DNA of 64,000 nucleotides from Candidatus Eiseniibacteriota bacterium (GTDB taxonomy: Bacteria > Eisenbacteria > RBG-16-71-46), in the NCBI GenBank assembly GCA_963717505.1, contig OY970342.1, positions 3,968,001 to 4,032,000 of the forward strand, given 5' to 3'. Below the pieces are notes generated by a model that searched no databases, was not told the DNA's origin, and worked only from the letters and a program-made list of their open reading frames with translations. A program made the position numbers and the translations under genes. Of the stretch, positions 1 through 64,000 are shown piece after piece; positions within the stretch are counted from its first letter, which is position 1; the number at the start of each line of letters is the position of its first letter.

Positions 1-512
1 TCCGAAGCGAGTGAAGCGCGCGGTCTGGGAACGCGACGGCGGTCAGTGCTCGTTCATCGGCAGCAACGGCCATCGTTGCGGGACGCGCGAGCACTTGGAA
101 TTCGACCACATCGTCCCGGTGGCCCGAAGCGGTGAGTCGACCGTAGCAAACCTGCGGCTGCGTTGCCGGGCGCACAACCAGTTCGAGGCCGAGCGCACGT
201 TCGGCGACGGGTACATGCACGAAAAGCGCAAAGCGGCCTGGAGCGCGACCCAGCATGCGAGACAGGATCGTGAGGCGAAGCGAGTCCGTGAGGCGCAGCA
301 GGCCGAAGCTGCGAGGCAGGCTCGGGCGCGTTCCGCGGCCGAGGAAGTCGTCCCCTGGCTACGGGCGCTTGGCTGCCGCGCCGACGACTCACGCCGAGCC
401 GCGGCGCTAGCCGAGAGCATCCCGGACGCCCCGCTCGAGGAGCGCGTGAGAGTGGCGTTGACCTGCTTCGGTCGGCGGCCCAAGACCCGAACCGACGCCG
501 CAGTCCGACGTG

Positions 513-3209
<2,697 letters not shown>

Positions 3210-3435
3210 GAGTTCCTCCGGAATCGTCCGTCCACCGGGAAGGATGGAGTGCGGCTAGCTAGCGGCTCGGTCCCGGTTCCACGAGGGTGGGAAGGCGGGC
3301 GAAGCTAGCACGCCCGCCAAGGCCTCTCAAACGCTGCGTGAGGCCGAACGTTGGTCTTCCAGCCTTCGAGTGTCACTTCAACTGCGGGCGGCAACGGATT
3401 GGCCGAGGACACGGCCGCGCTGGTAGATTGCCTCG

Positions 3436-5013
3436 ATGCCTTGGCGCCGCCGAAGGATGGTCGTGTTGCTGGCTGCCGCCTGGCCGGCGTTGATCGCGGT
3501 CGGATCGACCCCGGCCGTTTCGGCCCCCACCGAGTACTTGTCGGTCGACGATCCGATCCTCCAGGAACTGCGGATTCTGGATGTGCTCGATCCGGGCCCG
3601 GCGGGGGGACGATTCCTGCTTCCACGGCTGAACACCCAGCCCCTGCAACGAGTTGAACTCCAGGGGGATACTCTCCCGCCTTCGAGTCTGTCTTCAACCT
3701 ACGGCATCACCCTGGCGCGCCTCGAGCGCTCGCTCGGGCGCGACGCGGCGCCGTGGTTCACGCCGCACCCCGCCTACCGTTCGACGCCACGACTCTACCA
3801 GCGAGTCGACGACAATCAGCGTTTCGAGGTCTCGACTGGCATCAGCGGTCGCATGGACTGGGACGAAACCGACACCGACCTGGTCTCCCGTTCGGGCTGG
3901 GAATCGCGCATCGCTCTCGGACTCGACGGCTGGCTCGCGTACACCCGGCTGATCGTCGGCCGCATCGACAGCGCGCGGACGTTCTCGGATCCAATCGTCA
4001 GCAGCACCGACGTCATCGCGCTCACGGACGAGACCTACATCGCGTACACCGCCGACCGGCAGAGATGGGCCATGCAATTCGGGCAGAGCCGCTGGCATTG
4101 GGGCCCGGGCGAGGAGGGCTCGCTCGTGATCTCGAAGACCTCCCCCTCGATGGTCGGGCTGGCGATGCGCGCGCACTTGTCGTCGCTGCGGCTGGACTTG
4201 ATCGCGCTCTCGGCCACCCTCGAGCAGGCGGCCGGCGAACAACTCGCGGCGCACCGCATCGAGTGGCAGCCGCTGTCGTCGCTGCGGATCGGGGTCACCG
4301 AGGCTGCGCGCTACCAGTCGCCCGGCTGGGAACCGCTCTATGCCCTGGGCGCGATTCCCTACGTGCTGGTCCAGCGACTGCTGCTGCAGAACGAGCCCGA
4401 CTCGCTCGGCGCCCACCGCAACAACATCCTGACCGCGTTCGACGCCAGCTGGCGGATTGCTCCCGGAACGCGCGTCTACGGCGAAGTCCTGCTCGACGAC
4501 ATCCAGGCCGAGAGTACGATCAACCCGAACAAGTACGCCTTCCAGCTCGGCTACGAGGGGGTCGCGGCCTTGAGTGGCGGGCGGATGAGCTGGGGCGGCG
4601 AGTACACCCGAGTCACGCAGTTCGTCTACACCTCTTACTTCGGTCGCGACTACGTCGTCCAGGATCAATCGATCGGCTACCCCTTCGCCCCCGACTCCCG
4701 GCGCCTGCGAGTGCGCGCTGCGTGGGATCCCAACCCCGATTGGCAGCTGTTCGCGCTCGCGATCCACTTCGACAAGGGCGAGAACGATCTCGACGAGCCG
4801 TTCATCCCGGGCTCGCCGCGGCCCAACTCGTCGGCGCTTTCGGGTGTGGTCGAGAGCACGCGCGAGTTCCAGGTGGGCCTGCGTTGGTGGCCGGCGAGCG
4901 GCGTCGATGTCCGGGCCACCGCCGGCTATCGCTGGATCGATCAGCCGGGGCACGTCGATGGAGCGAGCGAGGAGACGCCGGTCGGAACCGTCGAGCTGCG
5001 CCTCAGCCGCTAG
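3436..5013 (+). CDS. Capsule assembly Wzi-family outer-membrane protein
   Basis: N-terminal signal peptide; 'WGPGEEGSLVIS', 'LAAHRIEW', 'VYGEVLLDD', 'IGYPFAPDS' pattern typical of Wzi-like barrels. Confidence 0.65.
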   Translation: MPWRRRRMVVLLAAAWPALIAVGSTPAVSAPTEYLSVDDPILQELRILDVLDPGPAGGRFLLPRLNTQPLQRVELQGDTLPPSSLSSTYGITLARLERSLGRDAAPWFTPHPAYRSTPRLYQRVDDNQRFEVSTGISGRMDWDETDTDLVSRSGWESRIALGLDGWLAYTRLIVGRIDSARTFSDPIVSSTDVIALTDETYIAYTADRQRWAMQFGQSRWHWGPGEEGSLVISKTSPSMVGLAMRAHLSSLRLDLIALSATLEQAAGEQLAAHRIEWQPLSSLRIGVTEAARYQSPGWEPLYALGAIPYVLVQRLLLQNEPDSLGAHRNNILTAFDASWRIAPGTRVYGEVLLDDIQAESTINPNKYAFQLGYEGVAALSGGRMSWGGEYTRVTQFVYTSYFGRDYVVQDQSIGYPFAPDSRRLRVRAAWDPNPDWQLFALAIHFDKGENDLDEPFIPGSPRPNSSALSGVVESTREFQVGLRWWPASGVDVRATAGYRWIDQPGHVDGASEETPVGTVELRLSR

Positions 5014-5947
5014 TTCCGCGGGCGGGCTCGACGGCGCGCGCCCAATCGATGGTGCGCCGTAGCCCCTCGGAGAATCCGACAGTCGCCGTCCAGCCGAGCA
5101 CGTCGCGGGCTCGGGTCGCGTCCAGATAGATGCGCTGCACCTCCCCGGCGCGGGCCGGTTCGTGGATCGGCTGCAGCGACGTGCCGAGCGCGGCGTTGAC
5201 CTCGCGCACGATGTCCAGAACCGAAGTGCCGACGCCGGTGCCCAGATTGAGCACTTCGCCATTCGCGCGATCCAGCGACAGCAGGTTGGCCGCCACCACG
5301 TCGCCGACGTAGAGGTAGTCGCGCACCTGATCGCCGGTGCCGTAAATGTGCGGCCGCTCTCCCGCGAGCATCAGGCCGATGAAGATGGCGTTGACTCCGG
5401 CCTCACCGTGAGGATTCTGGCGCGGCCCGTAGACGTTCGGGTAGCGCAACACCGTGTAGTCGAGCCCGTGGAGCAGCTTCCACACGTAGAGGTAGTGCTC
5501 GACGGTGTGCTTGCTGACGCCGTAGGGCGACTCCGGGTTGACCGGATGCTCCTCGGTCGCCGGCAGGAAGCGGCCCTCGCCGTAAAGCGCTCCGCCGGTC
5601 GAGGCGTAGATCAGCTTGCGGACGCCATGGCGCACGCAGGCGTCGAACAGGCCGAGCGAGCCGAGGATGTTGATCCGGGCGTCCGCGGCCGGGTCGACCA
5701 CCGAGTGACGCACGTCGATCTGCGCCGCGTGGTGCGAGACGATGGCCGGCCGAAACTCGGCCAGGCATCGGTCGACCGCGGTCGGCTCCGCCAGGTCGGC
5801 CTGGTAGAAGGTCGCGCGCGAGTGCACGAATTCCCGGCGGCCGCTCGACAAATTGTCGAGCACGGCGACGTCGTGGCCGGCCGCGACGAAGCCGTCCACG
5901 ACGTTCGATCCGATGAACCCGGCGCCACCGGTGACCAGAATGCGCAC
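5003..5947 (-). CDS. NAD-dependent epimerase/dehydratase (UDP-glucose 4-epimerase-like)
   Basis: ILVTGGAGFIGS Rossmann motif, YGVSK catalytic motif, LRYPNVYGPRQ. Confidence 0.9.
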   Translation of the reverse strand: MRILVTGGAGFIGSNVVDGFVAAGHDVAVLDNLSSGRREFVHSRATFYQADLAEPTAVDRCLAEFRPAIVSHHAAQIDVRHSVVDPAADARINILGSLGLFDACVRHGVRKLIYASTGGALYGEGRFLPATEEHPVNPESPYGVSKHTVEHYLYVWKLLHGLDYTVLRYPNVYGPRQNPHGEAGVNAIFIGLMLAGERPHIYGTGDQVRDYLYVGDVVAANLLSLDRANGEVLNLGTGVGTSVLDIVREVNAALGTSLQPIHEPARAGEVQRIYLDATRARDVLGWTATVGFSEGLRRTIDWARAVEPARGTSG

Positions 5948-6033
5948 GTTCCCTCCCTGTCGTCGTCGAACCCGGGCACGTTAGCCGCGACGTCGCGCGC
6001 TGGCAACGTCGGGGGCGGCGCGTCGTTGGCCGC

Positions 6034-7735
6034 TCAGCCGGCCGTAGGTGTGACCGGAACGCCCTCGGCCGGCGGCAACGCGAAGAAGAACGTGCTGCCC
6101 TGGCCCGGCGTGCTCTCGACCCAGATGGTACCGCCGTGCTGCTCGACGATTCCCTTGCAGATGACCAGGCCGAGTCCCGTGCCTCCGGCCTGCCGGGTGA
6201 GCGATGAGTCGATCTGCGAGAACTTGCGGAACAGTTTGCCGAGATCCTGCGCGGCGATGCCCTCGCCGTGGTCGCGGACGGACACGTGCACCGAGGTCTC
6301 CGCAGGCACGACCCGGACCTCGATGCGGCCGTGAGCGGGCGAGAACTTGATGGCGTTCGAGAGCAGGTTGGTCAGCACCTGGCCGATGCGGTCGGAGTCG
6401 ATGACCACGTCGGGCAGCGATGATTCGACGTGCAGGTCCAGCGTCAGCGACTTCTCCTCGAGCAGGGTCGCCATGGACTCGGCCGCCTGCGACAGCACCG
6501 GCTCGAGGCGCTGGCGCTCGAGGTTCAAGCGCAGGGACGCCGACTCGAGCTTGGAGAAGTCGAGAATGTCGGAGATCAGCAGCAGCAGGCGCTCGGTGTT
6601 CGCGTGCGCGATGGTCAGCAGCTTGTGCTGCTGCTCGGTCTGCGGGAAGAAGCGCTCGTCCGCCAGCAGCTCGACCGCGCCCTTGACCGAGGTCAGCGGG
6701 GTGCGGATTTCGTGCGACACCACCGCGACGAACTCGGACTTCAGGCGGTCCAGGCTCTTGGTGTGCTCGTAGAGCTGGGAGTTGCGGACGCTGACCGCGG
6801 TCTGGGCCGCGAACAGCGCGAGGAAGTGCTGGTCGTCGTTGGTGAAGCCGGTCTCGCGGTTGAACACCGCCAGCACGCCGAGCACCCGCCCCTCGGCGAT
6901 CATCGGCACGGCGAGCAGCGAGCGATACCGCAGCCCGGGCAACCCGGCGCTTCGTGGTCGACGCCCGCCTCGGCCGCGATTCGGACGGTTCGGTGGTCGG
7001 TGAGCGCCGGAGCCAGGACGCTGTCCGGCATCACCACGGGCAGCGTCGTGCGGTCGGGCTCGAGCCCGCCGACGCCGTGCCACGCGGCCGCGCGGGACTC
7101 CCCCGACTCATCGTGCGCCAGGTAGACGACGGCCGCCTGCGCGCCGCTCAGCTCGGCGCTGCGCGCGCAGATCATCGACAGGCGCGGCGCCAGCTCGAGG
7201 TTGTAGCCGATCTCCCGACCCAGGTCGTACAGCGCTGCAGCTGCGTGGTCGCCCGACGGACGCGCTCCTTGAGCTCGTGCTCGTGCCGCTCGAGGATCTC
7301 GTTCTTCTCGCGCAGCTCCTCAACCAGCCGCCGGTTCATCTCCTCGAGCCGCCGGTTGGCGATGCCGCGTTCGACGATCTGCTCCACCTCGTCGAGCTCG
7401 AACGGCTTGGTGATGTAGTCGAAGGCGCCCTGGCGCAGCGCGTCGATGGCGGTCGCGGCCGACGCGTGGCCGGTGACCACGATGACCGCCGACTTCGTGT
7501 CCAGATCCTTGGCCACCCGCATGACCTCGAGGCCCGACATGCCCGGCAGGTTGATGTCGGTGAGGATGATGTCGGGACGCAGTTCGGGCAGGAGGCGCAC
7601 GGCGTCGCGCCCGTTGTAGGCGACGGTGACGCGGTGACCGAGCCCGGCCAGCAGCTCCTCGAGGACCGCCGCGACTTCGACCTCGTCGTCGACCACCAGG
7701 ATGCGGGCCGACCCTGTCTCGGAAGCCTGGGCCAT
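6034..7735 (-). CDS. Hybrid receiver-GAF-histidine kinase (frameshifted)
   Basis: N-terminal receiver (ILVVDDE, DINLPG, DYITKP), GAF (LLAVPMIAEGRVLGVL), HisKA (VSHEIRTPLTS), HATPase (NLLSNAIKF, DHGEGI, GGTGLGL). Start at MAQASETG. Confidence 0.85.
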
Positions 7736-7746
7736 CGCGCGTACCG

Positions 7747-8583
7747 TCAGTGGAGCGCCGAGGGCGCGGCCGCGACCACGCGCCGGCGGCCGCCCTTCTT
7801 CGCGAGCCCGACCGCGCGTTCCGCGGCGCTCAACAGGTCGAGCGGCTCGGTGCCGTCGCCAGGGCTCGCGGCCACCCCCGCGCAGGCGCTGATCCGGCCC
7901 GCACGAGGGAACCGATGCTTCTCGATGGCGCGCTGCACGCGGTCGGCACAGCGCACCGCCGATTCGCGGTCGGTCTCGGGCAACACGATCGCGAAGTCGT
8001 CGCCCCCGAGTCGCGCGACGATGTCGGTCTCGCGCAGCGCGAGCTTCAGCACCAGCGCGACTTCGGCGAGCACAGTGTCTCCCGCCTTGCGCCCATACCG
8101 TTCGTTGATCGCGGCGAAGTGATCGAGGTCGATCACCAGAACGGACACCGGCAGGCCGTGGCGGCGCGCGCGCGCCAGCTCCTCCTGGAGTCGCGCATGG
8201 AACGCCCCGGCGTCGGGCAGCCCGGTGAGCGAATCGCGTCCGGGCATGGTGCGCAGCCGCAAGAGCTCGAGCCGGGCGCCGAGGGCGGCGCCGAGGGCTC
8301 CCGCGGCGGTGCGAATCAGGGTCAGCTGCGAAGGCTGCCAGGCACGGCCCGGACGCGCGATCAGGTCGAGCGTTCCAACGCGCTCCGTCCCCCGCATCAG
8401 CGGCACGCTCAAGCAGCCGCGCAGATCCCCGGCGGCCGTGCGCCAGGCGCCGCGCGCGCACCAGGGTTCGATCGCACCCGAGGGCCCGATCGCGTGCAGG
8501 GCGACGCCGTCGCAGTCGAATGCGCGAATCAGCGACATCAGCGCCCGCTGCAGCGATCGCGGCTCGGCCGCGGGCGAGAGCAT
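7747..8583 (-). CDS. GAF-like plus GGDEF diguanylate cyclase (GGDDF variant, RxxD I-site)
   Basis: DSLTGLP, DLDHFAAINERYG, RETDIVARLGGDDF. Start chosen at ATG 8583, though the ORF is open to 8808. Confidence 0.8.
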   Translation of the reverse strand: MLSPAAEPRSLQRALMSLIRAFDCDGVALHAIGPSGAIEPWCARGAWRTAAGDLRGCLSVPLMRGTERVGTLDLIARPGRAWQPSQLTLIRTAAGALGAALGARLELLRLRTMPGRDSLTGLPDAGAFHARLQEELARARRHGLPVSVLVIDLDHFAAINERYGRKAGDTVLAEVALVLKLALRETDIVARLGGDDFAIVLPETDRESAVRCADRVQRAIEKHRFPRAGRISACAGVAASPGDGTEPLDLLSAAERAVGLAKKGGRRRVVAAAPSALH

Positions 8584-8635
8584 CGCCTCGCACGCCGACC
8601 ACAGGAACTGGGACGCGCGCCGGCGGTCGACCGCG

Positions 8636-8663
8636 GTATCGGGCGTTCCGGCGTCGCTCCTGC
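8636..8663 (-). promoter_or_regulatory. Possible sigma-28-type promoter for the GGDEF/hybrid kinase genes
   Basis: Minus strand GCAGG-N15-CCCGATAC; degenerate -35. Confidence 0.35.
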
Positions 8664-8716
8664 GCGTCGCGAGCCCGTCGCCGCCGGTGGGCGGTGCTGC
8701 GGCCAACGACGCCCGG

Positions 8717-9001
8717 CTACGCCGCGCGCGACTCGGAACCGTCGGCGTGGAGCCGCGCTTCGACGACGCGAAGACGCGCCATTGCGTTTTCGATCCGTTG
8801 CGTCTCACCCAGCACCACCTCCAAGCGTGTGCGAAACGCAGGGTCGCTCGCCGCCGAATCGGCCAACAGCAAGCGGATCTGCCCCCGCAAGCCTGCCAAT
8901 GCGTTCAAGACTTCGCTGTGGATGCTGATCGCCGAGGTCGCCGCCCAGGCGGAATCGCCGGCATCGGCGCCGGGGACTCCGACCCGCGACTTCCGCTCCA
9001 C
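8717..9001 (-). CDS. Small stand-alone HisKA/DHp-like helical protein
   Basis: 'IHSEVLNALAGLRGQIRLLL...RLEVVLGETQRIE' parallels the HisKA pattern 'AHEIRNPLAGI...VILDEVARL'. GTG start assumed. Confidence 0.45.
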   Translation of the reverse strand: MERKSRVGVPGADAGDSAWAATSAISIHSEVLNALAGLRGQIRLLLADSAASDPAFRTRLEVVLGETQRIENAMARLRVVEARLHADGSESRAA

Positions 9002-9819
9002 GCGCCGTTGCTGTTCAACGCCTTCTGCAGCCGCAGTCGCAGCCGCGCCATCGCCCGGCTGTGCACCTGCGACACGCGCGACTCCGAGATCCCGAGTGCC
9101 CGTCCGATCTCGTTCAGCGTCATGTGCTCGTAGTAGTAGAGCGCGACCACCAGCCGCTCCTGCTCGGGCAGCTGGTCGAGGGTGCGCAACATGACCCGGC
9201 GACCCTGCTCTTCCTCGAGCCGCGCCTCGACGTCGACCGCGTGCGGATCGGCGAGATGGTCGCCGAGGGTCGACGGCTCCTGGTCGTCGCCGGGGCGGCT
9301 CTCGTCGAGCGACACCAGCACCGCGCCGCGGACGTGGTCGAGCAGCCGGTAGAAGTCGGTGCGCGTCATCTTCAGTTCTCGGGCGACTTCCACCTCGGAG
9401 GCTGCGCGTCCCAGCTTCTGATCGAGCTTGCGGGTTACGCCGTCGAGGTTGCGCGCCTTGCGACGCATGGAGCGCGACACCCAGTCGAGCGCGCGCAGCT
9501 GGTCGAGCACGGCGCCCTTGATCCGCCACACCGCGTAGGTCTCGAACTTGACGCCCTTGCCGGTGTCGAACTTCGCGTGGGCGTCGAGCAGTCCGAGCAC
9601 GCCGGCCGAGTAGAGATCCTCGTGATCCACGTTCTTGGGCAGCGTCGCCGCGACGCGCTCGACCACGTGCCGGACCAGCGGCGCGAACCGGCTCAGCAGC
9701 TCGTCCTTGGAATAGGTCACGGGCACCGACGCCGGCGCGCTGCGATTGGCCGGCTTGCGCACGACTCGAATGGGGGCACGGGACCGGGTGGTGGAGCTGA
9801 CGGGGACGGGGCGTGGCAT
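8905..9819 (-). CDS. fliA: FliA/WhiG-family (sigma-28) RNA polymerase sigma factor
   Basis: DLYSAGVLGLLDA..KFD..KGVKFETYAVWRIKGAVLDQLRALDWVSRSMR; region 4 LYYYEHMTLNEIGRALGISESRVSQVH. Confidence 0.92.
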   Translation of the reverse strand: MPRPVPVSSTTRSRAPIRVVRKPANRSAPASVPVTYSKDELLSRFAPLVRHVVERVAATLPKNVDHEDLYSAGVLGLLDAHAKFDTGKGVKFETYAVWRIKGAVLDQLRALDWVSRSMRRKARNLDGVTRKLDQKLGRAASEVEVARELKMTRTDFYRLLDHVRGAVLVSLDESRPGDDQEPSTLGDHLADPHAVDVEARLEEEQGRRVMLRTLDQLPEQERLVVALYYYEHMTLNEIGRALGISESRVSQVHSRAMARLRLRLQKALNSNGAWSGSRGSESPAPMPAIPPGRRPRRSASTAKS

Positions 9820-9831
9820 CGTGCCTCCCTG

Positions 9832-10744
9832 CTAGGCCAGGAGCCGGCGGGATTCCACCGGTTCCTGAATCGAGGGCTCAGGCTCGGGTGTCCCCCACAG
9901 CAACGCCGCCATCGCCGGTAGGCGATCGCGGCCGGAGACCGGGGAAACGCCGTGAGCACGGGCTCCTGGCGGCGCACGGCCCGCGGGACGCACGGGTCGT
10001 ACGGCACGGAGCCCAGGAACGGAACGTCGAGCTGCAGGAAGCGGCGCGCGACGAGTCGGATGCGGTGCGCGGTCTCGTCGGCCTCGTCCGGCGCCGAGGC
10101 CATGCTGACCACCAGGTGCGGCGACCGCTTGAGTCCCTGCTGGTGGAGCAGCTTGATCAACGCGTAGGCGTCCGAGAACGCGGGCATCTCGGGGGTGGTC
10201 ACGACCACCACGTCGTCGGCCGCCAGGCACAACGAGACCACCGTCCGACGACGCCGGACGCGAGGTCGAGGAGCACGAGGTCGGCGTCGCCGGCCAGCGC
10301 GCCCAGGGCCCGCAGCACCACCTCGCGCCGGAAGTCGTCGAGCTCGGCCAGCTCGGGAGCACCCGAAGCCGCGGGCACCAGCGTCACGCCGCGCCCGGCC
10401 GGCAGCACGATCTCCTCGATGCTGCGCTCGCCGTTCAGCACGTGCTGCAGGTCGTAGCGCGGGTGGACGCCGAGCAGCAGGTCCAGGTTGGCTTGCGCGA
10501 AATCGGCGTCGACCAGCAGGACGCGCGCTCCCTGCTGACCGAGCGCCACCGCGAGATTGGCGGCCAGGTGGCTCTTGCCGACGCCGCCCTTGCCGCTCGC
10601 GAACGCGATGGTCGGCACACGTGGGCGCCGCCAGCTGGCCGGATGCAGGGCCGGTTCGCTCTCGGTGGCGCCCTCGGCGCCGAGCACGACCCGCAGGGCG
10701 TCGGATCCGGCGTTCGCAGTGTTGCGGCCGCGGTGGCGCTTCAT
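9832..10744 (-). CDS. flhG: FlhG/FleN-like MinD/ParA ATPase (one frameshift)
   Basis: SGKGGVGKS, LLVDADFAQANLDLLLG, VPAASG, VVTTPEMPAFSDAYALIK, AVRRQEP; lies directly upstream of fliA. Confidence 0.85.
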
Positions 10745-10983
10745 CGGCCCCACCGGGTGTCGCCCTCGTGCTCGGCCATCGTGTGCAGAGCGCCGACGAA
10801 CTCCCAGTACCGACGCTGCTCGCGGCACGACGCGAGCGGCCACTCGAGGCCGATCCGCGCGAGGCGCCGCTCTTCGTGTCGCAGGGTCTCGACCGCCGCC
10901 TGGATCGCGTAGCCGCGCTCGCCGGCGGTGGCGGGAATGACGCGCGACAGCTCGGCGCACGGGGTCAGCGCAGGACGCGTCAC
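10741..10983 (-). CDS. Hypothetical 80-aa protein
   Basis: Start/stop overlaps with both neighbours (GTGA at 10980-10983, ATGA at 10741-10744) indicate translational coupling. Confidence 0.6.
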   Translation of the reverse strand: MTRPALTPCAELSRVIPATAGERGYAIQAAVETLRHEERRLARIGLEWPLASCREQRRYWEFVGALHTMAEHEGDTRWGR

Positions 10984-11261
10984 GACGCCTTCCGCAAACG
11001 CAGCGAGACGCGCGGCGCAACCTGAGCGCGCGGGCGCGCGGCCAACTTCAGCCTGGCGATCAAGGCCTGGTAGGAGCGCTCGAAGCGACGGACCGACATC
11101 CCCATCGCCACCGCCGCCTCGGCCTGGGTCAGGCGCTCGATCAGCACCAACGCCAGCATCGTGCGCTCGTCGGCGGTGTAGTGCTCCAGAGTCTCGGCTA
11201 CCGGACTCGGGCCGGTCGCGGCGCGGCCGCCCTGGATCACACGCAGTCGCGGGCGCTTCAC
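10980..11261 (-). CDS. Sigma-70 region-4-like HTH protein (region 4 only)
   Basis: 'LEHYTADERTMLALVLIERLTQAEAAVAMGMSVRRFERSYQALIARLK'; GTG start overlaps the stop of the upstream receiver gene. Confidence 0.65.
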   Translation of the reverse strand: MKRPRLRVIQGGRAATGPSPVAETLEHYTADERTMLALVLIERLTQAEAAVAMGMSVRRFERSYQALIARLKLAARPRAQVAPRVSLRLRKAS

Positions 11262-11659
11262 GCCGCTCTCCGGGGACGAGAACGCATCTCGTCGGCGCGG
11301 TTCTGGCCGATTGCCCGGTACGCGGACTGGCGCAGCTGCTCGATTCGGAACGGTTTGGTGAAGCACTCGACGATCCCGACCCGCGCCAGCTCGGCCGGCG
11401 TTCCGGGAGTCGGATCGGCGGTGAGCAGAATCACCGGCTGCCGCCGGTCGCCGCGCTGCAGCTTGCGCGCCAGCTCGACGCCGCTCATTCCGGGCAGCCT
11501 GAGGTCGGCGATCACCAGATCGCTGTCGTGGTCCTCGAGCCAGGACCATGCATCCTCGGCGCTGCGGAAGACGTCGATGGTGAACCCGTCGTCGTTGAGC
11601 CCTTCGGAGAGGGCCCATGAAACGGTCGGTTCATCGTCGACGATCAGAATGTGCGGCAT
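11258..11659 (-). CDS. Single-domain response regulator receiver
   Basis: ILIVDDE, LVIADLRLPGMSG, VILLTA, FTKPF. Confidence 0.9.
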   Translation of the reverse strand: MPHILIVDDEPTVSWALSEGLNDDGFTIDVFRSAEDAWSWLEDHDSDLVIADLRLPGMSGVELARKLQRGDRRQPVILLTADPTPGTPAELARVGIVECFTKPFRIEQLRQSAYRAIGQNRADEMRSRPRRAA

Positions 11660-11698
11660 CGGGTCGGGCTCCTGGGGTGGGAGGACGGAGCCCGAGGT

Positions 11699-11714
11699 TG
11701 CAGTCTGCGTGCCA
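11699..11714 (-). promoter_or_regulatory. Sigma-54 (-24/-12) promoter of the receiver-sigma4-orf-flhG-fliA operon
   Basis: Minus strand TGGCACGCAGACTGCA (GG-N10-GC), 40 nt upstream of the ATG at 11659 and downstream of a sigma-54 activator gene. Confidence 0.7.
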
Positions 11715-11985
11715 GACCGTGCGCACGTGCGAAGTCGTGGCCGTATGACCCACGGTCGCCGCCCACGAGTGGCCGCGTAGGTGGCTGGCGGGCCGGGTCA
11801 TAGCTTTGGACGGGCGGAAGTTACGGTCGGCGGTGAGACCTGGTTCGAGGCCCGTGCGATGGGTCCCGCGAGGGGTCTCGGCAATGCACAATCGATCCGG
11901 TCGGGTGCAATCCGCCCGCCCAACCTCGTTGCGTCCGGGTCCGGCGACGAATGATTACTGGTCGCCCGGGATGCGAACTGCGCGG

Positions 11986-13421
11986 CTAGGTTTCGTCGTC
12001 GCCGGACTCGTCCGCCCCCTCGTCCAGCGCGAACTCCTTGAGCTTGGTGCGCAGGGTCTGTCGGGAGATGCCGAGCAGCCCGGCGGCCCGGGTCTTGTTG
12101 CCGCCACAGACCTCGAGCGCGTGCTCGATCGCCATGCTGCTCGATCTCGGCCAGCGGCCGGACCGACCCTCGGGGAATACCTCGCCGCGCGACGCGGATG
12201 GGCCGGGACGCTTCCGGCCGGTGATCTCGGCCGGCAGGTGCTCGAGGCGGATCTCGTCGTCGGCCCTGCCAGCTCGAGCAGCACGACGCGCTCGATCACG
12301 TTCTTGAGCTCGCGCACGTTGCCGGGCCACGCGTATTCAGACAGGGCGGCGAGGGCACCGGGGGCGAGGCGCGCCGGCGGCCGTCCGAGCTCGCCGCAGA
12401 AGCGCGCGATGAAGTGCTCGGACCAGCTCGGCCACGTCTCCGGCTCGCTCGCGCAGCGGCGGCATCTCGATCGGCACCACGTTGAGCCGGAAGTAGAGGT
12501 CCTCGCGGAACCGGCCCTCGTCGACCAGCTTCCGGAGGTCGCGATGGGTGGCCGCCACCACCCGCACGTCGACGCGTGATGTCGACGCTGCCGCCGACGC
12601 GGCGGAACGTCCGCGATTCTCGAGCACGCGCAGCAGCTTGGCCTGGAGCTGCGGCGCCATCTCCCCGATCTCGTCGAGGAACAGCGTGCCGCGGTCGGCC
12701 AGCTCGAACAGCCCCTTGCGGAAGCGCTTGGCGTCGGTGAACGCGCCCTTCTCGTGGCCGTAGAGCTCGCTCTCGAGCAGCTGCTCGGGGATCGCGCTGC
12801 AGTTGAGGTCGATGAACGGTCCGGCCGCGCGCGCACTGCGATCGTGGAGGTAGCGCGCCATGAGCTCCTTGCCGACGCCGGTCTCGCCCTGGATCAGCAC
12901 GGTCGCGGTTTCGCTGCGCGCCGCGCGCTCGAGCCGCTGGAGCACGTCGCTTGAGCGCGGCGCTCTCGCCGATCAGCGTGCCGCCGCCACCGGCGCGCCA
13001 GTGCTCGACCTCGCGCTGGAGCCGCGCGTGCTCGAGGGCGGTGGTGACCACCGCCCCGAGCTGGTCGAGGTCGGGCGGCTTGAGCATGAAGTCGTAGGCG
13101 CCGAGCCGGGTCGCCTCGCACCGCGTGCTCGACGGTGCCGTGCCCGGTGAGCATGATCACCGGCAGCGTCGGGTCCTCCTCGCGCAGCGCGCGCAGGACC
13201 TGCATGCCGTCCTCGTCCCCGAGCTTCAGGTCGAGCAGCACCACGTCGACCGATCGCTCGCGCACCTGCGCCAGCGCCTCGCGCCGCCCGGTCGCCTCGA
13301 GCGGGGTGAACCCGAGGTCGCGCGCCCACTCGCCGATGCTGAATCGCAGCGAGCGCTCGTCGTCAACGACGAGGAGTGTGTGCGCGGCCTCGGTCGCTGC
13401 GGGAATCGCGTCTTTCGCCAT
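11986..13421 (-). CDS. Sigma-54-dependent response regulator (NtrC/AtoC/FleR-type; frameshifted)
   Basis: Receiver (LLVVDDE, LLDLKL), AAA+ [53 protein letters not shown], Fis-type [20 protein letters not shown]. Confidence 0.92.
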
Positions 13422-14580
13422 GACGTTTCTCCACGGGGAAGTTGAGCAGCACGGTGGTGCCGCGACCTTCGCGGCTCGCGATCTCGATCGTGCCGCCGTG
13501 CTCCTGCATGATGGTCTGAGAGATCGCAAGCCCGAGGCCGGTGCCGCGTGCGGGCTTGGTCGAGAAGAACGGGTCGAACAGCTTGGATCGGCAGCGCCGC
13601 GCGGAATCCCGACTCCGGTGTCGATCACGCGCATCTGCTGGTATTCGATCCATCCGGGATCCCCGGCGCGCGCGCCTCGCACGGCGTCCGAAGCCCGCCG
13701 GCCCGGCCCGCGGTTCGGGCGGCGTCGCCGCGCGCGGCGCACCTCGTAGCGCAGGGTTCCCCCCTCGGGCATCGCCTGGATCGCATTGAGCGGTCACGTT
13801 GAGCAGCACCTGGGTCACGAGATCGCGATCGACGTGCACGGCCGGAAGCGCGCGGGGCGCGTCGACCTCGACCGCGATCCCGGCGTCGGCGACGGTCTCG
13901 GCGGTCAGCTCGCGCACCCGCTCGAGGCAGCTGGCCGAGCTCATGCGGGTGCCAGCTCGGGCGTGCGCGGGCGCGCGTACTGGAGCAGGCTGGTCACGAT
14001 GTCGGTCGAGCCGCGCCACCTCGTCGAGGATCACCCGGACGAAGCGCGCGCGTTCGTCGCGCGGCTCGAAGCGTCGCAGCAGCACCTGGGCGCTGGTGCC
14101 GATGCCGGCGAGCGGATTGCGGATCTCGTGCGCGACCCCGGCCGACAGCTGTCCGAGGGTCGCCAGGCGCTCGTGCCGGCGCAGCTCCTGCTGCATGCGG
14201 CGCTGCTGGGTCAGGTCGCGGAGCAGAAGCAACACCCAGGGCGGCCGGCCGATCCTTCGGCTCCGGATCAGGACCGGCGTCCCCGCGCCATCGGGGCGGA
14301 GCAGAACGGTCTCACGCTCGGTGCGCGCGGCGGCCCGCGCCTCCCGCACCGGATCGTCGCCGGGCACGACGGTGCGCACGAAGCTCGACCCGGGCTCGCC
14401 GAGCGCTTGGCGCGGGCGCAGCCCCAGCAGGTGCTGGGCCGCGTCGTTGACGGATCGGACGCGGCCGCGGGGATCGAGGACCAGGACCCCCGCCTCCGAG
14501 GTGCGCATGAGGATGCGGAGCGCCGACTCGAAGGGGAAGCCGGTTCGGGATCGACTCGCCGCAACGCTCGCAGGCGCCAT
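13363..14580 (-). CDS. PAS-domain sensor histidine kinase, cytoplasmic (frameshifted)
   Basis: PAS (GVLVLDPRGRVRSVNDAA), VAHEIRNPLAGI, QVLLN, DTGVGIP, FDPFFSTK, GTGLGL. Confidence 0.88.
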   Translation of the reverse strand: MAPASVAASRSRTGFPFESALRILMRTSEAGVLVLDPRGRVRSVNDAAQHLLGLRPRQALGEPGSSFVRTVVPGDDPVREARAAARTERETVLLRPDGAGTPVLIRSRRIGRPPWVLLLLRDLTQQRRMQQELRRHERLATLGQLSAGVAHEIRNPLAGIGTSAQVLLRRFEPRDERARFVRVILDEVARLDRHRDQPAPVRAPAHARAGTRMSSASCLERVRELTAETVADAGIAVEVDAPRALPAVHVDRDLVTQVLLNVTAQCDPGDARGGNPALRGAPRAATPPEPRAGPAGFGRRARRARRGSRMDRIPADARDRHRSRDSARRCRSKLFDPFFSTKPARGTGLGLAISQTIMQEHGGTIEIASREGRGTTVLLNFPVEKRHGERRDSRSDRGRAHTPRR

Positions 14581-14679
14581 CAGGCCTCCTCGGGAAGTGG
14601 CGAAGTATCGCAGAGCCCGGCGGGAAAACGAAAGACGCCCGTCGCTCGACGCGACGCGCGCCTGGATGCTACGAGGACT

Positions 14680-14850
14680 TCAGTTGTGCTTGAGTTCTTC
14701 GATCACCGCCGCGACCAGCAAATCGCGAACCTCTTCCCGATCGTAGTGCCTTTCGGCGATACGGGTTTGGGCGACAGCCACCTTGGACCACCGAATCGCG
14801 GCCTCGACCGCTTCAGGTCGACTCGCCACTCTTCGGACGCGGGTCTTCAC
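14680..14850 (-). CDS. FlgM-like anti-sigma-28 small protein
   Basis: '[35 protein letters not shown]' resembles the FlgM C-terminal 'R..KV......I..G.Y' helix pair; follows csrA behind a sigma-28 promoter. Start uncertain (GTG 14850 or 14829). Confidence 0.5.
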
Positions 14851-15037
14851 TCGGCGGTCCCTGCTGGCGACGGTTTTCTTCTTGGATCCGCGCATAGATC
14901 TCTTCGCGATGGACCTTGACCTCAGGCGGCGCTTCGATGCCAAGCTTTACCTGGCCCGAACGGACTTCGAGGACGGTGATCTTCACAGAATCACCAATCC
15001 TGATGTTCTCGCCTAACTTCCGTGTTAGGACCAGCAT
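14813..15037 (-). CDS. csrA: Carbon storage regulator CsrA
   Basis: [48 protein letters not shown]. Confidence 0.96.
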
Positions 15038-15088
15038 CGTCGCCCATCCTCCGCTCGGCACCCGGACATTGAATCCGGGACACGAGTC

Positions 15089-15115
15089 GTATCGGCCCTG
15101 GTTTCAAACGGCTTA
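15089..15115 (-). promoter_or_regulatory. Sigma-28 promoter of csrA and the flgM-like gene
   Basis: Minus strand TAAG-N15-GCCGATAC versus consensus TAAA-N15-GCCGATAA. Confidence 0.75.
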
Positions 15116-15154
15116 AGTGGACAATACCCGGAACTTAGACGGCCTTCAAAGACC

Positions 15155-15182
15155 TTGACTCCAGGGGGTCGTCGGCTAGCCT
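15155..15182 (+). promoter_or_regulatory. Sigma-70-type promoter of the PP2C gene
   Basis: TTGACT-N16-TAGCCT, about 30 nt upstream of ATG 15214. Confidence 0.45.
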
Positions 15183-15213
15183 GCGCCGGGGGACCAACCC
15201 GGACCGGGGGGCC

Positions 15214-17682
15214 ATGTACCGCACCACCTCACTGCTTTCCTGGCTGTTGCTGCCCCTGGCCGCTTTTCTGGTCGCGAGCGCCCTGGGGCTGTCCCAGCAC
15301 CCCTATGTCGGGGCCGTACTGCGCGGGCCGGCCGTGGTCGCCGTCGACCCGGGCAGCCCGGCCGACCGTGCGGGGATCCGGGCGGGCGACCGCGTCCGGG
15401 CGTCGGCTTCGCCCCAGGCGGGAACGGCGGCCCGCCCCCTGGCGGACGCCACGATCGGACGACCGCTGACGCTCGAGATCGATCGTCAGGGCGAGTCGCG
15501 GACGGCGTGGCTGGTGCCCGATCGGCTGCCGGACGGCGATCGACGTCTGATCGGCGCGTTGCTGCTGGTGGCGTCGGGGTTCGTCTTGCTCGGCGGCTGG
15601 GTGTGGAGTGAACGTCGCGACCCTCTGACGCGCGCCTTCTTCCTCCTGTGTCTGGGGTTCGCGTTCCTGCTGGCGCCCCTGCCCCACGCGACCGGGCGCG
15701 CCGCGCACCTCATTCACGAAGCGGTGCTGACCGGCGTCACCGTCTTCCTGCCCGCCTGGTTCGTTCATTTCTTCGCACTGTTCCCCGACCGCAGTGCCCG
15801 CGGTGGGCGACGCGCGCTGGTCCAGGGCAGCTACCTGATCGCCACGGCACTGCTCGTGATCTCGCTCGCCCCGCTGGTCCTGACCTCGACCGGCCACGGC
15901 GCGATCGTGAACCCGATCGATCCCCTGCTCCAGGCGGTGGCCGCGTTGTGGTTCGCCGCCGGAGTCGTGATCGCCATCGCCCTGTTCGCCGCCGCCCTGC
16001 TCCAGGCTGAATCGAACGACGCGCGGCGCCGTCTGCGCGTCGCCTTTGCTGGAACGGTGCTCGGAGCGGCTCCGCTCGCGGCGTTGATCGTCGTCCGCAA
16101 CGTGGCGCCGGAAGTGTCGATTCCGGGGGAGCGTTTCGCCTTGTTGCTCGTGCTGTTCGTGCCGGCGTCGTTCGCGTGGGCGACCGTGATCCACCAGGTG
16201 TTCGACACGCGCGGAGCGCTGCGGATCGGCCTGGTCGCTGCGTTCCTCGGGCTGGTCGGCGCCGCGCTCTACGCGGCCGGTGAGTGGCTGGCGCTCGCCT
16301 GGTGGCCCAATCTGGGGAGCGGCATCGCCGGCGGGGCACTGGCGATGCTGGCGCTCGGAGCGTGCATCGCGGGACCGCTCGCGCCGCGACTCAGGATGTT
16401 CGGAAGCCGCGTCGTCCCCGAGCCCGGAACGCCATCGCTCACGACCTGGCTTGCGCGCGAGCCCGGCCTGCGCGACCTGCCCATGGAGCGGATCCTGCGC
16501 GAAGCCTGCGAGGTGGTCGCACGCTCCCTGCGTCTCGATGGCTGCGCGGTCGTGGTCTACGACGGCTTGCTCCCCTTCGGAACCACCGGGCACGGCACGC
16601 TGTCGGGAAACGGCTGGCCGGTCCCCGATCGATCGGCGTTTCGGGGGCAGGGCGTGCTGGCGCTCGAGGATGCTTCGCTTCCGACCGGCGATCGCGACCG
16701 CTTGGACCTGGCCGGAGTGCAATGGCTCGTGCCGATCGGTGAGAACCCGACTCGGGGCGTCATGGTGATCGGGCGGCGGCTCGCGGGATCGTGGCTCGGG
16801 CGAAGTGAGCAAGCCGAGCTCGAGAGTTTCTCGGCGCATCTCGCGATCGCGCTCGAGAACGAAGCGCTGCGGCGCGAGGCTTCGGCGCGCGGCCACCTGG
16901 ACCGCGAGCTGGCCGAGGCCGGCGCCATCCAGGCGCATCTGCTCCCTCGGCACGCGCCGGTGTTCCCGACGCTCGATTGCGCCGCCGCGGCACTCGCCAG
17001 CGAAACGGTGGGCGGCGACTACTACGATTTCATCCCGGGTCCCGGACGCGACTTCACGCTCGCGGTCGGCGACGCCGCGGGGAAAGGCGTGCCGGCAGCA
17101 CTGGTGTTGGCCGGAGTCCAGGCCCGGTTTCGCAGCCAGGCGGGGCGCGGACTCACGCCCGGGCGGCTGCTCGCCGAGCTCAATCAGGAACTGGTGGGTT
17201 TGGACCAGCCCGAGAAGTTCGTTGGACTGTTGTGCGCGCGTGTCGAAGTCCGCAGCGCGCGCATTTGTTTTGCCAACGCCGGGCTGACCCCGCCGCTGAT
17301 CCGCCGGCGAACGGGAGTGTTCGAGGAGTTCACCGCCGGCGGCATGCTGCTCGGCGTGCGCGCGCCCTCGACCTATCCCGAAACCTGGGTCGAGCTGGAT
17401 GCCGGCGACCTGGTGGTCATCTACTCCGACGGTCTGACCGAGGCCCGGCGCGGCGAGGAGATGTTCGGGGTCGAGGGGATCCAGCGAGTGCTCGAGGAGC
17501 ATCGGGAGCGCCGGGCAGCCGACATCCTCGAGGCCCTGCTCTCCGAGGTCCGGGCCTGGACCGATCAGCCCCTGGACGACGTGACCGTCGTGGTTCTGCG
17601 TCAGCTGACCCGGGCAGGCCGCCCCGGGGGTCCGCAAAACGCACTCAAGCGGACTCCGGTCACCGCCGATGCAATGGGGTGA
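15214..17682 (+). CDS. Membrane PDZ-GAF-SpoIIE/RsbU (PP2C) phosphatase
   Basis: PDZ (VDPGSPADRAGIRAGD), multiple TM helices, GAF-like segment, VGGDYYD, VGDAAGKG, YSDGLTEA, DDVTVV. Confidence 0.88.
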   Translation: MYRTTSLLSWLLLPLAAFLVASALGLSQHPYVGAVLRGPAVVAVDPGSPADRAGIRAGDRVRASASPQAGTAARPLADATIGRPLTLEIDRQGESRTAWLVPDRLPDGDRRLIGALLLVASGFVLLGGWVWSERRDPLTRAFFLLCLGFAFLLAPLPHATGRAAHLIHEAVLTGVTVFLPAWFVHFFALFPDRSARGGRRALVQGSYLIATALLVISLAPLVLTSTGHGAIVNPIDPLLQAVAALWFAAGVVIAIALFAAALLQAESNDARRRLRVAFAGTVLGAAPLAALIVVRNVAPEVSIPGERFALLLVLFVPASFAWATVIHQVFDTRGALRIGLVAAFLGLVGAALYAAGEWLALAWWPNLGSGIAGGALAMLALGACIAGPLAPRLRMFGSRVVPEPGTPSLTTWLAREPGLRDLPMERILREACEVVARSLRLDGCAVVVYDGLLPFGTTGHGTLSGNGWPVPDRSAFRGQGVLALEDASLPTGDRDRLDLAGVQWLVPIGENPTRGVMVIGRRLAGSWLGRSEQAELESFSAHLAIALENEALRREASARGHLDRELAEAGAIQAHLLPRHAPVFPTLDCAAAALASETVGGDYYDFIPGPGRDFTLAVGDAAGKGVPAALVLAGVQARFRSQAGRGLTPGRLLAELNQELVGLDQPEKFVGLLCARVEVRSARICFANAGLTPPLIRRRTGVFEEFTAGGMLLGVRAPSTYPETWVELDAGDLVVIYSDGLTEARRGEEMFGVEGIQRVLEEHRERRAADILEALLSEVRAWTDQPLDDVTVVVLRQLTRAGRPGGPQNALKRTPVTADAMG
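17645..17672 (+). promoter_or_regulatory. Sigma-28-type promoter at the 3' end of the PP2C gene
   Basis: TCAAG-N15-GCCGATGC. Confidence 0.6.
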
Positions 17683-17785
17683 GGCGACAGAGCGCCGCCT
17701 CCCCCGCCCGCGCTGCCAACCCACGGGCGGCCGCAGCTTACGGTTGACCGCGCTGTGCGCGACCTCGATGTCAGGAGGTCCGACC

Positions 17786-17842
17786 GTGGAGTTCGCTCTT
17801 ACGGTGCTCTTCCTCGACCTGCTGTGGTGGATTCGCCGCTAG
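17786..17842 (+). CDS. 18-aa hydrophobic small ORF MEFALTVLFLDLLWWIRR
   Basis: AGGAGGT Shine-Dalgarno at 17773-17779, GTG start, TAG stop; followed by several hairpins (17851-17890, 17891-17912). Confidence 0.5.
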   Translation: MEFALTVLFLDLLWWIRR

Positions 17843-17997
17843 TCAGCGGACTCCCCCGGCACCTCGCGTAGGTGGGCCGTTCCGGGGGGGCACGACGCTC
17901 CGGAGCGCCGTGTCTCTCTGGGATGGCTCGCGAGGGCGATAGCCTCTGAACACTGGGTCCGCGGCCCGGTCGAGCTCACCGGGTGCGCGGAGCGGTG

Positions 17998-18792
17998 CTA
18001 TGCGCCAAGTGCCGCCTCGAGAGAACGCGCCAACGCCACCACCCGGCCGCCGGCATCCTGCTCCGGGTTCTCGGCGATCGCGCGCATGAACGCGGCGCCG
18101 ACCACCACCGCGTCGGCCTTGCCGCGCAGCGCTGCAGCCTGATCGGGCGTCGAGATCCCGAATCCCACGGCGATCGGCAGCGAGGTTCCGGCGCGGACTT
18201 CGGCGATTCTCTGGGTGAGGTCCAAGGTCTCCCCGGCCGAGCGACCGGTGACCCCGGTGCGCGCCAGGCAATAGACGAACCCACGGCAGCGCTCGAGGAT
18301 TCCCGGCAGTCGCGCCGCGGGCGTCGTCGGTGCGACCAGCAGGACCGGATCGAGCCCGGCGTCGGTCAGGGCCTGCCAGGTTTCGGGCGACTCGTCGGGC
18401 GGCAGGTCCGAAACCAGGACGCCGTCGATTCCGGCTGCCGCCGCGTCCGAGGCAAACGTGCGGATGCCGAGTGCCAGGATCGGATTGGCGTAGGTCATGA
18501 CCACGACCGGAGTCTCGAAGCCGTCGACGCGGAACGAGCGCACGAGTTCGATCGCATCGGCGGCCCCGACGCCCTGGCGTACCGCCCACTCCGAGGAGCG
18601 CTGGATCTCGGCGCCGTCCGCGATCGGATCCGAGAACGGAATTCCGATCTCGAGCGCGAGCGCTCCGGTTTCGGCGAGGCGGCGCATGAGCGACGCGGTC
18701 GCCGGCAGCGAAGGATATCCGGCCGTCAGGTAGGGGATCAGTCCGGTGCGGCCGCGCGCCGCGGCGAAGGCGCGGGCTATGCGACCCGGCAC
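17998..18792 (-). CDS. trpA: Tryptophan synthase alpha chain
   Basis: LIPYLTAGYP, EIGIPFSDPIADG, MTYANP, DLPPDE, LVAPTT, GVTG, VGFGIS, DAVVVG. Confidence 0.95.
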   Translation of the reverse strand: MPGRIARAFAAARGRTGLIPYLTAGYPSLPATASLMRRLAETGALALEIGIPFSDPIADGAEIQRSSEWAVRQGVGAADAIELVRSFRVDGFETPVVVMTYANPILALGIRTFASDAAAAGIDGVLVSDLPPDESPETWQALTDAGLDPVLLVAPTTPAARLPGILERCRGFVYCLARTGVTGRSAGETLDLTQRIAEVRAGTSLPIAVGFGISTPDQAAALRGKADAVVVGAAFMRAIAENPEQDAGGRVVALARSLEAALGA

Positions 18793-18802
18793 GGACTCGC
18801 GA

Positions 18803-19276
18803 TCAGCGGGCGAAGTAGGGGTCGCGGATGTAGCCGAGGCCGCCGTTGTTGTACTGCAACGGCGAGCGCACGTCCTGGTATTGAACCTGGAGCACCATGT
18901 TCCGGTTCGGCCGCCACGCGAAATCGAGACCTTCGAGGAAGAAGGCGCTGTTCATTCGGCCACCGCTGCCGCCGAACTGGCTTCCGACGCTCACACTCAT
19001 CCAGATGGGCGCACGGAACTGATAGCCGAAGCGAGTGACCTGGAGCCCGTCCGAGGTGCCGCCGAATCCGGTGCCGACACTGACCGTGGTCGACATACTC
19101 AACCGAGACGGGTCGATGCCGAACTTGGGCTGAGCGAAACCGCTGATCGGAACCTGCGGGGTATAGCCGGGGCTCGAGAACGGTCCTGAGCCCGGCGTGT
19201 CGGCGCTCGCCGACCAAGCGGAGAATCCCGCGAGCAACGCCGCGAAGACCACGCCGAACACGATTCGCTGTCTCAT
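18803..19276 (-). CDS. Secreted hypothetical protein (beta-rich)
   Basis: Signal peptide MRQRIVFGVVFAALLAGFSAWSASA; preceded by TTGACA-N17-TACCGT (19286-19314). Confidence 0.65.
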   Translation of the reverse strand: MRQRIVFGVVFAALLAGFSAWSASADTPGSGPFSSPGYTPQVPISGFAQPKFGIDPSRLSMSTTVSVGTGFGGTSDGLQVTRFGYQFRAPIWMSVSVGSQFGGSGGRMNSAFFLEGLDFAWRPNRNMVLQVQYQDVRSPLQYNNGGLGYIRDPYFAR

Positions 19277-19369
19277 GGCTTTGAAACGGTACGCCCGAGC
19301 CTTTGGAGTGTCAACCACCACGTCACACAAGCCTGACAGTCGTCGCGGAGAACGACTCCGCAGGCACCA

Positions 19370-20486
19370 TCACTCTTCGGAGATGACGATGCGCACGATG
19401 ATCTCGCGCGTCGTGCCCCGAGGAATCGTGATGGGAATGACGGCCTCGGTCGCCCCGCCGCCTCCGGAGACCTCGACGGTCGCCTGCCTCAGGCCGGGGC
19501 GTTCGGCGGTCAGCTCGGGCGCGGGTGCGGCGCGACGCGCCTCGGGCTGGGGCTGGGGTTGGGGCTTCGGGCGCGCCATCGCGATCTCGGCGGCAACCGG
19601 CGCCGGCCGTTTCGCGGCGGGGGCCACGTTGCGAGTCTCGGGTTTCTGGAGCTGAACCGGCTCCGACTCGAGCTCGGCGACCGCCTCGCCCAGCCCCGGC
19701 AGGGCGACTTCGTTGCCGAAGTCGGCCGGCAGCGCCGGCGGACGGGGTCGTGCGGGGTTCGCCTGAGGTGTCTCGAGCATCGGACGCTTTGCGGCGGGTT
19801 CGGCCGCACGAGCGGCGGGAGCTGCGGGCGCCGCCGGCTCTTCGGCGGCCGCCTCGGCCTTGGGACGCGACGCCGGGCTGAACGCGGTGCGCTTGAGGTC
19901 GCGGGTCACCTTCTCCATCAGCAGGTGCGACACGCCGCGGAAGGTCTCGAACACGCCCTTGCCTTGACGTCGCCACCGCCTCGAAGAACGGCACCGTCGC
20001 CGGTCGGGTTCAGCTCGGCGTTCAGCTCTTCGACGGTGTAGACGTTGGGCAGATCGCGCTTGTTGTACTGGATCACCCAGGGAATCTCGTCGAGCTGCAG
20101 CCCGTACTCGGCGAGGTTGGTGCGCAGGTTCGGCGAGACTCTCCTTGTTCTCGTCCATCTTGCCGACTTCGCTGTCGGCCACGAACACGATCGCATCCGC
20201 GCCCTTGAGCACCAGCTTGCGCGTGGCGTTGTAGAACACCTGGCCCGGGCACGGTGTAGAGCAGGAAGCGGGTCTTGAAGCCCATGATCTCGCCGAGGTC
20301 GAGCGGCAGCAGGTCGAAGAACAGCGTCCGGTCGGACTGCGTCTTCATGCTGACCATCTTGCCGCGGCTGGTGTCGGGCACCGCCTCGTAGATGGCCTCG
20401 AGGTTGGTGGTCTTACCGCTCAGGCCGGCCCCGTAATAGACCAGCTTGGCGTTGATTTCTTTGCCCGAGTAGCTCACGACGACCAC
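19370..20486 (-). CDS. mglA: MglA-family small GTPase with a long Pro/Ala-rich C-terminal extension (frameshifted)
   Basis: [76 protein letters not shown]; strong RBS before GTG 20486. Confidence 0.9.
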
Positions 20487-20636
20487 GGTCCATTCCTCCT
20501 TGAGCGACCCCACCCTGTCGCAGAGGTGGATCCCATGGAGCCCCTTGCCGCCCTTTCTCCAATGGGCCTCGCGGGTGCTTGAACGACCTACTGCGATGCC
20601 TAAGCAAGGAGCCGCCGTCCTCGCACCGGATGGGGT

Positions 20637-20685
20637 CGCGATTCCCGGTCCGCGGCGATGACGCCGCGACTAGACCGGAATCGCG
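20637..20685. other. Long inverted repeat/hairpin in the mglA leader
   Basis: CGCGATTC(C)CGGTC-CGCGGCG-ATGA-CGCCGCG-acta-GACCGGAATCGCG. Confidence 0.6.
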
Positions 20686-20725
20686 CCACTCCGTTGACTG
20701 TGAGATCCCGCGGACTTCGAACCCG

Positions 20726-20753
20726 GTATCGGCCGGCGATCCGAGGGGCTTGA
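20726..20753 (-). promoter_or_regulatory. Sigma-28 promoter upstream of mglA
   Basis: Minus strand TCAAG-N15-GCCGATAC; -10 box identical to that of the csrA promoter. Confidence 0.7.
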
Positions 20754-20798
20754 ACCCGAAAAACGCCGCCGCTGCGGCGGTTCGCCTCGCGTCGGACT

Positions 20799-21220
20799 TC
20801 ATGCGACCTCGACCAGGGACTCGACGCGATGGATCCAGATGCCCGGCCGCTCGCGCACCTGCGCCCGAATCGCCTCGCCCCGGTCGCGATAGTGCGAGAG
20901 GAAGATCTCCTTCAGCCGCTCGCAGTCGCTCGGTCGGAAAGTAGCGACAGGCCCGGGTGAACATCTCGTCGCGACCGGAGTAGACGAACGCGGTGACCTC
21001 GGTGACCCGGTCGTACTGGGTCTCGCCGTAGGCGGCCTCCGGGGAGTCCTCCATGTCGAGCCACAGCGAGGCGCGCGGTATCGAGCACTTCGAAGCCGTG
21101 CTTGCGGGTCATCAGGTACTCCCACAGACCGAAGATCTCGAGCGGCACGAAGCGTGGCGTCGTCTCGCGCTCGGCCAGGCCCGGGCGAATGACGCAGCGC
21201 ACCAGCTTCTGGCTGGGCAT
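20799..21220 (-). CDS. Hypothetical protein of about 140 aa (two frameshifts)
   Basis: Joined reading MPSQKLVRCVIRP..FVPLEIFGLWEYLM / WLDMEDSPEAAYGETQYDRVTEV..RYFP / ERLKEIFLSHY..GIWIHR. Confidence 0.6.
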
Positions 21221-21366
21221 ATTGGAACCCTCCAGGCGGGAGTGTCGGCACCGGTGCGCCCCGATGGGCGCGGCCAAGTCGAGCGAGCGACTCGCCAGCA
21301 AAGGGCCGGTTCAGCGACTCCCCCACCGGTGTCGGCAACCGCGGGCGGCGTCTCGATGGAAATTCA

Positions 21367-21382
21367 TGCAGTTTGCACGCCG
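21367..21382 (-). promoter_or_regulatory. Possible sigma-54 promoter for the hypothetical-mglA unit
   Basis: Minus strand CGGCGTGCAAACTGCA (GG-N10-GC), similar to the site at 11699-11714. Confidence 0.4.
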
Positions 21383-21414
21383 GTCTAGGGTCACGGAGCG
21401 GGCAACCCCAGTCC

Positions 21415-21444
21415 TTGACAGGGTTTCGGGGCGCCGGATAGCTT
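21415..21444 (+). promoter_or_regulatory. Sigma-70-type promoter of the acyltransferase operon
   Basis: TTGACA-N18-TAGCTT. Confidence 0.5.
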
Positions 21445-21488
21445 CGGGCGCGCAAACCCGCCGCCCGGGGACCCAGGGAGACTGTCCT

Positions 21489-22401
21489 TTGCTGTCACGG
21501 CTCGTTTACAACCTGGTCACGACCCTGATCGCGGCCCTACCGGCCCGGCTCGGCTATTTCATCGCCGTCGGCGCTGACCGAGCTTGCACATGGCCGCTGC
21601 TTCCCCTCCCGCCGCCACGCCGCGCTGGCGAATCTGGCGAGTGATGCTGCCCGGCGCTCGCGCCGCGAGCGCCTCCGGATCGTCCGCGCGCATGATGCGC
21701 AGCTACAACCGCATGCTGTTCGAGTTCTTCCGCCTGCCCCACCTCGGACGCGCGAGGAGCTGCTGCGATGCGGTCGAGGTCGTCGGGCCGCGAGCACCTC
21801 GAGCAGCGCGGTCGCCCGCGGCCGCGGCGTGATCATCGCCTGCACGCCACATCGGCAACTGGGAGCTGGCGGCGGTGGTGCTCGCGCACTGGGGCTACAC
21901 GCTGCACGCGGTCGCCGGCGTCCAGCTCAGCCGCTGGCTGACCGCCGGCGGTGCGCGAGACCAAGAGCCGAGCTGGCGATCCACACCGTGTCGCCCGAGG
22001 ACGGCTTCCGCAAGCTGCTGCGCGCGCTCGAGCACAACGACCTGGTCGCGCTGATGGTGGACGGCGACCTCTACCAGCCACGGCGCCACCGTCGAGTTCT
22101 TCGGCCGCGAGACGCGCTGGCCCGCCGGGCCCGGCGTGCTCGCGCAGCGCACCGGCGCGCTGGTCATCTGCGGCTACTGCGAGCGCACTCGCGCCCGGGC
22201 GCTTCCGCATCGTCATCGAGCCGGCGCTCGATCCGGCCGCGTTCCCGATCGGCGCCGGCGCTCAACGCCGCGATCGCCGGGACCGCCGAGCGCCACATCC
22301 GCGAGCATCTCGACCAGTGGTGCATCTTCCGGCCGATGTGGGAACCCGCGCCGGAGGCGGAGCGCGCACCGGATCCCGCGGCGCGTCGCGTTCGCGCGTG
22401 A
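21489..22401 (+). CDS. Lysophospholipid/PatA-LpxL-family acyltransferase (frameshifted)
   Basis: GRGVIIACTPH-GNWE, LVALMVDGD, VEFFGRETRWPAGP, DQWCIFRPMW. Confidence 0.8.
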
Positions 22402-23563
22402 GGATCGGGATCGTCTCCCAGTCCTACTACCCCCGCTACGGCGGCGTCACCGAGCACGTCCACCACACCGCCGTCGAGCTGCGCGCGCCGCGGCCACGAC
22501 GTGACGCATCATCACCAGCCGCTTCCGCGCGCGGCGAGCCGAGGCCCGACCGCATCGGGCGTCGAGCGCGTCGGCTACAACGTCCTGATCCCGTTCAACC
22601 GCGCGTTCGTGGACTTCACCGTCGGCTTGCGGCTCAAGCGCGAGCTGCAAGCGCCTGTTCGCGCGCCACGACATTCGACATCGTGCACACGCACTGCCCG
22701 ATCGCGCCGACCCTGCCGATCCTGGCGATCCAGTCGGCGATCGTGCCCGCAGGTCGGCACGTTCCACACCACCGGCGGAGCCGCAGCGTTCTGCAGGACA
22801 CCTTCCAGGACTTCCTGTCCCGCGTCGTCGGGCGGCTCGACGCCCGCATCGCGGTGTCGCACACCGCGCGCCGAGACCGCGGCGCACCTACTACCCCGGC
22901 CACTACGACGTGATCCCGAACGGCGTGGACGTCGAGCGCTTCCACCCGGCCATCGCGCCGTTCGCCGAGTGGCGCGATCCGGACGTCACGTGAACCTGCT
23001 GTTCGTCGGCCGACTCGATCCGCGCAAGGGCCTTCATTACCTGATCGAGGCGATGCCCGAGATGGTCGCGCGCACCAACGGACGCGCGCGGCTGCTGGTG
23101 GTCGGCGACTCCTACCTGCGCGCGCGCTTCGAGGCCTCGGTGCCGTCGGCGGTGCGCGACCACGTTCACTTCCTCGGCCACGTGCCGAGCGCGGACCTGC
23201 CGCGCTGGTACGCGACCGGCGACATGTTCGTCTCGCCGGCCTCGGGCAACGAGAGCTTCGGCATCGTGCTGCTCGAGGCCATGGCGGCCGGACGCGCCGG
23301 TGGTCGCGTCGGACATCCCCGGCTATCGCTCGGTGGTGATCCCCGGACGACAACGGCGTCGCTGTTCCCGCCCGGCGACGTCGCCGGCGCTCGCGCGGGC
23401 GTTGTCGGCTCTGGTCGCAGGACCCCGATCGGCGCGCGTCAGCTCGCCGCCGCGCGGCCGCCAGCGCGCGCTCGAGTTCGCGTGGCCGCGCGTCACCGAT
23501 CGGATCGAAGCGGTCTACCGCGAGGTCCTGAGCCGACGCAGCGCCGTCCACACCGCCGCCTGA
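22398..23563 (+). CDS. GT4 glycosyltransferase, PimA-like (frameshifted)
   Basis: MRIGIVSQSYYPRYGGVTEHV, IPNGVD, LFVGRLDPRKG, GNESFGIVLLEAMAAG, VASDIPGY. Confidence 0.85.
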
Positions 23564-23568
23564 GCGCG

Positions 23569-24828
23569 ATGACGCCACCGTCCGCTCCGCTGCTGCTCGC
23601 AGCGCAACTTCTCCGCGCTGTGGTGGGGCCAGCTCATCTCGATCCTGGGCGAGCGCCTGACCTACCTCGCGCTGGTCGGCCTGCTCGCCCAGCACACCGG
23701 ACAGTTCTCGGAAGCCCGCTCCTCGCTGCTGCTCTCCCTGCTCGCCAACGTCATGCTGGCGCCGGTGCTGCTGTTCTCGCCGTTCACCGGCGCCTGGGTC
23801 GACCGCTGGAACCTGCGGCGCGTGCTCGTGATCTCCGACCTGTCCTGCGCTCGCTGCTGGTGATGCTGATCCCATTGCTCTACGCGGTCACCGCACCACA
23901 CCGGCCCGATGTTCGCGATCGTGTTCCTGATGTTCACCTGCAACGTGTTCTTCCTGCCGGCCAAGAGCGCGATCACGCCCGAGATCGTGCCGCGCGAGCA
24001 GCTGCTGGCCGCCAACGCGCTGCTCTCGGGCGCCGGGATCGTCGCCACCGCGGTCGGCGCGCTGTGCGGCGGCTGGATCGTCGACCACTGGGGCTGGCCG
24101 ACCGCGCTCTACATCAACGGCGTCACCTACCTGGTCTCGGTGGTCGCTCTGGCGATCATCTCCTACCCTCGCGCCGCGTCGGGCACGAGCTGCCGCGCAT
24201 GTCGCTGCGCGGCTACCTCACGGAGGTGACGAGGGCTGGGACATCGTGCGCCGCAATCCCACGGTCGGGCTGGCGCTCACCGCGCTCGCCGCGGTCTGGG
24301 TCGGCGGCGGGTTCCTGCACGTCGCGGGCAACCAGCACATCCAGCGCGCGGCGAGCACGCCGGGCATGGAGCGGGTCGGGGTGCTGATGTGCGTGCTCGG
24401 CCTCGGTGCGGCGCTCGGCACCTGGTGGGTCAACGCGCGCGGGCGCCGGCTGCCGAGCGGGCTGGTGCTCGGCGGTCGGTCTGCTGGTGGTCGGCGCGGC
24501 TCTCGTGGTGTTCGCGGTCTCGACTCGCTTCGCGGTGTTCGCCGGCATCGCGTTCCTGGTCGGCATCGCCGCGGCGCCGTCGTTCGTGCTGTCCGAGACG
24601 CTGCTCCAGGAAGGCACCGAAGCCCGCCAGCGCGGGCGCGTGTTCAGCGCGCGCGACTTCCTGATGCGCCTGGTGTTCCTGGTCGGGGTCACGGTCGCCG
24701 GAGTCGCGTCGCGCAATCTCGGGATCCAGGCTGCGCTGCTGATGTGCGCGGTGACGGTCGGCGGTGTGGGTGCGCTGTCGATCGCGATGGGGCGGCGGGC
24801 CGGCGCCGTTCCCCGCCCCGCTTCCTAG
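23569..24828 (+). CDS. MFS transporter (frameshifted)
   Basis: NFSALWWGQLISILGERL, GAWVDRWNLRRVLVISD, FFLPAKSAITPEIV, LLQEGT..RGRVFS; many TM segments. Confidence 0.85.
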
Positions 24829-27080
24829 ACCGAGACGCCGAGGATCTGCTCGCCGCCCAGCTCCAGGTAGTCGACCGCCGCCGCCCGGCGTCCCTCCTCG
24901 GCGCGGCGCACGATCTCGCCGAAGCGCGGCTCGCCGCGCAGGGAGTCGAGCCACGGATCGCACTTGAGCGGCGTCGGGCAGGTGAATCCCGCCTCGACCA
25001 CCTGCTCGAGCGTGTCGAGGGCGACCGGCAGGTTGCCGGCGCGCGCGAGCGCGCGGGCGGCCATGAAGATCCCTTCCGGGTCGGTGAACGGGTGCGTTCC
25101 GTCGATCAACGGGCGCAGCGCCTCGTAGCAGGCGACCGGGTCGCGCTCGTGCGCGGCGATCAGGGAACGCAACACCACGCGCACCACGAACGGCGCATCG
25201 TCGCTTGATAGCTTTCGGTAGATCTCGAGCGCTTCGTCGGTGCGGCCGAGCATGGGCAGCACGTAGTAGCGGATGAACGGATCCTCGCCGAACTCTTTGG
25301 CCTTCTCCCAGTCGCAGCGCAGCATGTGGGTGTAGAGCACGCTGGTCCGCGCCCCCGGGTCGAGCCGCTTGGCCGCGGCGTCGGCCGCGAGCGAGGCCTC
25401 CATCAGCCCGCAGTAACGGGTCGCGACCACCAGGCCGGAATAGAGATCCGGGTCCGACGGGCGGATCCGGGTCTGCGCCAGGAGCCGGCGGAGGGCGTCC
25501 CGGGACTGGCCGATCTCGACCTGGAAGTGCGTATAGAGGTGGTGGAGGATCGGCAGGTCCGGGCTCAGTTTCAGGGCGCGGTCGAAGCCTTCCCGGGCGC
25601 GCTCGATCAGGCGCGGACCCTCCGCCCCCGCCGAACCGTACTTGGCGATCACCCGGCACGCTCGCGCATGTCGCGCCCAGGCGGGCGCGAAGTTCGGGTC
25701 CTCGGCCAGCGCCGACTCGTAGAGCTGGCGCGCCAGGTCCATCTTGCCGGTGTCCGACATCTCTGCCAGTTGATTCGCGCGGAGATAGAACTCATAGGCG
25801 CGTGCGTTGGCCGGCTGGTCGTGTTGCAAGCGGTGCCGCTCACCGGTCGACAGCGGCACCGAAAGCGAGCCGACGATCGCCTGGGCCAGCTCGTCCTGGA
25901 GCTGGAAGAGATCCTGCATCGCGACCTGCGCGGTCTTGGACCACACGATGGTGCCGGCCGGCACCTCGACCAGTTGCGCGCTGACCCGCACCTGGTCGCC
26001 CGCGCGCAGCAGGGTGCCGAGCAGCACCGCGTCGACCTCGGCCTCGCTCGCCACCTTCTTGAGGTTGACCGCCTCGTCCGTGAAGCGCGCGGCGGCGTGG
26101 CTCGAGCGCACCACCATCGAGCCGAGTCCTGAGAGCGAGGCGGTCACCGCGTCGGGCAGACTGAACGCCAGGAAGTCGACTTCGGCGTCGGGTCGCAGCA
26201 TGCGGAACGGCAGCACGATCACGCGCTTCATCGCGCGCACTTCGTGCTGGGTTTTCGTGACGCCCGAGCCCTGGGTCAGGGCGCCGCGCAGCTCGCGCGC
26301 CATGTCGTCGGCCGAGTCGAAGCGATCTTCGCGGCGCTTGCTCAACGCACGATGCAGCACGCGGTCGACCGCGGTGACCGCCCCACCGCCGGCGAGCGCG
26401 GGCGGACGCTCGTGGAGCACGGCGTGGTAGATCTCGATGGCAGTCTCACCAACAAAAGCCGGGCGTCCGGTCAACATCTCGAACACGAGAGCACCAACCG
26501 CGAACAGGTCGGTGCGCGGATCGGCGGGTTCGCCGCGCCACTGTTCGGGCGCCATGTAGCGCGGTGTGCCCATGACGTAGCCCGGCTGGGTGAGCGTGGC
26601 GTCGCCGGCCGTGGTGGCACCCGGGCGTGCGAGACCGAAGTCCAGGAGCTTGATGCCGTGCGCGGTCAGGAACACGTTCGAGGGCTTCAAGTCGCGGTGG
26701 ACCACGTCGCGCTGATGCAGCGCCTGGAGCGCACCGAGGATCTCGAGCGCCAGCGGTACCGCCTCCTCGAGCGACAGGGGGCCGCGCGCGATGCGGTCGG
26801 TGAGTGGCTCGCCCTGGAGCCGCTCCATGGCCAGGAAGATCTCGTCGCCGTCCTCGCCGATCTCGTAGATCTGGCAGATGTTGGGGTGGCTGACGGCAGC
26901 CGCGGCGCGCGCCTCGCGCCACAGCCGGTTTCGCGCCTCGGCGTCGACCCCCGGGCGCACGGTCTTGATCGCCACCGAGCGGCCGAGTCGCTCGTCCATC
27001 GCTTCGTAGACGACGCCCATCCCGCCCTCGCCGAGCTGTCCGGTGATGCGGAAGCGCCCGATGCTGGTGCGCAAACTCAC
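24825..27080 (-). CDS. Ser/Thr protein kinase with TolB-N-like and TPR domains
   Basis: LGEGGMGVVY, HRDLKPSN, DFGLAR, GTPRYMAPEQ, VIVLPF, AYEFYLRA, DPWLDSLRGEPRF. Start approximate. Confidence 0.9.
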   Translation of the reverse strand: MSLRTSIGRFRITGQLGEGGMGVVYEAMDERLGRSVAIKTVRPGVDAEARNRLWREARAAAAVSHPNICQIYEIGEDGDEIFLAMERLQGEPLTDRIARGPLSLEEAVPLALEILGALQALHQRDVVHRDLKPSNVFLTAHGIKLLDFGLARPGATTAGDATLTQPGYVMGTPRYMAPEQWRGEPADPRTDLFAVGALVFEMLTGRPAFVGETAIEIYHAVLHERPPALAGGGAVTAVDRVLHRALSKRREDRFDSADDMARELRGALTQGSGVTKTQHEVRAMKRVIVLPFRMLRPDAEVDFLAFSLPDAVTASLSGLGSMVVRSSHAAARFTDEAVNLKKVASEAEVDAVLLGTLLRAGDQVRVSAQLVEVPAGTIVWSKTAQVAMQDLFQLQDELAQAIVGSLSVPLSTGERHRLQHDQPANARAYEFYLRANQLAEMSDTGKMDLARQLYESALAEDPNFAPAWARHARACRVIAKYGSAGAEGPRLIERAREGFDRALKLSPDLPILHHLYTHFQVEIGQSRDALRRLLAQTRIRPSDPDLYSGLVVATRYCGLMEASLAADAAAKRLDPGARTSVLYTHMLRCDWEKAKEFGEDPFIRYYVLPMLGRTDEALEIYRKLSSDDAPFVVRVVLRSLIAAHERDPVACYEALRPLIDGTHPFTDPEGIFMAARALARAGNLPVALDTLEQVVEAGFTCPTPLKCDPWLDSLRGEPRFGEIVRRAEEGRRAAAVDYLELGGEQILGVSV

Positions 27081-27108
27081 GCCAGTACGCAATGCCCGCA
27101 GTTCGGAG

Positions 27109-27615
27109 TCACTCGCTGGCCTCCCACGAAGGCAAATCGATGCCGAGTCGGTCGCGCAGCGCCTCGAGGAAGATCGCAGCCGGCGCGCCGGCGCCGGCTC
27201 GGGCGCGGTAGCGATCGAAGGCATTGAGCAAGATCGCACCATGGCGGGCGAACAACGCGCCTTCGGCATCGGCGGCGACCATCGCCTGTGCGCGCTGGTC
27301 ACCGATCTCCTCGATCGCGATGCGCGCCACGACCTCGGCCGAGCGGACGCCGAGGGGGTCGAACCCTTCGGCGGTCGCGCCTGGCGCAACGGCCGGTTCT
27401 GGCTTCGGGTCGGGCGACGAGCGGGCGAGCGCGGGGGGCTGCCGGGTTTCGTTTGGGTCCCGAGAACGCCTGAGATCGTACACGCGCTCGCAGCGCGGAC
27501 AACGGATTCGCGCCCCCGCCGGGCCCATGCGCTCGGCCGGCAGCGCGTAGACCGCGGCGCAGCCGGGACATTGGGTGACGAAGATCGGATCCTGGAGCGT
27601 GAACGGGGATGCCAT
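27109..27615 (-). CDS. MJ0042-type zinc-ribbon domain protein
   Basis: QCPGCAAVY...GARIRCPRC, then a linker and a helical domain. Confidence 0.7.
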   Translation of the reverse strand: MASPFTLQDPIFVTQCPGCAAVYALPAERMGPAGARIRCPRCERVYDLRRSRDPNETRQPPALARSSPDPKPEPAVAPGATAEGFDPLGVRSAEVVARIAIEEIGDQRAQAMVAADAEGALFARHGAILLNAFDRYRARAGAGAPAAIFLEALRDRLGIDLPSWEASE

Positions 27616-27651
27616 CGGCGTGTCGATTCCTTCGGGATCGCGAGCGACGCT

Positions 27652-29779
27652 TCAGCCGGCGAGCGCCAGCTCGAGCGGCTCGCTGTACGACGCGAGCAGA
27701 ACCGCTCTCAGGTTCGCATGATCCGCGGAGCGCAGCAACGGGTCAGACACGACCGTGGAGTGCGCCGCGGCGTGCGCCTGCTCGAGCAGCTCCTGGTCCC
27801 TCGCCAGGTCGGCGAGCCGGAAGCGCGGAATCCCGCTCTGCCTCACCCCCCACAACTCGCCCGGGCCGCGCATCTCGAGGTCGGCTTCGGCGATCTCGAA
27901 GCCGTCCTCGGTGTTGGTCAGCACCTCCAGACGCTGTTGCGCGCGAGCGCCGAGGAACCTGGGCTCGGGATCAGCACGCACACCGAGCGCTCGCTGCCGC
28001 GCCCGACGCGCCCGCGCAGCTGGTGGAGCTGGGTCAGCCCGAATCGGTCCGCGTTCTCGACCACCATGACCGTCGCGTTGGCGACGTCGACGCCGACCTC
28101 GACCACCGTGGTTGCGACCAGGGCGTGGAGCCGCCCCGCCACGAAGCCGTCCATCACCGACTGCTTCTCGGCCGACTTGAGCCGCCCGTGGAGCAGTCCC
28201 AACCGGAACTTGGCGAGCAGCGGATGCTGCGACAAACGCTCGATACTCGGCTTCGGCGGCTTTGTGACCCTTGGTCGCTGCCGGACGCTCGCCCGGCTCC
28301 CCCTCTTCGATTAGAGGCACGACCACGAACGCCTGGCGCCCGGCCGTCGAGTTCCTTCGCCAAGAACTCGACCACCTGCGGGAACTTCTCCTCGCCCGCG
28401 ATCCGGGTGACCAGCCGCCCGCGACCCGCCGGACGCGCGCGCAGGCGGCTGACGTCGAGGTCGCCATAGGTGGCGAGCATCAACGTGCGCGGGATCGGGG
28501 TCGCAGTCAGCACCAGCACGTCCGGCAGCACGCTCTTCTTGGCCAGCACCGCGCGCTGGCGCACGCCGAAGCGATGCTGCTCGTCGACAATCGCCAGCGC
28601 GAGCTCGGGAATGCGCACCGTCTCTTCGAGCAACGCGTGCGTGCCGACCACCAGCATCGGGGTTTCGGCATCGAGCCGGGCCGCGATCGCGCGCCGCGCC
28701 TCGGTGGGTGTGCCGCCGGTCAGCATGGCGACGTCGACTCCGATTGCCGTGCCGAGCTTCGAAAGATTCAGGCCGTGCTGCCGCGCGAGGATCTCGGTCG
28801 GCGCCATGAACGCGACCTGGTGGCCGGCCTCGATCGCGTGCAGTGCGGCGAGGAAGGCGACGATGGTCTTGCCGCTGCCGACGTCCCCGAGCAGCAGCCG
28901 CTGCATCGGCCGCTCGCGGCGCAGATCGGCGACGATCTCAGTGAGTGCGGTGTCCTGGTCGGCAGTCAGCGTGAACGGCAGCGCTGCGCGCGCCCGCGCG
29001 GCGAGATCGCCCGAGGCATCGATCGCCAGGCCGCGCCCCGACTCGTCGAGCACGCGCCGGCGCAAATCGAGCACCGTCTGGAGCAGGAACAGCTCCTCGA
29101 ACGCCAGGTGGCGACGGGCTTCGGCCAGTGCCTGATCGCTTTCGGGAAAGTGGATCGCGGCGAGCGAGTCGGCGAGTGTGGGGAAGTTGTGCGCGGCGCG
29201 CACCGACGGTGGCAGCGGATCGGGCATGGTGTTCGCGAACCGGTCGATTGCCGTGCGCATGAAACGACGCATGCCGCGCGCGGTCAGCCCGCGGGTCAGG
29301 CCGTGCACCGGCACCAGGCGCCCCGCGTGGATCAACTGCGCGACCTCGTCCTCGACCACCTCGAACATCGGATTCGGCATGCGCCGGTCGAACGGGTCCA
29401 GCTCGCCGCTCAGCACGACCTGGGTGCCCGGCTTGAGCAGGCGCGAGAGGAACGGTTGGCCGAAGAAGTGACAGCCGAACGTGCCGGTGCCGTCGGTGAC
29501 CGAGATCGAGAAATCGGTGCGCCCGCCGCGCGTGCGGTGCGCGGCCGCGTGTATGACCGTGCCGACCACCGTGACCAGCCCGCCGGGCTTCAGGTCGGCG
29601 ACCTTCACGAAGCGGCGCGCGTCGAGGTAGGTGCGTGGGTAGTGTCGCAGCAGCTCGGCCACCGTACCGATGCCCAGCCGCTCGAAGGCCAGGGCGCGCT
29701 GGGGACCGACGCCCGGCAGGTACTGGATCCGGGTGTCGGCGGCGGGCGAGCGCGTCGGGGTCGCGTGGTCGACGGTCAT
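27652..29779 (-). CDS. recG: ATP-dependent DNA helicase RecG (frameshifted near the C-terminus)
   Basis: [77 protein letters not shown]. Confidence 0.95.
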
Positions 29780-29959
29780 GGGCGCCCGCAAGGCTACACA
29801 TCGGCACGGGCGGCTGCACCCCGGGACCCTTTCTGGCCCCTTGGTACGTGAAACTACGGAGTCCCCGGTCACGGTCTTGTGGTATTCCGCGGTCATCTCG
29901 GGGAGTAAGATATTGCCCGTCGCACGTTCATACCCTATGGCTCACGACGGAGGTGTTCA

Positions 29960-31228
29960 ATGAACGGTCGCCTCGCGGTATTTGCCGTGGTGTTCACGCT
30001 CGCACTCCCGCCGGGACGCGCAGCATCAGAGGGCTACTGGTCGATCATCAACTCTGGCCCCGACCCCGGAAGTCTTTACGACCACTCTGCCATCTACGAC
30101 GCCCCGCGCGATCGGATGATGGTGTTTTCTCCGGGCGGAACATCGGTCCTGCCGATGAACTCTTACAGCTGGTCACCCCTCACGACGGCCGGACCCACGT
30201 TCCTCGTGCAGGGGGCGCACACCGCGATCTATGACCCCGTGCGCGACCGCGTGATTCTGTTCGGCGGCGGCACCAATGAGCTGGGGTCGCTCTCCCTTTC
30301 GGGAACGCCCACCTGGTCGCTCCTGGTCGCCTCTGGAACCCCGCCCGCGCCACGCGGCAACCACACGGCAATCTACGATCCCGTCGGTGACCGGATGATC
30401 GTGTTTGGCGGATCGGGTGCGGCGACATTCAATGACACCTGGGAGTTGGCTCTCTCGGGACCGACGCCGGTGTGGACGTTGTTGAGCCCTGCCGGCACGC
30501 CGCCATCACCGCGTTCCAATCACGCGGCGATCTACGACCCGGTGCGGCAGCGGATGATCGTCTTTGGCCCTGTCAACGCGGAAGTCTGGGCATTGAGCCT
30601 CGAGCCCGGAGGCTCACCGCAATGGACGGCACTCGCCCCTTCGGGAACGCCACCCCCATGGTCCTACGAATCGGTGGCGATCTACGAACCCCAGTACGAC
30701 CGCATGCTGGTTCACGGTGGAGGCCCTCTCTACCAGACCAATCAGTTGACGGAGCTCTCACTCACCGGCTCGCCCTCCTGGTCAATGGTCACACCCGACG
30801 CCGGCTACGGACGCGGCTACCACGCCGGCATCTATGACCCGATTCGCCATCGCCTGGTCATCCAGGGTGGCTACTATCAGGGAGGCGTCACCACGTTCAT
30901 CTGGCAACCATCGACCTGGGCGGTCACGTGGCCGGCGCCGGCCGCCGTCGAAAACGCTCCTTCATCGGTCGGCTTCCGCATTGCGGTCGTACCCAATCCC
31001 GCTGTGCGGCGTTTCTCCGTCGACTTCGTGCTACCGAGCCCTGGCCGCGCGGTGGTCGAACTGCTCGATCCCATGGGTCGCAGGCTCGAGGTTCGCGACC
31101 TCGCGACGGCCGCGGCCGGCAGGCACTCGGTGCCACTGGAAGGCAGGGGCCTCGAGCCCGGGGTCTACTGGGTGCGCGTGACGCAGGCAGGGCTCAGCTC
31201 AGCATCGCGAGTCGCCTTGATCGAGTAG
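29960..31228 (+). CDS. Secreted kelch-repeat beta-propeller with a FlgD/T9SS-like C-terminal domain
   Basis: Signal peptide; repeated 'H(S/T)AIYDP.RDRM..FGG'; tail 'VVPNP..ELLDPMGRR..PGVYWVRV'. Confidence 0.8.
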   Translation: MNGRLAVFAVVFTLALPPGRAASEGYWSIINSGPDPGSLYDHSAIYDAPRDRMMVFSPGGTSVLPMNSYSWSPLTTAGPTFLVQGAHTAIYDPVRDRVILFGGGTNELGSLSLSGTPTWSLLVASGTPPAPRGNHTAIYDPVGDRMIVFGGSGAATFNDTWELALSGPTPVWTLLSPAGTPPSPRSNHAAIYDPVRQRMIVFGPVNAEVWALSLEPGGSPQWTALAPSGTPPPWSYESVAIYEPQYDRMLVHGGGPLYQTNQLTELSLTGSPSWSMVTPDAGYGRGYHAGIYDPIRHRLVIQGGYYQGGVTTFIWQPSTWAVTWPAPAAVENAPSSVGFRIAVVPNPAVRRFSVDFVLPSPGRAVVELLDPMGRRLEVRDLATAAAGRHSVPLEGRGLEPGVYWVRVTQAGLSSASRVALIE

Positions 31229-31385
31229 CGTTCCTCTTCACGACTGATGACACGGCGGCTCGCGAATTACGCGGGCTGCCGCTCCGTTGCGTTCGAGCCC
31301 CGGGGCTGGTAGTTTCTTCGGCCATTCTCCGGCGGCCCTACGCTGCCGGGCGTGGCCGCCGAAGTGTTCTCAGGAGGTTGTTCTC

Positions 31386-31616
31386 GTGGCTCAACGCTGT
31401 CATGTCTGCGGTCGGGGCAAGATGTTCGGGAACAATGTGAGCCACGCTCACAACGTGACCAAGCGCGTCTTCAACCCGAACCTGCAGCGCGTCCGCGCCC
31501 TGATCAAGGGCACGGTCAAGACCATCGACGTCTGCACCCGCTGTCTGCGCAGCGGCAAGGTGGAGAAGGCCGCGCGCGGCCGCGGTCGTCCGCCCAAGGC
31601 TACGGTTCCGGCGTAG
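31386..31616 (+). CDS. rpmB: 50S ribosomal protein L28 (zinc-binding form)
   Basis: [34 protein letters not shown]...[10 protein letters not shown]; RBS AGGAGG. Confidence 0.95.
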
Positions 31617-31721
31617 GAGTCGGCGGCCCGACGTCGACCCGGGCACCCAAGACGGCCAGGCAACCTGAGAGCTCGGCGCCGGCGATGTGCAAAGGTTGGA
31701 CGGGATTCCCGGGGCGTCGCC

Positions 31722-32441
31722 TTACTTTCCCCAGGGGAACAGGTAGGTCGCGAACAACCGAAAGTCCATGGTGCGCGTCGCATTCGAAGGCACCGTGAGC
31801 GGGGCGCCGTTGAAGACGACCGTCCCGCCCTCGTTGATGTCGATCAGGCCGATGGCCGCCCGCCCGTCGAACATCAGGCGCTGCGCCGCGCCCACGGGGA
31901 AGCCGATCCCGGCGCCGAGATCCAGGCTCAGATCGTAGGGGCTGAACACGTCGTTGAAATCCACGGTTTCGTTCTCGGTGCCCTGAACCAGCTTGGCCTC
32001 CATCTGCGTGGCTATGCTGAATCCCAGACCTCCGAGCAGGTAGGCGCGCGATTCCGTCTCCGCCAGGTCGAATCGAAACAGAACCGGAATGTCGATGTAG
32101 TCGAGGTCGAACGTGACCCCGTCCATCGTCGACCAGTAGGCATTTCGCTCGGTGGCCTTGGCGCCCTTCGACAGGAACGTGGGCTCGACCCGGATCCCCA
32201 TCTTTTCGTTGAGCGCGAAGTCCACCACGGCGCCAGCCGCGAACGCGGAGCGCATGTCCAGGCCTTCGGCGCCTTCGATGCTCAGGTTGGCGAGATTCCA
32301 ACCGGCGAGGACTCCGATGTGCCGCTCGGCGAGAGCCGGCGTCGCCGCGAGCGAAAGCGCGAGTAAGCCGGCAATCGACGGGACGAGCGAGCCGGCGAGC
32401 AACAAGACGAGCTTTCTCACGGAAACACGCAGGAACTTCAT
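31722..32441 (-). CDS. Outer-membrane beta-barrel (PorT-like porin family) protein
   Basis: Signal peptide; 'GVLAGWNLANL', 'EPTFLSKG', 'LDYIDIPVLF'; terminal aromatic strand. Confidence 0.75.
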   Translation of the reverse strand: MKFLRVSVRKLVLLLAGSLVPSIAGLLALSLAATPALAERHIGVLAGWNLANLSIEGAEGLDMRSAFAAGAVVDFALNEKMGIRVEPTFLSKGAKATERNAYWSTMDGVTFDLDYIDIPVLFRFDLAETESRAYLLGGLGFSIATQMEAKLVQGTENETVDFNDVFSPYDLSLDLGAGIGFPVGAAQRLMFDGRAAIGLIDINEGGTVVFNGAPLTVPSNATRTMDFRLFATYLFPWGK

Positions 32442-32630
32442 GCCGACCCCCTCGTTTCGCGTTCTGGGCGTCGAGTCATCGTGGCTCGGGCCCGGGCGCG
32501 AACCCTATCGGGGCCGGCTGAGTGGTTGCAAGCGCAGCCGACGCCGTTTCACGACTTGAAGGACCCCCTGAAAGCTTTGCCCAAAGAGGACACTTTTCGG
32601 TGTAGTCCGCAGCGATAGTTGTGGACTTTG

Positions 32631-32643
32631 CCCCCCCCCCCCC
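32631..32643 (+). repeat. Poly-C13 tract upstream of the tailspike-like gene
   Basis: TTG-C13-TGGG-TATCGT, about 60 nt before ATG 32706. Confidence 0.7.
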
Positions 32644-32705
32644 TGGGTATCGTTCTCATGCACACGGCCGCACAAATTTCCCGACCTAATCCCAGGAGGT
32701 GGGAA

Positions 32706-35342
32706 ATGCCTCGGCCAGTTCTCTATCGCATCGACCTCGCGCTGCTCCGTGACAAGAGCGACACCGACAAAGCGCAGGTCCCGCTTGGTCCCGCCGTCGT
32801 CAGCTTCTTTCTGCAAGGCGCTACTTCGAGCAACACGAGCGGCGTGACCGTGCCAACCGGAAGTTCGACGATTGAGGTATTCGACATCGGTGACGTGATG
32901 GCAGGTGACGTCGTTCAGGCGGGAGTGGATGGCACCGCGATCACGGTCACAGCGGTGGACAGTCCCACCCTACTCACGGTGTCCAATGGCGGTGCGGCAT
33001 TCACGCTCAACCCGCGCACCCGACTCATCATGCTCACGCGTCGGCCCGAACTCTACTCCGATCCGCTCGGCACGGCGCCGATCGGGCCCAACCTGCTGTC
33101 CGATGCCACCGGCCGAGCTCAGGGCTACATCAGCCGATCGCGCTATGACTACATCGTGCAAGCCAACACGCGGGACAAGGCCGAACTTGTCAGCGCCTCC
33201 TCGGGCAGCGGCGCTGCAGTGAACGCGCTCACGTGGAACCATGCCTCCTCGGGCAGCGACCGGATCCTTTTTGTCGCCGTGACGCTGGCGCCTGCTCCCG
33301 ATGAGGCGATCATCGAGTCGGTGACGTACGCGGGAATCCGGCTGACGTTCGTCGGCGAAACTGCGAACCTCAAACTCTACCGGCTATTCGAGCCTCCCGT
33401 GGGAACCTATCCCGTCGTCGTGCAACTCACGCCGTCCAGCTCAGGGAACGTCGTGGGTGGCGCAGTGACCGCAGCGGGTGTGGATCCGACGACTTTTATC
33501 GCCCCGGCAGCGGCCACGGGTTCCTCCTCGTTGACGAGCGTGACCCTGAACTCTGTCGCCGCCAAGAGCATGACCTTCGCGATGGTTGCGGTCGCAGATC
33601 AGTCGACGGGGGTATCGGTCACGTCTGGGAGCAGCCAAACGGAGCGGTGGGATGCAACCGCCGGTACGTCGGTGCCAACCATCGTGACCAGCGCGGGAGC
33701 AACCAAGGAAATACCTGGGGCTGGCAATCAGGCGCTAGGTTTCATCTTGAGCGAGTCCCGGCCATGGCAGACGTTGGCGACTGAGCTCCGCTACCTGAGC
33801 GAAAAACTCTCTCTGTCGCGGCTATACATCGACGCGGTCGGCGGCACACAGCCTTCACCCGCCTGGGTGAATGCCCGGGACTTTTCGACGATTCAGGCGG
33901 CGATCGATTCCCTGCCCGCCACGGGCGGTGTCGTATACGCGCCCTCGGGCACCTACAACGTCACGACCACCACGATTCCTGAGAACAAACCGGTCCATCT
34001 CATGGGCGATGGCGCCGACCGCACGATCCTGTTCTGCGCCGATCCTGAGCTGGACATCCTTCGCATCGAAAGCAGCCTGACGACCATCGAGAACCTGACG
34101 ATCAAGGGCCCGTACCTCGTACCTTCGGAACCCAATATCAGGGGAAGAGGTGTTGTGATCGGCATTCCTGGCAACACGATCGATGCATTGCGCCGCGTGT
34201 CGATCATCGGCTGCCGAATAGTCGACACGGCCAGCTGGGCGCTGTATCTGAGAGGCACAGGTGACTCCGTCCCGGTAGATCCGGAACGGCTACTGATTTG
34301 GGGTCAGTTCGAGCGCACGGACTTTCAGCACAACCGTACCGGTGGACTGGTCGAGGTCCGGGTTGGCAACAACGGCAACGCGTTCAAGAACTGTTCCTTC
34401 ACCCAGTTCCATGGCCCCGCCCTGAACGCGTTCGGGGCGTCCTCCCTCTCACTTCAGACCTGCACGTTCGAAGACAAGCTCGATGACGCTGTCGCCTACG
34501 TCATGCTCGACTCCGACAACAACGTCCTTCTGGATTCGTGCTGGTTTGAGCAGCATTTCTCGGAGGACCTGACCAAGCCGTTCATCCACGTCGGGGTTGC
34601 AAACGCTTGCCACGAGGTTGCTATCCACAACTGCCGCTTCGTTCGACAGACCGGGGACCTACCACGACTCATTCAGGTGGACAGCAATTCCAAAGGCGTC
34701 TCGATCGTCAATCCGACGTGCCACATGGTCAAGGCACCGAAGCTATTCGCGCTTCGCGTGAACGGGCCCGACGACGAGAAGGACATCAACATCGTTGGAC
34801 AATCCGAGGTGTACTTGTCGGGAGCCGTGATCACCAGCGACGTGAGCACAATACCTGCCGTGGTTGTTGCCTCGGCCACCGGTGTTGTGACCGCGGGTCT
34901 CGGGCCACGGACCACGCCACCCCACCTCTCCGAGACTCAGCGCGATGATCCTCTGAGTCTTGCCCTAGACAGGAAGCATGGGGATACGATCTACAACACC
35001 AACCTCGAACGCCTGCAGGAATGGAGTGGGACCGACTGGCTACCAGTGCGGGTCACGCCATCGGGAACGGGGGACAACGTTACTGGGACCGTCTACAGCG
35101 GCACCGGCCTGGCACGTGTCAGTGCGTACGTGACCCGCAGCGGGGCTGGGACGGTCGAGCTGAAGATCGAATGGACCGACTCCGTCGGGGCACGCTCCGC
35201 GACCATCGCCCTAGCCCCGTCCCCTGGATCCGACTTCGCGCAGGGTCAACTCGTCGTCACAAGTGAAGGCGCGGTCACCTACCGCGTCATAAACCCTCTC
35301 CTGGTTCCATGGCAGGTGACCATCAGTGCCGAACAGATCTGA
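32706..35342 (+). CDS. Tailspike/depolymerase-like right-handed beta-helix protein
   Basis: RBS GGAGGT; 'WVNARDFSTIQAAIDSLPATGGVVYAPSGTY' pectate-lyase-3-like entry followed by beta-helix repeats; 'LSETQRD..GDTIYNTNLERLQEWSGTDW' fibre-type motif; no signal peptide seen. Confidence 0.65.
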   Translation: MPRPVLYRIDLALLRDKSDTDKAQVPLGPAVVSFFLQGATSSNTSGVTVPTGSSTIEVFDIGDVMAGDVVQAGVDGTAITVTAVDSPTLLTVSNGGAAFTLNPRTRLIMLTRRPELYSDPLGTAPIGPNLLSDATGRAQGYISRSRYDYIVQANTRDKAELVSASSGSGAAVNALTWNHASSGSDRILFVAVTLAPAPDEAIIESVTYAGIRLTFVGETANLKLYRLFEPPVGTYPVVVQLTPSSSGNVVGGAVTAAGVDPTTFIAPAAATGSSSLTSVTLNSVAAKSMTFAMVAVADQSTGVSVTSGSSQTERWDATAGTSVPTIVTSAGATKEIPGAGNQALGFILSESRPWQTLATELRYLSEKLSLSRLYIDAVGGTQPSPAWVNARDFSTIQAAIDSLPATGGVVYAPSGTYNVTTTTIPENKPVHLMGDGADRTILFCADPELDILRIESSLTTIENLTIKGPYLVPSEPNIRGRGVVIGIPGNTIDALRRVSIIGCRIVDTASWALYLRGTGDSVPVDPERLLIWGQFERTDFQHNRTGGLVEVRVGNNGNAFKNCSFTQFHGPALNAFGASSLSLQTCTFEDKLDDAVAYVMLDSDNNVLLDSCWFEQHFSEDLTKPFIHVGVANACHEVAIHNCRFVRQTGDLPRLIQVDSNSKGVSIVNPTCHMVKAPKLFALRVNGPDDEKDINIVGQSEVYLSGAVITSDVSTIPAVVVASATGVVTAGLGPRTTPPHLSETQRDDPLSLALDRKHGDTIYNTNLERLQEWSGTDWLPVRVTPSGTGDNVTGTVYSGTGLARVSAYVTRSGAGTVELKIEWTDSVGARSATIALAPSPGSDFAQGQLVVTSEGAVTYRVINPLLVPWQVTISAEQI

Positions 35343-36789
35343 CGAACGATTCACGGCTTCGAAAGGTTCGTGTTCCAGCGTGAGTATTCGGCATCTGCGA
35401 TCGGGCCGCGCAGTGCTGTGTTGCGGGGCGCTTGCCTTCATCGGGGTTCTCGTCCCATCTCAGGCTCCAGCCGAGTTGTTTTCGGCGCCTTCGTTTTACG
35501 CGGTGAGCCGACCATGGGACTCCCCCGTGTTTGATGCGAATCGCGACGGCCTCCTTGACCTCCTGGTCACGCAGATGCATGTCGATTCCGCGACTGTCTT
35601 CCACAATGTTGGCAACGGACTTCTGGTGAAATCATGGTCGTTACGGCCGGCGAGTAGCCCTGCCGGTGCGATCGCCGGCGACTTCAACGGTGACTCGTTC
35701 GACGATATCGCGATCGCCTGCATCCACGACACGTTGGCAGTCCTCCTTTCCCGTCCGGACGGAGGGTTTTCGCACACGAAGTACTACGCCAACGGACGGA
35801 TCGTAGGCATAGCGAGTGGAGACTTCAATAGCGATGGATCGCCGGATCTGGTGCTCGCCGGATCCGACTATGGCATCGTGCACCTGTGGAGAAATGATGG
35901 TTCTGGAGGATTCTGGTTTTGGACCAGCTATGTCAGGGGCGGAAGTATCCAGACCGTGGCGACTGGCGATTTCGATCGCGACGGCTTTCTCGATGTGGCC
36001 GCCTCGAACACATGGTCTACGACATTGCTGGTATTGCGTGGCCCCGCGCTAAGCCCCACATACGCCGCGGCCTCGGATGCGCAAACTGGGGTGGTTGCGG
36101 CTGACTTCGATGGCGACGGGTTCCTGGACCTCGTTGCGGCGAGCTACTACCACTACTCCATCTTCTTGTTGCGCGGCCGCGGCGACGGAACGTTCGAACT
36201 GCCCGCTGAGATCTGGCTCTCTGGCTACCCCTACCGACTTGAGGTTGCAGATTTCAATCTCGACGGGCGTCGCGACCTAGCTGTCTCGAGCGATGGAAAG
36301 GTTCTGATCCTGATAGGCAACGGTGATTGTACGTTCGCAGCTCCCCTAGAGGTCCTCCTGCCATCACCATACGACTATGCGCTGGCACGGGCAGGAGACC
36401 TCGACGGGAACGGGTCGCCGGACCTCGTCGTTTGCCAGACCTTCAGCGACACAGTCGCGGTGTTCCTGAATACCATGGGAGGAGTCACCAGCGTGCAGGA
36501 TGGCAGCTCGGGCCTTGGCATCACGAATCCTTTGCGCGCGACCGTGATGCCGAATCCCGCGATCGGTCACTTCTCGGTGGCGGTTAGCTTGCCAGAGGCG
36601 GGATCAGCACGCCTGGAGCTTCTGGACGTCCAAGGTCGGCTGATCGAGTCCCGTGACGTAGGACCGTCCGGATCGGGCCGCCACACGGTGTCGATCGGAT
36701 CTCAGAGCCATCTGCGACCAGGGATCTACCTAGTTCGGCTTCGTAAGGGGAACCGCGTCGTGACGACGAGAGCTTGTCTCATCGACTAA
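35326..36789 (+). CDS. FG-GAP/VCBS repeat protein with a FlgD/T9SS-like C-terminal domain
   Basis: Repeated 'GDFNGD..DDI', 'DFDRDGFLDV', 'GDLDGNGSPDL'; tail 'MPNP..LLDVQGR..PGIYLVRL'. True start may lie slightly downstream. Confidence 0.85.
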   Translation: MPNRSDERFTASKGSCSSVSIRHLRSGRAVLCCGALAFIGVLVPSQAPAELFSAPSFYAVSRPWDSPVFDANRDGLLDLLVTQMHVDSATVFHNVGNGLLVKSWSLRPASSPAGAIAGDFNGDSFDDIAIACIHDTLAVLLSRPDGGFSHTKYYANGRIVGIASGDFNSDGSPDLVLAGSDYGIVHLWRNDGSGGFWFWTSYVRGGSIQTVATGDFDRDGFLDVAASNTWSTTLLVLRGPALSPTYAAASDAQTGVVAADFDGDGFLDLVAASYYHYSIFLLRGRGDGTFELPAEIWLSGYPYRLEVADFNLDGRRDLAVSSDGKVLILIGNGDCTFAAPLEVLLPSPYDYALARAGDLDGNGSPDLVVCQTFSDTVAVFLNTMGGVTSVQDGSSGLGITNPLRATVMPNPAIGHFSVAVSLPEAGSARLELLDVQGRLIESRDVGPSGSGRHTVSIGSQSHLRPGIYLVRLRKGNRVVTTRACLID

Positions 36790-36952
36790 GCCCCGAAGCA
36801 AGGGCCGCGCGTCGCTCAAGACGACGGCGCGCAAGCTGCGCCAGGAATCTAGCTGGGTCAATTGATTCAAGGACCGCGTGGTCACCGCCAGGGCCACCCT
36901 AGCGAAGTGAACAGGAGTCACCTACCGGCCGCAACTCAGGACGGAGGAACTC

Positions 36953-37300
36953 ATGAATACCAAGGCAAGCGGCACCCGGTTCGATCTCCAGGGCGCCATC
37001 GATGCGCTGCCCCCGGAAGGTGGAACCATCTCCATCCCGCCCGGGAACTATCGCTTGGAAGACGCCCTGCGCCTCCGCCGAAGGAACGCCCGCTTGACCG
37101 GTGCGGGCGCCGACTCGACACGGATCGCCAGCGTGGACCCATCCGCCCCGGTCGTCACGGTCGAGCAAGATTCTTGCACGATCGAGGGGCTACATATCGG
37201 CCATGCGCCCGGTCAAGCCGCGATCGAGATCAGGCCGGAGGGGAAAGACGCTGAGATCCGGGACGTTTCGATCGAGGGCACGCCTCTCGAAGATATTTGA
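36953..37300 (+). CDS. Short pectate-lyase-3-like beta-helix protein or fragment
   Basis: 'DLQGAIDALPPEGGTISIPPGNYRL..LTGAGADST..TIEGL'; RBS GGAGG. Confidence 0.65.
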   Translation: MNTKASGTRFDLQGAIDALPPEGGTISIPPGNYRLEDALRLRRRNARLTGAGADSTRIASVDPSAPVVTVEQDSCTIEGLHIGHAPGQAAIEIRPEGKDAEIRDVSIEGTPLEDI

Positions 37301-37342
37301 GGCGCTATGCGTCCGAGAGGTGACGGCCACCGCGTAGGAATC

Positions 37343-37377
37343 CACTCACGGCCCGGCGTCAACGCGGGCCGTGGGTG
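37343..37377. terminator. Hairpin between convergent genes
   Basis: CACTCACGGCCCG-loop-CGGGCCGTGGGTG; no clear U-tract. Confidence 0.4.
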
Positions 37378-37411
37378 TTGGTTCGCCGCCTCCCCTGTTT
37401 GCGTCGCCGAT

Positions 37412-38611
37412 CTAGGCTCGCGCCCACGCCAGGCCGCGTGCGATTTCCAGCGGCGTGCGTTGGGTGACCTCCTCGCCGGGTTTCCGGCTCCCGCGCGCAG
37501 CGCGGTCGAGATCCGGGTAATCGGGATAGAGTGCCGCGTGCCGGAGCAGGATCTGCCGGACGGCGTCGTCGCCCTCGGCGGCCACCGCCAGCGTCGCCCC
37601 CGAGAACGCGGCCGGCTCGCGATGGCGCACGGTGGCCTGACGCGCGAGGCGCGCCGCCTCGTCGCCGTCGCCCATGCGGAACCGCAGCAGGGCAAGCGCC
37701 TGCCACGCCAGGGCGTAGGTGCGATTGCGCGCGAGTGCTCGCTCGAACGCGTTGCGCGCCGAGGCGACGTTGCCGGCGCGTTCGTAGGCGAGCCCGGCCC
37801 AGAACCTCAGGTCGGCGTACTCGCCGAACCTGCCGATCGCGTGGTCGAATCCGCGTGCCGCCTCGGCGGCGGCGCCATGGGCCAGGCGCTCGCGACCCTG
37901 GATCAGCGCCGCGCGCGATCCACCGGTCCCGATCGAGCGTGCGACCTCGACGTGGGGCGCCGCCTCGGCGGTAGCACCCAGGTCGAGCAACAGCTCGGCG
38001 AGCGCCAGCCGCGCTTCGAGGGCTGCGGGTTCCTGTGCGATGCGCCGATCGAGGGCGGCCCGCACGCGCGCCGTCTCCTCGCCCAGTATCGGGTCACGCC
38101 ACAGTCGCCACGGCGAGGCGGCATCGGCAATCCCAGCGGGAAACGCTTCGGCCATCGGTGCTGCGCGAGCCAGGGCGCGCACCGCAGGGCCACGTTCGCC
38201 GGCCGTCTCGTGACATGCCGAGCGCATCAGCGCGGTGGTCGCCGAGCGATGGCCCGACCGCTCCAGCCAGTCCAGCTCGGCCAGGGCGGCGCCGATCCGG
38301 CCCGAGCGCTCGTACAGCCGGGCGCGCAGGTAGCGCAACTCGGCACGCGCGGGATCGCGCGCCAGCGCTCGCTCGACGGCCTGGGCGGCATCCGAGAAAC
38401 GCTGGGCGTGGTAGAGCGAGCGCACGTGGTCGGCGCGCGCCGCCACCGCGCGTAGCCGAGCCCGCGCGGCACGCGGGTCGCCATCGCCATAGGCGCGCAC
38501 CTCACGCTCGAGATCCTCGGCGATCGATGCGAAGTGATCCGCCAACGGTGCATCGAACCCCGGATCCGGGACTTCGGGATCCGGAACGGAATACGGGCTC
38601 AGGGCAGTCAT
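37412..38611 (-). CDS. Tetratricopeptide-repeat protein downstream of ftsZ
   Basis: Repeated 'A...ERALA.DP..A.L.Y..A.LY..G' TPR patterns; 'YADL', 'PDYPDL'. Confidence 0.75.
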
Positions 38612-38669
38612 GGTAGGTCGGGGCGGGGCGCGACCACGCAGGTTCCGCGGATCGCGCCCTCCGCTCCTC

Positions 38670-39800
38670 TCAGTCCATGCCCTTGCGCAGGAACGCCGGC
38701 ACTTCGAGCGACGAGCCACGGTCGTTGCGCGACCAACGGCTGCCGTTCTCTTCGTTGCGGCGCCACTGCGGCGAGCGCAACTCCTCGCCCTGCACGGCCT
38801 CGCGCGCCTGCTTGTCGACCAGGCGCAGCCGTGGCTCGGTGTGGCCGAACCCGGTGGCGACCACGGTGATCACCATCTCGCCGTCCATGTTGGGATCGAT
38901 CACCGCGCCGAAGATCACGTTGGCTTCCTCGCCCGCCGCGCTCGACCACGACGCTCGACGCCTCGTTGACCTCGTGCAGCGTGAGGTCGCGGCCGCCGGT
39001 GATGTTGACCAGCACGCCCTCGGCGCCCGCGATCGAGACGTCCTCGAGCAGCGGGCTCGACACCGCCATCTGCGCCGCCTCGACCGCGCGGTTCGGGCCC
39101 GTGGCGCGGCCGGTGCCCATCAGCGCGTTGCCGCGGTTCGACATCACCGCCTTGACGTCGGCGAAGTCGAGGTTGACGAGCCCCGGCACCGTGACCAGGT
39201 CCGAGATGCCCTTGGTCGCCTTGAGCAGCACCTCGTCGCACGACGCTGAACGCGTCGGTCAGCGAGGTGCCCTGCTCGACCACCGCGAGCAGCCGCTCGT
39301 TGGGGATCACGATCAGCGTGTCGACTTCGGCGCGCAGCTCGGCGAGTCCCTCGTCGGCCTGGCGCATGCGGCGCCGGCCCTCGAACGGGAACGGCTTGGT
39401 CACGACCGCCACGGTGAGCGCACCCGTGCGCTTGGCCAGGCGCGCCACCACCGGCGCCGCGCCGGTGCCGGTGCCGCCGCCCATGCCGGCGGTGATGAAC
39501 ACCATGTCGCTGTCGGCGAGCGCGTCGGCGATCGCCTGCTCGTCCTCTTCCGCCGCGCGCCGGCCCTGCGACGGGATCGCCGCCCGAGCCGAGCCCGCGC
39601 GTGGTGGTGGCGCCGATCTGGATGCGGGTCGGCGCCAGCGACTGGTTGAGCGCCTGCATGTCGGTGTTGGCGGCGATGAAGTCCACGCCGCGCAGCCCGG
39701 CGCCGATCATGCGGTTGACGGCGTTGCCGCCCGCGCCGCCGACGCCGACCACCTTGAGCTCGGCGGTCATCGTGTTCTCGATTTCCAGTTCGAACGACAT
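38670..39800 (-). CDS. ftsZ: Cell division protein FtsZ (frameshifted)
   Basis: [37 protein letters not shown]-terminal LEVPAFLRK. Confidence 0.97.
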
Positions 39801-39869
39801 GTCACGCTCCCTGTGTTGCGGAGGGCCGGCGCCGGGCGTTCCGGCGATCCCGTCCCCCACCGTCCTTGG

Positions 39870-41124
39870 CTAGTGGTACAGAAGGTTCATGAACCATTGG
39901 CGCAAATCCCGCCCGCTGCGGCGTCCGGGCGCGATCGCGCGATCTCGATGTCCGTTGGTCTCCGCGACCTCCTGCGCGCCGCGTGCAGCACGAGCCCCAC
40001 GCCGGTCGAGTAGCGCGGGTCGGCGACGTTGGCGGCCAGGCCACCGAGCCCCTGCGGGCACGCCCAGCCGCACCGGCATCTCGAACACCTGCTCCGCCAG
40101 CTCGACGACCCCCGGCATCAGCGACGTGCCGCCGGTGAGCACGACGCCGCCGCCGAGCAGCTCGGCGAAGTGGTTCTTCTTCACTTCCTTGTTGGCGAGC
40201 GCGAAGATCTCCTCCATGCGCGGCTCGATCATCGAGGCCAGCACGTGGCGCGAGATCTCGCGGTCGGCGCGGCCGCCGACGCCCGAGACGCGTGACCGTC
40301 GTCCTCGGCGGGCACCAGCGAGGCCAGCGCGCAGCCGTGCTGGATCTTGATCGGCTCGGCCTTGTCGATCGGCGTGCGCAGCCCGATCGCGATGTCGTTG
40401 GTCACGTTCGCGCCGCCGAACGGGATGATCGCCGTGTGGCGGATCGAGCCCTCGAAGAACACCGCGACGTCGGTGGTGCCGCCGCCGATGTCGAGCAGCA
40501 CGACGCCGAGGTCGCGCTCGTCCGGCGCCGAGCACCGCGTGGCTCGAGGCCAGCGGCTCGAGCACCAGGTCGTAGCACCTTGAGCCCGGCGCGCTGGATC
40601 GCGCGGCAGATGTTCTTCGCCGAGGTCACCGCGCCGGTGATGATGTGGACCTCGGCCTCGAGCCGCACGCCGCTCATGCCGACCGGGTCCTTGATGCCGT
40701 CCTGGTCGTCGACGATGAACTCCTGCGGGATGACGTGGATGATCTCGCGGTCCATCGGGATCGCGATCGCCTTGGCGGCCTCGACCACGCGGTCGACGTC
40801 GGCCGGCGCCGATCTCGTTGTCCTTGCGCGAGACCGCGATCACGCCGCGGCTGTTGATGCTGCGGATGTGGTCGCCGGCGATGCCGGCGTACACGCCCTT
40901 GACCGGCACGCCCGGCCATGCGCTCGGCCTCGTCGACCGCGCGCTGGATGCTGCCGACCGTCTTCTCGAGGTCGACCACCACGCCGCGGCGCAGCCCCTC
41001 GCTCGGCGCGTTGCCGATGCCGACCACGCGCAGCTCGCTCGCCGCCGTTCTGGTCGGCGATGATGCACGAGATCTTGGTCGTGCCGATGTCGAGCCCGAC
41101 GAACGTCCGTGTCCCCTGTGCCAT
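39870..41124 (-). CDS. ftsA: Cell division protein FtsA (frameshifted)
   Basis: GLDIGTTKI, PVGMSGVRLEAEVH, LEPLASS, DIGGGTTD, GVVLTGG. Confidence 0.95.
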
Positions 41125-41146
41125 GTTCGCCTCCCTGTCGGTAGTT

Positions 41147-41983
41147 TCAGCTCGTAGGAGATCCGGCGTCCGCGCGGTCGCATCCGGTCTCGGCCGGCCT
41201 CACGATCACCTGGTCCTGAACCGCACGTCCACTTCGTGCGCCGGGCGCCGCGCTGCTCGAGATCGGCCAGCACCACCCGCAGCGCCGACAGCGCGCGCAC
41301 GTCCGGCGGCCACGCCGGCGCCAGCACGCGCGTGCCATTCATCAGCAGGAGCGCGGTCGAGCGCTCCGTCGGAGACGTCGATCTCCGACACCCGTCCGGC
41401 GAGCTGCAGCTCGCGGGCCGACAGCGCCGACACCCACGCGAGCCCGCGGCGCACGTCCGCGGTGCGACCTGAGCGCCTGCCGGGCAGGGCCGCGAACGTC
41501 GGCGCCGGTCAGCAGCGGCACGTCGGCGACCACGCCATCGCCGCAGCGGCGCCAGCAGCACGCCGGTCGAGTCGATCTCCCACGGCACGCCGTGCCGCAC
41601 CAGCAGCACCGGACGTCGCTCGGCAATCGTGATCCGCAGCGAGCGCAGGCCCGACGCGCGCAACGCGCGCCTCGCCGATGCGCGGCTCGAGCAGCAGCTT
41701 CTGGCGGGCGCGGTCGCAGGTCGAGCGTCCAGGAGGTCCGTCGCCGGCGGCCAGACCCGCGAGCTTGGCGACGCGCTCCGGCGTCGAGGTAGCGCGCGCC
41801 GCGCGACGTCGCACCTCGCGTCACGACCGCCCAGCGTTCGCGCGCTTCCGCCCAGGGCAGGTGGACCAGCACGGCGCCGAGCCCCAGGACTCCGAGCACC
41901 TGGAGGATGCGCATCGGAAGACCGACTCGCCGCACCCGGCGCGGCTCGCGGCGCAGCGCGCGTCCCTGGTAGAGCGGCGTCAT
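41147..41983 (-). CDS. ftsQ: Cell division protein FtsQ/DivIB (frameshifted; end approximate)
   Basis: One TM helix, POTRA-like 'LLLEPRIGEARV..LRITIAERRP', 'VSEIDVS', 'EVDVRF.DQVIVRP'; located between murC and ftsA. Confidence 0.8.
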
Positions 41984-43378
41984 CGGGACGCCCCCGCCAC
42001 GCCGGCGCCGCGCCTCAGATGCACGAGCACCTCGTCGGCCAGCTTCCACACGTCGCCGGCGCCGAGCGTCAGCACCACGTCGCCCGGCCGCGCCTCGCGC
42101 GCGGCCTGCTCGGCCGCGGCGTGCGGGTCGGGCGCGTGCGCGATCGCACGGTGGCCCTTGGCCTGACTGACCAGGGTCGCGGCACTCACGCCTTCGATCG
42201 GCGACTCGCCGGCGGCGTAGACGTCGAGCACCCAGACGCGGTCGGCCTCGCGAAGCGCCGCGCCGAACTCCGCGGCCAGCGCCGCGGTGCGCGTGTAGCG
42301 GTGCGGCTGGAAGATCACCAGCACGCGGCCGCCCAGGCCGCGCGCCGCCGCCAGCGTCGCCGCGATCTCGGTCGGGTGGTGGCCGTAGTCGTCGATCACG
42401 CGCACGCCGCCGCACTCGCCGCGGGTCTCGAAGCGCCGGCCGACGCCGCGGAACTCGGCCAGCGCCTCGGCGACGTGGCCGAAGCCGACCTCGAGCTCGA
42501 GCCCGACCGCGACCGCGGCCAGCGCGTTCAGCACGTTGTGCCGGCCGGGCACCCGCAGCTCGACCTCGCCGCAGCGCACGGCCCACCAGCGTGCGACCAC
42601 GGAAGCGCGAGCCGTGCGGCTCGCAGCCGGACTCGATCGGCGCGCACCTCGGCCTCGGGGCGCGTGCCGTAGAGCAACGTGCGCTTGGTGACCCGCGGCA
42701 GGATCGCCGCGCACCTCGGGTCGTCCACGCACAGGATGCGAGACGCCGTAGAACGGCACCCGGTTCGCGAAGTAGATGAACGCCTGACGGATGTCGTCCA
42801 GGTCCTTGTAGTGGTCCAGGTGCTCGCGGTCGACGTTGGTGATCACCGCGACCGCCGGCGCCAGCCGCAGGAACGAGCCGTCGCTCTCGTCGGCCTCGGC
42901 GACCAGGAACTGCCCGTGCCCGAGCCGGGCGTTGGCGCCGAGCGCGTGCAGCCGGCCGCCGACCACGATCGTCGGGTCGAGTCCGCCGCGCGCGAGCACC
43001 GCGGCGACCATCGAGGTGGTCGTGGTCTTGCCGTGCGAGCCGCCGACCGCGACGCCGTACTTCATGCGCATCAGCTCGGCCAGCATCTCGGCGCGCGCGA
43101 TCACCGGGATCGCCGGCCTCGCGCGCCGCGCTCGACCTCGGGGTTGTCCGCGCGCACCGCGGTCGAGTGCACCACGACGTGCGCGCCCTCGACGTTCGCC
43201 GCGGCGTGACCGACGAACACGCGGCCGCCGAGCGACACCAGGCGCTCGGTGACCTCGCTCGCCTTGCAGGTCGCTGCCCGACACCTGGTAGCCCATGGTG
43301 AGCAGCACCTCGGCGATGCCGCGACATGCCGGTGCCGCCGATGCCGATGAAGTGGATGCGGTGGGCGCGTCCGTACAT
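41980..43378 (-). CDS. murC: UDP-N-acetylmuramate--L-alanine ligase (frameshifted)
   Basis: [49 protein letters not shown]. Confidence 0.95.
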
Positions 43379-44533
43379 CAGCGCTCCCGCTCGTCGACGT
43401 GAGCCCGTCGGCGCGCACGGCCTTCCGGCCGGCCGACCAGCGCTCGAGGCTGCGCACGATGCGCTCGGCGGCGTCGGGGCGCGCGAACGTGCGCGCGTTG
43501 GCCGACATGCGCGACAGGCGCCTGGCGGTCCGACGAGCCAGTGCGCGATCTCCTGCGCCAGCCGCTCGCCGGTCAGCTCGCGGTCGAGGATCATCGCCGC
43601 CGCACCGCGATCGACCAGGTTCATGGCGTTCACCACCTGGTGATCGTGCGCCGCGTACGGGTACGGCACCAGGATCGCCGGCGTGCCGCACACCGCGATC
43701 TCGGCCAGCGTCATCGCGCCCGAGCGGCAGACCACCAGGTCGGCGACGGCGTAGGCCATGTGGATCTGGCGCAGGAACGGCAGCGACCCGCGCCGGCAGC
43801 TGCTCGCTGCTCGACCTCGCCCTTGCGCCCACTCGAAGTCCTCGCGGCCGGTCTGCAGGATGAACTGCACGTCGACGCGACCCTTCAGCCGCCGCATCGC
43901 GTCGAGCGCCGCCTCGTTGATGCGGTGCGCGCCGCGGCTGCCGCCGAAGATGAACACGGTCGGGCGTGCCGGCGGCCAGCGCCGAACTCGCGCATCGCCG
44001 CGGTCGCGATCGCCGCTCAGGATGTAGGCGCGCACCGGATTGCCGGTGACCTTGAGGTGGTCCTTGCGCGCGAAGTAGCGAGCGCGCCTCGACGAACGAC
44101 AGGTGGACCTCGTCGGCGATCCGCGCCAGCCAGCGGTTCGCGAGGCCGGGAATGCTGTTCTGCTCCTGGAGCAGCAGCGGCCGGCCCAGCATCCACGCCG
44201 CGAGCGCCACCGGCACGCTGACGTAGCCGCCGGTGCCGAGCACGACGTCGGGCCGCTCGGTCGCGCACCACCCAGACCGCCTGGAAGAAGCCGATCACGT
44301 TCGCGAGCGCGGCGCCACGGCCAGCGCCACCAGGCGCGGCGCGGGAAGCCGCGCGTCAGCGACGAAGCGAATCCGGAAGCCGGCTTCGGGCACCGCCGGC
44401 CGCCTCGAGCCCGCGCTGGCCGCCGACGAACACGACCTCGGCGCCGGGACGCAGCCGCGCGCAGCTCCTCGGCGACCGCGATGCCGGGGAACACGTGCCC
44501 GCCGGTGCCGCCGCCCGCGATCATGACCTTCAT
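43378..44533 (-). CDS. murG: Lipid II N-acetylglucosaminyltransferase MurG (frameshifted)
   Basis: [52 protein letters not shown]. Confidence 0.95.
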
Positions 44534-45688
44534 GCGGCCTCCCGCGCCAGCGCTGCGCGTCAGCGCCTCGCTCGTCGCCGTTCGCCGGCGCTGACCCGGT
44601 AGAGCAGGCCGGCGGCCGCCAGGTTCGCGAGCAGCGCCGAGCCGCCGTAGGACACGAACGGCAGCGGCAGCCCGGTGGTCGGCGCCAGGCCGGTGGCGAC
44701 CGCCGAGATTGACGAGCGCGTAGAGACCGATCTGGAGCGTGAGCCCAGCCGCGAGCAGGAAGCGGAACGGATCCGTGGCGCGCGCCGCGACGCGCATGCC
44801 GCGCCACAGCAGCAGCGCGAACAGCGACGAGCAGCAGCGGTCGCGCCGCCAGGAACCCCAGCTCCTCCGCCAGGATCGAGAAGATGAAGTCGGTGTGCGC
44901 CTCGGGCAGGAACAGGTACTTCTGCAGCCCGCCGCCCAGCCCGCGGCCGAGCCAGCCGCCCGAGCCGATCGCGATCAGCGACTGGTCGAGCTGCCAGCCC
45001 GAGCCGCGCGCGTCGAGCTCGCCGCTGCACAGGAAGCGCGACGAAGGTGTCGACCCGCCCCATCATGATAGGGGTGCGTGACCAGCGCACCGACCGCCGC
45101 CGCCAGCCCGCCGGCCACCGGGATCGCCAGGTGGCGCGAGCCGCGCGCCGGCGAGGAACAGCAGCAGGAAGCCGGTGACGTCGCCGAGCAGCGCCGCGCT
45201 GCTCAGGTTCGGCTGGATCAGGATCAGCCCCGCGATCGCCGCCGCGACCAGGCCGAGCGGCGGCAGCACGCCGCGCACAGAAGCCCAGCTCGTCGGGCGG
45301 GCGGCGCTTGAGCCACCAGGCGAGGAACACCACGGTCGCCAGCCGCGCGAGGTCGGTCGGCTGAAGCTGAGCGAACCCGAGCCGCAGCCAGCGCGCCGCG
45401 CCGTTCGAGACGTGGCCCGACCACGACCACCAGCGCAGCAGCAGCGCCACCGCGCCGCCGAGCAGCAACGGCGCGCCGGCGCTCGAGCGCGCGCAGCTCG
45501 ATCCGCGCGCACAGCCAGCAGCACCGCGACGCCGAGCAGCGACGCGCAGCAGCTGCCGCACCAGGAAGTAGTTCGGGATCCTGGTAGCGCGTGATGCCGA
45601 GGATCGCGCTCGAGGAGTAGACCATGACCAGTCCGAGCGCCGTGAGCACGAGCGGCAGCACGATCAGCCAGCGGTCGCCGCGGTTCAC
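44530..45688 (-). CDS. ftsW: SEDS peptidoglycan glycosyltransferase FtsW (frameshifted)
   Basis: [54 protein letters not shown]. Confidence 0.92.
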
Positions 45689-47092
45689 GCGTGCCACCTC
45701 CTCGCGCTGGAGCCGCGCGCACTTCGGCCTTGAAGCGGCGGCCGCGGTCCTCGTAGTCGCGGAACATGTCGAACGAGGCGCACCCGGGCGACAGCAGCAC
45801 CGCGCCGCTCGGGCCGCGCGCGCCTCGGTAGGCGGCGTCGACCGCGTCGCGCCAGGCTGCGCGGCGCGCACCGGCGGCACGCCCGCGCCACGCGCGCGGC
45901 GATGCGCTCGGCGCCCTCGCCGATCAGCACCACCGTGCGCACGTGACGCCGCACGCAGCTCGGCGCAGCGGTGCGAAGTCCTGGCCCTTGTCGCGGCCGC
46001 CGGCGATCAGCACCACCGGCTCCTCGAAGCTCTGCGAGCGCGACCTCGAGCGAGCCGACGTTGGTGGCCTTCGAGTCGTTGACGAACCGCACGCCGTCGA
46101 CCGTCGCCGACCGGCTCGAGCCGGTGCTCGAGCCCGGCGTAGCTCGCGCAGCACGCTCGCGCAGCGTCGCCGGGCGCGATCTCGAGCGGCAGCACGCGGC
46201 CAGCGCCGCGAGCGCGTTCATCAGGTTGTGCGGGCCGCGGCAGCCGCAGCTCGCTCGCCGGCATCAGCGCGCTCGCGACCGCCGCGCCAGGCGAGCACGA
46301 TGGTCGCCGTCCTCGACGAACGCCCCCTCGTCGACCGGGTGCGCGCGCGCGAGAACTCGAGCGACGCGCCGGCGCCCGGCGCGGCGCGCGCATCACCTCG
46401 GGATCGTCGGCGTTCCACACCGCCCAGTCGTCCTCGTCCTGGCGCGCGAACAGGCGCTGCTTGAGCGCGCCGTAGGTGTCGAGGTCGCCGTGGCGATCGA
46501 GATGGTCGGGCGTCAGGTTGAGCCAGATCGCGACGAACGGCTTCAGGCGGTCGACGGTCTCGAGCTGGAACGACGACACCTCGACCACCAGCAGGCCCGG
46601 CGGGCCGACCGTCTCGGCGACGTCGCAGATCGCGCGGCCGATGTTGCCGCACACCTGCGACCTCGCGGCCGGCGGCGCGCAGCAGCGCGCCGATCAGATC
46701 GGTGGTCGTGCTCTTGCCGTTGGTGCCGGTGATCGCAGACCAGCGGCGCGTGCGCGGCCAGGTAGCCCAGCTCGAGCTCGGAGATCACCGGCACGCCGCG
46801 CGCGCGCGCCGCGACCGCGAGCGGATGGCTCGATCGGGATCCCGGGACTCCACACCACGAAGTCGCGCCCCTCGAGCAGCGCCGGATCGTCGGCGCCCAA
46901 CGACACCGTCGACGCCCGAGCTCGGCGAGCGCCGCCGCGGCCTCGGGCAGCGCCGACGCCGCGCGCGCGTCGCACACGCGCACGTCGAGGCCGTGACGGC
47001 GCAGCAGGCGTGCCGCGGCGAGGCCCGAGCGCGCCGCGCCCGACGACCAGCGGGCGGCGGCCGGGAAGCGGATGCCGGGCGTCGATGGTCAT
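45685..47092 (-). CDS. murD: UDP-N-acetylmuramoyl-L-alanine--D-glutamate ligase (frameshifted)
   Basis: [55 protein letters not shown]. Confidence 0.95.
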
Positions 47093-48190
47093 TGCAGCTT
47101 GAAGCGTCGAGAGCGAGAGCAGCGCGAGCAGCGCGCCCGACGATGTAGAAGCGCAGCACGACGCGCGACTCGGCCCAGCCCGAGCAGCTCGAAGTGGTGG
47201 TGGAGCGGCGACATGCGGAACACGCGCCTGCCCCACAGCTTGAACGACGTCGACCTGGATCATCACCGACAGCGTCTCGGCCACGAACACGCCGCCGACC
47301 AGCACCAGCCAGAACTCGCGCTTGATCAGCACGGCGACCGTGCCGAGCGCGCCGCCCAGCGCCAGCGAGCCGGTGTCGCCCATGAACACGTCGGCCGGAT
47401 GGCAGTTGTACCAGAGGAAGCCGAGCGAGGCGCCCGAGCACCGCGGCGCAGAACACGGTCAGCTCGCCGCGCGTAGCGGCAGGTAGCTGATGTTCAGGTA
47501 CTCGCTGAACCGGACGTGTCCGCTCAGGTAGCAGAGCCCGGCGAACGCGAGCGCGGCGATCGCCATCAGCCCGGAGGCCAGGCCGTCGAGCCCGTCGGTC
47601 AGGTTCACCGCGTTCGAGGAGCCGGTGATCACCAGGATCACGAACGGCACGAACAGCCAGCCGAAGTCGATGAAGCGGAACTTGAGGAACGGCACGTGGG
47701 TGGTCGTCGCCGGCAGCCCCGGCTCCGGCCACAGCACGCAGCGCCAGCCCGATCACGCGCACCGAGCGCGACCTGGCCGGCCAGCTTGTAGCGACCGAGC
47801 AGACCCTTGGGATAGCCCTTGACCACGCGCAGGTAGTCGTCGAGGAAGCCGAGCGCACCGAGCCACACGGTGGCGAGCGAGCGCGAGCCACAGCGCGCGC
47901 GAGTGGAGGTTCCCCCACAGCAGCGTCGGCACCACGATCGCGATGACGATCAGGAGCCCGCCCATGGTCGGCGTGCCGGCCTTGACCAGGTGGGTCTGCG
48001 GTCCCTCCGGCGCGGACCTTCTGCCCGAGCTTGACCCGCGCAGCCAGTCGATCATCGGCGGTCCGAGCACGAAGCACACCAGCAGCGCCGTGATCGCCGC
48101 GTACGCGGAGCGAAACGTGATGTAGCGGAAGACGTTCAACGCCGAGAGCCCGGGCAGCTCGTGCAGCGGATAGACCCATTCGTAGAACAT
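47089..48190 (-). CDS. mraY: Phospho-N-acetylmuramoyl-pentapeptide transferase (frameshifted)
   Basis: [47 protein letters not shown]. Confidence 0.96.
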
Positions 48191-48193
48191 GCG

Positions 48194-49618
48194 TCAGCGC
48201 CTCCATCGCCGCCGGGCTCGCGGCAGTGCCGCGAGCACGTCCTCGAGCGCCGCGCCGCGCGAGGCCTTGAGCAGCACGACCACGTCCGGGGCCGAGCTCC
48301 GCGGCCGAGCGCGGCCGCGAGCTCGAGCTTGTTCGCGAACACGCGCGCCGGAATCCCGGCGCCCGCGGCACCCGCTGCGTAGTCCGCCGCGAAGGCGCCG
48401 ATCGTCCACAACTCGGCGCCGCGCACCGCGGCCCCGGTCTCGCGATGGAGCGCCGGCGCTTCCGCGCCCAGCTCGAGCATGTCGCCGAGCACGGCGATCC
48501 GCCGGCGTGCGTCGCGGGCCAGGCCGCCAGCGTCTCGAGCGCGGCGCGCATCGAGTCGGGGTTCGCGTTGTAGCAGTCCACGAGCAGGGTCGCGCCGCGC
48601 ACGCGTGCGCACCTCCATCCGACCCGCGGCCGGCTCGCTGGGCCGCGATCGCCGCCGCGACCGCGGCCGGATCGAGTCCGTGCTCGCGCGCGACCGCGAG
48701 CGCCGCCAGCGCGTTCGCGACCTGGTGGCGGCCGACCAGGCGCAGGTGGACCGGCGGGAATCCCGCGACCTCGAAGCGGCTGCCCTGCGGACCGAGATCC
48801 TCGATGCGCGATGGACGCACGTCGGCGCCGGCCGCGAATCCGTAAGTAATGCGCCGGCCCGGCGCGCCCTCGAGCGCCGCGAGCAGCTCGGGGCAGTCGG
48901 CACCGGCGAACGTGACCGCCGTTCGCCGGCAGCGCGAAAGCGAGCGCCGCCTTCTCGCGCGCGATCGCCTCGACCGTGCCGAAACGCTCGAGGTGCGCGC
49001 GGCCGGCGTTGGTGATCACCGCCGCCTGGGGTCGAGCGAGCCCGGCGAGCATTGCGATCTCGCCCGGCCTGGTTCATACCCATCTCGACCACCGCCGCGC
49101 GGTGCTCGCGCTTCGAGCGCGCAGCAGCGTGAGCGGCACACCCCAGTGGTTGTTGAGGTTGCCTTCGGTGCGAGCGTCGACGAATCGAGTCGCCAGCGCC
49201 AGCTGCGACCAGATCCTTGGTCGTGGTCTTGCCGACGCTGCCGGTGACGCCGATCAGGATTCCGTCCCAGCCGGCGCGCCAGCGGCCCGCGATCCGCTGC
49301 AGGGCCCGCGGTCGCGATCGTCGACCACGCACCAGCGGACCCGGCTCGCGCCCGCGGAACTCCGGGTAGCGCGACGCGCGCGCACAACGCGGCACCGGCC
49401 CCGTTCGCGAACGCGATCGCGAGGAACGCGTGGCCGTCGGTACGGCTCCCGGGCAGCGGCACGAACAACTGGCCCGGAGACACTTTGCGGCTGTCGATGG
49501 TGGCGCCGCGCACGCCCTCTTCGCCAGCCCCAGCTCCGGCGGCGGGGCGCGCCAGCTCGCCCTCGGCCCATTGGGCCAGGGTGCCGAGCGGAATCCGATC
49601 CACCGGCGCGGCGATCAT
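48194..49618 (-). CDS. murF: UDP-N-acetylmuramoyl-tripeptide--D-Ala-D-Ala ligase (frameshifted)
   Basis: [61 protein letters not shown]. Confidence 0.94.
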
Positions 49619-51194
49619 GACGACGCCTCCCGACGCGCGCGCAGCAGCTCGCGCGCCACCTCGCGGTCGTCGAAGGGCAGCACCTGCTCGCCGATCGTCT
49701 GCGTCGTCTCGTGACCCTTGCCGGCGATCAGCACCGCGTCGCCCGACTCGGCGGCTTCGAGCGCCGCCGCGATCGCCCGCCGGCGGTCGAGCTCGACGCG
49801 CAGTCGGCCGGCCGGATCGCCGGCGAGCACCTGCGTCGGCGATCGCCGCGGGAGCCTCGCTGCGCGGATTGTCGTTGGTCACCCACGCCCGGTCGGCGCC
49901 CCGCGCCGCGATCGCACCCATCACCGGTCGCTTGGCGCGGTCGCGGTCGCCGCCGCAGCCGAACACCAGCAAGCACTCGGCGCGCACGCGTGCTCGCGAA
50001 CCGCAGCCAGCGCGCGCTCGAGCGCGTCCGGCGTGTGCGCGTAGTCGACGACCACCGTGAACGGCTGGCGCTTCGTCGACGCGCTCGAGCCGGCCGGGAA
50101 CGCCGCGCGCCGCGGCCGAGTCCGCGCACCGCGACCTCGGGCGCGAGCCCGAGCGCCAGCGCCGACGGCGAACGCCGCGGCCGCGTTCCACGCGTTGTAG
50201 CGTCCCGAGCAACGGCAGATCGCACGGGATGCGGCGGCGCCCTGCGTGGCGAAGCGTGAACGCCAGCCCGCTTGGGGCCCGGCGTCACCGCTTCGATCGC
50301 AACCTCGGCGCTCGGCTCCCTGGCCGTAGCCGATCACGCGCAGGCCCGCCGCGGCTGCCGCGGTCGCGCACCGCCGCCGCCGACGGGTCGTCGAGATTGA
50401 TCACCGCGGTCGCGTGCTTGGTCGCGCGCGGCGTGTTGCGGCCGTCGAACAGCATGAGCTTGGCGTCGAGGTAGCGCCTCGATCGTGCCGTGGTAGTCGA
50501 GGTGGTCGTGGGTCAGGTTGGTGAACACCGCGACGTCGCATTCGAGACCGTGGCAGCGACGCTGCACCAGCGCGTGGCTGCTGACCTCGAGCGCCACCGC
50601 CGCCACACCCCGGTCGACCATCTCGCGCAGCAGACCCTGCAGCTCGGGGCTTCGGGCGTGGTGAAGGACGCCGCGCGTTGCTCGTCGCCGAGCCGGAAGC
50701 CGGTGGTGCCGATCACCCCCGAACGCCGGCCCGCCGCTCGCAGGATCGCGTCGACCAGGAACGTGGTGGTCGGTCTTGCCGTTGGTGCCGGTGACCGCGA
50801 CCACCTGGAGTGCGCGCGCCGGATGGCGGAACCAGCGGGCCGCCGCCTGCGCCAGCGCCAGCCGCGGCTCCGCAACTTCAATGCACGGCACCGCGGCCGG
50901 CACGGCGGCCGCGGCCTCGGGCGCCGCCACCACCGCGGTCGCACCGCGCGCCAATGCGTCGGCGACGTGCGCGTCGGCGCGGGTCCGCTGTCCGCCCAGG
51001 GCGAAGAACAGATCGCCGGGGCGTACGCGACGCGAGTCCATCGCCAGACCCTGAATGTCGAGATCCCCGACGCCCTGGGGACCTCGAGTATTTTGGGCGC
51101 CTTGGGGACCTTGGGCGCCTTGGGCACCTTGGGCACCTTCGCCTGCGCGACTCCGGATCACGTCCACGTCCTCGAGCACGGTCGTCAGCCTCAC
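49615..51194 (-). CDS. murE: UDP-N-acetylmuramoyl-L-alanyl-D-glutamate--diaminopimelate ligase (frameshifted)
   Basis: [50 protein letters not shown] (DAP-type), AGKGHE. Confidence 0.95.
51093..51137 (-). repeat. Five 9-bp tandem units encoding [15 protein letters not shown] in MurE
   Basis: Plus strand ttgggcgcc ttggggacc ttgggcgcc ttgggcacc ttgggcacc. Confidence 0.85.
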
Positions 51195-53308
51195 GACGGC
51201 GCGGCGCCAGCCTGAACCGCCAGGCCGGGCTCGCAGCGCAGACGGCACGGCCCGCGGAACGGCAGGGGCGTTCCCGGCGGCGGTTCCTGGCGCACGACCA
51301 CGCCGCTGCCCTCGACGCGGGCGCGCAGCGAGAATCGAGCGAGATGTCGCAGCGCGTCGCGCACCGAGAGCCCGGCGAGCTCCGGCATCACCGAGAACGC
51401 CGAGTCCGTCGGCGCCGACAACTGCACCGTGATCGCCTCGCCGCGCTCGACCGCCTCGCCGGCGGCCGGCTCCTGGGACAGCACGCGCGCGCCCTCTCCC
51501 TCGATGCGCATGCGCAGGCCGGCGGAGGCCAGCCGCCGCTCGGCGGCCGCGGGCAGCAACAGGCGCAGGTCGGGAACCACGACCGGCGCCGGCGACGGCG
51601 GTCGCGCGGCCACCGCGACCGCGCCCCCGCGCAGGTCATCACGCGACAGCCGCTGCAGGTCGAGCAGGATCTCGCGGAACACCGGGGCCGCGACCTCGCC
51701 GCCGTAGTAGCGCTTGCCGCGCGGCTCGTCGATCACCACCACGCCGACCACGCGTCGGATCGTCGGCCGGCGCGAATCCGACGAACGACGACAGGTACAT
51801 GCCACGGCCGTAGGTGCCGACCGACGCGTCGTACTTCTGCGCGGTGCCGGTCTTGCCCGCGACCTGCGAGCCCGCGCACGCGCGCTGCGCGTCGCCGTGC
51901 CGCTGTCGACCACGGCCGCGAGCATCGCGCGCAGCAGTTCGGTCGTGCGCGCGCTGAACACCCGGTGCACCGCGCGCGGGGCGTGTCGCTGCACGCACGT
52001 TGCCGTCGCCGTCGCGGATCTCGCGCACCAGCATCGGCTCCATGAGCACGCCACCGTTCGCGATCGCAGCGTAGGCCAGCGCCAGCTGGAGCGGCGTCAC
52101 CGACAGCTCGTGGCCGATCGCGATCGTCGGGCACGAGCGCGCCGACCAGTGCGCGGGGCTGCGCAGCTTGCCGCCGGCCTCGCCCGGAAAGGTCGACGCC
52201 GGTCAGGCTGCCGAAGCCGAGCTCGGTGCAGTAGCGGTAGAGGCGCTCCGAGCCGAGCAGCAGTCCGAGCTTGCCCATGACGATGTTGCTCGACCAGCGC
52301 ACCGCGTCGCGGAACGTGTAGCTCGCCTCCTTGTGCACGTCGTGGAACGACAGCGCCGGGCGCGACCAGCGCGCTGGCCGTCGGCCGAGGCCTCGAACAC
52401 CTGGTCGGGACGCGCCAGGCCCTCTTCGAGCGCCGCGCCCGCGACGACGACCTTGAACGTCGAGCCGGGCTCGAACTGATCGGTGAAGTTCCAGTTGCGC
52501 GCCTTGCCGGGCGGCAGGTGCGGCACGTTGACCGACGCCAGGACCTCGCCGGTGCGCGGGTCGAGGAACAGCGCGAAGCCGCGCACCGCGCGCAGCGAGT
52601 CCACCGCGCGCGCCAGGTGGGCCTCGACGATGGACTGGAGGTCGGCGTCGAGCGTGAGCACGACGTGGCGGCCGTTCTCGGGCGCGCGGCTCGCCGCGCT
52701 CGAGCTCGAGCGCGCGCCCGCGGCCGTCGCGGAACAGCGTGTCGTCCAGCCGGGCCGCCCGCGCAGCTCCTCGTCGAGCTGGAGCTCGAGGCCGTCGACG
52801 CCGACGTGGTCGACGTTGCAGTGCGCCCGATCATCTCGCTCGCCGCGGCGCCGAGCGGATACTCGCGCCGCGTCTCGGTCGCGACGTAGACGCCGCGCCG
52901 CTTCCACGACAGCGATCGTCATTCCCTGGTGCGGGTCGACGCGGCGCGACACCCACAGGAAACGCGGGCGCGCGGCGAAGCGCCGCTGCAGCTCGCGGGC
53001 GTCGACCTTGAGCACGCGCGCCAGGTCGCGCGCGGTCGCACGCGGATCCTGCATCTCGCGCGGTGCGGCCGACACCGAGTAGGTGACCAGATCGCGCGCC
53101 AGCGGCACGCCCGTGGCGGTCGAGGATCGTCCCGCGCTCGGGGCGCACCAGCACCCGCTGTTCCTGATTGCCGCTCGGCGCGCGACTCGAAGTGATCGTG
53201 GCGGGCGATCTGCAGCCAACCGACCCGGAGCCACAACGCCACGAATCCCAGAAGCAGACCGGCCGCAGCCACCAGCACCCGACTCTTGCGCGTTTCCCTG
53301 TGGGCCAA
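51191..53308 (-). CDS. ftsI: Penicillin-binding protein FtsI with C-terminal PASTA domains (frameshifted)
   Basis: [28 protein letters not shown]; PASTA-like 'VPDLR..VLSQEP', '[18 protein letters not shown]'. Confidence 0.93.
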
Positions 53309-53394
53309 TGGTTCCCTCCGTGGAACGGCGGTTCACGCCAACCGCCGGCCCGAACGTGCGCGGTGCGGTGGTGCGGCCGGTCAGACTCTGGGTT

Positions 53395-53826
53395 TCAGGA
53401 TCCGGTTCGGGTACGCGCGAGTGCCTCCGGAACGAAGACACGCGACAACGAACCGACCCAAGCCAGGGCCGGAGGCAGTCCGGATCCGGGGGCCGCCTCG
53501 GCGCGCGTCAGGTACTGGGACGGTAGCTCGATCACCTGGCCCGCCTCGACCGGCATCATGCCGAGCTGGCGCGCCTGTGGATCGAGCTCGGCGCGGGTCG
53601 CCCCGCGATCGAGTCGCGCGTGATCGAATTCCAAACGCGCGAGTTCCTGGCTCAACAACGCACGCGACCGGTCGCGCTCGAGACTCAGCTGGGCCAGGCG
53701 GGCCGACTGCCACACCTCGACCAGCAGCGCTCCCAGGACGAGTGCCGCGAACAGCCCGAGCTCGGGCCGCACCCAGCGCGTTTCGGCAACGCGCCAGGAT
53801 GGACGACGTCGGACACCAGCAATCAT
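53395..53826 (-). CDS. ftsL: Cell division protein FtsL-like
   Basis: Single TM helix plus coiled coil ending 'ARQLGM'; located between rsmH and ftsI. Confidence 0.75.
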   Translation of the reverse strand: MIAGVRRRPSWRVAETRWVRPELGLFAALVLGALLVEVWQSARLAQLSLERDRSRALLSQELARLEFDHARLDRGATRAELDPQARQLGMMPVEAGQVIELPSQYLTRAEAAPGSGLPPALAWVGSLSRVFVPEALARTRTGS

Positions 53827-54740
53827 GCAGCCCTCCTGCGGAAAGCCCGCAGCCGCGCGCTGCGCGCGCGGGGGTTACGGGCGATCTCCTCCAGCGAAGG
53901 AGTGATCACCCGTCGCGTGAGACGCTCCCACGGCCGCTCGGGCGGCTGTGGATCGACCGGCGGCCGGCGGCGGGGCGGGTGGACATCCACGCTCCCGAGC
54001 GACCGCTTGATTCTGCGATCCTCGCCCGAGTGATAGGCGAGGGTGACCACGACTCCTCCGGAACGCACTACCGCCGGCAGCCACGACAACAGCGCGTCGA
54101 GCTCCCCGGCTTCATCGTTGATCCAAATCCGCAACGCTTGGAACACACGCGCGCGCTGTCGCGGCGCGCCGCCGACGATGCGGCTCGCGATCCGCTCGAG
54201 ATCGGCCGCGGTCGACAGCTTGCCTTCGTGTGCAGCCGCGATCAGCGCGTGCGCCAGACGGCGGGCGGGGCCGAGGTCGCCGTACTCGCGCAGCACCGCG
54301 GTGAGCACTTCGGGATCGGTGTGGGCCAGGCGCACCGACGCCGGCTCGCCGCGCGACGGATCCATGCGCAGGTCGAGCGGGCCTCCGGCCTGGAAGCCGA
54401 TTCCGCGCGTCGGATCGTCGAGCTGCCCGGACGAAACGCCGAGGTCCATGAGCACGCCGGCGAACGGCTCGCCCCCGAGACGATGGTGCGCTTCCGGAAT
54501 CTCGCGGAAGGTGGCGTGAACGAGCATCACGCGATCCTCCCGTCCGGCGAGACGCACGCGCGCGCGGTCGAGGGCCGCCGGGTCGCGGTCACAGCCGAGC
54601 AGGCGAGCGCCGGATTCGACCTCGAGCAACGCGGCGGCATGGCCGCCGTCGCCGAGCGTGGCGTCGAGATAGAGTCCGGGGCCGTTGGCCAGGAATGCCA
54701 GGGTCTCGGCGAGCAGGACCGGTTCATGACGGCGCGACAC
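53823..54740 (-). CDS. rsmH: 16S rRNA m4C1402 methyltransferase RsmH (MraW)
   Basis: HEPVLL, DATLGDGGH, DLGVSS, PLDLRMD, FQALRIWIN, YHSGEDR, NPRARSARLR. Confidence 0.96.
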   Translation of the reverse strand: MSRRHEPVLLAETLAFLANGPGLYLDATLGDGGHAAALLEVESGARLLGCDRDPAALDRARVRLAGREDRVMLVHATFREIPEAHHRLGGEPFAGVLMDLGVSSGQLDDPTRGIGFQAGGPLDLRMDPSRGEPASVRLAHTDPEVLTAVLREYGDLGPARRLAHALIAAAHEGKLSTAADLERIASRIVGGAPRQRARVFQALRIWINDEAGELDALLSWLPAVVRSGGVVVTLAYHSGEDRRIKRSLGSVDVHPPRRRPPVDPQPPERPWERLTRRVITPSLEEIARNPRARSARLRAFRRRAA

Positions 54741-55125
54741 GTCCGGGTTCCAGCGCGCTCCCGGCCAGCCGGACGCGGTCGCGCAGCGATGGCGACAGTC
54801 CGTGCCACGCGACCCCGTCGCGCAGGTCTTCGAACGGGGCGATGGCGCGCGCGAGCCGGCGCAGGCCCCAGTATTCGATGTTGCGCAGCCGCGAGCATTC
54901 GAGGACCAGGCCATCGAGCTCGCGCCGGCGCAGTTCACGCAGCGGAGCTTCGAGCCGGCGGACCGAGGCGTCGCCGATCCAGCCCTGCAGGTCGAGGCGC
55001 GCGTGCCGGCGCCCTTCGCCTTCGAGAACCTCGACCCGTGCGGCGGCCGCACGCGGTCCCGCTCCGATTTCGAGCGTCAAAGCCATGGAGACGTTCGCGC
55101 GCGCCAGATCCGCCAGAGAGACCAT
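54724..55125 (-). CDS. STAS-like (anti-sigma antagonist) domain protein
   Basis: 'LDLQGWIG..LVLECSRLRNIEYWGLRRL..GLSPSLRDRVRLAG' follows the STAS pattern; fills the gap between mraZ and rsmH. Confidence 0.65.
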   Translation of the reverse strand: MVSLADLARANVSMALTLEIGAGPRAAAARVEVLEGEGRRHARLDLQGWIGDASVRRLEAPLRELRRRELDGLVLECSRLRNIEYWGLRRLARAIAPFEDLRDGVAWHGLSPSLRDRVRLAGSALEPGRVAPS

Positions 55126-55126
55126 G

Positions 55127-55576
55127 TCACTCGTCCTTGAGGACGTCCTCCGCCAGGGCCTCGAGCTGGGCCGTGGCCTCGCTCAACTCGGTCTTGAGCC
55201 GTTCGGGGTTCCAGATCTCGATGTGATCAATGAGGCCATGCAGGACGGCTTCCCTGCCAAGCCCTGCATGGCTCCGGAGGGCCGGTGGAATGGTGATGCG
55301 TCCCTGCCCATCCACCGACGCCGGGGTTACGTGCATGAGAAACGATCGTTGAAACGCACGGCCTTTTCGTCCGCCGATCGGGATGCGCCGCAGTCGCTGC
55401 TCCATGCGCTCCCAGCTTTCGGGTGAGTAGACCGAGACGCAGCCTTCGAAGCCGAGGGTGAGCACGAAGCGCGTGAGCGCTTTCGCGCGACTCCCGGCGC
55501 GACGAAAGTGCTGCGGGATCGCGATGCGACCTTTTTCGTCGATCGCGTAAGTTTCCGTTCCGAGAAATGAAGGCAT
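55127..55576 (-). CDS. mraZ: Division/cell-wall cluster repressor MraZ
   Basis: FLGTETYAIDEKGRIAIP, GFEGC, VDGQGRITIP, DHIEIWN. Confidence 0.95.
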   Translation of the reverse strand: MPSFLGTETYAIDEKGRIAIPQHFRRAGSRAKALTRFVLTLGFEGCVSVYSPESWERMEQRLRRIPIGGRKGRAFQRSFLMHVTPASVDGQGRITIPPALRSHAGLGREAVLHGLIDHIEIWNPERLKTELSEATAQLEALAEDVLKDE

Positions 55577-55588
55577 TGGCGGCGCATT

Positions 55589-55642
55589 CCACCTGGGTCC
55601 ACGGATCGACGAGAATCCCCTCCAACCCCCACATTTCCCCAC
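55589..55642 (-). promoter_or_regulatory. MraZ-binding direct repeats
   Basis: GTGG boxes in 10-nt register (plus-strand CCAC at 55589, 55599, 55629, 55639; variant CCTC at 55619). Confidence 0.75.
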
Positions 55643-55652
55643 CGCGCCGCGC

Positions 55653-55682
55653 ACCATAGTCGCTGCACCTGCGGGCTGTCAA
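55653..55682 (-). promoter_or_regulatory. Sigma-70 promoter of the dcw cluster
   Basis: Minus strand TTGACA-N18-TATGGT, immediately upstream of the MraZ boxes. Confidence 0.65.
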
Positions 55683-55755
55683 AAGAAAACGTCGCCGGGG
55701 AGCCGATCGTCGTGAAGATTCGGGTGCACGTGCGTGCAGCCGGCGCCGGGATGCG

Positions 55756-57297
55756 CTACGGGCGGGCGGTTTCCGCTTTGGCCTGCGCGTCGAACCGCGG
55801 CCAGTCGAGCCGATAGAACGTGATCACCGAATCCGGGGCCGCCGCGGCCGGCCCGTGGCCGAGCGGCACCAGGGCCTGCGGAAATGGCGCGCGTTCCATC
55901 AGCAGAAAAGGCTTCGGCGCATGGTGTGCGAGAAACGTGGGTCGTGCGACGCGCGCAAACTCGAATCGCTCGATGGCTTCCGGGCGACCGCGCGTGACGG
56001 CCTCGAGTTCGGGCGACAACACTCCGGTCAGGTCGAGCACGCGGCGGCGGCCGAAATACGCGAGCGCTCCGACTTCGCTCGATGCGATCACTGCTTGCGG
56101 CGGCGCGTGTTGTCCGAACCATTCGCCCCAGGTCACCAGTCCTTCGCGCATCGCGGCGGTGCGCGAGACGACCTCGGGCACCACCACCAGCCGATGCACC
56201 ACCAGGTTCTGAACCACCACGATCGCCGACAGCGCAAACGCCAGCACCGCCGCCTGATTCCTCCGCGCCGGCGTTTCCGGCCCGCCCCCCAGCCACCACT
56301 CGTCCGCCGACCGCCACGCCAGCCAGCCGAGCACCGGCAGGATCACCAGCAGGTATCTCGGCGTCGGCGGCGCGCCGCGCGCTGCGAGCAGGAACGGCAG
56401 AGACGCGACCCACAGCGCCGGCAGGTAGGCGAGCGCCGTCGGACGGCGCGCGAGAATTCGGCGACCCGCGAGGATCAGCGAGGCGACCATCAATCCCAGC
56501 AGCACCATCTCGGTAAAGAGCAGGTGCTGGACCTGAGCCCAAAGACCGGGTACGAACCGTACGTCCGGATCGCGAGCCACCGAAATGGTTCGCGGCCAGA
56601 ACGTGCCGAAGAACAATCGCGCGAACAGCAGCCACGAGCCGTAGACGATCACCGCCGGCACGGTGCCGAAGAACCAGCGGCGCAGCCCAGCCCGGTTGTT
56701 GGCGTCGACCAGCAGTAGGACCCCCCAGAGCACGAGCAGGTAGACGAGCTGGGGACGGGTCAGGGCGGCCAGCGCCCACAGGGTTCCGGTGCGCACGGGC
56801 CGCGCCCCCGGCACGTCGCCCTCGGTGAACGCGACGAAGCCGGCGAGCATGAGCGCCACCGCAAGCGGCGTTTCGAGCCCGGAGGTCGACCACTGGCTCA
56901 TCCACGCGTTGCTCGACCACGCGACGGTGGCGAAGGCGCGCACCGGCGCGTGGCGAATCGTGCGGCGCGCGAGCTGCAGGAACAGCGGTATGGTCGCAAG
57001 GGTCGCGAGAACACTCAGCGCCTTCGCAGCCGCGAGACCGTCGAAGCCGAGGACCATCGCGTCGCCGACCAGTGCGGCCCACAGCGGACTCGTGCACCCG
57101 TACACGTACTCGCCCGCGTTGAGCACCGGACCGCGGCCCTCGGCCAGGTGACGCGCGTATTGCAGGTGGACGAACGTGGAGTCGCTCAGCTGCCCGCGGA
57201 GCGGCAGCATCAGCCAAGTCGCGAGCGCGGTGCCGACGCCGAGCGCGATCCACTCGACTCGGGCCATCGGCGCGGCCGGCCTGAACACCGCGTTCAC
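55756..57297 (-). CDS. Polytopic membrane protein, GT-C-like glycosyltransferase
   Basis: 'SDSTFVHLQYARHLAEG..N.GE..G.TSPLW', 'SGLETPL', 'LTRP', 'RYLL', 'GALAYF..VLDLTG'. Confidence 0.7.
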   Translation of the reverse strand: MNAVFRPAAPMARVEWIALGVGTALATWLMLPLRGQLSDSTFVHLQYARHLAEGRGPVLNAGEYVYGCTSPLWAALVGDAMVLGFDGLAAAKALSVLATLATIPLFLQLARRTIRHAPVRAFATVAWSSNAWMSQWSTSGLETPLAVALMLAGFVAFTEGDVPGARPVRTGTLWALAALTRPQLVYLLVLWGVLLLVDANNRAGLRRWFFGTVPAVIVYGSWLLFARLFFGTFWPRTISVARDPDVRFVPGLWAQVQHLLFTEMVLLGLMVASLILAGRRILARRPTALAYLPALWVASLPFLLAARGAPPTPRYLLVILPVLGWLAWRSADEWWLGGGPETPARRNQAAVLAFALSAIVVVQNLVVHRLVVVPEVVSRTAAMREGLVTWGEWFGQHAPPQAVIASSEVGALAYFGRRRVLDLTGVLSPELEAVTRGRPEAIERFEFARVARPTFLAHHAPKPFLLMERAPFPQALVPLGHGPAAAAPDSVITFYRLDWPRFDAQAKAETARP

Positions 57298-58589
57298 GAC
57301 GCGGTCCCGCCTTCGGCGACTCGAGCTTCGAGTCGTTCGACCAGACGGGCGGTGAGGCGCGCGCGCGTGTGTTCGTCGAGCCACGCGGGACGCTGCGCGG
57401 GGGCACTCCCTCGCCCCTGCCAGGCGGCGTAGTGTCGGTTCAGCGTCGCCGTGAGGCCGGCGAGATCGCCGGGCGCCACCAGGTCGCCACCCGCGCGCCG
57501 CACCAGCTCGGCGGCCTCGTCCCCGGGCTCGAGCAACGCGATCAGCGGACGGCCCGTGTCCAGGTACTCGTAGAGCTTGCCCGGCACCATGGTGGGGATT
57601 CCGGGCGGCTTCCACAGCAGCAACAGGTCGGCGCTGCTCTGGATCGCACGCGTTTCGGCATGCGGCCGCGGCCCGGTGAACTCGACGATCCCGGGAGTCA
57701 GGCCGAGTGCGATCGCACGATCCTGGTAGCCGGTCTCGAACGGACCCGCGATCGTGGCGCGGACCCGCCGCCGGGCCTGCGGGGCTCGGGCCAGGAGATC
57801 GTGAAGCGCCTCGAGGAAGATCTCGGCATCGGGCATTCCCGCGAGCGTGCCGGTGAAGGCGACGCGAAAGAACTCGGAAGCCACCGTCGCCTCGACCCGG
57901 GGCGTGTCCTCGGGCTCGAAACCGTTCGGCAGGTGAACGACGCGTTCGGGCTTCGCCAATCCCGAAGACGTCAGTCGATCGGCGTGGGTGCGCGACGCCG
58001 CAAGCACCAGGTCGGCGCCGCTGAGCACGCGTTGTTCGAGTGCCGCCTGACGCTTGCGATGCCACTCGGTGGGCGGCCGGCGGACGTGAAGCCCCATCCA
58101 GGGATCACGGAAGTCGGCGATCCACGGCAGCCTGAAGCGCCGCTTGAGATCCAGTGCCGCGAGGTGAACGCTGTCGGGTGGCGAGGTCGAGAGCACGGCG
58201 TCGAAGCCGCCGCGCTCGAGCAGACGGGCGGCGGCGCGACGGCAGCGTCCGGCCCAGCCGACGTAGGGATCCGGGATCAGCCACCAGTCGCTGAGTCGCC
58301 GCAGGGCCGAGAATACGCCGGTCGGGCGTCGTCCACGGTGGCCGGGCCTCGCCCGCAGCCAGGTCGCAAGCGCGCTGCCGCCCGCGACGCGCACCACCTC
58401 GGTCGCGGGATGAATCCGCGCGGTCAGGCTGTCGTCCGTCACCCAGTAGTCCTCGGGGCCCGCACAGACCACCGTGCAGGACCATCCATGATCCGGCAGG
58501 TGGCGCGTGAATCCGAGGACCCGGTGCACGCCGCCACCGGCGAGCGGCGGATAGAAGTAGCACAGGACCAGGAGGCGACGCTCGTTCAC
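57294..58589 (-). CDS. GT4 glycosyltransferase
   Basis: YFYPPLAGGGVHR, STSPP, WIADFRDPW, PNGF, PGKLYEYL. Confidence 0.88.
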   Translation of the reverse strand: MNERRLLVLCYFYPPLAGGGVHRVLGFTRHLPDHGWSCTVVCAGPEDYWVTDDSLTARIHPATEVVRVAGGSALATWLRARPGHRGRRPTGVFSALRRLSDWWLIPDPYVGWAGRCRRAAARLLERGGFDAVLSTSPPDSVHLAALDLKRRFRLPWIADFRDPWMGLHVRRPPTEWHRKRQAALEQRVLSGADLVLAASRTHADRLTSSGLAKPERVVHLPNGFEPEDTPRVEATVASEFFRVAFTGTLAGMPDAEIFLEALHDLLARAPQARRRVRATIAGPFETGYQDRAIALGLTPGIVEFTGPRPHAETRAIQSSADLLLLWKPPGIPTMVPGKLYEYLDTGRPLIALLEPGDEAAELVRRAGGDLVAPGDLAGLTATLNRHYAAWQGRGSAPAQRPAWLDEHTRARLTARLVERLEARVAEGGTAS

Positions 58590-59653
58590 GGGTGATCCCG
58601 CCCGCCGAATCCGACCAGCGCGACGAACAAACTCTCGATGCGGCCGAGATTGACCTCGAGATCGGCGCGCTCGGCGACCCGGCGGCGATTGCGATCGCGC
58701 GCCGCACTCGCCCACGCCGGGTCATGGAGCGCGCGCGCGATCGCTGCCGTGACTCCGGCGACGTCGCCAACCGGGAACAATCGAGCGCCGTCGCCCTCTC
58801 CCACCCAGTCTCGGTTGCCGTCGATGTCGCTGACCACCGGGATCGCGCCCGCGGCCATCGCCTCGAGCAGCGTGACCGACGTCGAATCCGAGTGGGATGC
58901 CGACAGGTAGACCTCGGCGCGTCCGAGCCACACGGCCATGGCCGCGGGCTCGAGCCTGCCCAGGAACTCGAAGCGGCCGGCCGGCAGCAGCGAAGCGGCC
59001 AGGGATTCGAGCTCTCGCGTCTGGCTGCCGCCTCCGGCCGCCACGAATCGGGTGTGCGGAGAGCCGGCCAGGATCGGCGCCACGCCGCGGATCAACACCT
59101 GGAGGTCGTAGATCGGCTCGTGCATGCGCGCGCTGAGCAGCAGCCCCGGTTCGCGCGCGGGCAGGTGCCGGAATCGCTCGAGATCGATGCCCCACGGGAT
59201 CGCGTGCACCCGATTCGGCTCGGCGCCGAGATCGATCGCCGCGGCGGCCAGGTTGTCGCCATCGGCGATCACCAGATCGGCGCGCGACAGGACGAAGCGC
59301 GCGCGCGCCTGCTGGAGCGGATCGCGCGCTCCGGTCACGAGCAGATCCGAGCCCCAGGCGGTGATCACGCGCGGGCGAGCACCTGCCAGCGTTGCGAGCA
59401 CGCCGTAGTTCGGAACGAAGTGGGCGTCGACCACGTCGGGCCGGAAGCGCATCAGCTCGCGCCGCAGGGCCGGTGCTGCGACCGGATAGCGCAGGAACCC
59501 CGGGAGCGGATGCGATGGCAATCGATGCGCCTCGAAGTCGTCCGGGGCCGGTTCGAGCGACCAAACGCCGACCTCGTGTCCGCGCCGGCGCAGCGCTTCC
59601 GCCCAGCGGCGCGTGTGGACGACCGCAGCGTTGCCGAGCAACGCGACCCTCAC
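58586..59653 (-). CDS. GT4 glycosyltransferase
   Basis: HTRRW, HFVPNYG, WGSDL, PWGID, SDSTSVTLLEAMAAG, VVSDIDGN. Confidence 0.88.
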   Translation of the reverse strand: MRVALLGNAAVVHTRRWAEALRRRGHEVGVWSLEPAPDDFEAHRLPSHPLPGFLRYPVAAPALRRELMRFRPDVVDAHFVPNYGVLATLAGARPRVITAWGSDLLVTGARDPLQQARARFVLSRADLVIADGDNLAAAAIDLGAEPNRVHAIPWGIDLERFRHLPAREPGLLLSARMHEPIYDLQVLIRGVAPILAGSPHTRFVAAGGGSQTRELESLAASLLPAGRFEFLGRLEPAAMAVWLGRAEVYLSASHSDSTSVTLLEAMAAGAIPVVSDIDGNRDWVGEGDGARLFPVGDVAGVTAAIARALHDPAWASAARDRNRRRVAERADLEVNLGRIESLFVALVGFGGRDHP

Positions 59654-59705
59654 GCGCCGGCTCCCAGGCGCGGCTTCGCCGGCGGGCGAACCTCCCCGAC
59701 TTCCC

Positions 59706-60731
59706 TCACGCGGTACTCCCGCGCGCACGGCCCGCCCGCATTCGCCCTTGCAGCGAGGCCAGGAGCTTCCCGGTCCACGGGGCATAGTCGGCGCCGATCC
59801 AGCGCACCGGCAGCGTCTGTTCCTGAGCACCGAGCGCCTGCTTGAACGACACCAGGGTGCCGCGACCCGCGCTGCCGCCGAGGTTCAGCCGCTCGCGACC
59901 CGCGGTCGCCGCCCACTCGATCGCGCGCCAGAGCAGAACCTGGAACAAATGCCGGCGCCGCGCTTGGGGATGAATGCCACTCCACCACGCCATGAGCTCG
60001 CGAGGATGATCCAGGAACAGGGTTCCGGCGAGCAGCCGGCCGCCCTCGCGCAACACGAACAGGCGCGCGCGCGGCACACCGGTCCGCCCGACCGCCAGCA
60101 ATCGTCTCGACAGTTCGATCGGCAGGATCGCGTGTCCCGACCATCCGCGAGACTGTCGCTGGTGGAGCACGTGTACCGACTCCAGGGCTTCCGGCTCTTC
60201 CGTGAACGTGAACTCGCCGCCGATTCGTCTCAGGTGCTGGCCCAGGGTCCGCTGCAGCCGCTTCTGGACGGCGGCGAGCCCGGCGCGCAGATCGACCACC
60301 GCCGTTTCGATCCGGGTCGTAACGCCCGGCAGTCGAACCAGCACGTCCTCGGCGAGCGGCGGGCCTTCCGGCCGATGGCAGACCCACGTGCCGCCAACCA
60401 CGCGCAGCTCCAGCGCAAGTTCATCCAGCGCTTGGCCGCACGCCGAGTCGACGCGCTCGTGCGCGCCGGCGCGGGCGAGCGGGGTCCCGGGCAGAAGGTA
60501 GGGCAGGGCGTGGAGCCAGTGGTGTCCTGCGCGGCGCTCGATCACCACGCCCATGCCGCCCGCCAGGTCGCCGTCGTCGCCGACCGCGATGAAGCGGGAC
60601 ACGCCGCCGCGGGCATCGGCGAGCGCCGCCCAGACTTCGGGATCGTGGGCGGGCGTGGCGTTGGGATCCTCGCGCAGCAGGCGATCCCACGCCGGAGGCG
60701 GGCGGTCGAGGATGCGCGCGCCGGAAATCAC
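59706..60731 (-). CDS. GNAT-fold (FemAB/Acetyltransf_6-like) acyltransferase
   Basis: 'NATPAHDPEVW', 'LLWRAIEWA', 'NLGGS', 'LVSFKQALGA'. Confidence 0.75.
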   Translation of the reverse strand: MISGARILDRPPPAWDRLLREDPNATPAHDPEVWAALADARGGVSRFIAVGDDGDLAGGMGVVIERRAGHHWLHALPYLLPGTPLARAGAHERVDSACGQALDELALELRVVGGTWVCHRPEGPPLAEDVLVRLPGVTTRIETAVVDLRAGLAAVQKRLQRTLGQHLRRIGGEFTFTEEPEALESVHVLHQRQSRGWSGHAILPIELSRRLLAVGRTGVPRARLFVLREGGRLLAGTLFLDHPRELMAWWSGIHPQARRRHLFQVLLWRAIEWAATAGRERLNLGGSAGRGTLVSFKQALGAQEQTLPVRWIGADYAPWTGKLLASLQGRMRAGRARGSTA

Positions 60732-60792
60732 GCGGCCCGTTCGCGGGTCACGAGCACCGGCGCAGCATGCACGGCCGCCGCATCCGCGGCAA

Positions 60793-63078
60793 CTAGCGGA
60801 GCATGACCGCGCGCACCAGCGTCGAGCGCGGACCCGAGCGCACCTGCACGAAATAGATTCCGGGTCGAACCAGGCGCCCGTCCTGATCGAAGCCGTTCCA
60901 CACCACACCGCCCTCGGGCACGTCGCGGAACGAGTTCACGCGCCGGCCGCTCAGATCGTAGACCGCGCCATAGTAGGTCGAGACGTTGCCGCTCAGCCGC
61001 AGTCCGGCGCCCATGTTGGTCAGGCGCGCGGGATTCGGGTAGACGCGCACGTCGAGCGGTGGAACGTCGGTCGTCGGCGGCGTGAAGTCGGGGTCGAAGC
61101 GATGAAGTCCCGCCGATGTGCCGACCCAGATCTGCCCGGTCGCGCGATCGACCCGGATGGCCTTGATGTCGTCGCTGCTCAGCGGCGAGTTGGCCACCGT
61201 GTAGTCGTTGCGCGTCGAACCGTCGCGGTTGTAGACGCGAATGCCGTTCACCGTGCCCACCCAGATCGCACCGTCGAGCGCGACGTCCATGGTGTTCCCG
61301 GCGTTTTCCGAGGGTGCGGCGGGCACCGACAGCCCGCTGCGCACGATCTCGCCCTTGTCCCGGCTGTAGATCCGGACGTCGTTGGTGGTCTGGGCCCACA
61401 CCGAATCCCCGGCGACCACGATGCCGCGCACGTCCCGACTCTCGTTGGGCAGCACGTATTCGATCGTGTCGGTGGCGTCGTCGAAGAACTGAACGCCGCC
61501 GCCCGCGGTCGCGATCCACACCCGTCCGACACGGTCGGTGGTCAGGGACACGACGCGGCCGGTCTTGAGTCCGCTGTTCGACGGACTGTACGTCCTGACC
61601 CAATTTCCGTGCCGGTCGTACTCATCGATGCCGATTGGCGTGAAGCTCGGGTTCTCGCGCTCCGCGCTGTCCATTCCGATCCAGATCGTCCCGGCCGAGT
61701 CGCGGGTCGAGCCGACGCCGAAGGTGTGGCGCACACTGGCCACCGTCAACGTGTCGGGCCAGTAGCTGATGCGGTCGAACGAGGGCGGGTCGATCGAGTC
61801 GTCGATGCGCTCGAGGGCGCCGGGATTGCGGACCTGGTCGTCGGTCACGCCCCAGGTGCTGACCCAGACGCGGCCGCTGTCATCGTCGACCAGGGCGAAG
61901 GCGAACGCCGGATTGAGGAACGAAGTGTCGGCGTCGCACGCCGGCAAACGGCAGGGTCCGGAACCTCCGCCCAGCGACGTCAACCAGTACTTCCAGCTCG
62001 TGCCGTCGAACCTCCCGATGCCCTCGGAGAACGTGTTCACGAAGATCCGCGAACCGAACACCATGACGTTGGTGATGTTGTTCCCCGGAGGCTGCGGCTC
62101 GAAGTATCGGGGCCAGGGCCCGGTCGCGACCTGTTCGTAGAGCCCGTCCCGGTTGGCTCCATAGACCTGTCCGTCGGGAGCGATTCCGGGCTCGATCCAC
62201 AGCGTGCGGTCGGTGCGCGAGATCGGCGCCCCCGGCACCGCGGTGTACCCGGTGCCGTTCCAGCGGAAGATGCCGGCGCCGCTGGTCACCAGGATCGTGC
62301 TGCGCTCTTCGTGGATCGCGCGCACGCCACCCAGCCCACCCTGCGTCACCCAGGAGGCGCCGGAGAGTCGGCGTGGCGTGATCCAGGTGGTGCCGGTCGT
62401 GAACGCGAACAGGTCGCGACCATCGCTTGCGATCATCTCGACCCGCGGCGTCGGCAGTCCGGCGTCGAGCGCCTCCCAGGTCTCGAGCCGGGTGCTGATC
62501 CGGCTGCGGTAGACCCCGTTCAGGGTCGAAACGTAGATCGAGTCGCCCTGCCGGACGATGCCGGTGACGTGGTCACTACGAAACGGCGAGGGGTTCACCC
62601 CGTCCGGCAGGCTGCCGAGGATCTGGTGTCCATCCCACAGCGAGAGCCCGCGCGTCGAGCCGATCCACAAGGTGTCGCCATCGGCCGTGAGCACGTTCAC
62701 CGTGTCCGAAGGCAGGCCGTCGAACTGGTTGACCAGCCCCCACTGCTGGCGGTCGGCCGACAGGTAGCTGAGCCCGTTTCCCTGGGTCCCGACCCACAAC
62801 CGCCCCGTCCGATCGAGGGCCAATGCGTTCAACCGGTTGCTGGCCAGCCCGCTCGGTTCCCGGGCGATCTGCTCGGTCTCCCGGGTGACCCGGTCGTAGC
62901 GCAGGAGCCCGCCTTCGAGCGAGGCCGACCAGACTTCGGTGGTGTCGGCGACCACGTCGGTGATGGTTCGGGCGCGGAGGTAGGTCGTCCAAGGTCCGGC
63001 GGCAACCGCCGAACCTGCAGTACCGGACAGCATCGCGGCCGCCACCAGGGCGGCCGGCATCCAACGGGGGGAAATCAT
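60793..63078 (-). CDS. PorZ-like double beta-propeller protein with a FlgD/T9SS-like C-terminal domain
   Basis: Signal peptide, 'WTTY', regulator-propeller repeats (GLASN..LWVGT, NSPLSSD..IWVGT), tail 'VYPNP..VYDLSGRRV..WNG.D..PGIYFV'; 761 aa. Confidence 0.7.
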   Translation of the reverse strand: MISPRWMPAALVAAAMLSGTAGSAVAAGPWTTYLRARTITDVVADTTEVWSASLEGGLLRYDRVTRETEQIAREPSGLASNRLNALALDRTGRLWVGTQGNGLSYLSADRQQWGLVNQFDGLPSDTVNVLTADGDTLWIGSTRGLSLWDGHQILGSLPDGVNPSPFRSDHVTGIVRQGDSIYVSTLNGVYRSRISTRLETWEALDAGLPTPRVEMIASDGRDLFAFTTGTTWITPRRLSGASWVTQGGLGGVRAIHEERSTILVTSGAGIFRWNGTGYTAVPGAPISRTDRTLWIEPGIAPDGQVYGANRDGLYEQVATGPWPRYFEPQPPGNNITNVMVFGSRIFVNTFSEGIGRFDGTSWKYWLTSLGGGSGPCRLPACDADTSFLNPAFAFALVDDDSGRVWVSTWGVTDDQVRNPGALERIDDSIDPPSFDRISYWPDTLTVASVRHTFGVGSTRDSAGTIWIGMDSAERENPSFTPIGIDEYDRHGNWVRTYSPSNSGLKTGRVVSLTTDRVGRVWIATAGGGVQFFDDATDTIEYVLPNESRDVRGIVVAGDSVWAQTTNDVRIYSRDKGEIVRSGLSVPAAPSENAGNTMDVALDGAIWVGTVNGIRVYNRDGSTRNDYTVANSPLSSDDIKAIRVDRATGQIWVGTSAGLHRFDPDFTPPTTDVPPLDVRVYPNPARLTNMGAGLRLSGNVSTYYGAVYDLSGRRVNSFRDVPEGGVVWNGFDQDGRLVRPGIYFVQVRSGPRSTLVRAVMLR

Positions 63079-63133
63079 CGGAGGAGAATACCCCGAGACC
63101 GCCCGAAATGCGCCCTGCCCAGGGGGCGCCCCC

Positions 63134-63851
63134 CTATTCGAGCCGGCCGAACAGGTCCGTGAGCCTCAGCCGCCAGACCATCCAGGCCGCTTCCCAGATG
63201 ATCTTCCGGTTCATCTTGGACACCCCGGCACGCCGGTCGACGAACAGGATCGGAATCTCGACCAGCCGGAACCCCTTGCGCCAGCACTTGAAGGACATCT
63301 CGATCTGGAATGCGTAGCCGTCGGACTGGACCCGGTCGAGCCGGATGGCCTCCAGCGCCCGCCGGCGGAAACACTTGAACCCGCCGGTCGCGTCGTTGAC
63401 CGGCATGCCGGTGATCCAGCGCGTGTAGCGATTCGCGAGGTAGGACAGGATCAGACGTCCGATCGGCCAGTTGACCACAGTGACGCCGTTCAGATAGCGG
63501 GAGCCGAGCACGACGTCGGCCTGTTGGGCGTGCGACAGGAACTCGCCGATGCTCACGGGATCGTGCGAGAAGTCGGCATCCATCTCGAAGATGTATTCCG
63601 CCCCATGGTCGAGCGCGTAGCGGAACCCCTCGCGGTAGGCCGAGCCCAGTCCCAGCTTGGATGCGCGCTGGATCAGGTGCAGGCGCGGCTCGCGCGCCTG
63701 CCAATCGCGAACGAAGGCGCCGGTGCCGTCGGGGGAGCCGTCGTCCACCACCAGCACCTCGAGGCCGTGGGGCAATCGCCAGCAGCTGGTGGAGCAGCGG
63801 CTCGATGTTGTCGCGTTCGTTGTACGTGGGAACGATGACCAGCTTGTCCAC
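63134..63851 (-). CDS. Polyprenol monophosphomannose synthase (GT2, Ppm1/Dpm1-like; one frameshift)
   Basis: IVPTYNERDNI, VVDDGSPDGT, GLGSAY, MDADFSHDP, DATGGFKCF, GYAFQIEM, FVDRRAGVSKM. Confidence 0.9.
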
Positions 63852-63861
63852 GGCGGCTCCG

Positions 63862-64000
63862 TCAGATCGGCGCGGGCGGCGGCGCAGCGCGCCGACGGCC
63901 GCGCCAGTAGCCGCCGACCAGGATCCCGATCGCGAGCGTCAGGCTGACCAGCGACAGGATGAACCCCGATCGAACCGAGCCCGCCGAGAAGTGGAACTCG
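63862..64000 (-). CDS. C-terminus of a YfhO-like membrane protein (truncated by the window edge)
   Basis: [45 protein letters not shown] matches the usual 'EF.F...S...G..IS' plus TM ending. Confidence 0.5.
   Translation of the reverse strand, partial: EFHFSAGSVRSGFILSLVSLTLAIGILVGGYWRGRRRAAPPPAPI

Follow-up and report, generated by a model that had tools for sequence, protein, structure and literature searches.

A flagellar-type regulatory island of Candidatus Eisenbacteria, probably retained and rewired towards polarity or surface motility

Results

A conserved block of flagellar-type regulators

We analyzed a 64-kb stretch of DNA (the window) from a member of Candidatus Eisenbacteria, an uncultured phylum. 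From position 15116 down to 6034, about 9 kb of the minus strand carries regulators that are all co-oriented. Using Pfam, TIGRFAM and the sequence itself, we found every item that the original prediction had listed between 6034 and 15115, all in one orientation. In minus-strand order, the features are as follows:

14813 to 15037, minus: csrA, 74 aa from the ATG at 15037 (Pfam CsrA, E 6e-26)
14680 to 14874, minus: FlgM-like small protein, a putative anti-sigma-28 factor (29-sequence alignment; sub-threshold Pfam FlgM)
13363 to 14580, minus: PAS-HisKA-HATPase sensor kinase (Pfam; indels disturb the middle in the window)
11986 to 13424, minus: NtrC-type sigma-54 activator, REC-AAA+-lid-HTH_8 (Pfam pieces in at least four frames; frame map against L002)
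11699 to 11714, minus: predicted sigma-54 promoter TGGCAC-N5-CTGCA, TGGCACGCAGACTGCA, about 40 nt upstream of the receiver gene
11258 to 11659, minus: single-domain receiver, CheY-like (Pfam Response_reg, E 5.8e-25)
10980 to 11240, minus: stand-alone sigma-70 region-4-like HTH protein of about 85 aa, C-terminus ..LRKAS (sub-threshold Sigma70_r4_2)
10741 to 10983, minus: 80-aa ORF, a conserved helical hairpin (53-sequence alignment)
9837 to 10700, minus: FleN/FlhG-type MinD-family ATPase (Pfam; one frame break near 10245)
8905 to 9819, minus: FliA/WhiG-family sigma-28 factor, intact (TIGR02479; the conserved part stops near 9009)
8717 to 9019, minus: DHp-only small ORF, in another frame and overlapping the unconserved FliA tail
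7747 to 8682, minus: GAF-GGDEF protein with a GGDDF active site and the I-site RETD (Pfam GGDEF, E 1e-37)
6034 to 7720, minus: hybrid kinase, REC-GAF-HisKA-HATPase (Pfam; two frame breaks in the window)

We found 104 relatives and retained 80 loci, nearly all titled Ca. Eisenbacteria, at 61 to 90% identity. Synteny across the lineage, a check proposed with the original prediction, is close to complete: seven core markers are colinear in 36 of the 37 Ca. Eisenbacteria loci that span the block. The island is spread over deep Eisenbacteria clades, and in L072 and L074 (62 to 67% FliA identity) the flanks match those of other island loci.

Frame breaks interrupt the sensor kinase, the activator (at least four breaks against orthologues in the frame map), the FlhG-type ATPase (one) and the hybrid kinase (two) in the window. 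Taken alone, these breaks would favor reading the island as a set of decaying pseudogenes, left over once flagella were lost. Essential genes of the window are broken at a similar rate, with valS in at least four pieces, recG in three and ftsZ in four; ftsA, mraY, the mur ligases and ftsI are likewise frame-broken, and the whole dcw cluster is affected. Because these housekeeping genes are broken too, the frame breaks are a sequence-quality artefact of the whole window rather than decay. Orthologues are intact in the 36 colinear loci, and promoters and small ORFs are conserved across relatives. In L017, where the island genes are intact, the sensor kinase (L017:5167-6366) has 399 aa, the unbroken activator 477 aa and the hybrid kinase 569 aa. 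We consider the pseudogene explanation very improbable.

From csrA to the hybrid kinase

CsrA passes TIGR00202 (91.1 bits; cut-off 70.1), and the Shine-Dalgarno sequence of its gene, GCGGAGGA, has GGA inside. In an excerpt of a 2026 NAR study, few Eisenbacteria CsrAs are predicted as repressors of B. subtilis hag. The FlgM-like protein ends in a conserved motif, vRWsrV..AraRIA.GyYDR.eVr..L..AvL.EL, and matches Pfam FlgM only below threshold, in 9 of the 29 aligned orthologues (best E 0.0022); an atlas lead (0.89) connects it to a FlgM-domain cluster. When we predicted its complex with FliA, the score was 0.71, versus 0.02 for the best of three controls, passing a mark that 116 of 157 solved complexes reach, as do 2 of 215 mismatched pairs. 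At least 52% of contacts recur between runs, the partner has a pLDDT of 59 or more, and the predicted interface falls on FliA residues 173-231 of a 271-aa piece, which correspond to region 4. This pass may reflect mere likeness to solved complexes, because sigma-28/FlgM structures already exist (1rp3/1sc5). The sigma-54 contact loop of the activator reads GAFTDA (53 of 56 loci), unlike the canonical GAFTGA of sigma-54 activators.

All 66 loci examined carry a TGGCAY-N5-NTGC motif 50 to 75 nt ahead of the receiver gene, which supports the proposed link from kinase and activator through sigma-54 to fliA. Sigma70_r4_2 matches to the region-4-like protein are all sub-threshold (E 0.003 in the window, 3e-5 in L017, 3.8e-5 in L013 and 0.0025 in L069). 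The 80-aa ORF is modeled as two helices (AlphaFold2 pLDDT 88); it had no Pfam match, and a fold search of the PDB gave no matches at E ≤ 0.001. The ATPase has the Walker A motif SGKGGVGKS, and its L017 orthologue scores higher against FleN (5j1j, 196.6 bits) and FlhG (4rz2, 139.8 bits) than against archaeal (114.5 bits) or E. coli (67.1 bits) MinD.

FliA passes TIGR02479 (242.8 bits versus 189.6) and NF005413 (229.1 versus 201) and falls below the cut-off of the WhiG model (250.7 versus 343). Its best PDB matches are 6pfv/6pfj at 196 bits, with FliA entries at 128 to 177. Third-position GC content switches frame near 9000, where the FliA tail and the DHp-only ORF overlap. This ORF has the H-box IHSEVLNAL (consensus HHEINNAL) and homologues in 61 of 80 loci by tblastn; the L072 orthologue matches HisKA at E 4.5e-5. 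As for the GAF-GGDEF protein, a canonical GGDEF motif occurs in 9 of 68 loci, while the I-site RxxD is invariant (68 of 68). Because the active site is degenerate and the I-site is kept, the protein is more likely, judging from its motifs, to be a c-di-GMP receptor than an output, and the "c-di-GMP output" suggested originally is doubtful.

Promoters, mglA and a structured leader beside the island

Several further features lie at or beside the csrA end of the block:

15089 to 15116, minus: sigma-28-type promoter TTAAG-N15-GCCGATAC before csrA, an exact match to the pattern
15214 to 17682, plus: PDZ-TM-GAF-PP2C (SpoIIE-type) phosphatase, divergent from csrA (Pfam SpoIIE, E 8e-42)
17645 to 17672, plus: sigma-28-type promoter before the structured leader, exact match
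17645 to 17842, plus: promoter, conserved structured leader and 18-aa ORF (alignment of 29 cores)
17681 to 17701, plus: first hairpin of the leader, carrying the loop motif (alignment and predicted pairing)
Between the first hairpin and 17741, plus: second hairpin, with the invariant loop GCCAACCCA
17741 to 17749, plus: invariant CGGTTGACC (alignment)
17786 to 17842, plus: 18-aa ORF, VEFALTVLFLDLLWWIRR, with a conserved peptide
19370 to 20513, minus: mglA, Ras-like polarity GTPase (translations; frame breaks in the window)
20726 to 20753, minus: sigma-28-type promoter TCAAG-N15-GCCGATAC before mglA, exact match

MglA acts as a polarity GTPase in gliding and type IV pilus motility. In L023, the orthologue has 394 aa and matches MglA of Thermus (3t12, E 4.8e-73) and M. 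xanthus (6h17, E 3.9e-69), and the protein has a Pro/Ala-rich C-terminal extension of about 200 aa. The gene adjoins the island in some genomes only. The SpoIIE-type phosphatase holds its syntenic position beside csrA in 30 of 37 full-length loci.

Both promoter classes are motif predictions. The sigma-28-type pattern, TYAAG-N15-GCCGATAC, has three exact matches in the window against 0.01 expected, and three matches were reached in 0 of 100 shuffled windows, a test that is circular in that the pattern was built from the same three sites. Independent support comes from conservation in other genomes. Before csrA, the relaxed motif is present in 46 and the strict motif in 34 of 47 testable loci; before mglA, the motif lies 190 to 280 nt upstream in the window and in 6 of 7 mglA-holding loci. 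The predicted -35 element, TYAAG, differs from the canonical sigma-28 TAAA, and a scan of the window for TAAA-N14-17-(G)CCGATA gave no matches.

The structured leader and its 18-aa ORF were not among the items of the original prediction. We saw the leader core 29 times (28 loci and the window), with TCAAG at a fixed distance in all 29 and a -10 element NCCGATM in 20. It had no match in Rfam, and compensatory changes are seen at 6 of its 24 predicted pairs. The tiny peptide appears hydrophobic and membrane-type from its sequence; all 29 copies close with ..DLLWWIRR or a near variant, and it is kept despite synonymous changes. Because GGA occurs in a hairpin loop and in the Shine-Dalgarno sequence, this mRNA looks like a candidate CsrA target that would replace flagellin mRNA, although the loop motif ends in GA in only 19 of 29 leaders and the window loop is CAGAGC, not CAGGAU.

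Flagellar genes in the window and the phylum

We searched 184 stop-to-stop ORFs covering the window with Pfam and found no flagellar structural, flhF, fliW or che families, in agreement with the earlier claim of no flagellar genes in the 64 kb. The sole related match was to the FlgO domain, weak (E 6.7e-5) and lying within a Ser/Thr kinase (24828-27707). Scanned flanks of L002, L004, L011, L017, L072, L074 and L076 also had no flagellar Pfam families.

The KO table of PMC13271369 consists of automatic calls on MAGs, for which an excerpt of the paper gives completeness above 50%. In it, fliA is present in 19 of 20 Eisenbacteria MAGs and structural KOs (flhA, flhB, fliF, fliG, fliM, fliP, fliQ, fliR, fliI, flgE, flgG or fliC) in 5; 14 of the 20 have fliA and none of the listed structural KOs, 3 of these 14 holding isolated fliN-like, flgD-like or motB-like KOs. 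Two fliA copies occur in 3 of the 5 flagellated MAGs and in 0 of the 14 flagella-less ones. In Krumholzibacteria, fliA is found in 7 of 13 MAGs, exactly the flhA holders.

The organism of the window may itself be flagellated, like those five, and the island could then be the master control of an ordinary flagellar regulon whose structural genes lie elsewhere in the genome. All parts do come from families of polar flagellar hierarchies, and excerpts of PMC13271369 infer a flagellated, chemotactic common ancestor. Genes of the che families and MCPs are present in some members, with an MCP adjoining the island in L017, and part of a preprint, citing Zhong et al. 2022, mentions "nutrient-attracted motility" in an Eisenbacteria MAG. 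Yet the island occurs in essentially all sampled Eisenbacteria, 14 of the 20 MAGs having fliA and no structural KO, and the second fliA in 3 of the 5 flagellated MAGs suggests a separate flagellar sigma factor. The three local sigma-28-type promoters precede csrA, mglA and the micro-ORF rather than flagellar genes, flhF is missing from the window, and the FlhF-activating DQAxxLR motif is absent from the FlhG-like protein in 57 of 57 orthologues. We judge this explanation unlikely.

A circuit that always ran both flagella and a polarity or surface programme, flagella-less lineages having lost one output and flagellated members keeping it, is rather unlikely in our view. The presence of the island in deep clades with shared flanks would fit such a history. 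In flagellated Actinoplanes, sigma-28 factors drive non-flagellar genes, according to an excerpt of PMC8325347; a Bdellovibrio paper, PMC5430801, reportedly bears on the subject too. Against dual use, the paired fliA copies argue for division of labour, and no flank examined holds a flagellar gene or promoter target.

Discussion

We favor, with moderate confidence, a phylum-wide island that descends from a polar-flagellar control layer and is now flagellum-free in most of the phylum. The data show what the genes are, that their order is kept, that both promoter motifs and the leader are conserved, and that flagellar KOs are lacking at the level of the lineage. These results support the original view of a self-contained switch turned to a non-flagellar programme such as polarity or surface motility, as do the sigma-28-type promoters before csrA, mglA and the leader. 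We infer the biological output, the protein-protein and protein-RNA contacts, the operon limits and the sigma factor that reads each promoter.

In the proposed circuit, a sigma-28-type promoter would drive unit A (csrA, the FlgM-like gene, the PAS kinase and the NtrC-type activator), and the sigma-54 promoter would drive unit B (the receiver, the region-4-only HTH protein, the helical-hairpin protein, the FleN/FlhG-type ATPase and FliA), which probably runs on through the DHp-only ORF, the GAF-GGDEF gene and the hybrid kinase gene. Together, the units would close a loop: the phosphorylated activator with sigma-54 would lead to FliA, and FliA would yield more kinase and activator, a positive feedback, along with its own brakes, the FlgM-like protein and CsrA. 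FleN damps FleQ, and by analogy the FleN-like ATPase may damp the activator. The degenerate GGDEF protein could sense c-di-GMP through its I-site, and the extra REC and DHp modules may serve as phosphorelay input. Candidate outputs of FliA near the island are mglA, the leader with its 18-aa peptide and, in one relative, a chemoreceptor gene.

A block of such regulators normally switches on flagella. Here the flagellar control cascade appears to have been kept and rewired, with polarity or surface motility as the probable new direction. WhiG is a known co-option of a sigma-28 factor; in Eisenbacteria, a whole flagellar control cascade would likewise have been turned to a non-flagellar use.

Gene content of the regulator island

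Because the G+C content of the window is about 70%, raw ORF lists were full of false frames, and we therefore called genes by third-position G+C. Searches with Pfam and NCBIfam recovered the run of regulators that the original prediction had listed, which we refer to as the island. Its genes, in order on the minus strand from 15116 to 6034, are:

CsrA
Small ORF without a Pfam match (orf88, FlgM-like)
PAS-HisKA-HATPase kinase
NtrC-type sigma-54 activator (REC, AAA+, lid, HTH_8)
Single receiver
Protein with a weak sigma-70 region-4 match
80-aa ORF
MinD/ParA ATPase
Sigma factor with regions 2, 3 and 4
GAF-GGDEF protein
REC-GAF-HisKA-HATPase (hybrid) kinase

The accompanying claim, that this control cascade stands without flagellar genes, was borne out across the 64 kb: Pfam searches of 184 stop-to-stop ORFs covering the entire window showed none of the flagellar structural families, nor FlhF, FliW or any Che family. 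The sole flagella-related match was a weak FlgO-domain stretch within a Ser/Thr kinase.

Several island genes are broken. Compared with the intact proteins of a related locus (L002), there are at least four frame changes in the activator, one in the ATPase and two in the hybrid kinase, and the middle of the PAS kinase is garbled. Pseudogene decay of the island would produce such damage; the same kind of breakage affects the housekeeping genes valS (at least four pieces), recG (three), ftsZ (four), ftsA, mraY, the mur ligases, ftsW and ftsI. We ruled out decay of the island because essential genes are broken to an equal degree, and the frame breaks are best read as insertion and deletion errors that were left uncorrected in the assembly. 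In three stretches (516-3304, 27655-29941 and 38611-55678), valS, recG and every gene of the dcw cluster (mraZ-mraW-ftsI-murE/F-mraY-murD-ftsW-murG-murC-ftsA-ftsZ) are spread over several frames, at about one break per kb.

Conservation in a lineage mostly lacking flagellar genes

A scan with the FliA protein, using one genome per species, found 104 relatives, from which 80 loci were kept; nearly all are titled Candidatus Eisenbacteria, at 61-90% identity. Using tblastn with fragments of the window, we found a shared order in these relatives: a divergent SpoIIE-type phosphatase, the run from csrA to the hybrid kinase, an epimerase and, farther on, Wzi. Synteny across the lineage had been put forward as a check on the original prediction, and the block is indeed colinear, with seven core markers in the same order in 36 of the 37 loci long enough to hold all of it; the exception, L076, begins within the block and carries an insertion. 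In L017, the kinase (399 aa), activator (477 aa), ATPase (297 aa), FliA (288 aa) and hybrid kinase (569 aa) are intact. The most distant clade (L072 and L074) retains the housekeeping flanks TrpA and ValS, and no flagellar domain was found in its loci.

Many relatives carry an extra 2-4 kb between the hybrid kinase and the epimerase (L002:14205-16037, L017:13975-15786, L011:13796-16343), encoding a protein of about 600 aa without a Pfam family and a glycosyltransferase, both missing from the window. Between mglA, or the trpA neighborhood, and the island there is always a conserved secreted protein of some 170 aa without a Pfam family (window 18803-19330, minus strand). At 35320-36786 (plus strand), an FG-GAP repeat protein carries a C-terminal sorting domain of type IX secretion (Por_Secre_tail, sub-threshold), a hint that the source organism has a T9SS.

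Flagellar content of the lineage was judged from a published KO matrix of 20 Ca. Eisenbacteria MAGs (PMC13271369, supplementary Table S4). In this matrix, fliA is present in 19 of 20 MAGs, while flagellar structural KOs are present in five, three of them near-complete; three of the five have two fliA copies (PMC13271369). Fourteen MAGs have fliA and none of flhA, flhB, fliF, fliG, fliM, fliP, fliQ, fliR, fliI, flgE, flgG and fliC, and three of these fourteen carry single fliN-like, flgD-like or motB-like calls (PMC13271369). Some flagella-less MAGs in the KO table carry cheA, cheB, cheW and cheR. The first column of that table is presumably RBG_16_71_46 (L025). Among Krumholzibacteria, fliA occurs in 7 of 13 MAGs, exactly those bearing flhA (PMC13271369). 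The accessible portion of the paper discusses flagellar loss for a sister lineage, passes without comment over fliA occurring without structural KOs, and shows that the Eisenbacteria of the table include WS_11 (PMC13271369). A search of its supplement gave no occurrence of pilT, pilB, pilQ, gldK, rpoN or csrA.

Predicted promoters of two sigma tiers

Motif prediction and alignment placed promoters of two types at and around the island, in addition to a site ahead of csrA:

11714-11699, predicted sigma-54 promoter TGGCACGCAGACTGCA, about 40 nt ahead of the receiver gene
20726-20753, minus strand, second sigma-28-type site, about 200 nt before mglA
17645-17672, plus strand, third sigma-28-type site, after the phosphatase gene and before the conserved leader

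The first of these is the sigma-54 promoter of the original prediction. It was found as described and its motif is kept throughout the lineage, with TGGCAY-N5-NTGC lying 50-75 nt ahead of the receiver gene in 66/66 loci at variable spacing. We sought an activator binding site upstream of this promoter and found no clean repeat. Between the activator stop and the promoter (11715-11985, minus strand) is a partly conserved block, AACGAGGTTGGGCGGGCG, followed by TGCA ... TGCA, which may be a candidate binding site.

Members of the FliA/WhiG family recognize TAAA-N15-GCCGATAA-type promoters. Scanning the window for the textbook sigma-28 consensus (TAAA-N14-17-GCCGATA and looser forms) gave no sites; a lone GCCGATAT at 37201 (minus strand) was rejected, having no matching -35 element. 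When the DNA preceding csrA was aligned, a conserved TYAAG-N15-GCCGATAC emerged that is spaced like the flagellar consensus; it is found in relaxed form in 46 of 47 testable loci and in strict form in 34 of 47, the remainder being off by one -35 base. Predicted sigma-28-type motifs of this form precede csrA, mglA and the leader, and the strict TAAA consensus has no matches. The three occurrences in the window compare with 0.01 expected, for a pattern itself drawn from those three sites; because of this derivation, independent support comes from conservation in other loci. Six of the seven loci that include mglA carry this motif 190-280 nt before the gene, and the seventh (L050) has GCCGATAA with a different -35 element. 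In L017, the island adjoins a gene for a methyl-accepting chemotaxis protein (L017:2-1516, minus strand), which is preceded by a weaker sigma-28-type motif (motifs at 1670 and 1960, minus strand).

A structured leader and its micro-ORF

There are 29 copies of the leader (28 loci plus the window), lying directly 3' of the SpoIIE-type phosphatase gene (window 17645-17842, plus strand; for example L017:1720-1960, minus strand), with TCAAG always at a fixed distance. Its -10 element is NCCGATM in 20 of 29 copies and a GCCGA variant in the others, the window among them. Hairpin 1 usually has the loop CAGGAU, a motif retained in only 19 of 29 leaders; the loop in the window is CAGAGC. Hairpin 2 is G+C-rich with the invariant loop GCCAACCCA, and downstream of it come the invariant CGGUUGACC / CGGTTGACC, a variable hairpin and the Shine-Dalgarno sequence GGAGG. 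The hairpin 2 loop and the downstream CGGUUGACC/CGGTTGACC could pair (CAACC/GGUUG) as a pseudoknot, for which there is no covariation because the pairing bases are invariant. Across the leader, RNAalifold found compensatory changes in 6 of 24 pairs.

After the Shine-Dalgarno sequence comes an ORF of 16-19 codons (18 aa in the window), whose peptide closes with ..DLLWWIRR or a near variant in 29/29 copies (..LDLLWWIRR in longer form); synonymous differences are seen. An Rfam scan of 5500-21500 by E value gave no match to the leader, with just three chance-level eukaryotic matches. The CsrA-controlled hag leader, in the available portion of the source, has a GGA-type site in a hairpin loop and another in the Shine-Dalgarno sequence (PMC13443453). 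By analogy, the leader described here may resemble the hag leader in combining a GGA-type hairpin-loop site with a Shine-Dalgarno site.

A FliA/WhiG-family sigma factor and a FlgM-like protein

The sigma factor has Pfam regions 2, 3 and 4 and no region 1, and belongs to the FliA/WhiG family (TIGR02479, 242.8 bits against a cut-off of 189.6; NF005413, 229.1 against 201). It falls below the WhiG equivalog NF004935 at 250.7 bits against a cut-off of 343, although this is still its best NCBIfam score. Its best solved relatives are 6pfv/6pfj at 196 bits, with FliA-named entries at 128-177 bits; its best PDB and NCBIfam scores are both to WhiG entries. For the control of late flagellar genes that FliA would exert, Pfam identified no flagellar gene in the window.

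The small protein encoded after csrA, orf88, carries a conserved C-terminal motif in an alignment of 29 sequences. The window copy has no Pfam FlgM (PF04316) match at the gathering score; FlgM is the only recurrent family among the orthologues, matching 9 of 29, all sub-threshold (best E 0.0022). A PDB profile search with the C-terminus did not find FlgM, giving two chance matches (E > 0.8), and the Atlas offered an FlgM-domain cluster (0.89) as a tentative pointer. A 187-aa ORF in L017 had suggested that orf88 might be a C-terminal extension of CsrA; we dropped this possibility, as the ORF lies in a different frame and lacks a CsrA domain.

Complex prediction for the FlgM-like protein and FliA scored 0.71, compared with 0.02 for the best of three controls. 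Of 157 solved complexes, 116 reach this mark, as do 2 of 215 mismatched pairs. At least 52% of contacts agree between runs, the partner has a pLDDT of at least 59, and the predicted interface is on FliA region 4. Because sigma-28/FlgM complexes are already solved, the prediction may reflect likeness rather than binding. FlgM is exported through the flagellar type III apparatus. Export apparatus genes were not found in the window, and Eisenbacteria mostly lack them in the published KO matrix (PMC13271369).

Other proteins of the island

CsrA is a clear equivalog (TIGR00202, 91.1 bits against 70.1; NF002469, 96.2 against 73). The ATPase matches P. aeruginosa FleN (196.6 bits) and Geobacillus FlhG (139.8) much better than MinD (114.5 and 67.1), and on this closeness and its deviant Walker A, SGKGGVGKS, we place it in the FlhG/FleN family. 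A DQAxxLR motif at the FlhG N-terminus reportedly activates FlhF. The motif occurs in 0 of 57 orthologues of the ATPase, and Pfam found no SRP-type FlhF domain in the window; the missing motif fits the absence of FlhF.

The kinase and activator have the domain order of FleSR/FlrBC pairs, PAS-HisKA-HATPase beside REC-AAA+-HTH_8. The sigma-54 contact loop of the activator is GAFTDA, not the usual GAFTGA, in 53 of 56 loci (window about 12700, minus strand), a phylum-wide feature. Its AAA+ piece alone does not reach the flagellar equivalogs FlbD (220.7 bits against 750) or FlgR (211.3 against 750). The region-4-only protein gives repeated sub-threshold Sigma70_r4_2 matches. The 80-aa protein is predicted with confidence as a helical hairpin (pLDDT 88), with no fold-search matches at E ≤ 0.001; its best Atlas match (0.81) is at chance level.

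The DHp-like ORF of the original prediction is real, lying at about 8717-9019 with homologues in 61 of 80 loci. This DHp-only frame, with the H-box IHSEVLNAL, overlaps the unconserved FliA tail; the L072 copy is a weak HisKA match. Short basic-Ala tails recur among these proteins (window 11258-11270, 10980-10995, 8717-8730, and orthologues): the receiver ends in ..LRKAA, the region-4 protein in ..LRRAS/..LRKAS, the DHp-only protein in ..SRAA and some 80-aa copies in ..AAEAA. The tails could be a shared C-terminal degradation signal.

The original prediction made c-di-GMP an output of the cascade, which our results do not favor. In place of the GG[DE]EF site of a cyclase, the GAF-GGDEF protein has GGDDF in the window; GGDEF is canonical in 9 of 68 loci, and the I-site RxxD is retained in 68/68. 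Because the active site is mostly non-canonical and the I-site invariant, the protein is more likely to sense c-di-GMP than to make it.

MglA near the island

The mglA gene (window 19370-20513, minus strand; L023:1617-2801) encodes a true MglA orthologue, matching Thermus MglA over residues 3-192 (3t12, E 4.8e-73) and M. xanthus MglA (6h17, E 3.9e-69), followed by a Pro/Ala-rich extension of about 200 aa with a conserved end. Beside mglA, we found no mglB (Roadblock) gene. Its leader of about 200 nt contains a conserved hairpin (GUGGAGAAAGGGCGGCAAGGGGCUCCAU). Just upstream of the mglA promoter is a conserved gene without a Pfam family (window 20800-21300, minus strand; L023:480-1217), with the motifs ..SQKLVRC..PRFIPLEIFGLWEYLM.. 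and ..EDSPEAAY..VTE(I/V)TAFVYSGRD....

A proposed circuit

From the parts, their order and the conserved motifs, we infer how promoters would be used, where operons would end, how the products would interact, and an output in polarity or surface motility. A first unit, transcribed from a sigma-28-type promoter, would comprise csrA, the FlgM-like gene, the kinase and the activator. A second, from the sigma-54 promoter, would comprise the receiver, region-4 protein, hairpin protein, FleN-like ATPase and FliA, probably extending into the DHp, GGDEF and hybrid kinase genes. The two sigma tiers would thus close into a positive loop, braked by the FlgM-like protein, CsrA and perhaps the FleN-like ATPase, with c-di-GMP and a multi-step phosphorelay as inputs. 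Putative FliA outputs adjoining the island would be mglA, the leader with its micro-ORF and, in L017, possibly the chemoreceptor behind its weak motif.

Taken jointly, these elements suggest a tentative and rather doubtful reading, in which the whole flagellar checkpoint circuit (sigma-54 tier, FleN, sigma-28, FlgM and CsrA) would have outlived the flagellum in Ca. Eisenbacteria and would now time an MglA-based polarity or surface-motility program. As a sigma-28-made target or sponge for CsrA, the mRNA of an 18-aa membrane peptide would replace flagellin mRNA, and the unexportable FlgM would be neutralized in the cell, candidates being the co-expressed region-4 protein as a decoy, or c-di-GMP acting through the degenerate GGDEF protein.

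FleN/FlhG, FlgM and CsrA each have a presumed role in sensing or controlling how flagella are assembled. Actinomycetota provide a known case of sigma-28 co-option, WhiG; we know of no complete cascade that has kept all three of these regulators in the absence of a flagellum. If this reading is true, how would a FlgM-type anti-sigma factor be released without a secretion apparatus, what would a FleN/FlhG ATPase count or place without a flagellum and FlhF, and what would CsrA gate without flagellin? It would also tie sigma-28 to MglA, joining two separately studied motility-control systems, and would give a first regulatory handle on an uncultured, poorly characterized phylum.

Comparison with known systems

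No paper among the literature matches listed describes the island. It resembles the four-tier hierarchy of Pseudomonas and Vibrio (FleQ/FlrA, FleSR/FlrBC, FleN/FlhG, FliA, FlgM) in pairing a PAS kinase with an NtrC-type sigma-54 activator, in the sigma-54 promoter before an flhG(fleN)-fliA pair, in an ATPase nearest P. aeruginosa FleN and in a FlgM-like putative partner of FliA. In P. putida, flhA-flhF-fleN-fliA is said to form a sigma-54-dependent operon. Unlike these systems, the island has no flhA, flhF or nearby structural genes, lacks DQAxxLR (57/57), has the loop GAFTDA, contains inserted region-4-only, helical hairpin, DHp-only and degenerate GGDEF proteins, and belongs to a lineage mostly without flagellar genes.

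With csrA behind a predicted sigma-28-type promoter, the island also recalls the sigma-D/sigma-28-CsrA-FliW-flagellin checkpoint of Bacillus subtilis and Campylobacter. It differs in having no fliW and no flagellin, in an ORF of 18 hydrophobic residues, in the CAGAGC loop of the window and in a CsrA target that is putative. The MglA match over 190 residues (E 4.8e-73) is like the MglA/MglB module of Myxococcus and Thermus, unlike which it has the extension of about 200 aa and no adjoining mglB. To our knowledge, no sigma-28-type promoter upstream of MglA is known, and no report linking FliA to MglA was among the literature matches listed. Chlamydial sigma-28 is a FliA-family factor in a bacterium without flagella; we know of no FlhG/FleN, FlgM, CsrA or sigma-54 tier in one island in Chlamydia.

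In its proposed evolution, the island resembles WhiG, whose anti-sigma factor is RsiG. As described in the available portions of two sources, WhiG was co-opted in Actinomycetota for sporulation (Streptomyces) and type IV pili (Rubrobacter), keeps flagellar-type promoter specificity, is linked to c-di-GMP and falls into a flagellar and a non-flagellar clade (PMC8325347; bioRxiv 10.64898/2026.01.14.699351). By analogy with WhiG/RsiG, the island may represent a sigma-28-family factor turned to a non-flagellar program with a c-di-GMP link. It differs from WhiG/RsiG in its phylum, in an anti-sigma factor that is FlgM-like, in keeping the sigma-54 tier, FleN/FlhG and CsrA, and in a sigma factor below the WhiG cut-off; no RsiG-type protein was recognized. 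Against the systems compared here, the island stands out in its phylum, in holding on to the entire cascade with FleN/FlhG, FlgM and CsrA, and in its putative targets, MglA and the micro-ORF leader.
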